A stretch of DNA of 29,517 nt from an uncultured Fibrobacterota bacterium. GTDB lineage: Bacteria > Fibrobacterota > OXYB2-FULL-49-7 > CAYNYI01. Shown here piece by piece: positions 1-29,517 of the stretch. Location: NCBI GenBank assembly GCA_964401455.1, contig CAYNYI010000026.1, forward strand, positions 1 through 29,517, read 5' to 3'. Numbering within the stretch: position 1 is the first letter of the stretch; every line of letters starts with the position of its first letter. The translations under genes and the position numbers were made by a program. A model generated the notes under the pieces. That model searched no databases, was not told the origin of the DNA, and was given only the letters and a program-made list of their open reading frames with translations.

Positions 1-153
1 TTGAGGAAGGATTAATGAGCATTTCGGAATTTACAGAAAAAAGGTTGCTTTATCATTCAAAACAGGAATATCAGGATATTACGGTACCCGGGCCGCCTTC
101 AAAATAGTTCCCTGAATTATCAGGCAGACTCCGTTTTTCCAATTAATCGCCTT

Positions 154-183
154 TTGCTTCCCGCAACACAGCCTTAATATAAA
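154..183 (+). promoter_or_regulatory. Candidate sigma70-type promoter for the first operon: -35 TTGCTT at 154-159, 18-bp spacer, -10 TATAAA at 178-183.
   Basis: Hexamers read directly from an AT-rich non-coding stretch about 70 bp upstream of the GTG start at 255. An AAGGAAA SD-like motif sits at 245-251. The match to consensus is weak. Confidence 0.2.
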
Positions 184-254
184 TGTAATATAAGAACTAT
201 ACATTTGTATTTATAGGGAACTCCGTCTGAAATGTTTTAAAAAAAGGAAATTCT

Positions 255-3020
255 GTGAAAAACAGTACCGTTTTCAGAGACTATATCAGAAAAGAATTCA
301 AAGGTTATATAAAAGCCAGAGAAAGCCGGGTTCCTTCATCTGATGTCCTGAAGGTTGATCTACATTGCCATGACCACAATTCCGACAGGCCCGAAGAAAG
401 AATAGGCCGTATCCTTAACGCGCCCGAAACCTGGCTCCCTACAGATCTCCTTATAAAAACGCTTAAAGACCATGACATTACAGCCCTCACGGTCACCAAT
501 CATAACAATGCAAGGACATGTTATGAGCTGCAGGACAAGGGGCATGATATACTGACAGCGGCTGAATTTGACTGTAATATGCCGGAATACAAGACGTGTC
601 TTCATGTTCTTACATACGGATTTACACCGGAACAGGAAAGTGTTCTGAATGTAAAAAGACAGGACATTTATGAATTTGCCGAATATACTTCCGATCAGAA
701 TCTTCCGACAGTTTTAGCTCATCCTCTTTATTTTAAGAACAGGGGTAAGATACCCGGACTGGAGATGATGGACAAACTTGGATTGATGTTTGAGAGATTT
801 GAAGTAATAAACGGGCAGCGTGATACATGGCAGAACCTTCTTGTTGCGAAATGGCTGGAAAGCATGGATGAGGAGAGTATTAACGAAACCGCTGCCCGGA
901 CCGGAATAGATCCCGGCAGATACTGCAGGAACCCATATAGAAAAACAGCATGCGGCGGGTCGGACGACCACATGGGAATTTTCGCCGGGCTGACAGGTAC
1001 CTATCTCAGTATGTCCGGACTCGACAGAATTAAAAAGGAAAAATCAAGTTCCGAAGCGCTTCTCGAGGCCCTCAGAAACGGAGAAACGATTCCTTTCGGA
1101 AACTATACCCAGAATGAAAACCTGAATATCGCCCTTCTCGATTATTTTTGTCAATGTGTCTTGAACCTTAAAGATCCCGGTCTTTTAAGAATCATGCTCC
1201 ACAAAGGAAGTGAGCAGGACAAAGTCCTCTCTTTCGCTATCGTAAACGCAGTTCATGAACTCCGCCGACATAAATATACAAGTAAATTTTTGCGTTTATT
1301 TCACCTTTCTATGCACGGCAAAAAAACCAATCTTATCGACCGGCTTATGGTTGGTAAATCAACCAGACCTCTTCTTAAAGAAATCAGCAATATCTCTTCG
1401 GTTCGAAGAAAAGATCCGAAAGATCTGCCGGAGCAGCTGATAAAATCGGTTGATAAAATATTTGAACATCTTGTGGAGCTGGCCAAAGAAAGAATATCTA
1501 AAAAAGCCTCTGCGGTAATGAATTCCAATCCGAGCGGCGAAGATTTTATGGAAATTTTTCGTAAAATTGAGCTCCCGTCTTATCTCAGAAAATTCGGAAG
1601 AGAAAAAGAAAAAGCAGGAGAAGAAAATAATGACAGCTCTGTCTCATCCGTTGATGCCGGCAGGATTCTGGACGGACTTTCCTTCCCTGTTCTTGCCGCG
1701 GGGCTTATTAATTCCGTATTTTTCGCGACAGCGAACGTGATGTATAATAAAAGATTATATCTGAATGAATTTTCCGGAAAACTGGGAAAATACCAGCAGC
1801 CGGAAAGGGTGTTATGGCTTACCGATACATTCGGTGACCATAACGGAGTATCAATGAGCCTCCGAAATATTTTGAAGGAAGTACAGGAAAAAGATTATCC
1901 CCTGGATTTTCTGGTCTGTTCGAATGATTGTCCGGAAGAGCCGCATCTGAAAGTATTCAAACCTGTCGCTGAATTCACCCTGCCGGTATATAAGAACCAG
2001 GTCTTCAGGGTCCCGAATATACCGAAAATACAGGAGTTTTTCTATAATAAAGGATATGACAGGATCATATGCTCGACCGAATTATTCATGGGGGCCGTTG
2101 CACAGTACCTGAAGCACGCTTTTAATGTTCCCGCATGGTTTTTCGTTCATACCGACTGGATGGAATTTGCCGAAAAAACAATGAAGTTCAATGATGACGA
2201 TCTTAGCAGACTGAAAAGAATGATGAGGATTTTCTATAATTCTTTCGATGGCCTTTTTGTTCTTAACTCTGAAAACCGTGACTTTTTGAGCGGGCATACC
2301 ATGAAGTTTCCCGGTGAAAAAATTCATGTTACAAAACACTGGGTAAACAGGGCCCTTTTTTATAAAAGAGAAAATGTTTCCAAAAAAGTTTTTCCCGGAG
2401 TTTCTGAGGAAGAGCAAGTTATTCTTTATACCGGCAGGATTTCACATGAAAAAGGCGTGTTTGAATTACCGGGAATATGCCGTAGAGCCGCCGAAAAATC
2501 CGGCAAGGTTAAATGCGTGATTATTGGAAAAGGGCCGGCTTTATCTGAACTTAAAAAAGCCTTCCCCGAGGGTATTTTTATTGACTGGATTCCACAGGAA
2601 AAACTTCCCGAAATGTATTCTGCCGCCGATCTTTTTGTTCTGCCGTCCACTTTCGACACTTTTGGCAGGGTCGTTCTGGAGGCCCTCAGCTGCGGCCTTC
2701 CCGTTTGCGCATATAATACCAAAGGACCGAGAGATATAATAGGATCTTCCGGCTGCGGTTTTCTGGCCGGAAATGCCGAAGAATTAAAAAACGGTTCAGC
2801 AGGTCTCTTGAGAGATGCCGAAGGTTTAAGGCATATGGGTGATCTGGCCCTTAAAAGAGCGGAGGGTTTCGAAAAAGAAAAGATTTTTCCTGAAATACTT
2901 GCCAGGACCGGTCTAACAAATTATAATAATAAAAAAAACGTTTCCGGTTATTCCCGGGTAAAAGAAGAAACCGGTAAACTTAAACAGCAAGAAGTTATCC
3001 CTGACATGATAAATGCCTGA
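255..3020 (+). CDS. Bifunctional fusion protein: N-terminal PHP-family metal-dependent phosphoesterase domain joined to a C-terminal GT4 (GT-B fold) glycosyltransferase.
   Basis: 921-aa ORF with a GTG start. The N-terminus carries PHP motifs: VDLHCHDHNSD (HxH), AEFDC, LAHPLY and GGSDDHMG (GSDxH-like). A hydrophobic linker (FPVLAAGLINSVFFATANVM) follows. The C-terminus carries the GT4 signature, including ILYTGRISHEKG and the EX7E-type motif FGRVVLEALSCGLPV. It overlaps the next ORF by 8 nt. Confidence 0.8.
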   Translation: MKNSTVFRDYIRKEFKGYIKARESRVPSSDVLKVDLHCHDHNSDRPEERIGRILNAPETWLPTDLLIKTLKDHDITALTVTNHNNARTCYELQDKGHDILTAAEFDCNMPEYKTCLHVLTYGFTPEQESVLNVKRQDIYEFAEYTSDQNLPTVLAHPLYFKNRGKIPGLEMMDKLGLMFERFEVINGQRDTWQNLLVAKWLESMDEESINETAARTGIDPGRYCRNPYRKTACGGSDDHMGIFAGLTGTYLSMSGLDRIKKEKSSSEALLEALRNGETIPFGNYTQNENLNIALLDYFCQCVLNLKDPGLLRIMLHKGSEQDKVLSFAIVNAVHELRRHKYTSKFLRLFHLSMHGKKTNLIDRLMVGKSTRPLLKEISNISSVRRKDPKDLPEQLIKSVDKIFEHLVELAKERISKKASAVMNSNPSGEDFMEIFRKIELPSYLRKFGREKEKAGEENNDSSVSSVDAGRILDGLSFPVLAAGLINSVFFATANVMYNKRLYLNEFSGKLGKYQQPERVLWLTDTFGDHNGVSMSLRNILKEVQEKDYPLDFLVCSNDCPEEPHLKVFKPVAEFTLPVYKNQVFRVPNIPKIQEFFYNKGYDRIICSTELFMGAVAQYLKHAFNVPAWFFVHTDWMEFAEKTMKFNDDDLSRLKRMMRIFYNSFDGLFVLNSENRDFLSGHTMKFPGEKIHVTKHWVNRALFYKRENVSKKVFPGVSEEEQVILYTGRISHEKGVFELPGICRRAAEKSGKVKCVIIGKGPALSELKKAFPEGIFIDWIPQEKLPEMYSAADLFVLPSTFDTFGRVVLEALSCGLPVCAYNTKGPRDIIGSSGCGFLAGNAEELKNGSAGLLRDAEGLRHMGDLALKRAEGFEKEKIFPEILARTGLTNYNNKKNVSGYSRVKEETGKLKQQEVIPDMINA

Positions 3021-4758
3021 AATTAATTCTTCGAATTCCGACCTGTATATTATCGATGGAATCGGTCCTTTTTATTCAATGGCAGGGGAGGACAAAAAAT
3101 TCAATTGGTCAAAGATTTCCTTCCCGGAGTTCGAGAAAAACGGTCTTCCCGAAAATGAAAAAGCCAGACAGATCCTGAAAGACTTTGAGTCTTTTGCCTT
3201 AAAGGTTTCTGAAATGGGCTATAATTCCGTAATTCTTGATGATCTTGCCCACCTTGCGAATTATTTTTTTTACCCTGAGTCTCTAAGGGTCCTGATTAAT
3301 TACAGACGGAAATTTTTTAAAAAAATATTCACGACGGCGGCCGAATACGGACTGAAAGTTTTTCTTACAACAGACATAATGTTCTTTAATTATTATATTG
3401 AAAATTTTACCGGTGGAAAAGACTCAAAAATATTAAAAGTGCTTCTTATGGGTTTCGCACAGATCTTTGAGGATTTTCCTGAAGTAGCGGGTTTTATTGT
3501 CCGAATAGGTGAGTCTGACGGCGTAGATGTTCAGGATGACTTTAAAAGCCGGCTTATAATAAAGGACCACAAGAAAGTCAGGAAATACCTCCGGTTCATG
3601 ATACCGCTTTTTGAAAAATATAACAAGCTTCTGATTTTCAGAACATGGACTGTAGGTGCATATCCGATAGGAGACCTGATCTGGAATAAAAAAACATTCC
3701 GCAGATGTTTTTCAGGTTTCAAAAGCTCGAATTTTATAATATCAATTAAATTTGGAGAAACGGACTTTTTCAGGTATCTGGAACTTAACCCCACTTTTTT
3801 CGAAACAGGCTGCGGAAAGATCATAGAACTCCAAAGCAGACGTGAATACGAGGGATTCGGGGAATTCTTCAGCTATACCGGGTATGATTATTGTAATTAT
3901 CGCGAAAAATTAAAAGACTGCAAAGAAATCCGCGGGATGTCGGTGTGGTGTCAGACAGGAGGATGGTCTCATTTTAACCGGTTGACTTTTCTTCAAAACT
4001 CTTCTTTATGGAACGAAATTAATACTTTCACTTCGATTAAGATATTCCGTGACGGCCTTGATTCGGAAGACTCACTCAGGGAATATTCGAAAAAGCGTTT
4101 TCCCGGAAAAGATCCGGAGCATATTGTCAGGCTGGCGGAATTATCGGACCGGGCCGTTAAAAAGATTTGGTATATGCCTGAATATTCAAGACAGAGATTT
4201 TATTTCAGGCGACTCAGGATTCCGCCGCTTATATGGGTTTTCTGGGACACAATCATAATTAACCATACAATGAGAAAAGTCCTCAGAAGGCTGATAAAGG
4301 AAGAAGATAGAAAATTGTCTATCAAGGAAGCTTTTTCCGAGCTTGAGAATATTAAAAAGATGCGATATGAGGCAGAGGAACTCGGCCTTGATACTTCAGG
4401 ATTTGACTTTATGTATGACACTTTTTTTATAATAGCGTTGGCCCGTGAATATTTTCTTGAAACATGGAACCCGGAAATAATGGAAAGAATTGACGCGGCG
4501 GTAGTAAGATACAGAGAAAAATATCCGGATGGTTTCAGGGTAGAGAAAGATTATTCGCCGTTCAGAGTTAGAAGGCTGCTGTTGAAAGCTCTTTTCTGGA
4601 TTTCGCTTCGTAAAGAAGAGAGGTACAGGTGGGTGGACCGGGTTTTTCTTATAAGAGTCTCCGGATGGATATTCAGAATTCTTACATACTGGAAAAGTCG
4701 AAATGTCCCGGCTTTCGCGAGAAAGCAGGCGATGGGAATTAATCACATTTTTAAATAG
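3013..4758 (+). CDS. Hypothetical cytoplasmic protein of 581 aa, function unrecognised. It may be a TIM-barrel glycosidase-like fold with GH-A-like motifs at the right spacing.
   Basis: Long ORF translationally coupled to its neighbours and without a signal peptide. Segments such as GFIVRIGESDGVDV and, about 120 aa later, REYEGFGEFFSYTG resemble acid/base and nucleophile strand-end motifs of clan GH-A. I cannot assign a family from the sequence alone. Confidence 0.55.
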   Translation: MPEINSSNSDLYIIDGIGPFYSMAGEDKKFNWSKISFPEFEKNGLPENEKARQILKDFESFALKVSEMGYNSVILDDLAHLANYFFYPESLRVLINYRRKFFKKIFTTAAEYGLKVFLTTDIMFFNYYIENFTGGKDSKILKVLLMGFAQIFEDFPEVAGFIVRIGESDGVDVQDDFKSRLIIKDHKKVRKYLRFMIPLFEKYNKLLIFRTWTVGAYPIGDLIWNKKTFRRCFSGFKSSNFIISIKFGETDFFRYLELNPTFFETGCGKIIELQSRREYEGFGEFFSYTGYDYCNYREKLKDCKEIRGMSVWCQTGGWSHFNRLTFLQNSSLWNEINTFTSIKIFRDGLDSEDSLREYSKKRFPGKDPEHIVRLAELSDRAVKKIWYMPEYSRQRFYFRRLRIPPLIWVFWDTIIINHTMRKVLRRLIKEEDRKLSIKEAFSELENIKKMRYEAEELGLDTSGFDFMYDTFFIIALAREYFLETWNPEIMERIDAAVVRYREKYPDGFRVEKDYSPFRVRRLLLKALFWISLRKEERYRWVDRVFLIRVSGWIFRILTYWKSRNVPAFARKQAMGINHIFK

Positions 4759-4766
4759 GGGGGCGG

Positions 4767-6086
4767 ATGGCCGATGATATTGTGAAATCATGGGTCGTAA
4801 CGGCGGACATGGGGCTCGGTCATCAGCGGGCTGTATGGCCTTTTTTAAAAAACGCGGAAGGCGGTATAATAACCCTTGAAACGGATGAGGCGACTTCGGA
4901 ATCCGAAAAGCTCCTCTGGAAAAGGGTCAGGTCTTCATACGAGTTGCTTTCGAGACTGAAGAATGTTCCACTGGCCGGAAAGAAGGCTTTTGGTATTCTC
5001 GATTATCTTTTGAATATTCCCCCTTTATATCCGATCAGGAACCGGTCTCACAGCTCTTTTCAGGTAAAATTTTTAAAGCGTCTTATAAACAAAGGCCTTT
5101 GTGAAGGCGTTTTGAAAAAGGCATCAAAAAAACCTTTGCCTTTTATGACTTCTTTTTATGCTCCGGCCATAGCCGCGGAAAACGCAGACTTTCTTAAAAT
5201 ATACTGTATAATATGTGACTCTGATTTAAACAGGGTCTGGGTGGCGGGAGACCCGTATTCAAGCAGGATAGAATACTTTGTTCCTTGCACGAGGGCGGCA
5301 AAAAGGCTTAACACATACGGTGTTCCCGACAGCCGAATTTACATCACCGGCTTTCCGCTTCCTGTAGAACTGCTCGGAGGTCCTGATCTCGGTGTCCTTA
5401 AAAAAGATCTCGGCAAAAGACTTTGCCGGCTCGATCCCGAAGGACGTTTCAGGCCTCTGCATGAGAGGAATGTAGAACATTTTCTGGGCAAAGAGAATTA
5501 TATTCCTTCATGTCCGGAACAAATTACCATAATGTTTTCTGTTGGCGGGGCCGGCGCTCAAAAAGAAATCGGAAGCGAAATAGCCCAGTCCTTCAGAGAC
5601 AAGATCCGCAACGGGAAAATCAGGCTGCTGCTTTCTGCCGGTACAAAAAGGGAAGTATATGATTATTTTCTCACGGTAAAAAAAGACATAGACCCCGGAG
5701 GGAAAGGTGTTTCGCTTATTTTTTCCGATAACCGTGAAGAATATTTCCGGATGTTCAACGAGAGGCTGCACGAAACGGATATACTCTGGACAAAACCGAG
5801 CGAACTTTCTTTTTATTCAGCGCTCGGACTTCCTGTAATAATCAGCCCTGATATCGGGCCTCAGGAGAGATATAACAAGAAGTGGCTTCTTGAGACCCAG
5901 GCCGGGCTGTTGCAGGAAGACCCGAAGTACGCGGACCAGTGGCTTACCGATCTTGTTCGCATGGGTCGTCTTGCGGAATGCGCCTGGTCGGGTTTTTTGA
6001 AGGGAAGAAAGTACGGCACCTACAGAATACTCGAGGTACTAAGCACCGGAGCCATGAAAGAGGCTGATTCCCCGCTCAGGAGGTAA
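4767..6086 (+). CDS. GT28-family glycosyltransferase of the MGDG-synthase/UgtP type; this is the more divergent of two paralogs.
   Basis: 439-aa ORF. N-terminal VVTADMGLGHQRA aligns with UgtP LILTANYGNGHVQVA. C-terminal motifs DILWTKPSELS and GPQERYNKKWL align with UgtP ITKPGGIT and PGQEKENANF. Confidence 0.7.
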   Translation: MADDIVKSWVVTADMGLGHQRAVWPFLKNAEGGIITLETDEATSESEKLLWKRVRSSYELLSRLKNVPLAGKKAFGILDYLLNIPPLYPIRNRSHSSFQVKFLKRLINKGLCEGVLKKASKKPLPFMTSFYAPAIAAENADFLKIYCIICDSDLNRVWVAGDPYSSRIEYFVPCTRAAKRLNTYGVPDSRIYITGFPLPVELLGGPDLGVLKKDLGKRLCRLDPEGRFRPLHERNVEHFLGKENYIPSCPEQITIMFSVGGAGAQKEIGSEIAQSFRDKIRNGKIRLLLSAGTKREVYDYFLTVKKDIDPGGKGVSLIFSDNREEYFRMFNERLHETDILWTKPSELSFYSALGLPVIISPDIGPQERYNKKWLLETQAGLLQEDPKYADQWLTDLVRMGRLAECAWSGFLKGRKYGTYRILEVLSTGAMKEADSPLRR

Positions 6087-6093
6087 AGGATAA

Positions 6094-7260
6094 ATGTCCG
6101 AAAAATATCTGTTTTTATATCTTAAAACCGGGGGTGGGCACCTTGCTCCCGCTAAGGCCGTTGCCGGTCATATCAAAGAATGCTCTGACAGAGAGATTGA
6201 TATTTCCCTTGTTGACGGTTTTGCCGAGGCCCCTTCTTTAATAAAAAAAATCATTGAGGACGGCTACAGTTTTTCTCAGTCCAGGGCCAAGTGGATTTTT
6301 GAATCTCTGTATGCTCTCAATAAAATTCCTCCTGTAGCGAAACTTGTCAACCTTATTGTTTCAGCGGCAGTGAAGCCCTATCTTAAAAAAGTCATCCTTG
6401 AAAACGGGCCTAAAAAGATAGTGATATTTCATTTCTTTCTTATTAAGCCCGTATTTGATATTCTTGAAGAGCAAAAAATGAAGACTCCGGTAATAACCGT
6501 AGTTACCGATCCTTACAGCGCCCATCCCATATGGTTTATTCAGAAGAAACAGAATTTTGTCGTATTCTCCGAGGACCTTAAAAGTTATTCTGCAAAGAGA
6601 AAAGTCCCTGAGGATAATGTTAAGGTCTTTCCTTTTATCGTTGACCGTAAGTTCTCGGTGAGGCCCTCCGGAGAAATGATTTCAGCTTACAGGAAAAAAC
6701 ACGGATTTTCAGAAAACGGAAGAATAATTCTTATTATCGGGGGAGGCGACGGCATCCCCCGGGGGAAATCCATTCTTAAAAAGATCCTGAAGTCCGGGAT
6801 TGATTCCGAAATCGCTATTGTATGCGGCAGGAATGAGAAATTGAAAGCACGTTCGGCAAAACTGAAAGAAAAATATAAAGCGGACAATCTTAAAATATTC
6901 GGTTTCATAGACTTTGTTCACGAACTTATCAGTATCTCTGACCTGGTGATTACAAAGTGCGGCGCTTCAACTTTTATGGAAATTCTTCTCACGGGAAAAG
7001 TTCCCCTTATAAATAATTATATATGGGAACAGGAGAAAGGAAATGTGCAGTTTGTTACCAAAAATAAAATGGGAGTTTATGAGAAAAGAGTCAGAAAAAT
7101 CCCAAAAGTCCTGAACAGTTTTTTCTCAGATTCTGAAGGTATAAAAAATTACCAGAACAACATAGACAAGGCGGGCCTTAAAAGCGGTACTGCTGAAGTC
7201 TCTGAGTATATAGTAAATTTTGATAGGGATAAGAAGAAAGATGTCGAAGGAAAAGCATGA
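6094..7260 (+). CDS. GT28-family 1,2-diacylglycerol glycosyltransferase of the MGDG-synthase/UgtP/YpfP type.
   Basis: 388-aa ORF. LYLKTGGGHLAPAKAV (G-loop), LIIGGGDG, AIVCGRNEKLK, ITKCGASTFME and EQEKGNVQF match UgtP and MGDG-synthase motifs along the whole length. Confidence 0.85.
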   Translation: MSEKYLFLYLKTGGGHLAPAKAVAGHIKECSDREIDISLVDGFAEAPSLIKKIIEDGYSFSQSRAKWIFESLYALNKIPPVAKLVNLIVSAAVKPYLKKVILENGPKKIVIFHFFLIKPVFDILEEQKMKTPVITVVTDPYSAHPIWFIQKKQNFVVFSEDLKSYSAKRKVPEDNVKVFPFIVDRKFSVRPSGEMISAYRKKHGFSENGRIILIIGGGDGIPRGKSILKKILKSGIDSEIAIVCGRNEKLKARSAKLKEKYKADNLKIFGFIDFVHELISISDLVITKCGASTFMEILLTGKVPLINNYIWEQEKGNVQFVTKNKMGVYEKRVRKIPKVLNSFFSDSEGIKNYQNNIDKAGLKSGTAEVSEYIVNFDRDKKKDVEGKA

Positions 7261-8771
7261 ATAAAATTTCAGTTATTCCCGAACCTCTAAAAACCGAGAA
7301 CAAAGAAGGGTGTTTCTTTCTCTCGAAAAACACTTCGATAGTTCTTCCCGGGGCGGTGCTCTCCCTTAAAGAGGATATTCTCTTTTGTTTTAAAAAATAT
7401 CTGAAAATAATACCGGTTTTTACAGAAAGTGAAAATGCTCTTGTATTTTCAATTGATGAAAATTTGGAAAAAGGACACTACTTTCTGGAAATGGGGCCGG
7501 AAAAGACCCTGATCAGGGCTTCAGGTGAGGAAGGGCTTCGCTACGGGCTCAAGAGCTTTATAATGGCGGCTTCGCAGTTTATAAACCCCCTTACGTCAAA
7601 AGCGGAGATTCCATGCGCCGATATTGAAGACCGCCCCTCGTTTTCCTGGCGCGGCGTTATGATGGACAGCGCCAGACATATGCAGTCTGTCGCCTGGATT
7701 AAAAAATTCATAGACACCGTCTCTCTTTATAAAATCAATTATATGCAGTGGCATCTCACCGATGACCAGGGCTGGCGGGTCGAGATGAAAAAATATCCGG
7801 CCCTTCATGAAAAGGCCTCTATACGTAAAAGAACCCTCGTCGGCCATGTTGATGAGGAACCGCTTCAGTATGATAACGAGGAGTACGGCGGTTATTATTC
7901 CCGGGACGAAATAAAGGAGATTGTCAAATATGCGTCATCAAGAGGAATCACAATTGTTCCCGAATATGATCTTCCCGGGCACTCTCAGGCAGTCCTCTCC
8001 GTTTTTCCGGAATACGGCTGTACGGGTGAGAAAACCGAAGTCCGGCAAAAGTGGGGAATCAGCAAAGATATACTTAATCCTTTTCCGGACACCATAAATT
8101 TTGCGAAAGACATTCTGGCTGAGTTCATGGAGCTTTTTCCTTCTCAATATATTCACATAGGAGGTGACGAAGCTATAAAGGACAGATGGATTAACAGTCC
8201 CCGCATACAGGAATATAAAAAGGAGCTCGGTCTTGCGGATGAAAAACAGCTGCAGTCTCATTTTATATCGGAGATTTTCGATTTTCTGAAAGAGAACGGC
8301 AAAGAGGTCATGGCCTGGGACGAAGTAATAGAGGCTGGTTTTGAAAAAGACATCATTACTTTTTCGTGGCGGGGCGACGAAGGCGGAGCGGCATCGGCAA
8401 AAAGCAAAAGGCGGGCGGTTATGGCGAATAAAGAGTTTAACTATCTTGATAAATTCCAGGAAAAGCAGGAAGATGAGCCTCTTTCCATAAACGGCCCGGT
8501 TACTCTTGAACAAACCTATTCATATTGTCCTTTTCCGGATGGGCTCAGTGAAAGTGAAAAGGAATTTATTCTCGGAGTTCAGGCGAACATCTGGACCGAA
8601 TATATAGACAGCGAATCTCATTTCGAGTACATGGCTTTTCCGAGGCTGTTGGCTATGGCCGAAAACGGTTGGTGCAAGCAGGAAAGAAAAGATTTTTCAC
8701 GTTTCAAAAAGAGCTGGGAAATCCAGAAAAAGCTGATGAGGATTGCCGGAATTAATTTTTACGGTAAATGA
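7257..8771 (+). CDS. GH20 beta-N-acetylhexosaminidase with no signal peptide, so probably cytoplasmic.
   Basis: 504-aa ORF with the classic GH20 motifs: SWRGVMMDSARH, HLTDDQGWR, PEYDLPGH and HIGGDEA. An N-terminal GH20b-like domain is present. The ATGA start overlaps the stop of the preceding gene. Confidence 0.9.
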   Translation: MNKISVIPEPLKTENKEGCFFLSKNTSIVLPGAVLSLKEDILFCFKKYLKIIPVFTESENALVFSIDENLEKGHYFLEMGPEKTLIRASGEEGLRYGLKSFIMAASQFINPLTSKAEIPCADIEDRPSFSWRGVMMDSARHMQSVAWIKKFIDTVSLYKINYMQWHLTDDQGWRVEMKKYPALHEKASIRKRTLVGHVDEEPLQYDNEEYGGYYSRDEIKEIVKYASSRGITIVPEYDLPGHSQAVLSVFPEYGCTGEKTEVRQKWGISKDILNPFPDTINFAKDILAEFMELFPSQYIHIGGDEAIKDRWINSPRIQEYKKELGLADEKQLQSHFISEIFDFLKENGKEVMAWDEVIEAGFEKDIITFSWRGDEGGAASAKSKRRAVMANKEFNYLDKFQEKQEDEPLSINGPVTLEQTYSYCPFPDGLSESEKEFILGVQANIWTEYIDSESHFEYMAFPRLLAMAENGWCKQERKDFSRFKKSWEIQKKLMRIAGINFYGK

Positions 8772-8821
8772 CTTTTCCGATCCGGTCTATATGGTTTCCA
8801 GGGTATATCTTCCCCGGGTAC

Positions 8822-9674
8822 TTATTTTTCCAGGCCGGATTTTTTAAGGTAATGACTGAGTACCGCATTGCCCTTTTTTGCGGGAATGAGTTTCTCGCCG
8901 TCGGAATAACCTTCCTCCCGTCCGGAAAGTTCCTTAATCAGTCTGTCTCTCCAGATCTTTAACCTTTTTTCCCCGTTCGGGACAGAAGCCAGGTCTGTTT
9001 TCTCCTGCGGATCATTTTCAAGGTTAAAAAGCTGTTCATGTCCGTTTTCCGTAAACCAGATATATTTTTCTTTTCCATCGGTTAGAAACTGAATGGAATG
9101 ATGCCGGACTATATGTTCGCCGTGGATGTATTCGCGCCAATCGGTTTTCTCGCCTTTCGCGAGTCCGGCCGCGGAGATACCGTCAATTGAATCCGGTATT
9201 TCCTGACCCGCGAGTTCAAGCATGGTCGGCATAATATCACGAAGCTCAACCGGATTGTCGCAGAGCGCACCGCGCTTTATCCCGCTGTCTTTCGGGCCCT
9301 TGATTATGAGAGGAACGTTCGCGGAGCCTTCATAGGGAAGGTTTTTTCTGAAAAGATTATGGTCGCCCAGCATTTCTTGTTTTCGGAGCCAGGGCAGGTA
9401 GTCGTCGATTGCGTCGAGATTATCACGGTTTTTGGTGCGGGCAAAATGGAGGTATCCGACCCTTCCATGGTTTCCTTGTTTCAAACCGGTAAAAAGTCCG
9501 GTCCTTGCCGGAACGCGAGAAGGTGTAGCCGAATATGCGTTAGTGAATACCGTCCCTTCGGCGCAAATGCCGGTCAAGATAAGGCGTGTGGACAACAGGG
9601 TGGCCGAGGTGGCTGAGGCAGTCGCCGCGCCACTGATCGGCGAAAATAAAGACAACATTGGGTTTATTACTCAT
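8822..9674 (-). pseudogene. Sulfatase-family (alkaline-phosphatase superfamily) remnant that is frameshifted and degenerate.
   Basis: A genuine sulfatase N-terminus (MSNKPNVVFIFADQWRGDCLSHLGHPVVHTPYLDR) is encoded from the ATG at 9674..9672, and that frame hits a stop at 9542..9540. The remainder (ICAEGTVFTNAYSATPSRVPARTGLFTG, then PYEGSANVPLII, DIMPTMLELAG and LENDPQEKTDL) continues in the frame of the listed ORF 8822..9658. The formylglycine position of C/S-x-P-x-R reads Ala (A-T-P-S-R). About 150 aa of core, including the GKWHLG and DNG regions, is missing. The total is about 320 aa against a typical sulfatase of over 450. Confidence 0.65.
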
Positions 9675-9737
9675 ATGTTTAAATATATTTAATTATTCAG
9701 GACCTATCAAATTAAAACCGCAGAAAAGCAAATACTA

Positions 9738-9766
9738 TTGACAAACTATTAGTATTGGAATACATT
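9738..9766 (+). promoter_or_regulatory. Candidate sigma70-type promoter for the VIT/T9SS gene: -35 TTGACA at 9738-9743, 17-bp spacer, -10 TACATT at 9761-9766.
   Basis: Perfect -35 hexamer extended as TTGACAAA, the same form seen in two other promoters in this window. It has exactly 17-bp spacing to a 4/6 -10, about 80 bp upstream of the ATG at 9849, which has its own AGGTGG SD. Confidence 0.3.
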
Positions 9767-9848
9767 TCTTATTATTGCTTGTAACGGCATACAGGTCTTA
9801 TTATATTAAAGCTAAGTTTTTATTTTGTTTTTTTTCAGGTGGCTATTT

Positions 9849-10385
9849 ATGAATATGAAAAAAGCGTTATTTGTGTCGGGGTTTCTTTTTGTTTTGAACT
9901 TTACTTCTTATGGATTAAATGCGAGAACTGTAAACGGAAACTCCTGGACCGGTGATGTCGCCGTAAAAAACGAGATTATGAGAGTAAAAGTCCACCCTTC
10001 ATATCTTGACATTGAGGCTGAAATTTCCTTAAAAGCCCATACTCCGAACGCACAAGTTCCGGACCCGTCGCTTCCTCTTGAAATACATGGAAATTTCATT
10101 CTGCCTGAGAACAGCGTTATTTCCGGAGCGCTTTTATGGAACGGAAACACGATCCTTCAGGCAAAACTTAAATCAAAGGAGACGGCGACAATGGAATATG
10201 AGGACGTTGTTGACCGTCAGCCCGCTCCCCCGCCGAGGCCGAGAGACCCCATGATAATTGAAAAATTATCCGGGGATACATATAATCTAATGATTTATCC
10301 CTTTTCCCGCGGCCAGTACCGCAAAATAAGAATTCGGTACATTGTCCCCAGAATTTTTCCAACGGTACAGTCGAAAACCAGATAA
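9849..10385 (+). CDS. N-terminal fragment of a secreted protein: Sec signal peptide plus a VIT (vault inter-alpha-trypsin) domain. It is probably the 5' part of one gene interrupted by a frameshift.
   Basis: The start is preferred at the ATG 9849 (MNMKKALFVSGFLFVLNFTSYGLNA) because an AGGTGG SD lies 6 nt upstream; the track's 9825 start lacks one. VIT-like motifs include HGNFILPENSVISGALLWNGNTI, EYEDVVDR, DPMIIEKLSGDTYNLMIYPFSRGQYRKIRIRY. The ORF ends at a TAA just after an A-run. Confidence 0.6.
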   Translation: MNMKKALFVSGFLFVLNFTSYGLNARTVNGNSWTGDVAVKNEIMRVKVHPSYLDIEAEISLKAHTPNAQVPDPSLPLEIHGNFILPENSVISGALLWNGNTILQAKLKSKETATMEYEDVVDRQPAPPPRPRDPMIIEKLSGDTYNLMIYPFSRGQYRKIRIRYIVPRIFPTVQSKTR

Positions 10386-10423
10386 GCAGCCTGGCCCATA
10401 TTTTTAATATTGAAGAAAGTCTG

Positions 10424-11887
10424 ATGCCCGAAAATTTCCTCCTGGAGCTCGGATCGGGAGACGGAGGAGAAGAAATAGACAGAGTCAGGCTCCGGGCGGG
10501 CGGAAGCTTTTTTACTTATTATCTGCCGTCCAATATTTTCGCCGACTATTCGGTGTCAAAATATTATCTGAGTGTGCCCGGTCTCGGGCAAAAGGCGATT
10601 ACCCAGGCCTCAGAAATAAAGACATCTGTTTATGATCTTACCGCCGCGGGTGCCGATGTGGGCATGCTGCTTGATAAGGGTGACACTAATTATACCGAGT
10701 TTGCCCCGACAAAACCGGGCGAGAGGAAGTTTGACGATATGGTCCGGTTTTTATCAAATATAGATGAAGGGTATCTGCTGAGCAATATAGCCGGCAATGA
10801 ATTTGAAAATCCGCCGGGATCGTCCAACCATAAAAAATACCGTGAAGAGCGGGCGGCAGAATTTAAAATCAGTATTGAGAGGACATTTTCTCTTCTTTCC
10901 GAGGATGAGAAAATACTTAAACATATTGTAATTCTTACTGTCGGGCCTAAATTTACATCTGAGACGATTGAAAATGATTTCAGCCATTTTGAAGACCCTG
11001 AAATAAACGGAGTCAGTATATCGTCATATTTTAATACCCGGGAGGGTTCCGGTTACTGGCCCGGTGTACCTCTTTTTGAAATTCAGAAAACTTATCCTGT
11101 TCTTGATTCTTCCTACAAATCAGGAAGATTTTTGGTGCCTGCTTTCCGCAAGGCAAATTTTAATGTAAAAGTTTCCAATGCTTCAAAATCTTACAATTAT
11201 AACCTGGTCATGGAATCGAGCGGCGGCCGTCCAATTCCTCCTAAATTCAGCTTTCTCGGCCACAGCATCTCAAGGTGGGATACGGATATTGAATGGAAGG
11301 CTTTGGACGTTTACGGTGAAGAAATAGCCTCCTATACCCAGAGTCCGGATGTTTACAGGACTTCCAACGACACCGGACTGGTTAAAATGTGGGCTGGTTC
11401 GGACCTGGCCTTCAGTGAAATATTCAATTATGGCGGATTGGGCCCTGTCTATGGAATCGTTACGGAGGATTATTCTCTATTAGCTCTTGAAGAAGATTCT
11501 GTAAGCGCGGAATTGCAGGAAGCTCTGAGCGATTCCGGTGTGCCGATGCTTACTGATGATGAGATTTTTGTCCTTGAAACGGATACCGCGACGAGCAGCA
11601 TAGAGAAAGAATCCCCCGGTATATCTGCCGCGCCGTATTTGGCCGTAAGCCCGAACCCCTTTAATCCGGTAACCCGCATAGCTTTCAATACTAAAAAAGA
11701 CGGTTTTGTCCTTCTGGAGATATATGACCTTTCAGGAAGGCTTGTGGCAACAGTGATGGACCGTTATCTTAAAAAAGGCGAGCATAGCGTCATGTTCAGC
11801 GGCGCTTCGCTTCCCAGCGGAATTTTCGTCTGCAGACTGAAAACCGGGTCGGGAATAAGAACGGCAAGGATGATGCTGATGAAGTAA
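10424..11887 (+). CDS. C-terminal part of a T9SS substrate protein ending in a type-A Por/T9SS C-terminal sorting domain. It has no signal peptide of its own.
   Basis: The C-terminal 80 aa (SPNPFNPVTRIAFN...LLEIYDLSGRLVATV...GIFVCRLKTGSGIRTARMMLMK) form a canonical T9SS CTD. This reading frame is open from 10286, upstream of the first ATG, and there reads continuously as protein (…NQISSLAHIFNIEESLMPENFLLELG…). A strong terminator follows. Confidence 0.6.
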   Translation: MPENFLLELGSGDGGEEIDRVRLRAGGSFFTYYLPSNIFADYSVSKYYLSVPGLGQKAITQASEIKTSVYDLTAAGADVGMLLDKGDTNYTEFAPTKPGERKFDDMVRFLSNIDEGYLLSNIAGNEFENPPGSSNHKKYREERAAEFKISIERTFSLLSEDEKILKHIVILTVGPKFTSETIENDFSHFEDPEINGVSISSYFNTREGSGYWPGVPLFEIQKTYPVLDSSYKSGRFLVPAFRKANFNVKVSNASKSYNYNLVMESSGGRPIPPKFSFLGHSISRWDTDIEWKALDVYGEEIASYTQSPDVYRTSNDTGLVKMWAGSDLAFSEIFNYGGLGPVYGIVTEDYSLLALEEDSVSAELQEALSDSGVPMLTDDEIFVLETDTATSSIEKESPGISAAPYLAVSPNPFNPVTRIAFNTKKDGFVLLEIYDLSGRLVATVMDRYLKKGEHSVMFSGASLPSGIFVCRLKTGSGIRTARMMLMK

Positions 11888-11915
11888 GAGAAAAGCCCTT
11901 TTACAGCCCCGCAGG

Positions 11916-11955
11916 ACCTTTCCCTGTTTCTAAAAACAGGGAAAGGTTTTTTTTA
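11916..11955. terminator. Rho-independent terminator between convergent genes: 14-bp perfect stem ACCTTTCCCTGTTT/AAACAGGGAAAGGT, 4-nt loop, followed by T9.
   Basis: Inverted repeat at 11916-11929 and 11934-11947 with a T-run at 11947-11955, read directly. It lies between the + strand gene ending at 11887 and the - strand gene ending at 11959. Confidence 0.8.
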
Positions 11956-11958
11956 ATG

Positions 11959-13365
11959 CTAATTGTTTTCGTTCCGTTTTGCCATGGCCGAGCCCTTCAG
12001 CCCTGCCGGACCTTTCTGAAGCGGCAGTTTGATTCTTTTTCCTGTTTTGACCGGTTTTTTTGATGCCCATTTCGGAATATACCGTTTTTCTGCCGCCAAA
12101 AGCTTTTCCGCCATTTCCCGGATCTCTCCCGGTGAGCATACTGCCGCGCTTAACGGATCAACCATCATGGCATGTATGACTGCTTCGCGGTCCCGGTCGA
12201 GTATACCCTGCGCGCAGAGTTCATATACAGCCATATTTGCCCTGCAGATTGAGGCCGTATGTTCAGGAAGTTCTCCAAAATAGGTCGGAGAATATCCGTT
12301 GCGGTCAATAAGAGTCTTTACTTCGACAACACCTTTCTGCGGCAGGTTTGTTATCAGCCCTTTATTCAGAACAGAGGCATAGACCGTTTTAGGTATATTC
12401 AGCGCATGAGCTTCAATTATATCAGCCGCGTATTCATAGGAACGCTTTGTGGGGATTTCTTTTTTTCCGGCCGCCATAGCCCGGCGCTCTTTGTCGGTTT
12501 TTTTTCTCCAGGAGGGCCAGTTTTTTGAATAAAAGCCTGATGCGCCGTGGTACTCCTTTCCGCAGTGTTTGTTTATAAGGTCTTTCCGTTTTCTGAAATA
12601 GGGAACATACTCGGAAAAATGGCCGGAAGACTCTGTTACATAATATCCGAATTGTTTTACCATTTCGAGGCGGACAGGGTCGCGCTTAAATTTTTCAGGG
12701 TCTTTCATCGCTTCGAGAATAGCAGGGTAGAGGTCGCGGTTTTTCCATTGGAGTTTTGTGTACCATGCTATGTGATTGACTCCCCCGCACTCATAATCGA
12801 GTTCGTCAAACGGGATTCCAACCAGTTCGGTTATCAACTCAGCGGTTCCCTGAACACTGTGGCATAATCCAATATAGGGCATGCCGGTTGAGCGGAGCGT
12901 TGCAAGACTCATGATAGACATCGGGTTGGTGTAATTCATAAGAAGAGCGTCCGGACAAAGTTTTTCGGCGTCCTTAATAATATCCAGCCAGGCGGGCAGC
13001 GTCCGGAGGGCTTTCATGACGCCTCCCGGGCCTACCGTGTCGCCTATGCACTGATTTATACCGTACTTCAGGGGGATTTCATAATCTTTTTTTACACATG
13101 CCGTTCCGGAGACTTCAATAGTGTTTATCAAATAGTTTGTTTTGGGCAGAATCTTTTTTCTGTCTGTAGAAGCTTCAATTTTCCATTTTGTTTTGCCCAT
13201 CTTTTTGAGTAGTCGGTGCATGAGTTTTACATTTACCGAGAGGCGCTTTTCGTCAATGTCAACCAGGCCGATGATGCCGCGGTCCAGCCCCTTTATATTT
13301 AATATATCGGTGAAAAGGGGTTGAGTAAAACCGCTGCCGGCACCGAGAAGAGTGATCTTTTTCAT
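11959..13365 (-). CDS. GH4-family NAD+/Mn2+-dependent glycosidase of the alpha-glucosidase/alpha-galactosidase type.
   Basis: 468-aa ORF. KITLLGAGSGFT is the Rossmann NAD-binding motif. GLCHSVQG and GGVNHIAWY are GH4 signature segments. A GGAGA SD sits just upstream of the ATG. Confidence 0.9.
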   Translation of the reverse strand: MKKITLLGAGSGFTQPLFTDILNIKGLDRGIIGLVDIDEKRLSVNVKLMHRLLKKMGKTKWKIEASTDRKKILPKTNYLINTIEVSGTACVKKDYEIPLKYGINQCIGDTVGPGGVMKALRTLPAWLDIIKDAEKLCPDALLMNYTNPMSIMSLATLRSTGMPYIGLCHSVQGTAELITELVGIPFDELDYECGGVNHIAWYTKLQWKNRDLYPAILEAMKDPEKFKRDPVRLEMVKQFGYYVTESSGHFSEYVPYFRKRKDLINKHCGKEYHGASGFYSKNWPSWRKKTDKERRAMAAGKKEIPTKRSYEYAADIIEAHALNIPKTVYASVLNKGLITNLPQKGVVEVKTLIDRNGYSPTYFGELPEHTASICRANMAVYELCAQGILDRDREAVIHAMMVDPLSAAVCSPGEIREMAEKLLAAEKRYIPKWASKKPVKTGKRIKLPLQKGPAGLKGSAMAKRNENN

Positions 13366-13471
13366 GGGGTCTCCTTTTTTATAGGATAAATGAAATGTCT
13401 GATTATAATTTAATGTCTTTAATTAAGAATTACAATATGTAATATGTGAGTATTTATAGTATATTTGTGAT
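13366..13471. promoter_or_regulatory. AT-rich divergent promoter/operator region between the GH4 gene and the araC-family regulator gene.
   Basis: 106-bp AT-rich spacer between divergent starts. It holds TATAGT at 13455-13460 and several TAAT-rich repeats. The AraC start has no SD, so the mRNA may be leaderless or short-leadered. No precise site is assignable. Confidence 0.3.
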
Positions 13472-14320
13472 ATGGATTTTGCGAAGAACTATTCTTTGTC
13501 CCGGTTTCCGGAAAGCGACCCGGTTTTTACGCGTCCGTCCTTTGCCGGTGTAGAAAGAGTAAGCACAGAAAAGTATTTCTGGGATAATAAAAGCCATGGC
13601 CCGGGTCAAGACCGCTATATTATTCAGTTCACTACCGGAGGCCGCGGATTTTTTGAAAGTGCCGGAAAAGTATGGAGCGTGCCCTGCCACACCGCGTTTC
13701 TGATCGACTTCAAAACAGATTTTAAATATTACTATAAAGATGAAGGTAAGCCCTGGAGTTTCAGCTGGATTAATTTTAATGGTCCTTCCGGGAAAATACT
13801 TTTTGAGAAACTTATTACACTGTTCGGACCTGTGGTGGGCATTCCCGCTTCATCATATTCATGGATGATGCTTAATGATATAGTGGAAAAGATGTCAAAA
13901 GGCGGATTCAAGGATATTTACCGGTGTTCCAATTTTTGTAACAATTTATTTCTACAGCTTTATAAAGACCTTCGCAGCGGAATAGGCGGTTTCAGTTTCT
14001 ACGATGCGGCCGGCTATATGTCGGACAATCTTGACCGGAACATAGACATTTCTCAGATAAGCCGGAAATTTAACCTTTCGCGGGAGCATTTCAGCCGGCT
14101 TTTTACGAAGGCGGCGGGTGTGAGTCCGGGAAGGTATTTGAAGAATCTCAGGCTCGAACGGGCAAAGGAGCTTCTGCGGCGGGGCGATATGAATCTTTCT
14201 ATGATTGCAAAGCAAACAGGGCTTGGCGACGCCAATTATTTTTGCCGTGTTTTCAGGGCCCATACGGGTCTTACCCCACGGGCGTTCAGCAAAACCTTCG
14301 AGGGGACCCGGAAACTGTAG
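13472..14320 (+). CDS. AraC/XylS-family transcriptional regulator: N-terminal cupin-like sensor plus C-terminal double HTH.
   Basis: 282-aa ORF. The C-terminus (ISQISRKFNLSREHFSRLFTKAAGVSPGRYLKNLRLERAKELL...ANYFCRVFRAHTGLTPRAFS) is the canonical AraC HTH signature. It is divergent from the GH4 gene. Confidence 0.9.
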   Translation: MDFAKNYSLSRFPESDPVFTRPSFAGVERVSTEKYFWDNKSHGPGQDRYIIQFTTGGRGFFESAGKVWSVPCHTAFLIDFKTDFKYYYKDEGKPWSFSWINFNGPSGKILFEKLITLFGPVVGIPASSYSWMMLNDIVEKMSKGGFKDIYRCSNFCNNLFLQLYKDLRSGIGGFSFYDAAGYMSDNLDRNIDISQISRKFNLSREHFSRLFTKAAGVSPGRYLKNLRLERAKELLRRGDMNLSMIAKQTGLGDANYFCRVFRAHTGLTPRAFSKTFEGTRKL

Positions 14321-14323
14321 ATT

Positions 14324-15259
14324 TTATCGTAAAGAATCCCTATACATTTCAATGTTTTTAAAAAGCAGGGAGATATACTCCTTTTCAAGAGAAATGAGAT
14401 CTTCATCTCTGAGAGCGAGCCAGTAGCTAAGCCAGAGAAAGCGTCCGGCGAGTATTATTTCCGGAATTTTTGCTTTCATATCCTGCGGAAAAGCCAGATT
14501 GGCAGAAAAACTCTTTACGAACGGAGAAAAAAGAAATTCAGGGTTTTCAAATCCGCAGCATCCGATAAAATGCGCAGCATCGAAAAGCGGATGCTTATAT
14601 CCGCAGAACTCCCAGTCTATGACTGAGGAAATTTCATCGCCTTTCCATACTATATTCAGGGGATGAAAATCTCCGTGACAAAAAACCGCGGGAGAGGCTT
14701 TTTCGGCATCAGGAATTATTTTCAGAACAAAATCAAGTTCTGTTTTTGTTTCGCTTAGAAGCTCAGGAGAATTTGTCTGAAGCTTTTCCCGGAAACCTTT
14801 CAGAAAGGCGCTGAAAATAAATACTCTTTTGGCGGCTGCTTCCGGGGCATTTTTTAATGCGTACAGTTCGTTAAGAAACGCGGAGGAATTCCGGGCTTTT
14901 TCCAAATCATGAATGAAAGCCGGTCTTTCCGGCGGACTGCCTTCCGCGAAAGGCCTTATCTGAAAAAAGCCTTCTGAAGTTTTAAATACATGGTCTTTTT
15001 CGCCGAATTCACAGTAGGGGTGAATCCTGTCAAGCCCCATGTTCTTTAGAGACGACATTATCCGCGCGGTGTCTTCTTTATATTCAGCTTCTTCGGGTCG
15101 TATTTTTTCAAGAAGAAAGTTGCCGCCCGACTCTGAAAGGCACATGTATCTTTCTATTATACGTTCGGGGCTGCCCTGGACTTCATCCGTTTTCCGGTAA
15201 GATTTTATTTTGATTCCGGCGGCATCAAAAAGGTTTGAGAATTCTGTTTCGGAAATTAT
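14324..15259 (-). CDS. APH-family (protein-kinase-like) small-molecule phosphotransferase, a candidate sugar-1 kinase or choline kinase. The N-terminus extends upstream of the listed ATG and has a non-canonical start.
   Basis: Brenner motif FCHGDFHPLN and metal-binding VIDWEFCGY lie in the C-lobe. The Gly-loop/Lys region (QGSPERIIERY..GGNFLLEK) aligns with APH(3') GMSPAKVYKL..ENLYLK and lies partly upstream of the listed ATG at 15145. The frame is open back to a TAA at 15280..15278, with no in-frame ATG/GTG/TTG. A GGAGGAGG SD (minus strand, 15269..15262) sits 5-8 nt before ATA (15259..15257) and ATT (15256..15254). The coordinates given assume the ATA start. Confidence 0.7.
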   Translation of the reverse strand: MISETEFSNLFDAAGIKIKSYRKTDEVQGSPERIIERYMCLSESGGNFLLEKIRPEEAEYKEDTARIMSSLKNMGLDRIHPYCEFGEKDHVFKTSEGFFQIRPFAEGSPPERPAFIHDLEKARNSSAFLNELYALKNAPEAAAKRVFIFSAFLKGFREKLQTNSPELLSETKTELDFVLKIIPDAEKASPAVFCHGDFHPLNIVWKGDEISSVIDWEFCGYKHPLFDAAHFIGCCGFENPEFLFSPFVKSFSANLAFPQDMKAKIPEIILAGRFLWLSYWLALRDEDLISLEKEYISLLFKNIEMYRDSLR

Positions 15260-15984
15260 ATCCTCCTCCGCATGTATTTATGGATTACTATACCGGCGCC
15301 TATCCCTGAATAATTTGGCATGATGTTCTCTCTTTTTCCTCCGATATCTCTGTTGTCCGGAATATAGGCTTTTTGAAAGGCGAAAGCCTTAAAGGACATA
15401 AAAGGAAGCGGGCGAAAATGGAGTTCACCCCTTGCCTCAAGGCCGGGGCGCGGGCTGTGATAGTACTTATCCCGGAATTTGAACATATGATAGCCGGCAA
15501 TGAGTCCGAAGCCGGAACTAAAAAACGCTTTTGACGATCGGGTCATTTTTTTCGGGGCATTAAAAAGTTTAAGGCCGATTATGTTCCAATCGATATAAAA
15601 TTCTGAAGCGCCGTGTTCCTCGTTGGATGAGAAAACAAATGTGTTGGGTACAAGCATATGTCCGATATAAATCTCGTCGCCGGCAAAGCCCCGGTACTTT
15701 TTGGGGATGCGGTGTTTTACATCGGATTTCCTGAGAAGGGCTTTACCGTCGATATCAATTACGGTGCTTTTCGAAAATGTTTTAAAAAGCAGGTTTTCTC
15801 CGAATAAACTGTTGATTGCCATACCGCCGGCAAGGTGAATATCGAGCCGGACCGGTATTTCTCCTGAGGGATTTTTCTTTACACTTCGAATATCCTTTCG
15901 GCTGCCCCTGTGTCGTCTTTCCGAAGACAAAACCGGAAACCCGGCAGATAAGCATAAGCATATAGTCATAACCGTTTTTATCAT
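15256..15984 (-). CDS. Probable body of a sugar-1-phosphate nucleotidylyltransferase (NTP_transferase), separated from its N-terminus by a frameshift in an A7 run. The alternative reading is an unrelated hypothetical protein.
   Basis: The 242-aa ORF's frame is open upstream only to 16006. Restoring one A in the A7 run (T7 on + strand at 15999-16005) joins ...DSYNNCGIKK to TESISMIKTVMTI..., which resembles RmlA AGIREILIIS. HRGSRKDIRSVKKNPSGEIPV resembles MurU [21 protein letters not shown], and HLAGGMAINSLF resembles ETGGGIFKAL. Its stop (15258..15256) overlaps the kinase start region. Confidence 0.45.
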   Translation of the reverse strand: MIKTVMTICLCLSAGFPVLSSERRHRGSRKDIRSVKKNPSGEIPVRLDIHLAGGMAINSLFGENLLFKTFSKSTVIDIDGKALLRKSDVKHRIPKKYRGFAGDEIYIGHMLVPNTFVFSSNEEHGASEFYIDWNIIGLKLFNAPKKMTRSSKAFFSSGFGLIAGYHMFKFRDKYYHSPRPGLEARGELHFRPLPFMSFKAFAFQKAYIPDNRDIGGKRENIMPNYSGIGAGIVIHKYMRRRI

Positions 15985-16154
15985 AGAGATGCTTTCTGTT
16001 TTTTTATACCGCAGTTATTATAAGAATCCATTGCGCGGACTATGGATGGTTTTCCGTCTATTTCGAAACAAACCTTATGCAGGTCGGCGGAACCCATTCG
16101 GGTTCCTTTGCCTCCGGCAAGGATAATGCTGTATTCGAGGCTTTTGGGTTTCAT
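15981..16154 (-). CDS. N-terminal fragment of a sugar-1-phosphate nucleotidylyltransferase (G-loop) that ends prematurely after about 57 aa.
   Basis: MKPKSLEYSIILAGGKGTRMGSADLHKVCFEIDGKPSIVRAM matches the NTP_transferase N-terminus (MurU MKAMILAAGKGERMRPLT..PKPLVPVAGQPLIE). The ATG at 16154 is preferred over the track's 16220 because nucleotidylyltransferases begin 5-10 aa before the G-loop. The stop falls immediately after an A7 homopolymer. Confidence 0.55.
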   Translation of the reverse strand: MKPKSLEYSIILAGGKGTRMGSADLHKVCFEIDGKPSIVRAMDSYNNCGIKKQKASL

Positions 16155-16232
16155 TGATATAAGATAATTTATATCCGTTGCCTGCAACAAAAAGTTCAAG
16201 GCTCCTTTTGGTGCAGGCACAATAAACAGCTC

Positions 16233-16261
16233 TTGACAAAGTCATGAAAAAGAGCTATATT
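16233..16261 (+). promoter_or_regulatory. Near-perfect sigma70-type promoter for the GntR-led operon: -35 TTGACA at 16233-16238, 17-bp spacer, -10 TATATT at 16256-16261. GT-N-AC-type half-sites (GTCAT) flank it.
   Basis: Read directly. The -35 is consensus, spacing is exactly 17 bp and the -10 is 5/6. Downstream, AAAGGA SD lies 6 nt before the TTG start at 16303. GTCATgaaaa…TGTCATagTTGAC repeats overlap the promoter. Confidence 0.5.
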
Positions 16262-16302
16262 GTCATAGTTGACTATTACAATGTGTAACCAAAGGACTTG
16301 GT

Positions 16303-16707
16303 TTGGCATTTAAATTTTCTCTGAACAGCTCTTCCGGAGTTCCTTATTACCGGCAGATAGTTAATCAGGTAACTTACGGAGTGGTTAACAGCATCTTTGA
16401 GCCGGGCGAGCGTCTTCCGACCGTGCGGCAACTGGCGGTGGACCTTCAGGTAAACCTGAATACCGTTTCAAAAGCCTATACAGAACTCGAATTAAAAGGA
16501 ATAGTCAATACCCAGCAGGGGACCGGGACATTTATTTCAGAGAATAAGGTGCGTATCGATCCTAAAACGAAAGAAAAAGGGCTCCGCCAGCTATGTCTGA
16601 ATTTTTTGAATGAAACCGCGGCGCTCGGTATAAAAGCAGAAGACTCACTTAAAGAATTAAAGAAAATAGAATCCGAAAGAAAAAGAAACCCGCACAAAGG
16701 AAATTGA
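16303..16707 (+). CDS. GntR-family transcriptional regulator of the short YtrA-like subfamily.
   Basis: 134-aa ORF with a TTG start. The winged HTH LPTVRQLAVDLQVNLNTVSKAYTELELKGIVNTQQGTGTFIS is the canonical GntR N-terminal domain. A short C-terminal helix follows. The stop overlaps the next gene. Confidence 0.85.
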   Translation: MAFKFSLNSSSGVPYYRQIVNQVTYGVVNSIFEPGERLPTVRQLAVDLQVNLNTVSKAYTELELKGIVNTQQGTGTFISENKVRIDPKTKEKGLRQLCLNFLNETAALGIKAEDSLKELKKIESERKRNPHKGN

Positions 16708-16709
16708 AA

Positions 16710-17675
16710 ATGGCTGAAAAAATACGGGAATTCAAAGAAAGAAGAGAATTTAATCCGGTTACCTGGAATATTCGGAAGGCATTGTTCTCGCTGAAGCGTT
16801 ATTCACTCAATGTGATGTTTTTCCTCCTTGCCGGGGCCTTAATTTACTTTCTAAGAAACCGTCTTGTATTAAACAGATCTGCGGAAACGGCGCTGTATAT
16901 TGTTTCCGGTTTATTTGTTATTTTGGGGTTTTCCGTAAGGACCGCTTTCGAATGGGAGAGGGTTCCCCTTTTGCGCCTGGGAAAATTCAGAAAAGCGAGT
17001 GGTCCGGGAATCTTTTTTCTAATACCTTTTGTTGATATCCCTTGCGGTTATGTTGACTGCCGCATAACCGTTACAGACTTCAGCGCCGAGAAAGTCTTAA
17101 CCAAAGACGCTGTTCCGATATATGTGGATGCGATAATTTTCTGGATGATCTGGGACGCTTCAAAGGCCAGGCTTGAAGTGGAGAATTATAAAAACGCCGT
17201 TCCTTTGAGCGCAAAAACGGCATTGCGGGACATCATAGGAAAAACCACCCTGGCGGAATTGCTTACGGGACGGGATGAAATCGGATCAGAGCTCCAGAAG
17301 ATACTCGATGACAAAACAAATCCCTGGGGAATAACCTCTCTTTCTGTTGAAATAAAAGATATCGTTATTCCCGAAGAACTTGAAGACGCTATCAGTAAAG
17401 AGGCCCAGGCGGAAAGAGAAAAAAACGCGAGAATAATTCTCGGGTCGGCCGAGGTCGAGCTTTCTGAGAAGTATTCTGAGGCATCCGAAAAATACAAGGG
17501 AAATGACGAAGCGCTTACTCTTCGTTCATTAAATCTGCTTCTTGAGACGCTGAAAAGCAAAGGGTCCATGATTCTGGTTCCTTCGGAGACGCCGCATGTG
17601 ATGAATAAAGCGCTTTCGGCCGCATTGGCCCGAAAGGCAGGTAATGATGCTGCAACCCCGCAAGCCGATATATAA
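16710..17675 (+). CDS. SPFH/band-7 (stomatin/prohibitin-like) membrane protein.
   Basis: Two N-terminal transmembrane helices, then an SPFH core (ERVPLLRLGKFRKASGPGIFFLIPFVD…VTDFSAEKVLTKDAVPIYVDAIIFW…LRDIIGKTTLAELLTGRDEIGSELQKILDDKTNPWGI…VEIKDIVIPEELEDAISKEAQAEREKNARI) and a coiled-coil tail. The ATG at 16710 has an AAGGAAA SD. The track's TTG at 16704 is less likely. Confidence 0.85.
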   Translation: MAEKIREFKERREFNPVTWNIRKALFSLKRYSLNVMFFLLAGALIYFLRNRLVLNRSAETALYIVSGLFVILGFSVRTAFEWERVPLLRLGKFRKASGPGIFFLIPFVDIPCGYVDCRITVTDFSAEKVLTKDAVPIYVDAIIFWMIWDASKARLEVENYKNAVPLSAKTALRDIIGKTTLAELLTGRDEIGSELQKILDDKTNPWGITSLSVEIKDIVIPEELEDAISKEAQAEREKNARIILGSAEVELSEKYSEASEKYKGNDEALTLRSLNLLLETLKSKGSMILVPSETPHVMNKALSAALARKAGNDAATPQADI

Positions 17676-17698
17676 ATTTTTAAAACGGAGGCCTTAAA

Positions 17699-20593
17699 AT
17701 GAGGCAGAAAATTTTCAGAAAAATCGGAGACCTTGTGACTTCCCGCCCGGGAGGGATACTTGTTTTCAGTTTTATTTTAACTATTCTTATGGTTCTGGCC
17801 GCAGCGCGCATCAGTTTCAAGACTCAGATAGCCGACATGATGCCGGAGGAACTGCCGCAGGTCAATGAATTGATGGAAATTATAGAGGACTACCAGAGTG
17901 AGTCCACGGTGATGATCACTGTAGAGAGCGAAAAGAAAGATATTGAAGCGATGAAAAAGTGCGCCGATGAGCTTTCCGGAAAACTGAAGAAAATCCGGAG
18001 GATAAAACCTGCGAATCCGGAGAAACTTTCGCTGATTCAGAAGATCAATTCAGCCAAGGGTGTTTTCCCGCTGGCCGGAGTAGAATATGATACTGTAGAT
18101 CTTGTTAAACGTGTTGATTATAAAATCGACAATGACTTCATTGAGTCGCATGCCATGATGATTCAGAAAACAAAAGATCTTCGTAATATGGTCTCGATGT
18201 ATAAAAGCGTGGCTCTTCCCGAGCTTGTGGAAAATATAAACAACAGTTTCGAGAAAGAATTCATTGACGACTCGGAAAACATGACAACTCTCGACGGCGA
18301 AAACCAGGCCGTCCAGGGCCTTGAGAGTATGCGCAAATTCATGGCAGGGATAAAGGAGTATATAGAGGAATCGGATTCCGCCGGAGCGGCACGTTCGGTT
18401 GAGAACCTTTTGACAGGCTCGGAATATATGCTCTCTCCTGATAATAAAATGCTTATGATGGTACTTCGCCCCGCTGTAAGTTTCAATCATTTTGAAGATA
18501 TGATGTATCTTGGATACCGTATTGATGATACTCTTTCGACGGTAATGAAAAAATACCCTGATCTTGAAATCGGGCGGACCGGGGCGATGATGCTTCAGAT
18601 AGACGAGAATAAGGCTCTCGAGAAAGACTTCAGTATTCCGAGTGTTATCGCGCTTATTCTGATACTGATTATACTGATAGGTTCATTCCGGACGTGGAAA
18701 AACCCGTTTTATTCTGTTTTTACACTGATTATTTCGATAATTTGGGTCACAGGGCTTCTCGGCATAGTTCTGCAATACCTTAATATGATGTCCGCGGGTT
18801 TCGGTATAGTTCTTATCGGCCTCGGAATAGACTTCGGAATACATTTTATTTCAGGATTCAAGGACGGCCGCGAGCAGGGGAAAAGTGCAGTCGATTCCAT
18901 ATATTATATGTATAACCGCGTTGGCAGCGGAGTGATTACGGGCGGAATGACAACGGCGATAGTTTTTCTAAGCCTCCCTCTTACCCGTTTCGAGGCATAT
19001 TCACAGATGGGAATAGCGATGGGGCTTGGAATAATCACGACCCTTTTTGCCATGCTGATTTTACTTCCGGCCCTTATAATGTGGGACAACAAAGGCTACA
19101 GCCTTGCCGGCAACTTTTTTCGGAAAGCCGGGCTTGGCTTTATTCCTTCTGTCTGGAATACTGTTGATAAAACTGTCGGTAAAATAATACCGAAGAAACT
19201 GTTGCGTTCATTATCTGCTCCGCTTCAGTTCGGATTTCTGGACTCAATTGGTTTTGCCATAAAAAAAATGCCCGTAGCCGTTCTAATACTATTGATTTCC
19301 GCAGTTATTACGGTTTTATCTATAATCGGAGGCTTTAACCTGGATTTCGAATATGATATGATGGAGCTTCAGCCCAAGGGCACTTTGAGCGCTGTTACTC
19401 AGGATAAAATCATTGATAAGTTTGAAATCTCACCGGATCAGGCAATGATAAAAGCCCCGGGAATAGATCGGTGCAGAGAAATGGTTGAAAAATATAAAAA
19501 AATCGGAAACCGGACAGGTCTTATCGGAAGAGTGGACGCAATCACCGAGTTTCTGCCGGAAGAAGAAGTTCAGCGTGAGAACGCGGCGTTTATAAAAGAT
19601 TTTAAGCTGAAGTTCAAAAAAGTGGACCCTGTTCCGGTGCTGGACGATGAAGATTCAGAGAAACTTGTCACCGAATTGAGGAGGTTTCATAAGAATATTG
19701 TAGAAATCGGGGAACTCTCTGTGCTGAGTATGGGGCAGAAAAATAAAATTATAAGAAAATGCGACCAGATAGCAGGTAAAAAGGATGAAGATTCTTTTGT
19801 GCTGCAGCTTGCCTCGTTGATTGAAAAATACCCGCAGTCTTCCAGGCAGGTTAACGGCTATCAGCGAATCGCCGGGCCTGTAATGAAGGAAAAAGTCCTT
19901 GAAATGACTTCTACAGATATTGTAACTCTCGAAAAACTCCCGGAGACTATAAAAGAAAGATATGTAAACCCTAACAATGACGAGTTATTAATAACTGTGT
20001 ATCCGAAGTCATATATATGGAATGAAAAAAATCTGCACAGGTTTAACAAGATGACAGCAAGAGTTTCCGAAAGAATCACGGGGATGCCGGTTATTATGCA
20101 GCTTATGATGGACCTGATGGGAAAAAAAGGAAAACAGGCGGTTTTAATAGGGGCTTTGGCAATTGCTTTGTTCCTGCTTTTTGACTTCCGCTCAATGAGA
20201 TACACCATCCTTGCCGCCGTACCGCTCGCGGCGGGTTCGGCCTGGATGTTCGGGCTTATGTATATCTTCGGTGTAAAGCTGAGCATGATGAATTTTATCG
20301 CGCTCCCGCTTATTATAGGTATCGGGATAGACGATGGAGTGCATATGCTGCACCGATACAGGATTGAGGGGCCGGGTTCCGTTCCGATCGTCCTTAAATA
20401 TACGGGAAGGGCGACTCTTTTGACTTCGCTTACAACTATGATAGGTTTCGGTTCGATGGGACTGGCTTCCCATAAAGGTATTGCGGTACTCGGGCAGACA
20501 TTGTTTTTCGGGGTCGGTTCCTGCTTTTTGAGCTCGGCTTTCATGCTGCCGGCAATCCTTACTATTATGGAAAAATTTCAGAAAAAAAATTAA
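17699..20593 (+). CDS. MMPL/RND-superfamily exporter (COG1033, HpnN-like) with two 6-TM bundles and two large periplasmic domains.
   Basis: 964-aa ORF with a duplicated architecture of N-terminal TM, periplasmic domain and TM cluster. The TM clusters span about residues 310-460 (LILIILIGSFRTW…GIDFGIHFISGF…) and 800-960 (…LPLIIGIGIDDGVHMLHRYR…), typical of MMPL/SSD-type RND proteins. A GGAGG SD lies 7 nt upstream. Confidence 0.8.
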   Translation: MRQKIFRKIGDLVTSRPGGILVFSFILTILMVLAAARISFKTQIADMMPEELPQVNELMEIIEDYQSESTVMITVESEKKDIEAMKKCADELSGKLKKIRRIKPANPEKLSLIQKINSAKGVFPLAGVEYDTVDLVKRVDYKIDNDFIESHAMMIQKTKDLRNMVSMYKSVALPELVENINNSFEKEFIDDSENMTTLDGENQAVQGLESMRKFMAGIKEYIEESDSAGAARSVENLLTGSEYMLSPDNKMLMMVLRPAVSFNHFEDMMYLGYRIDDTLSTVMKKYPDLEIGRTGAMMLQIDENKALEKDFSIPSVIALILILIILIGSFRTWKNPFYSVFTLIISIIWVTGLLGIVLQYLNMMSAGFGIVLIGLGIDFGIHFISGFKDGREQGKSAVDSIYYMYNRVGSGVITGGMTTAIVFLSLPLTRFEAYSQMGIAMGLGIITTLFAMLILLPALIMWDNKGYSLAGNFFRKAGLGFIPSVWNTVDKTVGKIIPKKLLRSLSAPLQFGFLDSIGFAIKKMPVAVLILLISAVITVLSIIGGFNLDFEYDMMELQPKGTLSAVTQDKIIDKFEISPDQAMIKAPGIDRCREMVEKYKKIGNRTGLIGRVDAITEFLPEEEVQRENAAFIKDFKLKFKKVDPVPVLDDEDSEKLVTELRRFHKNIVEIGELSVLSMGQKNKIIRKCDQIAGKKDEDSFVLQLASLIEKYPQSSRQVNGYQRIAGPVMKEKVLEMTSTDIVTLEKLPETIKERYVNPNNDELLITVYPKSYIWNEKNLHRFNKMTARVSERITGMPVIMQLMMDLMGKKGKQAVLIGALAIALFLLFDFRSMRYTILAAVPLAAGSAWMFGLMYIFGVKLSMMNFIALPLIIGIGIDDGVHMLHRYRIEGPGSVPIVLKYTGRATLLTSLTTMIGFGSMGLASHKGIAVLGQTLFFGVGSCFLSSAFMLPAILTIMEKFQKKN

Positions 20594-20612
20594 TCAATAT
20601 AAGGAGGAAACC

Positions 20613-21350
20613 ATGATAAAAACATTTATGATTGTACTGGGTATTTTAGCGGGGCCGGTTTTTTCCATAACAGCCGATGAAATACTCGACAAAATGGAGA
20701 AAAATGAAAACGCGCAAACCTCTAAGAGCACTGTAAAGCAGACGGTATATAATACAGACGGCAGTAAAAATGTTTCAAAGCTTCTAAACTATTCTTTTAA
20801 TGAAGGCGAAAAGGCGCTCATAGAATATATATCTCCCGCGCGAATAGAGGGAATGAAAATACTCACGCTTAACGACGGCGACGATATATGGTTTTATTCT
20901 CCCCGGACCGCCCGTGTAAGAAAAATAGCCAGCCATCAGAAGAACCAGTCGGTAAACGGATCCGACTTTTCCTATGAGGATTTGTCAACAGGAGACAGAA
21001 GAGAAGATTATGACGCTTCTCTGGACGGTGAAAAAGAAATAAGGGATACAGACTGCTACAAAGTTATTATGAAGGCAAAGAATGAGGATGAAACCTACAG
21101 CAAGATTGTGTTTTATGTCGATAAGGAAAAATTTATAGGAATAGAGGGACATTTTCATGATGAATTCGGAGAATTATGGAAAAAACTGATAATGAAAGAC
21201 ATTGAAAAGATCGGAAAATACTGGACGCCGGAATACATCGAGATGAAAAATGTTTTAAAGGGCTCCCGGACTGTTATGGAAATGGAAAATATTGAATATG
21301 ATATTGATCTTGATGAATCCATGTTTTCCACAAGGTTTTTGAAAAGATAA
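20613..21350 (+). CDS. Periplasmic LolA-like protein of the 'outer-membrane lipoprotein-sorting protein' family. Its length fits the ~250-aa LolA-like (PF17131) family.
   Basis: 245-aa ORF with an SPI signal peptide (MIKTFMIVLGILAGPVFSITADE) and no lipobox Cys. The beta-rich sequence with GSDFSYEDL and YKVIMKAKNEDETYSKIVFYVDKEKFIGIEG segments matches my recollection of the LolA-like family often found beside COG1033 exporters. An AAGGAGG SD is present. Confidence 0.55.
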   Translation: MIKTFMIVLGILAGPVFSITADEILDKMEKNENAQTSKSTVKQTVYNTDGSKNVSKLLNYSFNEGEKALIEYISPARIEGMKILTLNDGDDIWFYSPRTARVRKIASHQKNQSVNGSDFSYEDLSTGDRREDYDASLDGEKEIRDTDCYKVIMKAKNEDETYSKIVFYVDKEKFIGIEGHFHDEFGELWKKLIMKDIEKIGKYWTPEYIEMKNVLKGSRTVMEMENIEYDIDLDESMFSTRFLKR

Positions 21351-21374
21351 CACTTTATTCAGCGGAGTATAAAA

Positions 21375-22631
21375 ATGAGATATGTATTAGTAATGATGTT
21401 ACTTGCCGTATCGGTTTTTCCGGAAGGCATAAAGCTTGGAGGATATCTTGAAAACAGGACTGCCGTAACTTTTTCTGAAAAAGAAAGCATAAGCAATGCG
21501 TCTTTGCTAAGGCTCGAGTCTTCAAAAGATTTCGGGACTAAGGGCGCTTTCGATGCTCATCTTTCTGTATATTCCAAAAAAGAACCGGTGGACATTTTTT
21601 CAAATATTCGTCCTGAAAGCGCGATGGAAAAAGCGGTGCTTGGTTTGTATGGCCCCTTGCTTGAAAGTCTGCCTCCGGAGACCCTCCTGCCGGCGGAAAT
21701 TTTAATCCCGGAAGAGGCCGGAGAAATGATGGAAGTTTTCATTACCTACGGTCCGTACTCTGACTTTATAAATACCGACGGAATAGAACTCGACAGGGCC
21801 GTTTTGAAATTGTTTTTCAATAAATTCGATTTGTATTTCGGTAAGCAGCTTATCGCATGGGGAGCGGGATACGCTTTTAATCCGACTGATGTCTGGAATA
21901 TGAAAAACCCCATGGATCCGGAAGCCCCGAAAAAGGGAACAAACGCACTCCGCGCCGAGGTGCCTCTGGGTGCCGCCGCGGGGCTTTCTCTTGTCGCTTC
22001 AACGGGGAGTGATTTCAGCCATTCGAGCGGAGGGGCGCGTCTGAAAGGTTTTTTTAAAGGCTTTGATCTTTCAATGAGCGCTATGAAAGTCCACACTCCG
22101 GACCGCGAGTTGGCAGGACTTCCGAAGAAAATAATGGCCGGAGCCGATATGGCCGGGCAGGTTTTTGATGTCGGTGTCTGGGCCGAAGGGGCCTGGAATA
22201 ATCCTGTTTACGATGAATACACAAAAACGGACTCCGCCTACTTCCAGGCCGACGCGGGGCTTGACTATACCTTTGAAAACGGTCTTTATGTTCTCGGAGA
22301 GTATTTTTACAACGGCCTCGGTAAAAATGATCCTGATAAATATTCCGGTAACGATCTTATAAATATGTTTTCAGGTGAGATGCCCGGTTTCGGGCGCAAT
22401 TACGCAATGGCGGGTCTCAGGAGAGAGTTTTTTATAAAGTATAATTTTTCTGTTTTCAGCCTGACAAATATTTCAGACGGGTCTTTTATGCTTTTGCCGA
22501 TGGTTGAATACTCTTTCTCTGATAATATTTCCGTAGAACTTCGAGGGCAGGCCCCGATCGGGGACGGGAAAAAAAGCGAATACGGCTCTTATTACGGGAG
22601 CCTGGGTATGGGGGTCAAGGGGTATTTTTAA
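21375..22631 (+). CDS. Outer-membrane beta-barrel protein with a signal peptide and C-terminal aromatic residue; a candidate outer-membrane partner of the exporter.
   Basis: 418-aa ORF. Signal peptide MRYVLVMMLLAVSVF. Alternating amphipathic beta-strand pattern. C-terminal …LGMGVKGYF ends in Phe, the OMP beta-signal. Confidence 0.55.
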   Translation: MRYVLVMMLLAVSVFPEGIKLGGYLENRTAVTFSEKESISNASLLRLESSKDFGTKGAFDAHLSVYSKKEPVDIFSNIRPESAMEKAVLGLYGPLLESLPPETLLPAEILIPEEAGEMMEVFITYGPYSDFINTDGIELDRAVLKLFFNKFDLYFGKQLIAWGAGYAFNPTDVWNMKNPMDPEAPKKGTNALRAEVPLGAAAGLSLVASTGSDFSHSSGGARLKGFFKGFDLSMSAMKVHTPDRELAGLPKKIMAGADMAGQVFDVGVWAEGAWNNPVYDEYTKTDSAYFQADAGLDYTFENGLYVLGEYFYNGLGKNDPDKYSGNDLINMFSGEMPGFGRNYAMAGLRREFFIKYNFSVFSLTNISDGSFMLLPMVEYSFSDNISVELRGQAPIGDGKKSEYGSYYGSLGMGVKGYF

Positions 22632-22641
22632 TTATTTATGA

Positions 22642-22676
22642 CACTTTGATTCTCAATCAAAAAAAGTGGTTTTCTC
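22642..22676 (+). terminator. Weak, AT-rich hairpin plus short T-run just after the outer-membrane-protein stop; a possible terminator.
   Basis: CACTTTGAT-tctca-ATCAAA(aaaa)GTG followed by GTTTTCTC. The stem is imperfect and contains a 4-A bulge, so it is low-confidence. Confidence 0.2.
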
Positions 22677-22746
22677 TAGCGATAGCCAGGTTGCGAGATT
22701 GACATTGAGCTCTTAAATTCTGATTTCCAGGTTAATAATTAATATT

Positions 22747-22774
22747 TTGACGCTCTTGACAAAATTAGTATATT
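22747..22774 (+). promoter_or_regulatory. Candidate sigma70-type promoter for the hybrid histidine kinase: -35 TTGACG at 22747-22752, 16-bp spacer, -10 TATATT at 22769-22774. The alternative is TTGACA at 22756-22761 with 17 bp to TAGATT at 22779-22784.
   Basis: Read directly. The region contains the 12-mer GCTCTTGACAAA (22752-22763), identical to the one in the GntR promoter (16229-16240). Confidence 0.35.
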
Positions 22775-22813
22775 AACTTAGATTAGTATAGCGGAGTCCA
22801 CTATTTCAGGAGC

Positions 22814-25264
22814 GTGTCTTTTTTGATAAAAATTACAGAGAAGGAATTTCTCCGCCTGAAAAGGCTGAATGATATTTCAGCCGCATTACGCCGGGTAAAC
22901 AGGTGTATTAACAGGGCTTCGGAAAAAAACGAACTTCTTGAAAATATCTGCTCAGCTTTTGCAAAAGAGGAGTTTTGCTTCGGGGCCTGGGCCGCATTTC
23001 TTAATTCTGACAAAGATATTGAATTGTCTTTCGGATCTGTTCCGGGGATGGCAAGGCAGGAATCCGCAAGCATTCTCGAAAATAATCTTATGCCGCGCTG
23101 TTTCAGTCTTAACCTTGAGATCGCTGAAAAACTTCTGATAATAAACGGAAAAGAAAGCTGTTCCTCCTGCCTGGCGCTCGGCCCGGATACAGACCGGTCT
23201 GTTATATCAATGAAAATAGAATCCCGTGATACCACCGCAGGTATTCTCTGTATATGTGTGGAAAAAACTATTTCGGATGATCCGGAAATTCTTGAACAAT
23301 TTTCTGAAACGGCCGGTGAATCAGGCTATGCCTTGTCTGCGCTGTGTGAAAAAGAAAAACGAATACAAACAGAGAATAAACTTAAAGAAAGCAGAGACCT
23401 CTTTCAAAAAATGCTCTCCGTTGTGCCGGATATGATATCCATTCATGACCGTGATATGAATATTCGCTACAGCAACTGGAGAGGGTTCGGCGCCATTCCC
23501 TCAGAAAAAAGGAACATCGGAGCCAAATGCTACAATGCCTACAGAGACAGAGATTCTGTCTGCCCCGACTGCAAAGCCCGGATGGTACTTGAGACAGGGG
23601 AACCATTTCATGAGGAGATAGCCCTTCCCGAAGGAATGTGGGTTGATCTTAGAATTCTTCCCATTAAAAATGAAAAAGGCAAGACCAATCTTTTTGTTGA
23701 ATGGGTCAAGGATATTTCCGAACAGAAAAGAACAGAGAAGGCCCTTCTGGAAAATGAGTCGCGATTCAGGGGCATATTCGAAAACTCAATATCAGGTATT
23801 GCTCTCCACAGCATAATAAAAGATGAAAACGGGCAGGCTGTGGATTATAAAATTCTCGATGTTAACCCGGCATTCGAGAAAATAACCGGAGTACAAAAGG
23901 AAAAAGCCAAAAGAAAAAGGGCTTCTGAACTATACGGTACCGATGACACTCCTTTTTTAAAGATATATTCAGAAGTTACCAAGACAGGCTCCTCTAAAGA
24001 ATTTGAGACAAGATTTGAACCAATGAATAAGACTTTTTCCATTTCCGCCTTTTCTCTCGGTAATGAAAGATTCGCGACAATTTTTGAAGACATTACCGAA
24101 AGAAAAGAAATAGAGCAAAAAATAAGACAGATGGAAAAGATGGATGCTGTCGGGCAGCTGGCGGGCGGAATCGCTCATGATTTCAATAATCAGCTTTCCG
24201 GAGTAATGGGATACGGCAGTATGCTTGTTGAAAAACTTAAAGAGCCGACTCTCCGGCGTTATGCCGAGAATATGCTTACCGGGGCAAAGCGTTCGGCTGA
24301 CCTTACGGAGCAGCTTCTGGCATTTTCACGTAAAGGTCAGTTCCAGCTTGTGAGGGTGAATGTTCATAAAATAATCGATGAAGTAATCGGAATTCTTCAA
24401 CACAGCATTGACAAGAAGATCGATGTGAAAAGAATTTTCGAAGCCGCAACCCCGATTGTGAATGGTGACCCTTCTCAGCTTCAAAATGCGCTTTTAAATC
24501 TTGCCTTAAACGCCAGAGACGCCTTGCCCGAAGGCGGTGAGATTATTTTCGCCACAAATTATACAGAACTCGACTCTGACTATTGTTTCAGGCAGCCTTA
24601 TGAAGTTGATCCAGGTAAATATATCAGGATTTCAGTTACAGATAACGGGACAGGAATGGATGATGAGACGCGCAAACATATTTTTGAGCCTTTTTTCACG
24701 ACTAAAGAGCCGGGTCGCGGGACCGGTATGGGGCTTGCGGCGGTTTACGGCACCGTGAAGAATCATGGCGGATCTGTAAATGTTTACAGTGAGCCGGGGC
24801 ACGGCACGACATTTCATTTGTATATACCCGCGGCTTCAGGCGTAGAGACTGAAGAAGATTATAAAACGGATCCTGATTTTTACGGTTTTAACGAGGGCGA
24901 TTTTGTGCTTGGCGCCGATGATGAGGAAATTTTTCGTGAACTGGCAAGGGATATCCTGACCGAGTCCGGCTTCAAGGTGCATACGGTCCCGGATGGTCAG
25001 GCCGCCATCGATTATTACAGGAAGAATAAAGAGCAGATTGATGTTCTTATTCTTGATATGGTTATGCCGAATAAAGACGGCAAAGAAACTTTCGATGCCG
25101 TTTTAAAAATTAATCCGCAGGTAAAAGTCCTTTTGGCATCGGGTTACAGCATCAACGGCGAGGCGCAGGTTCTTCTGGAAAAAGGGGTGAAGGACTTTCT
25201 TCAGAAACCGTTTACCAAAAATGAACTGATTGGAAAACTCGGCAGGTTGTTAAAAAGAGACTAA
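22814..25264 (+). CDS. Cytoplasmic hybrid sensor histidine kinase: GAF-like domain, two PAS domains, HisKA, HATPase and a C-terminal receiver.
   Basis: 816 aa. H-box [20 protein letters not shown]1 and G2 boxes ([32 protein letters not shown]). Receiver with ADDEE…ILDMVMP…K. No transmembrane segments. The start is GTG 22814 or, with better SD spacing, TTG 22823. Confidence 0.9.
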
Positions 25265-25277
25265 GAGTTTTCATAAT

Positions 25278-28200
25278 TTATTCATCCATGATATTTCTTA
25301 TTATTTCTGAAAAATCTTTTCTGTTAAGCGGTTTTAAATAAAAACCCTTGATTCCTTCTTTTCGGGCTTTTTCTTCGTTGACGCTTCGGCTGTAGCCGGT
25401 GCAGAGAATAATCGGCGTTCCGGGACGTATTTTTAATATTTCCCGTGACATTTCCAAACCGGTCATGTTCGGCATTGTCTGATCTGTTATTACGAGGTCA
25501 TATTCAGCGGGGTTTTCTCTGAAGGACTCCAGCGCTTTTTCGCTGTTGTTGAAGCTTTTAACTTTATAGCCCAGTTCCGTAAGCATTGATGAGACCATAT
25601 CGGTCAGTATTTCCTCATCGTCAACAAAGAGTATGCTTTCTGTTCCGCCGATAAGCTCGCATTTGGGTTCTTTTGCTATATCCAGAGAAGCGTTTGTTTT
25701 AGGCAGAAAGACTTTAAAAACAGTTCCCGACTCATCGCCGCTTTCCACAGTTATATTTCCCTTGTGGCTTTGGATGATTCCAAAGACTACTGCCAGCCCC
25801 ATACCGGTGCCTTCACCGGGTTCCCGGGTAGTGAAGAAGGGTTCAAATATCCTCGGCATCAGTTCTTCCGGAATACCGTTCCCGTTATCTTTTACGGTGA
25901 GTACGGAATAAAAGCCCGGCTTTGAAACCCCCGCGCGTCCTTCCCATTCCCGGTCAAAATATTCATCCGCGAAGCCTATTTCAAGAAGTCCTTTTTCATT
26001 CATGGCGCTCGAAGCGTTTGTGCAGAGATTCATCAGTATCTCATGAATTTTTGTGGGGTCGGCCAAAACCGGTTTGTCTTCCCTGGCGAGATTTGTTTTG
26101 ATTTCAATAGAAGAAGGCAGGCTTGCCTTAAGCAGGTGCACCGCCTCTTTTATTATGGGTCTTATGTATATTGGACTGAGCTCTTCGGGGCCCTGACGGC
26201 TGAAAAGCAGGATCTGGTTTACAAGCTCTTTGGCCCTGTTGCCCGATTCTTTAATACGAAGTATGTTTTTTTCCATACGGCTCCCCGGAGAAACCATGCT
26301 GAGAGATATTTCGGAAAACCCGATTATACCGGCCAGTATATTATTGAAATCATGGGCTATTCCGCCGGCGAGGTGCCCTATCGCCTCCATTTTCTCGGAC
26401 TGGCGGAGCTGTTTTTCAAGCTGGATTTCTCTTGAAATATCCCGTTTTACGGCAACAAAATTTACAATTTTTCCGGCTGGAGAACGCACCGGAGAGATAA
26501 CGCATTCTTCGGTATAAAAAGACCCGTCTTTCTTTCTGTTGACCATTCGGCCGGTCCATGTATTACCGGAAAGGATTGTTTCCCAAAGCTGTTTATAAAA
26601 AAAGCGGTCCTGTTCTCCGCTTTTCAATATCCGCGGATTCTTACCGATGGCTTCTGTCTCTTTGTATCCGGTAGTATTCTCGAAGGCGGGATTTACATAT
26701 TGGATTTTTCCGTCTGTGTCGGTGATAACAATGGTCCCCGCCGCCTGGTTTATGGCGGAAGTAAGCCGAATACTTTCTCCTTCGGCTTTTTTACGGGTTG
26801 AGATATCGAAAGCCATCGCCAATATAACCTGTTTTCCGTCGAGAAAAATTCCGCATAGATGGATTTCGGCAGGATAGCTGGAGCCGTCTTTTCTAATATG
26901 TTTTCCCTCAAGGACTTCAGACCTGCCGACTCTCAGGTAGTTCCAAAGCTTTTCACGGTCTTTTCTATCGAGGCTTTCAGGGTCTAAATCATAGACAGAC
27001 ATTTCTGAGAGTTCGGTTTTTGTATAGCCGGTATTTTTGGAAGCGGCGGTATTCACAAGCACAAATTTTCCGTCAAGGTCATGCGCAAATACAGCCACAG
27101 GTAAATCTTCTATGATTGTTTTAAAGCGGGTTTCGCTTTCTTTAAGCTGTTTGAGCGTTTTCCTTCTTTCTGTAATATCTCTCATTGTTCCCGAGATTTT
27201 GAGGGTCTTGTTCTCTTTGGAGATTACTACCGAGGCTGTTATTGAACAGTATCTGGATTCCCCGGATTTGTCTTTAAGATTTACTTCATAGTCTGTCACT
27301 TTACCTTCCAGAGAAAAGGCCTTGAGAAGATTCGCTCTCTCTTCCGGGTCCCGGTATATTTTTTCAAGAGAAGCCCCGAGCAGTTCTTCTCTTTTATATT
27401 CAGAAATACTTTCAATAGAGGGGCTGATTTCCAGTATTCTTCCGTCCAGAGAGGCTTCATAATATACATCCTGAATATTCTCAAAAATTTGACGGTATTT
27501 TGCCTCCGTCTTTTTCAGCATTTCTTCAGCCTTCTTTGCCTCGGAGACATCCATATGCGTGCCGCACATTCTTAAGGGATTCCCGTTTTCATCTCTCTCT
27601 ATGATTTTGCCTTTATCCAGTATCCATACCCAAGACCCCGATTTATGCCTGAGACGATGCTCGGAAGAGTAGATTTCAATTCGTCCCTCAAGATGCTGCT
27701 GCAGAAGGTCCTTGACACGGGCTTCATCATCGGGGTGCAGAAGGTTTTCCCATGAGCTTATATCAGACTTTATCTCCTCAAGAGAATAACCCTGCATTTC
27801 AGCCCATCTTTCGCTGAAAACAACCCTTCCGGAAGTAATATCCCAGTCCCATGTACCAAGTTCGCCCGCCCTCAGGGCCAAATCCTTTCTTTCCTCTGAT
27901 TCTCTAAGTTCCTCGCGTATTCTATATTCTTCTGTTACATCCCTGAAAACCAGAACAACACCTTTTATTGATCCCGGTTCGTCTTTTATTGGGGCCGCGG
28001 AATCGGCAATCTGGAATTTTTCTCCGCTTTTGGAAATGAGTACGGTATGGTTTGCAAGACCTATGATTTTCTTTGTTTCCAGCACTTTCTTAACCGGATC
28101 TTCAGAAGGCAGCCCGGTTTTCGCGTTTATTATCCGGAATACTTCTGTGAGAGGCTTGCCTGAGGCTTCGGCCACGGACCATCCTGTCAGTTTTTGTGCG

Positions 28201-29384
28201 ACCCTGTTCATTTTGACTACATTGCCGTTTATATCCGTTGAAATAACCGCGTCGCCGATAGAATTCAGAGTAATACGCAAATTTTCTTCATTGGCGCTTA
28301 GTTTGTCCTGAATTTCTTTTCTTTTGGAAATGTCTCTTATTACAGAACTAATTCCCTGCGGATTTCCTTTTGTGTCTCTGTTTACGCTTACAGTCATTTC
28401 TACCGGAAACCGTTTACCATGCGCGGTTACTCGCTCTGTTTCAAATGGGGAGCGGGCGGTCCTGTTTTCAAGGGCTTTTTTTAACAATTTCTTTTGAGAG
28501 AAGAGCAGTTCCTCAGGGCAGAAACGTGAAATGTTTGTGCCGATGACCTCTTCTGCGCGACACTCAAAAAGTTTTTCCGCCCCCGGGTTAAAAAGCGTAA
28601 TTTTTCCGCTTAGATCAGAGGCCACTATTCCATCGCTTGTTTCAGAAAGGACGGTCTCGAATTTTTCTCCGGCTTCTCTTCGTTTATTTTCATTATCGAT
28701 TGACCACAGAGCATAGCTGATGTCCCCGGCCACCTCTTCAAAAAGTTCGTGTTCGGTAAGGTCATCGGCGTATTTACGCGGAACCGAAACACTAAGCCAG
28801 CCGAATATGATATTTTCATGTTCGAGTCTTATTGTTAGGCCGCTTCTGTCTTTATACTCCGGAGAAAGAGGACAGTCTCCGCATTCTGAATGTGGGTGGC
28901 GTATAATTTTTATTCCGCTGCGGCCGAGGGTCTCCGCCGCGCAAAGCGGTATTTTTCCGGAGTTTAGATTTTTTGCCATTTTCTCAAATTCTGATTTTCT
29001 GAGTCCGGCATAGTAAAAGGGTCCGTAAGATTTTTCTTTTTCTGTGAGGACGGCCCATGCGTTAAAAAAACCGCGGTTTTCCACAAGAAGCCGGCAGGCT
29101 TCTTTAAGGAGTTTGTGTTTATCTTTCTCATGTGTTATAAGCTGGTTTACATTTCTTATTCCCGAAAGGAGTTTGTTCTGATGTCCAAGCTTGCGGGAAA
29201 GCTCGTTTTTATGTCTTAAAAAAATCTGTATGAGAAAAGAAGCGAAAAGCGCGACAATAATGTACATCACCCTCATAAACACTTCATGAGGGTTTCTGCC
29301 AATTAGTATGTCCGGCCAGAAATCCCGGCCAGATTCGTTGAATAATATGTATTCTGTTAAGGCATCAGTCAGCCACAGAAGCAC
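25278..29384 (-). CDS. Large membrane-anchored multi-PAS hybrid sensor histidine kinase: 1 TM, multiple PAS/PAC domains, HisKA, HATPase and a receiver.
   Basis: 1368 aa. H-box [27 protein letters not shown]…GEGTGMGLAVV. Receiver ILFVDDEE…LVITDQTMP…K. At least six PAS-like repeats. N-terminal hydrophobic helix VMYIIVALFASFLIQIFL. The start is GTG at 29384; internal ATGs at about 29276 or 29267 are alternatives. The frame is closed by a TAA at 29507..29505. Confidence 0.9.
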   Translation of the reverse strand: MLLWLTDALTEYILFNESGRDFWPDILIGRNPHEVFMRVMYIIVALFASFLIQIFLRHKNELSRKLGHQNKLLSGIRNVNQLITHEKDKHKLLKEACRLLVENRGFFNAWAVLTEKEKSYGPFYYAGLRKSEFEKMAKNLNSGKIPLCAAETLGRSGIKIIRHPHSECGDCPLSPEYKDRSGLTIRLEHENIIFGWLSVSVPRKYADDLTEHELFEEVAGDISYALWSIDNENKRREAGEKFETVLSETSDGIVASDLSGKITLFNPGAEKLFECRAEEVIGTNISRFCPEELLFSQKKLLKKALENRTARSPFETERVTAHGKRFPVEMTVSVNRDTKGNPQGISSVIRDISKRKEIQDKLSANEENLRITLNSIGDAVISTDINGNVVKMNRVAQKLTGWSVAEASGKPLTEVFRIINAKTGLPSEDPVKKVLETKKIIGLANHTVLISKSGEKFQIADSAAPIKDEPGSIKGVVLVFRDVTEEYRIREELRESEERKDLALRAGELGTWDWDITSGRVVFSERWAEMQGYSLEEIKSDISSWENLLHPDDEARVKDLLQQHLEGRIEIYSSEHRLRHKSGSWVWILDKGKIIERDENGNPLRMCGTHMDVSEAKKAEEMLKKTEAKYRQIFENIQDVYYEASLDGRILEISPSIESISEYKREELLGASLEKIYRDPEERANLLKAFSLEGKVTDYEVNLKDKSGESRYCSITASVVISKENKTLKISGTMRDITERRKTLKQLKESETRFKTIIEDLPVAVFAHDLDGKFVLVNTAASKNTGYTKTELSEMSVYDLDPESLDRKDREKLWNYLRVGRSEVLEGKHIRKDGSSYPAEIHLCGIFLDGKQVILAMAFDISTRKKAEGESIRLTSAINQAAGTIVITDTDGKIQYVNPAFENTTGYKETEAIGKNPRILKSGEQDRFFYKQLWETILSGNTWTGRMVNRKKDGSFYTEECVISPVRSPAGKIVNFVAVKRDISREIQLEKQLRQSEKMEAIGHLAGGIAHDFNNILAGIIGFSEISLSMVSPGSRMEKNILRIKESGNRAKELVNQILLFSRQGPEELSPIYIRPIIKEAVHLLKASLPSSIEIKTNLAREDKPVLADPTKIHEILMNLCTNASSAMNEKGLLEIGFADEYFDREWEGRAGVSKPGFYSVLTVKDNGNGIPEELMPRIFEPFFTTREPGEGTGMGLAVVFGIIQSHKGNITVESGDESGTVFKVFLPKTNASLDIAKEPKCELIGGTESILFVDDEEILTDMVSSMLTELGYKVKSFNNSEKALESFRENPAEYDLVITDQTMPNMTGLEMSREILKIRPGTPIILCTGYSRSVNEEKARKEGIKGFYLKPLNRKDFSEIIRNIMDE

Positions 29385-29517
29385 ACCCGAGCAAAAGCCT
29401 GCCGCGTAAACAGATTTGGTTCCGTTAAGTATATTGGAACGAATGTTGATAAAAGAAATAAAAATGAGCCGGTCTGATTTTTTGTAACAGTTAAAAGACT
29501 TTTTTTAAGTGGCTCCA

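Follow-up and report, generated by a model that had tools for sequence, protein, structure and literature searches.

The window analysed here, a 29,517-nt stretch of DNA from an uncultured Fibrobacterota bacterium, carries five closely packed plus-strand genes spanning 255–8771, which had originally been predicted to form a glycolipid synthesis and remodelling operon, and raises the question of which pathway, if any, these genes share. The coordinates and lengths of the five reading frames proved correct, including the overlaps at 3013/3020 and 7257/7260. The genes are arranged as follows:

g1: 255–3020, + strand, 921 aa with a GTG start; PHP-type phosphoesterase fused through a hydrophobic linker to an Agt-like GT4
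g2: 3013–4758, + strand, 581 aa; predicted cytoplasmic GH67-like α-uronidase
g3: 4767–6086, + strand, 439 aa; DUF6938, GT-B fold most like MGDG synthase
g4: 6094–7260, + strand, 388 aa; GT28, MGDG-synthase/UgtP-like diacylglycerol (DAG) glycosyltransferase
g5: 7257–8771, + strand, 504 aa; predicted cytoplasmic GH20 β-N-acetylhexosaminidase

The junctions comprise an 8-nt overlap (g1/g2), gaps of 8 and 7 nt (g2/g3 and g3/g4) and a 4-nt overlap (g4/g5), pointing to co-transcription and translational coupling of g1–g5, and a convergent ORF follows downstream of g5 (8822–9658, − strand). Besides the GH20 gene, a GH4 gene is also located near the cluster. Judging from what was observed, namely the identity of the domains, the conservation of catalytic residues and the pairing of genes in different phyla, we consider it somewhat probable (roughly 0.55) that the operon combines two independently conserved DAG-glycolipid modules, g1+g2 (module A) and g3+g4 (module B), with a GH20, where module A would be a variant of the PlcP–Agt lipid renovation pathway.

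Analysis of g1 delineated three segments within the fusion:

PHP-type metallophosphoesterase domain: 351–1088, + strand, aa 33–278
hydrophobic, Pro/Gly-containing linker segment: 1665–1745, + strand, aa 471–497, Kyte–Doolittle value of 1.69 over 19 aa
GT4 domain of the Agt/GTcp type: 1815–2894, + strand, aa 521–880

Of the initial description of g1 as a PHP-phosphoesterase/GT4 fusion, the GT4 was borne out by Pfam (Glycos_transf_1, 97 bits, C-terminal half), and the PHP part is suggested by a full set of metal ligands. The N-terminal half yielded no match in Pfam, its sole family match being the PHP-type NCBIfam family CehA/McbA at a weak 25–28 bits (cutoff 80), and comparison with PDB profiles retrieved the PHP proteins 3e0f and 2anu at similarly weak E-values of 0.09–0.2. 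Residues D35, H37, H39, H83, E104, H117, H156, D237, D238 and H239 are invariant across 33 homologous fusions, and the set H37/H39, H83, E104, H117, H156 and D237/H239 fits the ligand pattern of the PHP superfamily (HxH, H, E, H, H, DxH), albeit with weak family and profile matches. The family of this amino-terminal domain is almost exclusively found fused to GT4, and the linkers of most fusions contain a hydrophobic segment comparable to the one in g1, which, judged by its sequence, is probably a membrane anchor.

The GT4 domain features the motifs GRISHEKG and PSTFDTFG, with an Asp replacing the signature Glu of GT4, matching, though not as an exact consensus, the published motifs GRVAxEKN and FPSxTDTFG of the DAG-dependent Agt/GTcp clade (PMC8231724). 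Residues H632, D801 and E809 are conserved, with H632 aligning to the His of Agt2. Alignment to P. aeruginosa Agt2 yielded 94 bits with 27% identity over 294 aa and to Agt1 81 bits, whereas GT4 enzymes in the PDB reached at most 54 bits.

To place g1 and g2 in a wider context, we compared 80 species-level loci encoding g2 homologs. An Agt-like GT4 was located within 10 kb of the g2 homolog in 46 of these loci, fused to a PHP domain in 34 (adjoining fusions of 770–920 aa) and paired with a Metallophos gene in 8, while 18 loci with full flanks showed no GT4 within 10 kb. The pairing recurs in Fibrobacterota, Verrucomicrobiota, Kiritimatiellia, Spirochaetota, Desulfuromonadales and Planctomycetota; the g1+g2 pair is conserved over many phyla. 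The Metallophos partner protein shares 55–56% identity with S. meliloti PlcP and with PA3219, the validated PlcP of P. aeruginosa (PMC8528852). The motif PSxxDTFG is present in 39 of the 44 partner GT4s and PSxxDTLG in one (40/44 together). For 42 of the 44, Agt2 (PA0842, GlcA-DAG synthase) outscored Agt1, with three of the partner GT4s showing 45–47% identity to Agt2, and the GT4 of g1 is the most divergent member of this set. A UDP-glucose dehydrogenase gene adjoins in four loci of the g2 family, about 9 of the 80 related loci have a pst, phoU or phoH-like gene no more than 10 kb away, and alkaline phosphatase is found beside some. The window itself contains no UDP-glucose dehydrogenase gene and no gene of the Pho regulon (no pst, phoU or alkaline phosphatase).

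The known members of the PlcP–Agt pathway comprise S. meliloti PlcP, A. tumefaciens Agt, SAR11 PB7211_983/960 and P. aeruginosa PA3219, PA3218 and PA0842. PlcP is an LpxH-like metallophosphoesterase (Metallophos) with a phospholipase C role; the system is induced by phosphate limitation (Pho box/PhoBR) and yields MGlc-DAG and/or GlcA-DAG. Module A likewise joins a phosphoesterase to an Agt/GTcp-type GT4 (GRxxxEKN, PSxTDTFG, conserved His), and g2 loci of Verrucomicrobiota and Kiritimatiellia hold genuine PlcP (56%) next to Agt2-like GT4s (up to 47%). In contrast, the phosphoesterase of g1 is PHP-type, has no relation to the Metallophos fold that PlcP adopts, and is fused to the GT4 via the hydrophobic linker; domain searches (Pfam and NCBIfam) detected no Metallophos gene in the window cluster, where the PHP-type domain takes the equivalent position. 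Moreover, the GH67-like g2, conserved as a third component, is without equivalent in the known pathway, the window shows no link to the Pho regulon, and the overall identity of the g1 GT4 to Agt1 and Agt2 is just 27–28%. To our knowledge, neither phospholipase C nor phosphatidate phosphatase activity has been reported for a PHP enzyme. Instead of the editing of a phosphorylated headgroup proposed earlier for the phosphoesterase, a DAG-generating stand-in for PlcP appears the more likely role.

For g2, previously regarded as an unknown protein of 581 aa, the length was correct, and the alignment of fold and residues points to a GH67-like α-uronidase, an identity that had been missed. Searches of Pfam, NCBIfam and PDB sequences yielded no match for g2, and its family, present in at least 582 species, has no Pfam entry. 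The protein is laid out as a TIM barrel, a helical domain and a conserved basic C-terminal tail, and Foldseek matched it to GH67 with an E-value of 1e-12, followed by a GH138 α-galacturonidase. The invariant residues R164, E167/D169, R210, K246/D251 and E278 align with GH67 (hhalign, E 8.5e-4, probability 24%), where their counterparts are K281, D283/E285, an Arg and the IKNGPxDF and QEY motifs. We checked the catalytic positions against 1k9d and four GH67 sequences, taking Glu285 to be the catalytic acid and Asp364 and Glu392 the bases (G. stearothermophilus numbering). The predicted catalytic residues D169 (with E167 nearby), D251 and E278 line up with these three positions and are invariant in 26 g2 homologs, the acid being either Asp or a shifted Glu. 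PF07488 was weakly matched by 9 of these 26 relatives (best E 9e-6), and g2 of the window is below the Pfam GH67 threshold (Glyco_hydro_67M/N/C). In the structural model, strand 1 of the barrel begins at residue 11, so that the N-terminal domain is absent; the model does contain the barrel and the helical domain. Compared with G. stearothermophilus AguA (1k9d) and C. japonicus GlcA67A (1gql), g2 lacks the N-terminal β-sandwich, shares ~11–15% identity, carries D169 at the position of the acid with E167 two residues upstream, possesses the basic tail and resides beside glycolipid synthases instead of xylan-utilisation genes. We predict g2 to be a cytoplasmic, distant GH67-like α-uronidase representing an undescribed, widespread enzyme family.

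The two following genes had both been assigned to GT28, which holds for g4 by sequence and for g3 at the level of the fold alone. The Pfam families MGDG_synth (45.6 bits, cutoff 25) and Glyco_tran_28_C (39.9 bits, cutoff 22) both matched g4, and the PDB search retrieved MGD1 (E 6e-27) and a processive DAG β-glucosyltransferase (E 7e-20) with no MurG match at E ≤ 0.01, supporting the placement of g4 with MGDG synthases and not with MurG-like peptidoglycan enzymes. Its score of 136.8 bits against the NCBIfam equivalog for UgtP (diglucosyl-DAG synthase; cutoff 500) indicates that g4 is not an ortholog. Within the GT28 DAG glycosyltransferases (plant MGD1, Bacillus/Staphylococcus UgtP/YpfP, Chlorobaculum MgdA), g4 aligns over its full length to UgtP and MGD1. 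By sequence, g3 matched only the uncharacterised DUF6938, with no match to MGDG_synth or Glyco_tran_28_C, yet its GT-B fold resembles that of MGD1 and the GxGH motif is retained. The g3+g4 pair is also present in Ignavibacteria, and we are aware of no earlier description of DUF6938 and GT28 as an obligate pair.

The last gene, g5, is an ordinary, signal-less GH20 as anticipated: Pfam GH20 scored 348 bits (cutoff 22.3) alongside GH20b, the HIGGDE motif with its Asp–Glu pair is present, and the N-terminus exhibits neither a hydrophobic stretch nor a signal peptide. The best PDB match was BT0459 (E 2.6e-109). Like BT0459 and Am0868, g5 has the full-length GH20b+GH20 architecture with HIGGDE, differing from them by the missing signal peptide and by its translational coupling to a lipid glycosyltransferase gene. 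No g5 homologs were found near g2 or g3 in the other loci examined. The suggestion of a HexNAc-containing headgroup is not supported, its sole basis being the GH20, which is conserved with neither module.

DAG-glycolipid metabolism, as the original prediction had it, remains the best reading of the cluster given the MGD1 match of g4 and the Agt/GTcp motifs of the GT4, but the five genes are not one conserved unit: their order was found in none of ~90 related loci, and g1+g2 and g3+g4 are kept as separate pairs. Because each glycosyltransferase module also occurs without the other, the envisaged GT28-then-GT4 logic of MGD1/DGD1 is left without backing. The five genes could be a lineage-specific juxtaposition of three functionally separate units, the two modules and a GH20 devoted to the catabolism of chitobiose or amino sugars, sharing a promoter and not a pathway. 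The order unique to this contig and the pairs standing alone elsewhere without GH20 are in line with such a juxtaposition, which we nevertheless regard as unlikely considering the coupling implied by the junctions (−8, +8, +7 and −4 nt) and the predicted action of both modules on DAG. Furthermore, a second Fibrobacterota genome (L024) also has a DUF6938-containing glycosyltransferase beside PHP-GT4 and g2, although in a different architecture (a GT21–DUF6938 fusion and a Metallophos gene, divergent).

Two further explanations concern module A, and we give little credence to either. It might produce a soluble glycoside, e.g. a compatible solute, instead of a lipid; the GT4 would then be a sugar-phosphate synthase resembling sucrose-phosphate synthase, its product would be dephosphorylated by the PHP domain, and hydrolysis by g2 would set the pool size. 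In sucrose and mannosylfructose synthesis, a GT4 paired with a phosphatase is indeed standard, phosphomonoesterase activity is typical of PHP enzymes, and g1 weakly matches sucrose-phosphate-synthase-like PDB chains (about 34 bits). Other phyla, however, fill the phosphoesterase place with orthologs of PlcP, which share 56% identity with a phospholipase C that has been validated, together with Agt2-like GT4s; the DAG-dependent motifs, the conserved hydrophobic linker segment and the higher score for Agt2 (94 bits) than for soluble-acceptor GT4s of the PDB (≤54 bits) also argue against a soluble product. Alternatively, g2 might be a catabolic α-glucuronidase acting on imported plant aldouronic acids from xylan debranching, with the glycosyltransferase neighbours incidental. 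Its fold and catalytic residues are GH67-like, the enzymes of GH67 are exo-acting on glucurono-xylooligosaccharides and located inside the cell or associated with it (PMC3879575), and Fibrobacterota degrade polysaccharides, with GH4 and GH20 genes close by. Against this stand the recurrent pairing with Agt-like GT4s over six lineages, the absence of xylanase, xylosidase and sugar-transporter genes from the loci inspected, the missing GH67 N-terminal domain and the failure to reach the Pfam GH67 threshold.

Returning to the favoured reading of two DAG-glycolipid modules, we infer the substrates and reactions of g1–g5 as follows. The PHP domain of g1 would release DAG from a phospholipid or phosphatidate at the inner membrane face, and the GT4 would move glucuronate (or glucose) from a UDP-sugar onto DAG, resulting in α-GlcA-DAG or α-Glc-DAG. 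The α-glucuronosyl headgroup may be cleaved again by g2, serving turnover, homeostasis or reversal; with a synthase and its hydrolase encoded in one translationally coupled operon, g2 would presumably have to be regulated to avoid a futile cycle. Module B would make β-glycosyl-DAG, with g4 as the MGD1/UgtP-type GT28 and g3 as a second glycosyltransferase or an obligate partner of g4, whereas g5 might trim a β-HexNAc headgroup or merely serve amino-sugar catabolism. Going further, we tentatively propose that the g2 family could be the first glycolipid-specific α-glucuronidase (GlcA-DAG hydrolase), present in at least six phyla and reversing or tuning phosphate-sparing lipid renovation, and that the PHP domain on the Agt-like GT4 could constitute a new, non-homologous class of DAG-generating phospholipase or phosphatidate phosphatase channelling DAG directly into the GT4.

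Swapping phospholipids for glycolipids is a major bacterial answer to phosphorus scarcity, in the oceans as well as in pathogens such as P. aeruginosa. Of this lipid renovation, we know of just the forward enzymes PlcP and Agt, and a conserved hydrolase next to them would hint at the means by which the surrogate lipid is removed or kept in balance. With the PHP-GT4 fusion, the pathway would reach phyla in which it is so far undescribed (Fibrobacterota, Spirochaetota, Kiritimatiellia and Desulfuromonadales), and the PHP superfamily would gain a new activity. Two large uncharacterised families, the g2 family and DUF6938, obtain testable functional contexts from this analysis, with the cultured carriers Malonomonas rubra, Desulfuromusa kysingii and Pontiella rendering the predictions directly testable.

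In the window, a 29,517-bp contig from a Fibrobacterota MAG, the five plus-strand ORFs were located at exactly the positions given in the original prediction.

Genes of the block
255–3020, + strand: g1, 921-aa ORF, predicted PHP-type phosphoesterase fused to a GT4 glycosyltransferase
3013–4758, + strand: g2, 581-aa ORF, predicted GH67-like α-uronidase
4767–6086, + strand: g3, 439-aa ORF, DUF6938 protein
6094–7260, + strand: g4, 388-aa ORF, GT28 glycosyltransferase
7257–8771, + strand: g5, 504-aa ORF, GH20 protein

With successive junctions of −8, +8, +7 and −4 nt and a convergent gene after g5, g1–g5 form a real, tightly coupled operon-like block. Promoter and terminator scans of the window yielded counts close to the shuffle expectation and were uninformative. 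Pfam/NCBIfam domain searches assigned the carboxy-terminal half of g1 to GT4, its amino-terminal half showing a weak match to CehA/McbA (PHP-type) alone; g2 matched no family, g3 matched DUF6938 only, g4 exceeded the Pfam thresholds for MGDG_synth and Glyco_tran_28_C, and g5 was a complete GH20b+GH20 protein. A signal-like hydrophobic amino-terminal stretch was present in none of the five proteins.

Downstream, the minus-strand ORF at 8822–9658 encodes a 278-aa arylsulfatase-like protein matching positions 25–68 (amino-terminal) and 307–485 (carboxy-terminal) of a profile of about 486 aa; as only these two parts are matched, the gene may have lost an internal stretch or be a pseudogene. At 9825–11887 (+) lie a 186-aa ORF with a VIT domain and, after it, one for a 487-aa protein bearing a T9SS carboxy-terminal sorting domain; the two may represent a single disrupted secreted protein. 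About 8 kb downstream of g1–g5, the region 16303–22631 (+) encodes GntR, SPFH/Band-7, an HpnN/BstA-like HAE3/MMPL RND transporter (313 bits against TIGR03480, under the cutoff), a LolA-like protein and an uncharacterised 418-aa protein, a putative lipid-export operon with a possible role in bringing non-phosphorus lipids to the outer membrane.

Homologs of g2 occur in at least 582 GTDB species representatives, ranging over Fibrobacterota, Verrucomicrobiota, Kiritimatiellia, Victivallales, Spirochaetota, Planctomycetota, Desulfuromonadales, Desulfobulbus, Acidobacteriota and Leucothrix. We fetched 80 species-level loci with g2 homologs and searched them by tblastn with all five window proteins. 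A GT4 homolog was found less than 10 kb from g2 in 46 of the 80 loci, mostly adjoining and co-directional; this partner was a g1-like PHP-GT4 fusion in 34 loci, a GT4 of ~470 aa beside a ~277-aa Metallophos gene in eight, and a GT4 alone in four. The remaining 34 comprised 16 loci with short flanks and 18 with full flanks and no GT4 partner, the neighbours at loci without GT4 being unrelated, with no consistent alternative partner. No g4 or g5 homolog was detected beside g2 in the 80 loci, and a g3 homolog was near g2 in one. The g3 homologs of Ignavibacteria, 57–59% identical and all 439 aa long, invariably precede an MGDG_synth/GT28 gene by 5 nt, and no g1, g2 or GH20 was found near them; g1+g2 is a two-gene unit in other Fibrobacterota. 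The expectation that relatives would conserve the five-gene order was thus not borne out, the order being unique to this contig. Because g1+g2 and g3+g4 recur apart and the full order occurs in none of the ~90 related loci examined, the cluster is a composite of two conserved units, module A (g1+g2) and module B (g3+g4), co-located with differing architectures in two Fibrobacterota genomes.

For the GT4 partner, the DAG-dependent Agt/GTcp clade is characterised by the motifs GRVAxEKN and FPSxTDTFG, the latter with Asp in place of the GT4 signature Glu, and by a His-Asp dyad (PMC8231724). Among the 44 g2-linked GT4s, 40 contain PSxxDTFG (39) or PSxxDTLG (1), the other four having Glu at that position, and GR[VIL]xxEKN is likewise present in most. 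The window g1 reads PSTFDTFG and GRISHEKG, with H632, D801 and E809 conserved. Reference PlcP, Agt1 and Agt2 sequences were taken from P. aeruginosa and S. meliloti records of a plasmid collection; in P. aeruginosa these were the gene downstream of plcH-plcR, PA0842 (Agt2), and the pair upstream of cyaB, PA3219 (PlcP) and PA3218 (Agt1), and in S. meliloti a PlcP-type gene. Experimentally, Agt2 produces GlcA-DAG, Agt1 produces Glc-DAG, and PA3219 is a phospholipase (PMC8528852). Agt2 outscored Agt1 for 42 of the 44 partner GT4s, with 45–47% identity to Agt2 for three from Verrucomicrobiales. The window g1 was the most divergent of the set (94 bits against Agt2, 81 against Agt1), and PDB GT4s reached at most 54 bits, all below Agt2. 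BshA/bacillithiol and glycogen-synthase readings of this domain, the best NCBIfam/PDB matches at 53–68 bits, were rejected, lying far under their cutoffs and below Agt2. The Kiritimatiellia Metallophos gene beside g2 is 55–56% identical to PA3219 and S. meliloti PlcP. By homology, the GT4 partner of g2 is therefore Agt-like, and the Metallophos partner is PlcP.

Within the PHP domain, D35, H37, H39, H83, E104, H117, H156, D237, D238 and H239 are invariant in 33 PHP-GT4 fusions, a pattern that appears to be the classic PHP metal-ligand arrangement. Its profile weakly matched the PHP phosphoesterases 3e0f and 2anu in the PDB. An exhaustive HMMER search retrieved 659 relatives among 1.84 billion representatives; the full-length ones are nearly all 700–920 aa, the size of a GT4 fusion. 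Within the linker to the GT4 domain, a moderately hydrophobic segment containing Pro and Gly is conserved in most fusions. Because a single slot, next to GT4s of one clade and to g2 homologs, is filled by either the PHP domain or PlcP, we infer that the PHP domain may be a non-homologous replacement of PlcP, supplying DAG as a phospholipase C or phosphatidate phosphatase.

At a further locus (L099, 7686–15545, GCA_016718115.1), a 916-aa g1 homolog has an MMPL transporter immediately downstream and overlaps by 4 nt an upstream 772-aa protein. Pfam and PDB searches with the 772-aa protein gave no match, and it does not resemble g2; it may be an alternative partner in place of the GH67-like enzyme.

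PDB sequence and profile searches with g2 returned only nuclear receptor and ribosomal protein matches, which were discarded as spurious. An AF2 model calculated from 26 homologs (pLDDT 84, pTM 0.87) exhibited a (β/α)8 barrel at residues ~10–320, a helical domain and a disordered yet conserved basic tail. The top Foldseek match was GH67 α-glucuronidase (E 1.4e-12, TM 0.52–0.57), followed by GH138 α-galacturonidase (5.5e-10) and by GH84, GH89 and GH20 at ~1e-6; Pfam Glyco_hydro_67M was weakly matched by 9 of the 26 family members. For a catalytic-residue test, four real GH67 genes were retrieved for the GH67 alignment. Residues 275–305 of 1k9d read FGGFVVKADSEFRPGP..., placing Glu285 within a KADSE motif. 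Comparison of the g2 and GH67 alignments by hhalign (E 8.5e-4, 222 columns) paired the following positions.

Positions of g2 and GH67 paired by hhalign
g2 R164: GH67 K281
g2 E167 / D169: GH67 D283 / E285 (acid loop)
g2 R210: GH67 Arg of 'WR'
g2 K246 / D251: GH67 'IKNGPxDF' (Asp364)
g2 E272 / Q274 / E278 / Y279: GH67 'ExQIxQEY' (Glu392)

All of these residues are invariant in the 26-sequence g2 alignment, as are their counterparts in the GH67 alignment, where we take Glu285 to be the catalytic acid and Asp364 and Glu392 the bases. Loop 168–174 of the g2 model has low confidence, in agreement with the location of the GH67 acid on a mobile loop (PMC3879575). The g2 protein shares the barrel, helical domain and aligned catalytic positions with GH67 α-glucuronidases but lacks their N-terminal domain. 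Owing to this absence, and to its falling below the Pfam threshold, g2 is best described as a predicted distant GH67-like α-uronidase, of a new family related to GH67 and not a member of it. The family has a nearly invariant carboxy-terminal peptide, P566...FAxxQAMGIxxLFK (window 4660–4758, residues ~550–581), within the region predicted to be disordered (pLDDT < 50); it may serve in docking or membrane binding.

In module B, g4 matched Arabidopsis MGD1 (E 6e-27) and a processive DAG β-glucosyltransferase (E 7e-20) in the PDB, where no MurG match was found at E ≤ 0.01, upholding its original assignment as MGDG-synthase-like and not MurG-like; it scored well under the UgtP equivalog cutoff. In the second Fibrobacterota genome (locus L024, 2491–7041), an 836-aa protein joins DUF6938 to a GT21 (HpnI/Pgt-like) domain. 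Its gene is followed by a Metallophos gene that is distantly LpxH/PlcP-like, and an uncharacterised 335-aa gene also flanks it; the fusion and Metallophos genes are divergent from the neighbouring PHP-GT4 + g2. DUF6938 is thus partnered with different lipid glycosyltransferases. At three Ignavibacteria loci (L087, L088, L095), the DUF6938+GT28 pair consistently has a divergent MFS transporter upstream and a PF00756 esterase and DinB_2 gene downstream, which may constitute an extended conserved neighbourhood.

Compared with an Agt-type lipid pathway, we consider it less likely that g1+g2 encode a soluble compatible-solute pathway or that g2 is a glucuronidase of xylan oligosaccharides. UDP-glucose 6-dehydrogenase, which makes UDP-GlcA, adjoins in four g2 loci. 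These include the spirochaete operon most closely related to the window g1, which has pstCAB-phoU on one side and an alkaline phosphatase gene on the other, and pst, phoU or phoH type genes lie within 10 kb in about nine g2 loci. A functionally heterogeneous operon is likewise a less likely reading of g1–g5. As for g5, it is a canonical GH20 (E 2.6e-109 to BT0459) whose exact-sequence lookup returned no record, and the HexNAc-lipid role first proposed for it was not sustained, its sole tie to lipids being its operon position in this one genome.

The PlcP-Agt pathway, a phosphate-starvation lipid renovation route, is already known. Our searches of the literature turned up no publication on DUF6938, on a GlcA-DAG glucuronidase or on a PHP-type phospholipase in lipid remodelling. 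The fusion of PHP with Agt, the GH67-like enzyme conserved as a third component and the pairing of DUF6938 with GT28 appear to be undescribed in that literature. The same literature contained no PHP enzyme with phospholipase C or phosphatidate phosphatase activity, and we know of none.

In the proposed mechanism, the PHP domain would convert phospholipid or phosphatidate to DAG, which the GT4 domain would glycosylate with UDP-GlcA or UDP-Glc to α-GlcA-DAG or α-Glc-DAG, the α linkage following from the retaining nature of the GT4 family. Module B would add a β-glycosyl-DAG branch and, speculatively, g5 might mirror g2 on a β-HexNAc lipid. GH67-type enzymes are inverting α-uronidases, and g2 would hydrolyse α-GlcA-DAG to DAG and glucuronate. 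Hydrolases encoded with their own synthase have precedent in polysaccharide operons (BcsZ, PslG, PelA); since g2 would be such a hydrolase, its place beside the synthase would point to homeostasis or editing of the glycolipid, or to post-translational control of g2.

Follow-up and report, generated by a model that had tools for sequence, protein, structure and literature searches.

An APH-fold kinase gene with ATA and ATT codons in place of a canonical start in an uncultured Fibrobacterota bacterium

Initiation of translation at AUA and AUU has been described for a small set of bacterial genes. In Escherichia coli, infC and pcnB use AUU starts, and AUA and AUU gave 1-2% of the AUG level, with a range of 0.02-3% across constructs (bioRxiv 10.1101/063800). 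In Staphylococcus aureus, infC and ccpN begin with AUA and cvfC1 with AUU, all behind extended Shine-Dalgarno (SD) sequences, and reporter assays of cvfC1, ccpN and citZ gave about 10% of AUG (PMC13009471). The AUA start of citZ is confined to one strain lineage (PMC13009471). Re-initiation in E. coli depends on the initiator tRNA, and an SD sequence promotes it (PMC2268962).

The gene considered here lies on the minus strand of a 29,517-nucleotide stretch of DNA from an uncultured Fibrobacterota bacterium (assembly GCA_964401455.1, contig CAYNYI010000026.1), referred to below as the window, and encodes a kinase of the aminoglycoside phosphotransferase (APH) fold. It shares with the near-cognate-start genes of E. 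coli and S. aureus the presence of AUA and AUU codons at the start position and of a strong SD motif at a working distance from them, and it has no canonical start codon upstream of its conserved N-terminus.

Position of the kinase N-terminus

The mechanical list of open reading frames places the kinase gene at 14324..15145 on the minus strand, with an ATG start and a product of 273 residues, and the NCBI product MFP4520693.1 ('MAG: phosphotransferase [Fibrobacterota bacterium]') consists of the same 273 residues from the ATG at 15145. The frame extends further in the 5' direction. Read along the minus strand, 44 sense codons from 15277 down to 15148 contain no ATG, GTG or TTG and are followed by the ATG at 15145-15143. 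The relevant elements are as follows.

15278..15280, minus strand: in-frame TAA, the 5' limit of the open kinase frame
14324..15259, minus strand: putative full-length coding region of the APH-fold kinase, as indicated by Pfam, the homologue alignment, the AF2 model and Foldseek
15161..15175, minus strand: G-S-P-E-R codons of the nucleotide-positioning loop, which joins strands 1 and 2, located from invariant columns, the codon table and the model
15143..15145, minus strand: sole ATG and NCBI-annotated start; encodes residue 38 of the protein read from the ATT, an internal Met in strand 2

The putative coding region comprises 311 codons from the ATA at 15259, or 310 from the ATT at 15256, to the TAA at 14326-14324. 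The protein matches the Pfam family APH (PF01636) over residues 46-238 with 62.3 bits against a cutoff of 23.2. A homologue search with the 311-residue translation from the ATA as the query returned 21 homologues of 298-347 residues with 27-36% identity, aligned over 87-99% of the query. Their Met starts align at I7/I8 (A1 numbering, in which I7 and I8 are the ATA and ATT codons and Met45 is the ATG at 15145). Gly35, Pro37, Arg39 and Arg43 are invariant and Ser36 is nearly invariant in this alignment, and all of them lie upstream of Met45; the loop motif of the family is G-S-P-E-R-x3-R.

The AF2 model of the long form, which was built on the homologue alignment, has a pLDDT of 92.5 and a pTM of 0.90. 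Its first 37 residues form a helix (3-12), a strand (17-21), the GSPER loop (28-32) and part of a second strand (36-41), with pLDDT values of 79-94; in this model the annotated protein lacks a portion of the N-terminal lobe made up of the helix, the first strand and half of the second. The highest Foldseek match is the type II homoserine kinase 2ppq (TM 0.71), and further matches with TM values of 0.6-0.7 are found among APH(2''), the Mph macrolide kinases and LicA. By the AF2 model and these matches, a bilobal kinase fold with the N-lobe sheet and loop is obtained only if translation starts at 15259/15256. The alignments with PDB entries are colinear (profile position 68 corresponds to residue 69 of 2ppq and position 65 to residue 63 of APH(3')-Ia), which indicates that the long form has the normal N-terminal length. 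The catalytic HxDxxxxN motif and the downstream metal-binding Asp, which are invariant in the alignment, are present as HGDFHPLN and IDWE.

Thus, the conserved N-lobe residues upstream of the ATG, together with the alignment of homologue Met starts at the ATA and ATT codons, place the N-terminus of the kinase at the ATA at 15259 or the ATT at 15256, and by the alignment and the model the NCBI entry is truncated by 37-38 residues. The open 44-codon frame up to the TAA and the encoding of the N-lobe with its Gly-loop upstream of the only ATG, both claimed in the original prediction, are borne out, and the multiple alignment that it called for puts the N-terminus of the family where it had proposed. 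Family members that begin downstream of Met 15145, which would have spoken against it, were not seen among the 21 homologues.

The annotated 273-residue protein could instead be the real product, with the upstream similarity a relic. The ATG at 15145 is the sole canonical start and is the NCBI call. However, a protein begun there starts in the middle of strand 2 and has neither strand 1 nor the invariant GSPER...R loop, no SD was found upstream of this ATG, and none of the homologues is as short, so that this reading is highly improbable.

With respect to function, the fold and the N-terminal order of helix, strand 1, loop and strand 2 are those of 2ppq, and the strand-3 motif LLEK presumably resembles the LTLYE of type II ThrB. 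Identity with solved kinases is, however, only 12-17%, the scores for the ThrB2 equivalogs are far below their cutoffs (NF003558, 24.4 bits against 271; TIGR00938, 15.8 against 255.9) and the family differs from type II homoserine kinase in having its own GSPER loop and a DWEFCGxK motif. The AmgK and choline kinase models also give scores far below threshold. The genome scan gave 264 relatives and the metagenome scan 300, most of them from Syntrophales, Desulfobacterales and Omnitrophota, and the homologues are stand-alone genes with varying neighbours. By sequence, the kinase belongs to a widespread, uncharacterised APH-fold family.

Candidate start codons and the overlap with the upstream gene

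The region in which the kinase frame meets the end of the preceding gene contains the following elements.

15257..15259, minus strand: in-frame ATA located 28 codons upstream of the loop Gly, candidate near-cognate start; an ancestral ATG, part of an ATGA overlap, probably stood here
15254..15256, minus strand: in-frame ATT, candidate near-cognate start, 27 codons before the loop Gly and separated from AGGAGG by a 5-nt spacer
15262..15269, minus strand: GGAGGAGG, SD-like motif within the Arg codons CGG AGG AGG near the end of the upstream ORF
15256..15258, minus strand: TAA stop of the upstream 242-residue ORF, overlapping both candidate starts, with a C-terminus shared with homologues
15256..15984, minus strand: upstream gene encoding a 242-residue conserved hypothetical protein with a signal-peptide-like N-terminus and homologues at 43-49% identity

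The upstream ORF ends ...CGG AGG AGG ATA TAA, and its stop at 15258-15256 shares two bases with the ATA and one with the ATT. The two genes are therefore on the same strand with overlapping stop and start positions and an SD motif in the 3' end of the upstream gene, as in translationally coupled pairs; the sequence of the overlap is ATAATT instead of ATGA or TAATG. The strong SD and the overlap of both codons with the upstream TAA, as originally predicted, were found at 15269-15262 and 15258-15256. The predicted SD spacings of 5 and 8 nt hold when counted from the first GGAGG (15269-15265), which ends 5 nt before the ATA; they do not hold for the complete octamer, the end of which is 2 nt from the ATA and 5 nt from the ATT. 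AGGAGG is likewise 5 nt from the ATT. SD spacers of genes in the window are 5-10 nt, and the ATG genes at 20613 and 13365 also begin 5 nt after AGGAGG. The RNA around the candidate start is less structured than that of shuffled sequences (z = +1.53). A further ATA at 15277 immediately follows the in-frame TAA on its 3' side; neither this codon nor the other near-cognates in the open stretch (ATC 15214, ATA 15208, ACG 15190 and ATA 15160/15157) has an SD, and they were rejected as starts.

The frequency of these elements in the window is that expected by chance. The octamer GGAGGAGG occurs once in the window, and shuffled sequences contain a mean of 0.94 copies per window; the combination AGGAGG-N5-ATH is also at expectation (1.01). 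From base composition, about 10% of random open stretches of 44 codons at 43.5% G+C would lack ATG, GTG and TTG. As the open stretch and the SD are each unremarkable by chance alone, the significance of the missing canonical start derives from homology. The idea that the SD arose as compensation for a weak start was considered and is weakened by the chance frequency of the octamer, by the use of AGG for 23% of the Arg codons here and by a homologue of the upstream gene (locus L087, 49% identity) that carries the same AGGAGGAT. This homologue ends AGC AGG AGG ATC TGA and is followed by no called gene on the same strand; AGGAGG thus probably predates the pairing of the upstream gene with the kinase. 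The SD, the overlap and the intact reading frame are equally expected immediately after an inactivating mutation.

The upstream protein has no match in Pfam or NCBIfam and is rare: 5.8 billion proteins contained three homologues, and 1.84 billion only six representatives. Its C-terminus (...HKYMRRRI*) falls at the same alignment column as those of the three homologues (...YMSRRI*, ...YTTKKL* and ...YLKRQM*), which indicates that the stop is native. Since a native gene end and a native gene beginning overlap here, neither a rearrangement joint nor a fusion or hidden frameshift can be accommodated at this junction. A single long gene, in which the kinase is fused to the upstream protein through ribosomal frameshifting or is hidden by an indel, could be imagined from the abutting and overlapping frames. 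It is the least probable of the readings considered: besides its native C-terminus, the upstream protein looks secreted, its homologues do not lie beside kinases, the kinase homologues stand alone among varied neighbours and the in-frame TAA at 15280 blocks the kinase frame upstream. The pairing was found elsewhere for neither family; no homologue of the upstream gene adjoins a gene of the kinase family.

Origin of the ATA/ATT codons and expression of the kinase

Related loci were collected from genomes and metagenomes (160 loci, of which 129 are distinct; two are cut by a contig end, leaving 127 complete). A canonical start lies 20-60 codons before the loop in 125 of the 127 (73 ATG, 33 TTG and 19 GTG), the mode being 28 codons; 40 loci start at 28 codons and 13 at 27, the distances at which the ATA and the ATT of the window are found. 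The remaining two (L022 and L113) were considered as parallel start-less cases and rejected, as each has an ATG 86 codons upstream, corresponding to an N-terminal extension. None of the 127 distinct complete loci therefore lacks a canonical start. The closest homologue (P0002, locus L001) begins GTATGATCC (M-I-P-P-E-T), where the window has GATATAATTTCC (I-I-S-E-T-E), and its ATG-ATC start overlaps an unrelated AhpC gene through an ATGA. The protein search, the genome scan and the metagenome scan yielded relatives of at most 37% identity (the genome collection does not contain the source MAG). The universal presence of a canonical start in the complete loci and the ATGATC of the closest homologue at the position of ATAATT here indicate, on sequence comparison, that the non-canonical start is a change specific to the lineage of the window and not a family trait.

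ATAATT is one base removed from ATGA (G to A at 15257) and from TAATG (G to T at 15254), and both candidate codons could thus have arisen in one step. A point mutation in the start codon, raised as the alternative in the original prediction, is most probably the origin of the present state, and the comparison with homologous loci that it proposed returned an ATG in the closest of them (at no more than 37% identity) and canonical starts in 127 of 127. The most economical and most likely history would be a change from ATGA to ATAA by the G-to-A transition at 15257; overlaps of the -4 type are the usual type in the window, with three others at 7257, 16704 and 15984. This single transition would have converted the kinase ATG to ATA and the neighbouring TGA to TAA simultaneously. 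The alternative one-step route would be from TAATG to TAATT by the G-to-T change at 15254.

The same one-base distance could reflect an error of sequencing, assembly or consensus, or a minor allele, with the organism itself having ATG, and the contig does come from a metagenome-assembled genome. However, the records for NCBI and for a Logan assembly made independently from public reads contain identical products of 273 and 242 residues, and an ATG behind AGGAGG would presumably have yielded a gene call of about 311 residues; these two points make an assembly error unlikely. End-to-end domain matches are also seen for most other genes of the window, so that base quality looks good in general.

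The reading preferred here, to which about an even chance is given, is that the kinase begins at 15259/15256, that one base of the ancestral start has changed in this lineage and that low-level initiation at AUA or AUU continues. Ribosomes that reach the TAA and terminate there, or that the adjacent AGGAGG recruits, would most likely start on AUA or AUU with the initiator tRNA. The context favours initiation in that AGGAGG has a 5-nt spacer, the RNA is weakly structured and the native stop of the upstream gene delivers a terminating ribosome to this point. By analogy with the measured cases, full-length kinase might be made at a rate between a few percent and about 10% of that from AUG. The near-cognate initiation mechanism of the original prediction is in this respect plausible.

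The alternative that carries the most weight is recent inactivation, in which the change of start codon put an end to any useful level of expression and left a young pseudogene still free of further lesions. The canonical start in every complete homologous locus points in this direction, as does the failure of the searched collections to yield a relative above 37% identity in which the ATA/ATT would be conserved, and the rates for near-cognate starts in E. coli (only 0.02-3% of AUG; 10.1101/063800) are low. Decay is known to occur in this genome from two gene remnants nearby.

16154..15981: stub of an NTP-transferase, with 40 profile positions of NTP_transf_3 left
8822..9658: internally shortened sulfatase, with about 230 residues missing

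The kinase also departs from consensus at 10 of 56 highly conserved columns, the largest number among the 22 sequences. These departures, however, track divergence (rho -0.75), and the window kinase is the most divergent member. In addition, the frame contains no stop and no frameshift over 310 codons, and all 31 invariant columns are retained in the alignment with homologues, including HGDFHPLN and IDWE; a pseudogene test for frameshifts, premature stops and loss of catalytic residues found no disabling lesion beyond the start codon. The strong SD and stop overlap also provide the context in which S. aureus genes with AUA or AUU, the lineage-specific citZ among them, reach about 10% of AUG. 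On balance, inactivation is possible but somewhat unlikely. The NTP-transferase stub raised the further idea of an ancestral NTP-transferase and kinase operon, of the LicC/LicA or MurU/AmgK kind, broken by an insertion. This found no support, as only 40 NTP_transf_3 positions survive, and a tblastn search of the stub against 88 loci (86 of them kinase loci) gave no match.

A stronger form of the preferred reading, that the ATA/ATT is maintained by selection as an attenuated, strictly coupling-dependent start inside the stop/start overlap, is doubtful. IF3 disfavours de novo initiation on AUA and AUU. Under such selection, nearly all of the kinase would come from ribosomes held by AGGAGG immediately after termination at the overlapping TAA, and its output would be a fixed small fraction of that of the upstream secreted protein. 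A single G-to-A substitution that improved the stop of one gene (TGA to TAA) while weakening the start of the other would then represent a conflict at a doubly coding base.

Relation to known systems

The position of the N-terminus has practical consequences. Modelling or expressing the kinase from the 273-residue entry would give a broken enzyme without strand 1 and the nucleotide-positioning loop, and gene callers restricted to ATG, GTG and TTG will repeat the same error wherever a start has drifted to a near-cognate codon. The locus also provides a clean natural case for gauging how much translation is left after a change from ATG to ATA/ATT with a strong SD and a terminating ribosome present. 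A positive result would add an example and not a principle, as infC, pcnB, ccpN, cvfC1 and citZ are already known.

In comparison with these genes, the odd codon of infC, ccpN and cvfC1 is conserved across species and the use of the site has been demonstrated experimentally, whereas the ATA and ATT of the window kinase are candidate starts shared by none of the 127 complete loci. In citZ of S. aureus a lineage-specific base change has likewise affected an otherwise normal gene. A further difference is that the codon in the window lies inside a stop/start overlap. In this respect the locus resembles coupled overlapping pairs of the ATGA and TAATG types, which have the same arrangement of two genes on one strand, a stop that overlaps the start position and an SD at the very 3' end of the upstream coding sequence; the downstream start of such pairs is canonical, whereas the ATAA/TAATT overlap of the window is not. 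The feature is thus a further example of known phenomena, either a near-cognate start behind a strong SD or the loss of a start codon, and not a new kind of system.

An apparent nucleotidyltransferase stub and the 242-aa ORF

Directly upstream of the APH-fold small-molecule kinase gene lie two ORFs on the same strand:

15981-16154 (-), 57-codon ORF, NTP_transf_3 stub, beginning MKPKSLEYSIILAGGKGTRM
15256-15984 (-), 242-aa ORF with a signal-peptide-like N-terminus

In the 57-codon ORF, similarity to the NTP_transf_3 profile (160 positions) is confined to positions 2-41, and the remainder of the nucleotidyltransferase is absent from every frame. The TGA stop codon of this ORF (15983-15981) and the initiation codon of the 242-aa ORF overlap as ATGA. 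The ORF looks like the leftover of a gene whose body has been replaced.

A search of the 242-aa ORF against Pfam and NCBIfam produced no match. Its family is very rare, with six representatives among 1.84 billion proteins, and among its invariant residues is a stretch of five in a row (N-I-M-P close to the C-terminus, plus others). Genes adjoining its homologues encode OmpA-like, PBP and Por-secretion-tail proteins.

Flanks of the cluster

16233-16261 (+), near-consensus sigma-70-like promoter (TTGACA, 17 nt, TATATT; 11/12 matches)
13472..14320 (+), AraC-family regulator, convergent with the kinase gene (-)

The promoter precedes a GntR-family gene at 16303 and lies within the divergent region common to that gene and the cluster of stub, 242-aa ORF and kinase gene. 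At the other end, the stop codons of the kinase and AraC-family genes are 3 nt apart (14320-14324), with no terminator-like hairpin between them.

Other apparently shortened or possibly split genes

8822-9658 (-), sulfatase-like ORF, 278 aa, Sulfatase profile and SGSH_C
9825-10385 (+), 186-aa ORF, C-terminal part only of a VIT domain
10424-11887 (+), 487-aa ORF, Por secretion tail

The sulfatase-like ORF covers positions 25-68 of the 301-position Sulfatase profile and then passes straight into the SGSH_C domain; it appears to have undergone an in-frame loss of ∼230 catalytic-domain residues. The 487-aa ORF begins 38 nt past the 186-aa ORF in a different frame, and the two may represent a single gene split by a frameshift.

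N-terminal variants among kinase homologues

Two homologous kinase loci, L022 (about 2700-3000) and L113, form a small clade that lacks a canonical start near the usual position; an ATG 86 codons upstream of the GSPER loop, the conserved nucleotide-positioning loop of the family, gives an N-terminal extension of ∼58 residues. A third homologue, in L027, is a separate case, where a GIY-YIG-like segment is fused to the N-terminus.

Follow-up and report, generated by a model that had tools for sequence, protein, structure and literature searches.

A compact Fibrobacterota operon with an RND pump, a LolA-like protein and a predicted outer-membrane β-barrel, probably for moving a greasy molecule across the cell envelope

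[quoted passage not shown] It lies within a stretch of DNA of 29,517 nucleotides (GCA_964401455.1 CAYNYI010000026.1:1-29517; hereafter the window) and is a minimal variant of the widespread and recognized class of DUF1302/DUF1329/RND systems, whose cargo remains undefined, just as a preliminary description of the window had stated in noting that such neighborhoods recur without a characterized substrate. On balance, we lean towards the view that the operon is autorepressed and that its products form a route by which a hydrophobic or amphiphilic molecule crosses the cell envelope. The same description had read the five products as an envelope-spanning export system comprising a YtrA-type GntR regulator, an SPFH protein, an MMPL/RND pump, a LolA-like protein and an outer-membrane barrel; our family and fold assignments support both this list of parts and the export reading.

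The operon is confirmed as a genuine array of five ORFs in the Fibrobacterota genome, tightly packed on the plus strand from 16303 to 22631 behind one promoter (Table 1), in keeping with the earlier claim of a single operon with a consensus promoter. The intergenic gaps are, in order, −4, 23, 19 and 24 nt, with the start of the SPFH gene overlapping the GntR stop codon, and are followed by 182 nt to the next gene. Promoter-like sites as such are in no excess in the region (15 as against 12.9 in shuffles); hence, it is not the site count but the conservation across orthologous upstream regions that validates the promoter: among eight of these, no variation is seen in the −35 box or in four of the six −10 positions (TAT-T). 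Strong Shine-Dalgarno sites, which had been claimed for every gene, precede only the pump (ACGGAGG) and LolA-like (AAGGAGGA) genes, those of the GntR, SPFH and barrel genes being moderate (AAAGGA, AAAGGAAA and GCGGAG). A search 3′ of the barrel gene found no convincing intrinsic terminator.

Table 1. Features of the operon and its control region; positions are those of the window.
Feature	Position	Strand	Basis or remark
Sigma-70-type promoter, TTGACA-17 nt-TATATT	16233..16261	+	11/12 consensus positions; conserved upstream of orthologues
24-bp palindromic operator ATTGTCATAGTTGACTATTACAAT (putative)	16259..16282	.	Overlaps last 3 nt of −10 box and likely transcription start
GntR-family regulator, YtrA subfamily, 134 aa	16303..16707	+	ORF and profile matches
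Stomatin-type SPFH/Band 7 protein, 323 aa	16704..17675	+	ORF; probable true start ATG 16710
HAE3/MMPL-type RND inner-membrane pump, 964 aa	17699..20593	+	ORF and profile matches
Secreted LolA-like protein (PF17131), 245 aa	20613..21350	+	ORF and profile matches
Outer-membrane β-barrel, 18 strands (model), 418 aa	21375..22631	+	Predicted compact divergent DUF1302 superfamily member

The first gene codes for a GntR-type winged helix (PF00392 at 7e-14, residues 16-78 of 134 aa) with only a short C-terminal extension and a palindrome at its own promoter, as is typical of the YtrA subfamily. Its best NCBIfam matches, each below its own cutoff, are Rv1152 (9e-20) and PmtR (2e-16), and the nearest solved proteins are short YtrA-type regulators of 121-134 aa, namely Lmo0741 (4r1h; 7e-20), followed by Lmo2241 and Lin1836. 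Like the YtrA-subfamily repressors of Bacillus subtilis (YtrA), Staphylococcus aureus (PmtR) and Mycobacterium tuberculosis (Rv1152), it lacks a large effector domain, heads the operon that it presumably represses and is accompanied by a palindromic operator at the promoter. Known regulators of this type mostly control ABC exporters, whereas the target here is an RND-based system with a stomatin. The 24-bp palindrome is the presumed binding site of this regulator. Its pattern, TGTNNTNNTNNNCNANNACAAT, matches on both strands at this one place in the window, with 0.16 matches expected by chance, and each of seven distinct related loci (L001, L003, L004, L006, L010, L011 and L016) has a single copy in the corresponding position ahead of the GntR gene. 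An eighth locus (L009), from which both the GntR and SPFH genes are deleted, retains this promoter and operator, which there immediately precede the pump gene, such that the palindrome is conserved in eight loci. Such repressor control, to which the preliminary description gave no weight, favors an inducible system over lipid export as a housekeeping function.

The product of the second gene (PF01145 at 3e-32) is of the stomatin type: its best solved relatives are stomatin (9wmj and others; 4e-38), PH stomatin (1e-35) and QmcA (8e-28), with HflK/HflC matching only at about 1e-9, and two hydrophobic segments (37-55 and 60-78) behind a very basic N-terminus furnish an N-terminal membrane anchor. 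NfeD, the usual partner of SPFH proteins, is absent from the ORFs of the window. A functional link between the SPFH protein and the pump is suggested only by their co-transcription in one clade.

The pump matches PF03176 in two stretches (6e-32; 111.3 bits against a cutoff of 20.5). Among the NCBIfam models, all below cutoff, it is closest to HpnN (TIGR03480; 3e-93), BstA (3e-64) and HAE3 (TIGR00921; 4e-59), and among solved structures to HpnN (6wu0 at 7.5e-27, and 5khn), then MmpL4/5 at 1e-12 and weaker; a single ‘cation/multidrug efflux pump’ match (7e-4) and a sole HAE1 match (OqxB; 0.005, 14.7 bits) complete the picture. It thus groups, as had been proposed, with the MMPL/HpnN-type transporters and not with the HAE1 or HME pumps. 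A hydropathy scan reveals an RND-like layout, with ten membrane segments on either side of two loops, each about 270 aa long (approximately 39-310 and 545-814). Two aspartate motifs, GIDFGIH (376) and GIDDGVH (876), fall respectively in the segments 366-384 and 859-877, which by RND topology would be TM4 and TM10, and these are the expected places for a proton relay. A classical HAE1 tripartite pump can be rejected: neither an HlyD-family membrane-fusion protein nor a TolC-type factor is encoded in the operon or elsewhere in the window.

Two lipid transporters offer themselves for comparison. The BstABC system of Methylococcus handles a lipid by means of an RND pump, a carrier in the periplasm and a protein associated with the outer membrane. 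The operon follows the same logic of parts, and the BstA model is among its pump's best matches; however, its carrier and outer-membrane proteins come from other families (LolA-like and DUF1302-like), no sterol genes occur in the window, and at 217.4 bits the pump stays far below the cutoff of 1400 for the BstA sterol transporter. HpnN (Burkholderia multivorans and Rhodopseudomonas palustris) is the pump's best match among curated models and solved structures alike; both are HAE3 proteins with an RND-like layout and aspartate motifs within membrane segments. Nevertheless, the pump falls far short of the HpnN equivalog cutoffs (313.5 bits against 751.85 for TIGR03480; 186 against 1100 for NF052374), and hopanoid synthesis genes are likewise absent from the window ORFs. 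HpnN works without dedicated periplasmic or outer-membrane partners (PMC6394551).

The fourth product covers almost the entire profile of PF17131 (1.6e-56; 191.4 bits against 30; positions 3-184 of 184), a family also named TP_0789-like, and additionally scores above cutoff with DUF1329 (6e-10; 39.3 bits against 23.1). Its family profile aligns at full length with four solved LolA-superfamily structures, 9TP6 (1.8e-48), 3BK5 (7e-44), 4Z48 (1.6e-43) and 3BUU (8.5e-28), which bears out the LolA-like fold proposed for this 245-aa protein; the assignment is based on this homology, the single-sequence AlphaFold2 model being too low in confidence for use (pLDDT 36). The N-terminus (MIKTFMIVLGILAGPVFS/ITADE) is a signal peptide of the signal-peptidase-I type, with no Cys and no lipobox. 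As a canonical LolA it fails by a wide measure (TIGR00547, 18.1 bits against 112; LolA1_Flavo, 24.1 against 100), and it shares with its solved homologues the status of a secreted LolA-fold protein other than the canonical lipoprotein chaperone. Flexirubin loci pair LolA2/LolB2 with a COG1033-type exporter. There, too, LolA-fold proteins are dedicated to a specific lipidic product localized to the outer membrane (PMC11885536); those loci, however, carry biosynthetic genes and a LolB-like lipoprotein, whereas the operon has neither, with a barrel in place of LolB. The closest solved homologue, 9TP6, is LolA3 of Porphyromonas gingivalis, which lacks the LolA arginine and LolB leucine features and binds LolB at most very weakly (PMC13103446), and deletion of lolA3 in Flavobacterium johnsoniae causes no gliding or T9SS phenotype (PMC11885536). 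Unlike the situation in the operon, the papers describing these proteins discuss no pump or barrel partner. Of all the readings considered here, we give the least credence to alternative lipoprotein sorting, with the LolA-like protein carrying lipoproteins to the outer membrane and the RND pump replacing LolCDE: the fold and the Pfam description of PF17131 as ‘outer membrane lipoprotein-sorting protein’ speak for it, and the canonical-model scores, the LolA3 data and the pairing with a barrel rather than a LolB-type lipoprotein against it.

The terminal 418-aa protein has no Pfam match, with none to PF06980 even at E <= 1, and just two of the 39 members of its family (A2), both distant, match the latter profile. 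Yet, profile–profile comparison (hhalign) aligns the family with the DUF1302 branch (A3), 24 of whose 25 members match PF06980, at 99.8% probability (E 2e-27 over 253 columns). When modeled, the protein forms an 18-strand barrel whose top structural neighbors are Occ porins and AlgE; DUF1302 is likewise an 18-strand barrel with the same top neighbors (PMC13499233). Together, alignment and model indicate that the protein, already suspected of being a β-barrel, is a compact, divergent member of the DUF1302 superfamily. Its family comprises 8288 representative clusters (E <= 0.001, 50%-identity library), and because it escapes Pfam annotation, such systems are currently under-counted.

The evolutionary core of the operon emerges from a comparison of 58 related loci with the pump, LolA-like and barrel trio. 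In all loci among L001-L028 with enough upstream sequence, the barrel gene directly follows a LolA-like gene, and a gene for the pump is close by. Most often the three are contiguous, L010 being a rearranged case; the trio recurs in Cloacimonadota, Ignavibacteria (in the order LolA-like, barrel, pump) and Spirochaetota, showing that the three genes travel together across several phyla. The GntR and SPFH genes, which had been counted among the parts of the system, are not core: they accompany the trio only in the closest, Chitinivibrionia-type, clade, and are elsewhere replaced by TetR, as in another clade where the trio lies behind such a regulator, or by nothing, as in Delongbacteria, where it has no local regulator. 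In two MAGs from different studies (L003 and L011), the pump and LolA-like genes form a single ORF of 1228 aa. These retain the internal SD, ATG and signal peptide; thus, they may yield separate proteins, and tethering is not proved. Some genomes possess additional LolA-like and barrel pairs, which suggests cargo-specific paralogues. In a Fibrobacteria MAG (L062), the trio is directly upstream of genes for an acyl-CoA synthetase, ETF, a hydroxyacyl-CoA dehydrogenase and a thiolase. L018 and L065 have extra genes between those of the pump and the carrier; none of these is related to the COG4447 BNR family. No lipid-biosynthesis genes are conserved adjoining the trio, and the genes immediately upstream of the operon show no synteny among relatives.

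The nearest experimentally studied systems are AmeABCD of Castellaniella defragrans, which combines DUF1302, DUF1329, COG4447 and HAE3 components and whose deletion lowers monoterpene tolerance and raises Nile Red influx (PMC6394551), and the cassettes in which DUF1302, DUF1329, BNR and RND genes are cofit (bioRxiv 10.1101/072470), as seen in Shewanella, Kangiella and Pseudomonas. A DUF1302–DUF1329 pair is predicted to interact by AlphaFold-Multimer (ipTM 0.84; PMC13499233), and DUF1302 and DUF1329 mutants lose fitness on Tween 20 and butyl stearate. With these systems, the operon shares an HAE3 pump, a LolA-superfamily periplasmic protein that also matches DUF1329, and an 18-strand barrel whose family aligns to the DUF1302 branch, without an MFP or TolC; their function is linked to hydrophobic compounds. 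It differs in several respects: no COG4447 BNR or Ycf48-like periplasmic β-propeller is encoded among window ORFs of at least 110 aa; the carrier (245 aa, PF17131) is half the size of AmeB (about 450 aa); the barrel has 418 aa as against 605 in AmeA and is invisible to PF06980; the pump gene precedes those of its partners; and a YtrA-type GntR and a co-transcribed stomatin are found instead of LuxR or AraC. Going by layout, possible relatives also occur in a cultured gammaproteobacterium, Thalassolituus oleivorans MIL-1: TOL_3187, a fusion of MMPL and LolA-like domains induced 42-fold on n-C28, and the adjoining TOL_3188, a domainless predicted porin expressed only on n-C28 (PMC6304351). The arrangement is equally compact, and the fusion recalls those of L003 and L011; in the window, however, the two genes are separate, and T. 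oleivorans is an obligate hydrocarbon degrader responding to an alkane.

Briefly, we envisage the following mechanism for an autorepressed export route. The YtrA-type regulator would sit on the operator beside the −10 box, keeping the operon off until an envelope or cargo signal arrives. The pump might then use the proton gradient to draw cargo from the outer leaflet of the inner membrane, as do HpnN and MmpL3, and pass it into the hydrophobic cavity of the LolA-like protein, which may stay at or near the pump. The latter could dock on or plug the barrel, which would insert the cargo into the outer membrane or release it outside, while the stomatin-type protein, on the cytoplasmic face, might gather the pump into a patch of membrane or stabilize it there. 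That the three products of the trio touch one another is an inference. Given the repressor control, the exchange of local regulators between lineages and the behavior of the relatives, an inducible handler of very hydrophobic compounds or lipids is likelier than a housekeeping exporter of glycolipids; the evidence from relatives consists of monoterpene tolerance, n-C28 induction in the system of the same layout, and fitness on fatty esters. Against this, a constitutive role in the envelope would likewise be compatible with the trio of Delongbacteria, which has no regulator beside it. Furthermore, RND pumps export, yet growth on hydrophobic substrates requires or induces the relatives in Pseudomonas, Thalassolituus and Castellaniella, which counts against a settled direction or purpose.

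A possible, if less probable, alternative is housekeeping envelope biogenesis, with the trio delivering an endogenous non-glycolipid membrane lipid or cell-wall component to the outer membrane as an RND-powered counterpart of Lpt or Lol, along the lines of what Price et al. suggested for the DUF1302/DUF1329/BNR/RND cluster. The closest curated pump models are indeed lipid transporters, the trio and its large barrel family are widespread across diderm phyla, Delongbacteria can dispense with a local regulator, and the pleiotropic phenotypes in Shewanella and P. stutzeri led to the proposal of ‘export of a cell wall component’ (bioRxiv 10.1101/072470). However, a conserved repressor operator in the operon's own clade and TetR in another are more typical of inducible pumps; moreover, the additional LolA-like and barrel pairs, the responses of the studied relatives to exogenous hydrophobic substrates and the lack of conserved lipid-biosynthesis genes beside the trio all speak against it. 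We consider unlikely, and advance only speculatively, a broader version in which, across many non-proteobacterial diderms, the compact trio would be a general proton-driven pathway taking an endogenous lipid to the outer membrane, not a detoxification pump but a missing export route for phospholipids or lipids; the LolA-like protein would dock in the barrel or plug it, much like LptE in LptD, with a stomatin microdomain and release by an envelope-stress-sensing YtrA repressor as the Chitinivibrionia elaboration.

Still more doubtful is the converse, that the barrel and the LolA-like carrier import hydrophobic nutrients such as long-chain alkanes, fatty esters or terpenes through the outer membrane and the periplasm, while the RND protein would help with their entry into membranes or their removal. 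The n-C28 induction of TOL_3187 and TOL_3188, the fitness losses on Tween 20 and butyl stearate, and the genes that lie downstream of the trio in L062 would all suit such a role; no catabolic genes for hydrophobic substrates, however, adjoin the operon in the window. To our knowledge, wherever the direction of an RND or MMPL protein is known, it is export from the inner membrane. The increased dye accumulation upon AmeABCD deletion also fits efflux (PMC6394551).

A glycolipid cargo, as the preliminary description had hypothesized, made by the GT4/DUF6938/GT28(MGDG-synthase)/GH20 cluster (255-8771) and exported to the outer membrane or surface, appears very improbable and finds no support in the limited synteny data. 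Both clusters do lie within one 29.5-kb window, the pump family moves lipids, going by its HpnN- and BstA-like scores, and a LolA-fold carrier could hold acyl chains. However, about 7.5 kb separate them, with eight unrelated genes on both strands (coding for a sulfatase fragment, VIT, a T9SS-tail protein, GH4, AraC, choline kinase and others); synteny is lacking immediately upstream of the operon, and the trio occurs in many lineages with quite different neighbors. In none of the 58 trio loci, whose flanks may not span 8 kb, was a homologue of the five glycolipid-cluster proteins (GT28, GT4, DUF6938, GH20) found. Conversely, three contigs with the conserved DUF6938–GT28 pair or GT28 alone have no MMPL, LolA-like or Band_7 gene in the flanks covered (<=10 kb to either side). 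The link between the operon and the neighboring glycolipid operon, attractive as it is, lacks support and can thereby be dropped.

How hydrophobic molecules and bulk lipids cross the periplasm is only partly understood, and the DUF1302/DUF1329/HAE3 class is among the most widespread uncharacterized candidates for such a crossing. The present locus shows this class in its minimal three-part form; the new elements are the conserved 24-bp operator, the conservation of the trio across phyla and the single-frame fusions of pump and LolA-like genes. The conserved repressor operator, the co-transcribed stomatin and the natural pump–carrier fusions provide experimental handles and point to a possible function for PF17131 proteins, among them P. 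gingivalis LolA3 and, going by the name of the Pfam family, Treponema pallidum TP_0789.

The five ORFs proposed as one operon in the preliminary description, namely those for a GntR (YtrA-type) regulator, an SPFH protein, an HAE3/MMPL-type RND pump, a LolA-like protein and an outer-membrane barrel, are indeed organized as such: they are separated by gaps of -4, 23, 19 and 24 nt, with 182 nt to the next gene, and are headed by a single conserved promoter and operator (see the table). Shine-Dalgarno (SD) sequences are strong at the pump (ACGGAGG) and LolA-like (AAGGAGGA) genes and moderate at the other three. No convincing terminator was found after the barrel gene, and an Rfam search of the window returned zero RNA families. 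The promoter scan on its own proves little, with 15 promoter-like sites in the region versus 12.9 in shuffles; the promoter is accepted since seven related loci conserve it: when their orthologous upstream regions are aligned with the window, the -35 box is invariant, the -10 box is conserved and a conserved palindrome lies directly 3' of the latter. The pattern of invariant positions in this operator is unique in the window (0.16 expected), matches both strands and occurs once per related locus at a constant position. A Fibrobacteraceae MAG (L009) keeps the promoter, operator and SD and has no GntR and SPFH genes; its promoter-operator element is ~70 nt upstream of the pump ATG. As the same element there stands directly before the pump gene, the pump operon is the target of control, and L009, as a natural deletion variant, may express it constitutively. 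The layout, in which a regulator encoded first in the operon has its putative repressor-binding site at the -10 box and transcription start, is that of classic autorepression.

Features of the window and of related loci (window coordinates unless a locus is named)
Feature	Position	Strand	Remark
Promoter TTGACA-17-TATATT	16233-16261	+	11/12 consensus positions
Palindromic operator ATTGTCATAGTTGACTATTACAAT	16259-16282		Conserved in aligned orthologous upstream regions
Five-gene operon	16229-22631	+	ORFs of 134, 323, 964, 245, 418 aa
GT4/DUF6938/GT28/GH20 cluster	255-8771
DUF6938-GT28 pair	4767-7260
DUF6938-GT28 pair, L067	8557-11134
DUF6938-GT28 pair, L068	8662-11134
Sulfatase-like ORF	8822-9658	-	278 aa
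Protein with weak T9SS C-terminal sorting domain	10424-11887		487 aa
APH/choline-kinase gene	14324-15145	-
Protein with signal peptide	15256-15984	-	242 aa
NTP_transf_3 fragment	15981-16220	-	79 aa, N-terminal
LicC/LicA-type pair (apparent)	14324-16220	-
Promoter-like sites of 816-aa kinase	22747-22784
Two hybrid histidine kinases	22814-29384	+ and -	816 aa (+), 1368 aa (-)
Promoter, operator and SD, L009	4487-4640
Second LolA-like/barrel pair, L002	4482-6098
Second LolA-like/barrel pair, L010	6697-8671
Pump-LolA-like fusion, L003	6287-9973		1228 aa
Pump-LolA-like fusion, L011	6200-9913		1228 aa
Trio with beta-oxidation genes, L062	5686-21293

The regulator consists of a GntR winged helix and a short tail; among solved structures it is closest to YtrA-type proteins, 121-134 aa long (best Lmo0741, 7e-20), and its top NCBIfam matches, Rv1152 and PmtR, are both under cutoff. 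The SPFH protein is stomatin-type (stomatin 4e-38 and QmcA 8e-28 vs HflK/C ~1e-9). Its N-terminus is very basic and there are two hydrophobic segments, which points to a hairpin anchor that would leave the SPFH domain cytoplasmic; an NfeD partner is absent. The pump matches MMPL in Pfam, and hydropathy gives ten membrane segments around two ~270-aa loops, which is the RND layout; the segments at 366-384 and 859-877, carrying the motifs GIDFGIH and GIDDGVH, we take to be TM4 and TM10, as befits a proton-motive-type HAE3 pump. The best curated models (HpnN 3e-93, BstA 3e-64, HAE3 4e-59) and the best solved relatives (HpnN, then MmpL4/5) place it, as had been anticipated, in the HpnN/MmpL group rather than with HAE1 or HME. 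All three model scores are under their cutoffs, and membership in HpnN or BstA proper was rejected on that account; an HAE1 tripartite pump is ruled out by score cutoffs or missing partners.

The 245-aa protein likewise has, by homology, the predicted LolA-like fold: it matches PF17131 at 1.6e-56 and DUF1329 at 6e-10, and its family profile aligns over the full length with four solved LolA-superfamily structures, among which P. gingivalis LolA3 scores best (9TP6, 1.8e-48). The assignment rests on this homology because the structure model from the single sequence, at pLDDT 36, could not be used. The protein carries a signal peptide of the signal-peptidase-I type, lacks a lipobox and is thus taken to be secreted; it is not a canonical LolA, the models for which score far under their cutoffs. 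For the barrel, the search yielded one distant match carrying PF06980 (DUF1302), and a search from that match recovered a large family of ~450-aa proteins named DUF1302 by their sources, 24 of 25 sampled members of which match PF06980. Profile-profile comparison of the close family of the window's barrel with this DUF1302 family gave 99.8% probability (E 2e-27), and the two have in common the motif GRQxIAWG...NPTD, which in the barrel model closes strand 5 and enters a long loop preceding strand 6 that would line the lumen. By these profile relationships, the window's barrel is a hidden DUF1302. A 2026 study describes DUF1302 as an 18-strand barrel with Occ porins and AlgE as PDB neighbors, the same as those of the window's barrel, and as still lacking an experimental structure; for a DUF1302-DUF1329 pair, the same study gives an AlphaFold-Multimer ipTM of 0.84 (PMC13499233). 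The profile of the window's barrel family retrieves 8288 representative clusters at E ≤ 0.001 (1080 at E ≤ 1e-30); thus, the family is common but unannotated.

We compared the gene set by tblastn of the window's proteins against 58 genome loci. In the subset L001-L028, labeled mainly as Fibrobacterota, Raymondbacteria, Delongbacteria and Cloacimonadota, the LolA-like gene is immediately upstream of the barrel gene, with the pump gene nearby, in every locus whose upstream sequence is long enough, and this trio is mostly contiguous (rearranged in L010). The Spirochaetota have the window's order, and the Ignavibacteria LolA-like, barrel, pump. GntR and SPFH precede the trio solely in the closest clade (L001, L003, L004, L006, L010, L011, L016), with SPFH at the contig edge in L002 and L007; a TetR takes their place in L062, a Fibrobacteria MAG, and no local regulator was found by the trio in Delongbacteria. 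Just downstream of the L062 trio, on the same strand, are beta-oxidation genes: acyl-CoA synthetase, ETF alpha and beta, Fe-S oxidoreductase, hydroxyacyl-CoA dehydrogenase/enoyl-CoA hydratase and thiolase. In L002 and L010 a second, divergent LolA-like-barrel pair (31-32% and 24-26% identity) just upstream of the main pair suggests carrier-barrel paralogues with one common pump. Occasionally one ORF spans both the pump and the LolA-like gene, as in two Chitinispirillaceae MAGs from different studies (L003, L011). Since the junction retains an internal SD, ATG and signal peptide, the fusion might be processed or both forms might be produced; it speaks for two functionally coupled proteins in matched stoichiometry, and does not prove tethering. 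Insertions between the pump and carrier genes in L018 and L065 encode a PNGase-F-like T9SS protein and an unassigned protein, respectively, and no BNR/COG4447 fourth component was found among them. The L018 insert has a weaker Por_Secre_tail match (17 bits, E 0.0075) than the window's 487-aa protein (26.7 bits vs a cutoff of 27). Taken together, the parts and their conserved adjacency support the proposed envelope-spanning export system at the level of architecture.

The same is not true of the suggested glycolipid cargo, which tests from both sides left unsupported. The glycosyltransferase cluster is real, and two of its genes, the one for DUF6938 and the MGDG-synthase/GT28 gene directly downstream of it, form a pair that is conserved on unrelated contigs; DUF6938 may act with the glycolipid synthase as a partner not yet characterised. 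The distance from this cluster to the operon is ~7.5 kb, with eight unrelated genes that lie on both strands and are not conserved in the trio loci. Homologues of the cluster's proteins were absent from the 58 trio loci, whose flanks are possibly too short for an exact test, and no MMPL, LolA-like or Band_7 genes occur within ≤10 kb on each side of the GT28 orthologues on three contigs, a test of limited power because these are not close relatives. Nothing in these data positively favours the link. Elsewhere in the window, the 278-aa sulfatase-like ORF matches just a short N-terminal part of the Sulfatase domain plus SGSH_C and is probably truncated or a pseudogene. The 242-aa protein, without a Pfam match, adjoins the APH/choline-kinase gene and overlaps by 4 nt the fragment of an NTP_transf_3 (LicC/MobA-like) nucleotidyltransferase; this stretch looks like a LicC/LicA-type choline-activation pair with the transferase truncated or interrupted. 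Downstream are two large convergent PAS-rich hybrid histidine kinases, the 816-aa one being the next gene after the operon and having promoter-like sites of its own; no link between the two and the operon was found. The operon shows no GC or skew anomaly that would point to a recent island (window GC ~43%, range 0.42-0.46 throughout), and the closest relatives of the window's proteins are from Chitinivibrionales, Chitinispirillaceae and Fibrobacter MAGs.

Literature searches for LolA-like with HAE3, or LolA-like with RND and lipid transport, returned nothing, and for TP0789 just a proteome list. Informative relatives nevertheless exist. In Castellaniella defragrans, the monoterpene-induced AmeABCD combines an HAE3 pump with a DUF1302 barrel, a LolA-like protein of the DUF1329 family and a COG4447 protein; when it is deleted, monoterpenes are tolerated less well and Nile Red influx is greater (PMC6394551). 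For P. putida, genes of the DUF1302/DUF1329 class are important on Tween 20 and on butyl stearate (bioRxiv 10.1101/2020.07.04.188060). In Thalassolituus oleivorans, TOL_3187, an MMPL-LolA-like fusion similar to those of L003 and L011, is 42-fold up on n-C28, and the adjoining TOL_3188, a domainless predicted porin, is made only on n-C28 (PMC6304351); the compact layout is the same as the window's, a likeness in layout and not an established homology of TOL_3188 to the barrel. As for PF17131 proteins, P. gingivalis LolA3 lacks key LolA and LolB residues and shows very weak LolB binding at most (PMC13103446), and F. johnsoniae lolA3 mutants have no gliding or T9SS defect (PMC11885536). All four families are cofit in Shewanella, Kangiella and Pseudomonas, and a role in exporting a cell-wall component was proposed (bioRxiv 10.1101/072470).

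The window's system thus belongs, as a compact variant, to the DUF1302/DUF1329/HAE3 class, which is recognised but uncharacterised. It differs in the lack of the BNR component, a Pfam-invisible barrel and, in its own clade, the addition of the YtrA operator-repressor and the stomatin. Briefly, we advance the following plausible mechanism. The YtrA repressor would keep the operon off until a signal arrives. HpnN and MmpL3 extract their cargo from the periplasmic leaflet, and by analogy the pump might pull a hydrophobic or amphiphilic cargo from it and hand it to the cavity of the LolA-like protein. This carrier might then dock on or plug the barrel, as in the predicted DUF1302-DUF1329 complex and LptDE, whereupon the barrel would free the cargo into the outer membrane or past it, and the stomatin might organise or protect the pump in the inner membrane. 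A housekeeping route for envelope lipids, such as the cofitness-based proposal of cell-wall export could suggest, is a serious rival, if a rather unlikely one. The control by a local repressor, the different regulators used in different lineages and the findings on the relatives lead us to favour an inducible system that handles lipids or other very hydrophobic compounds.
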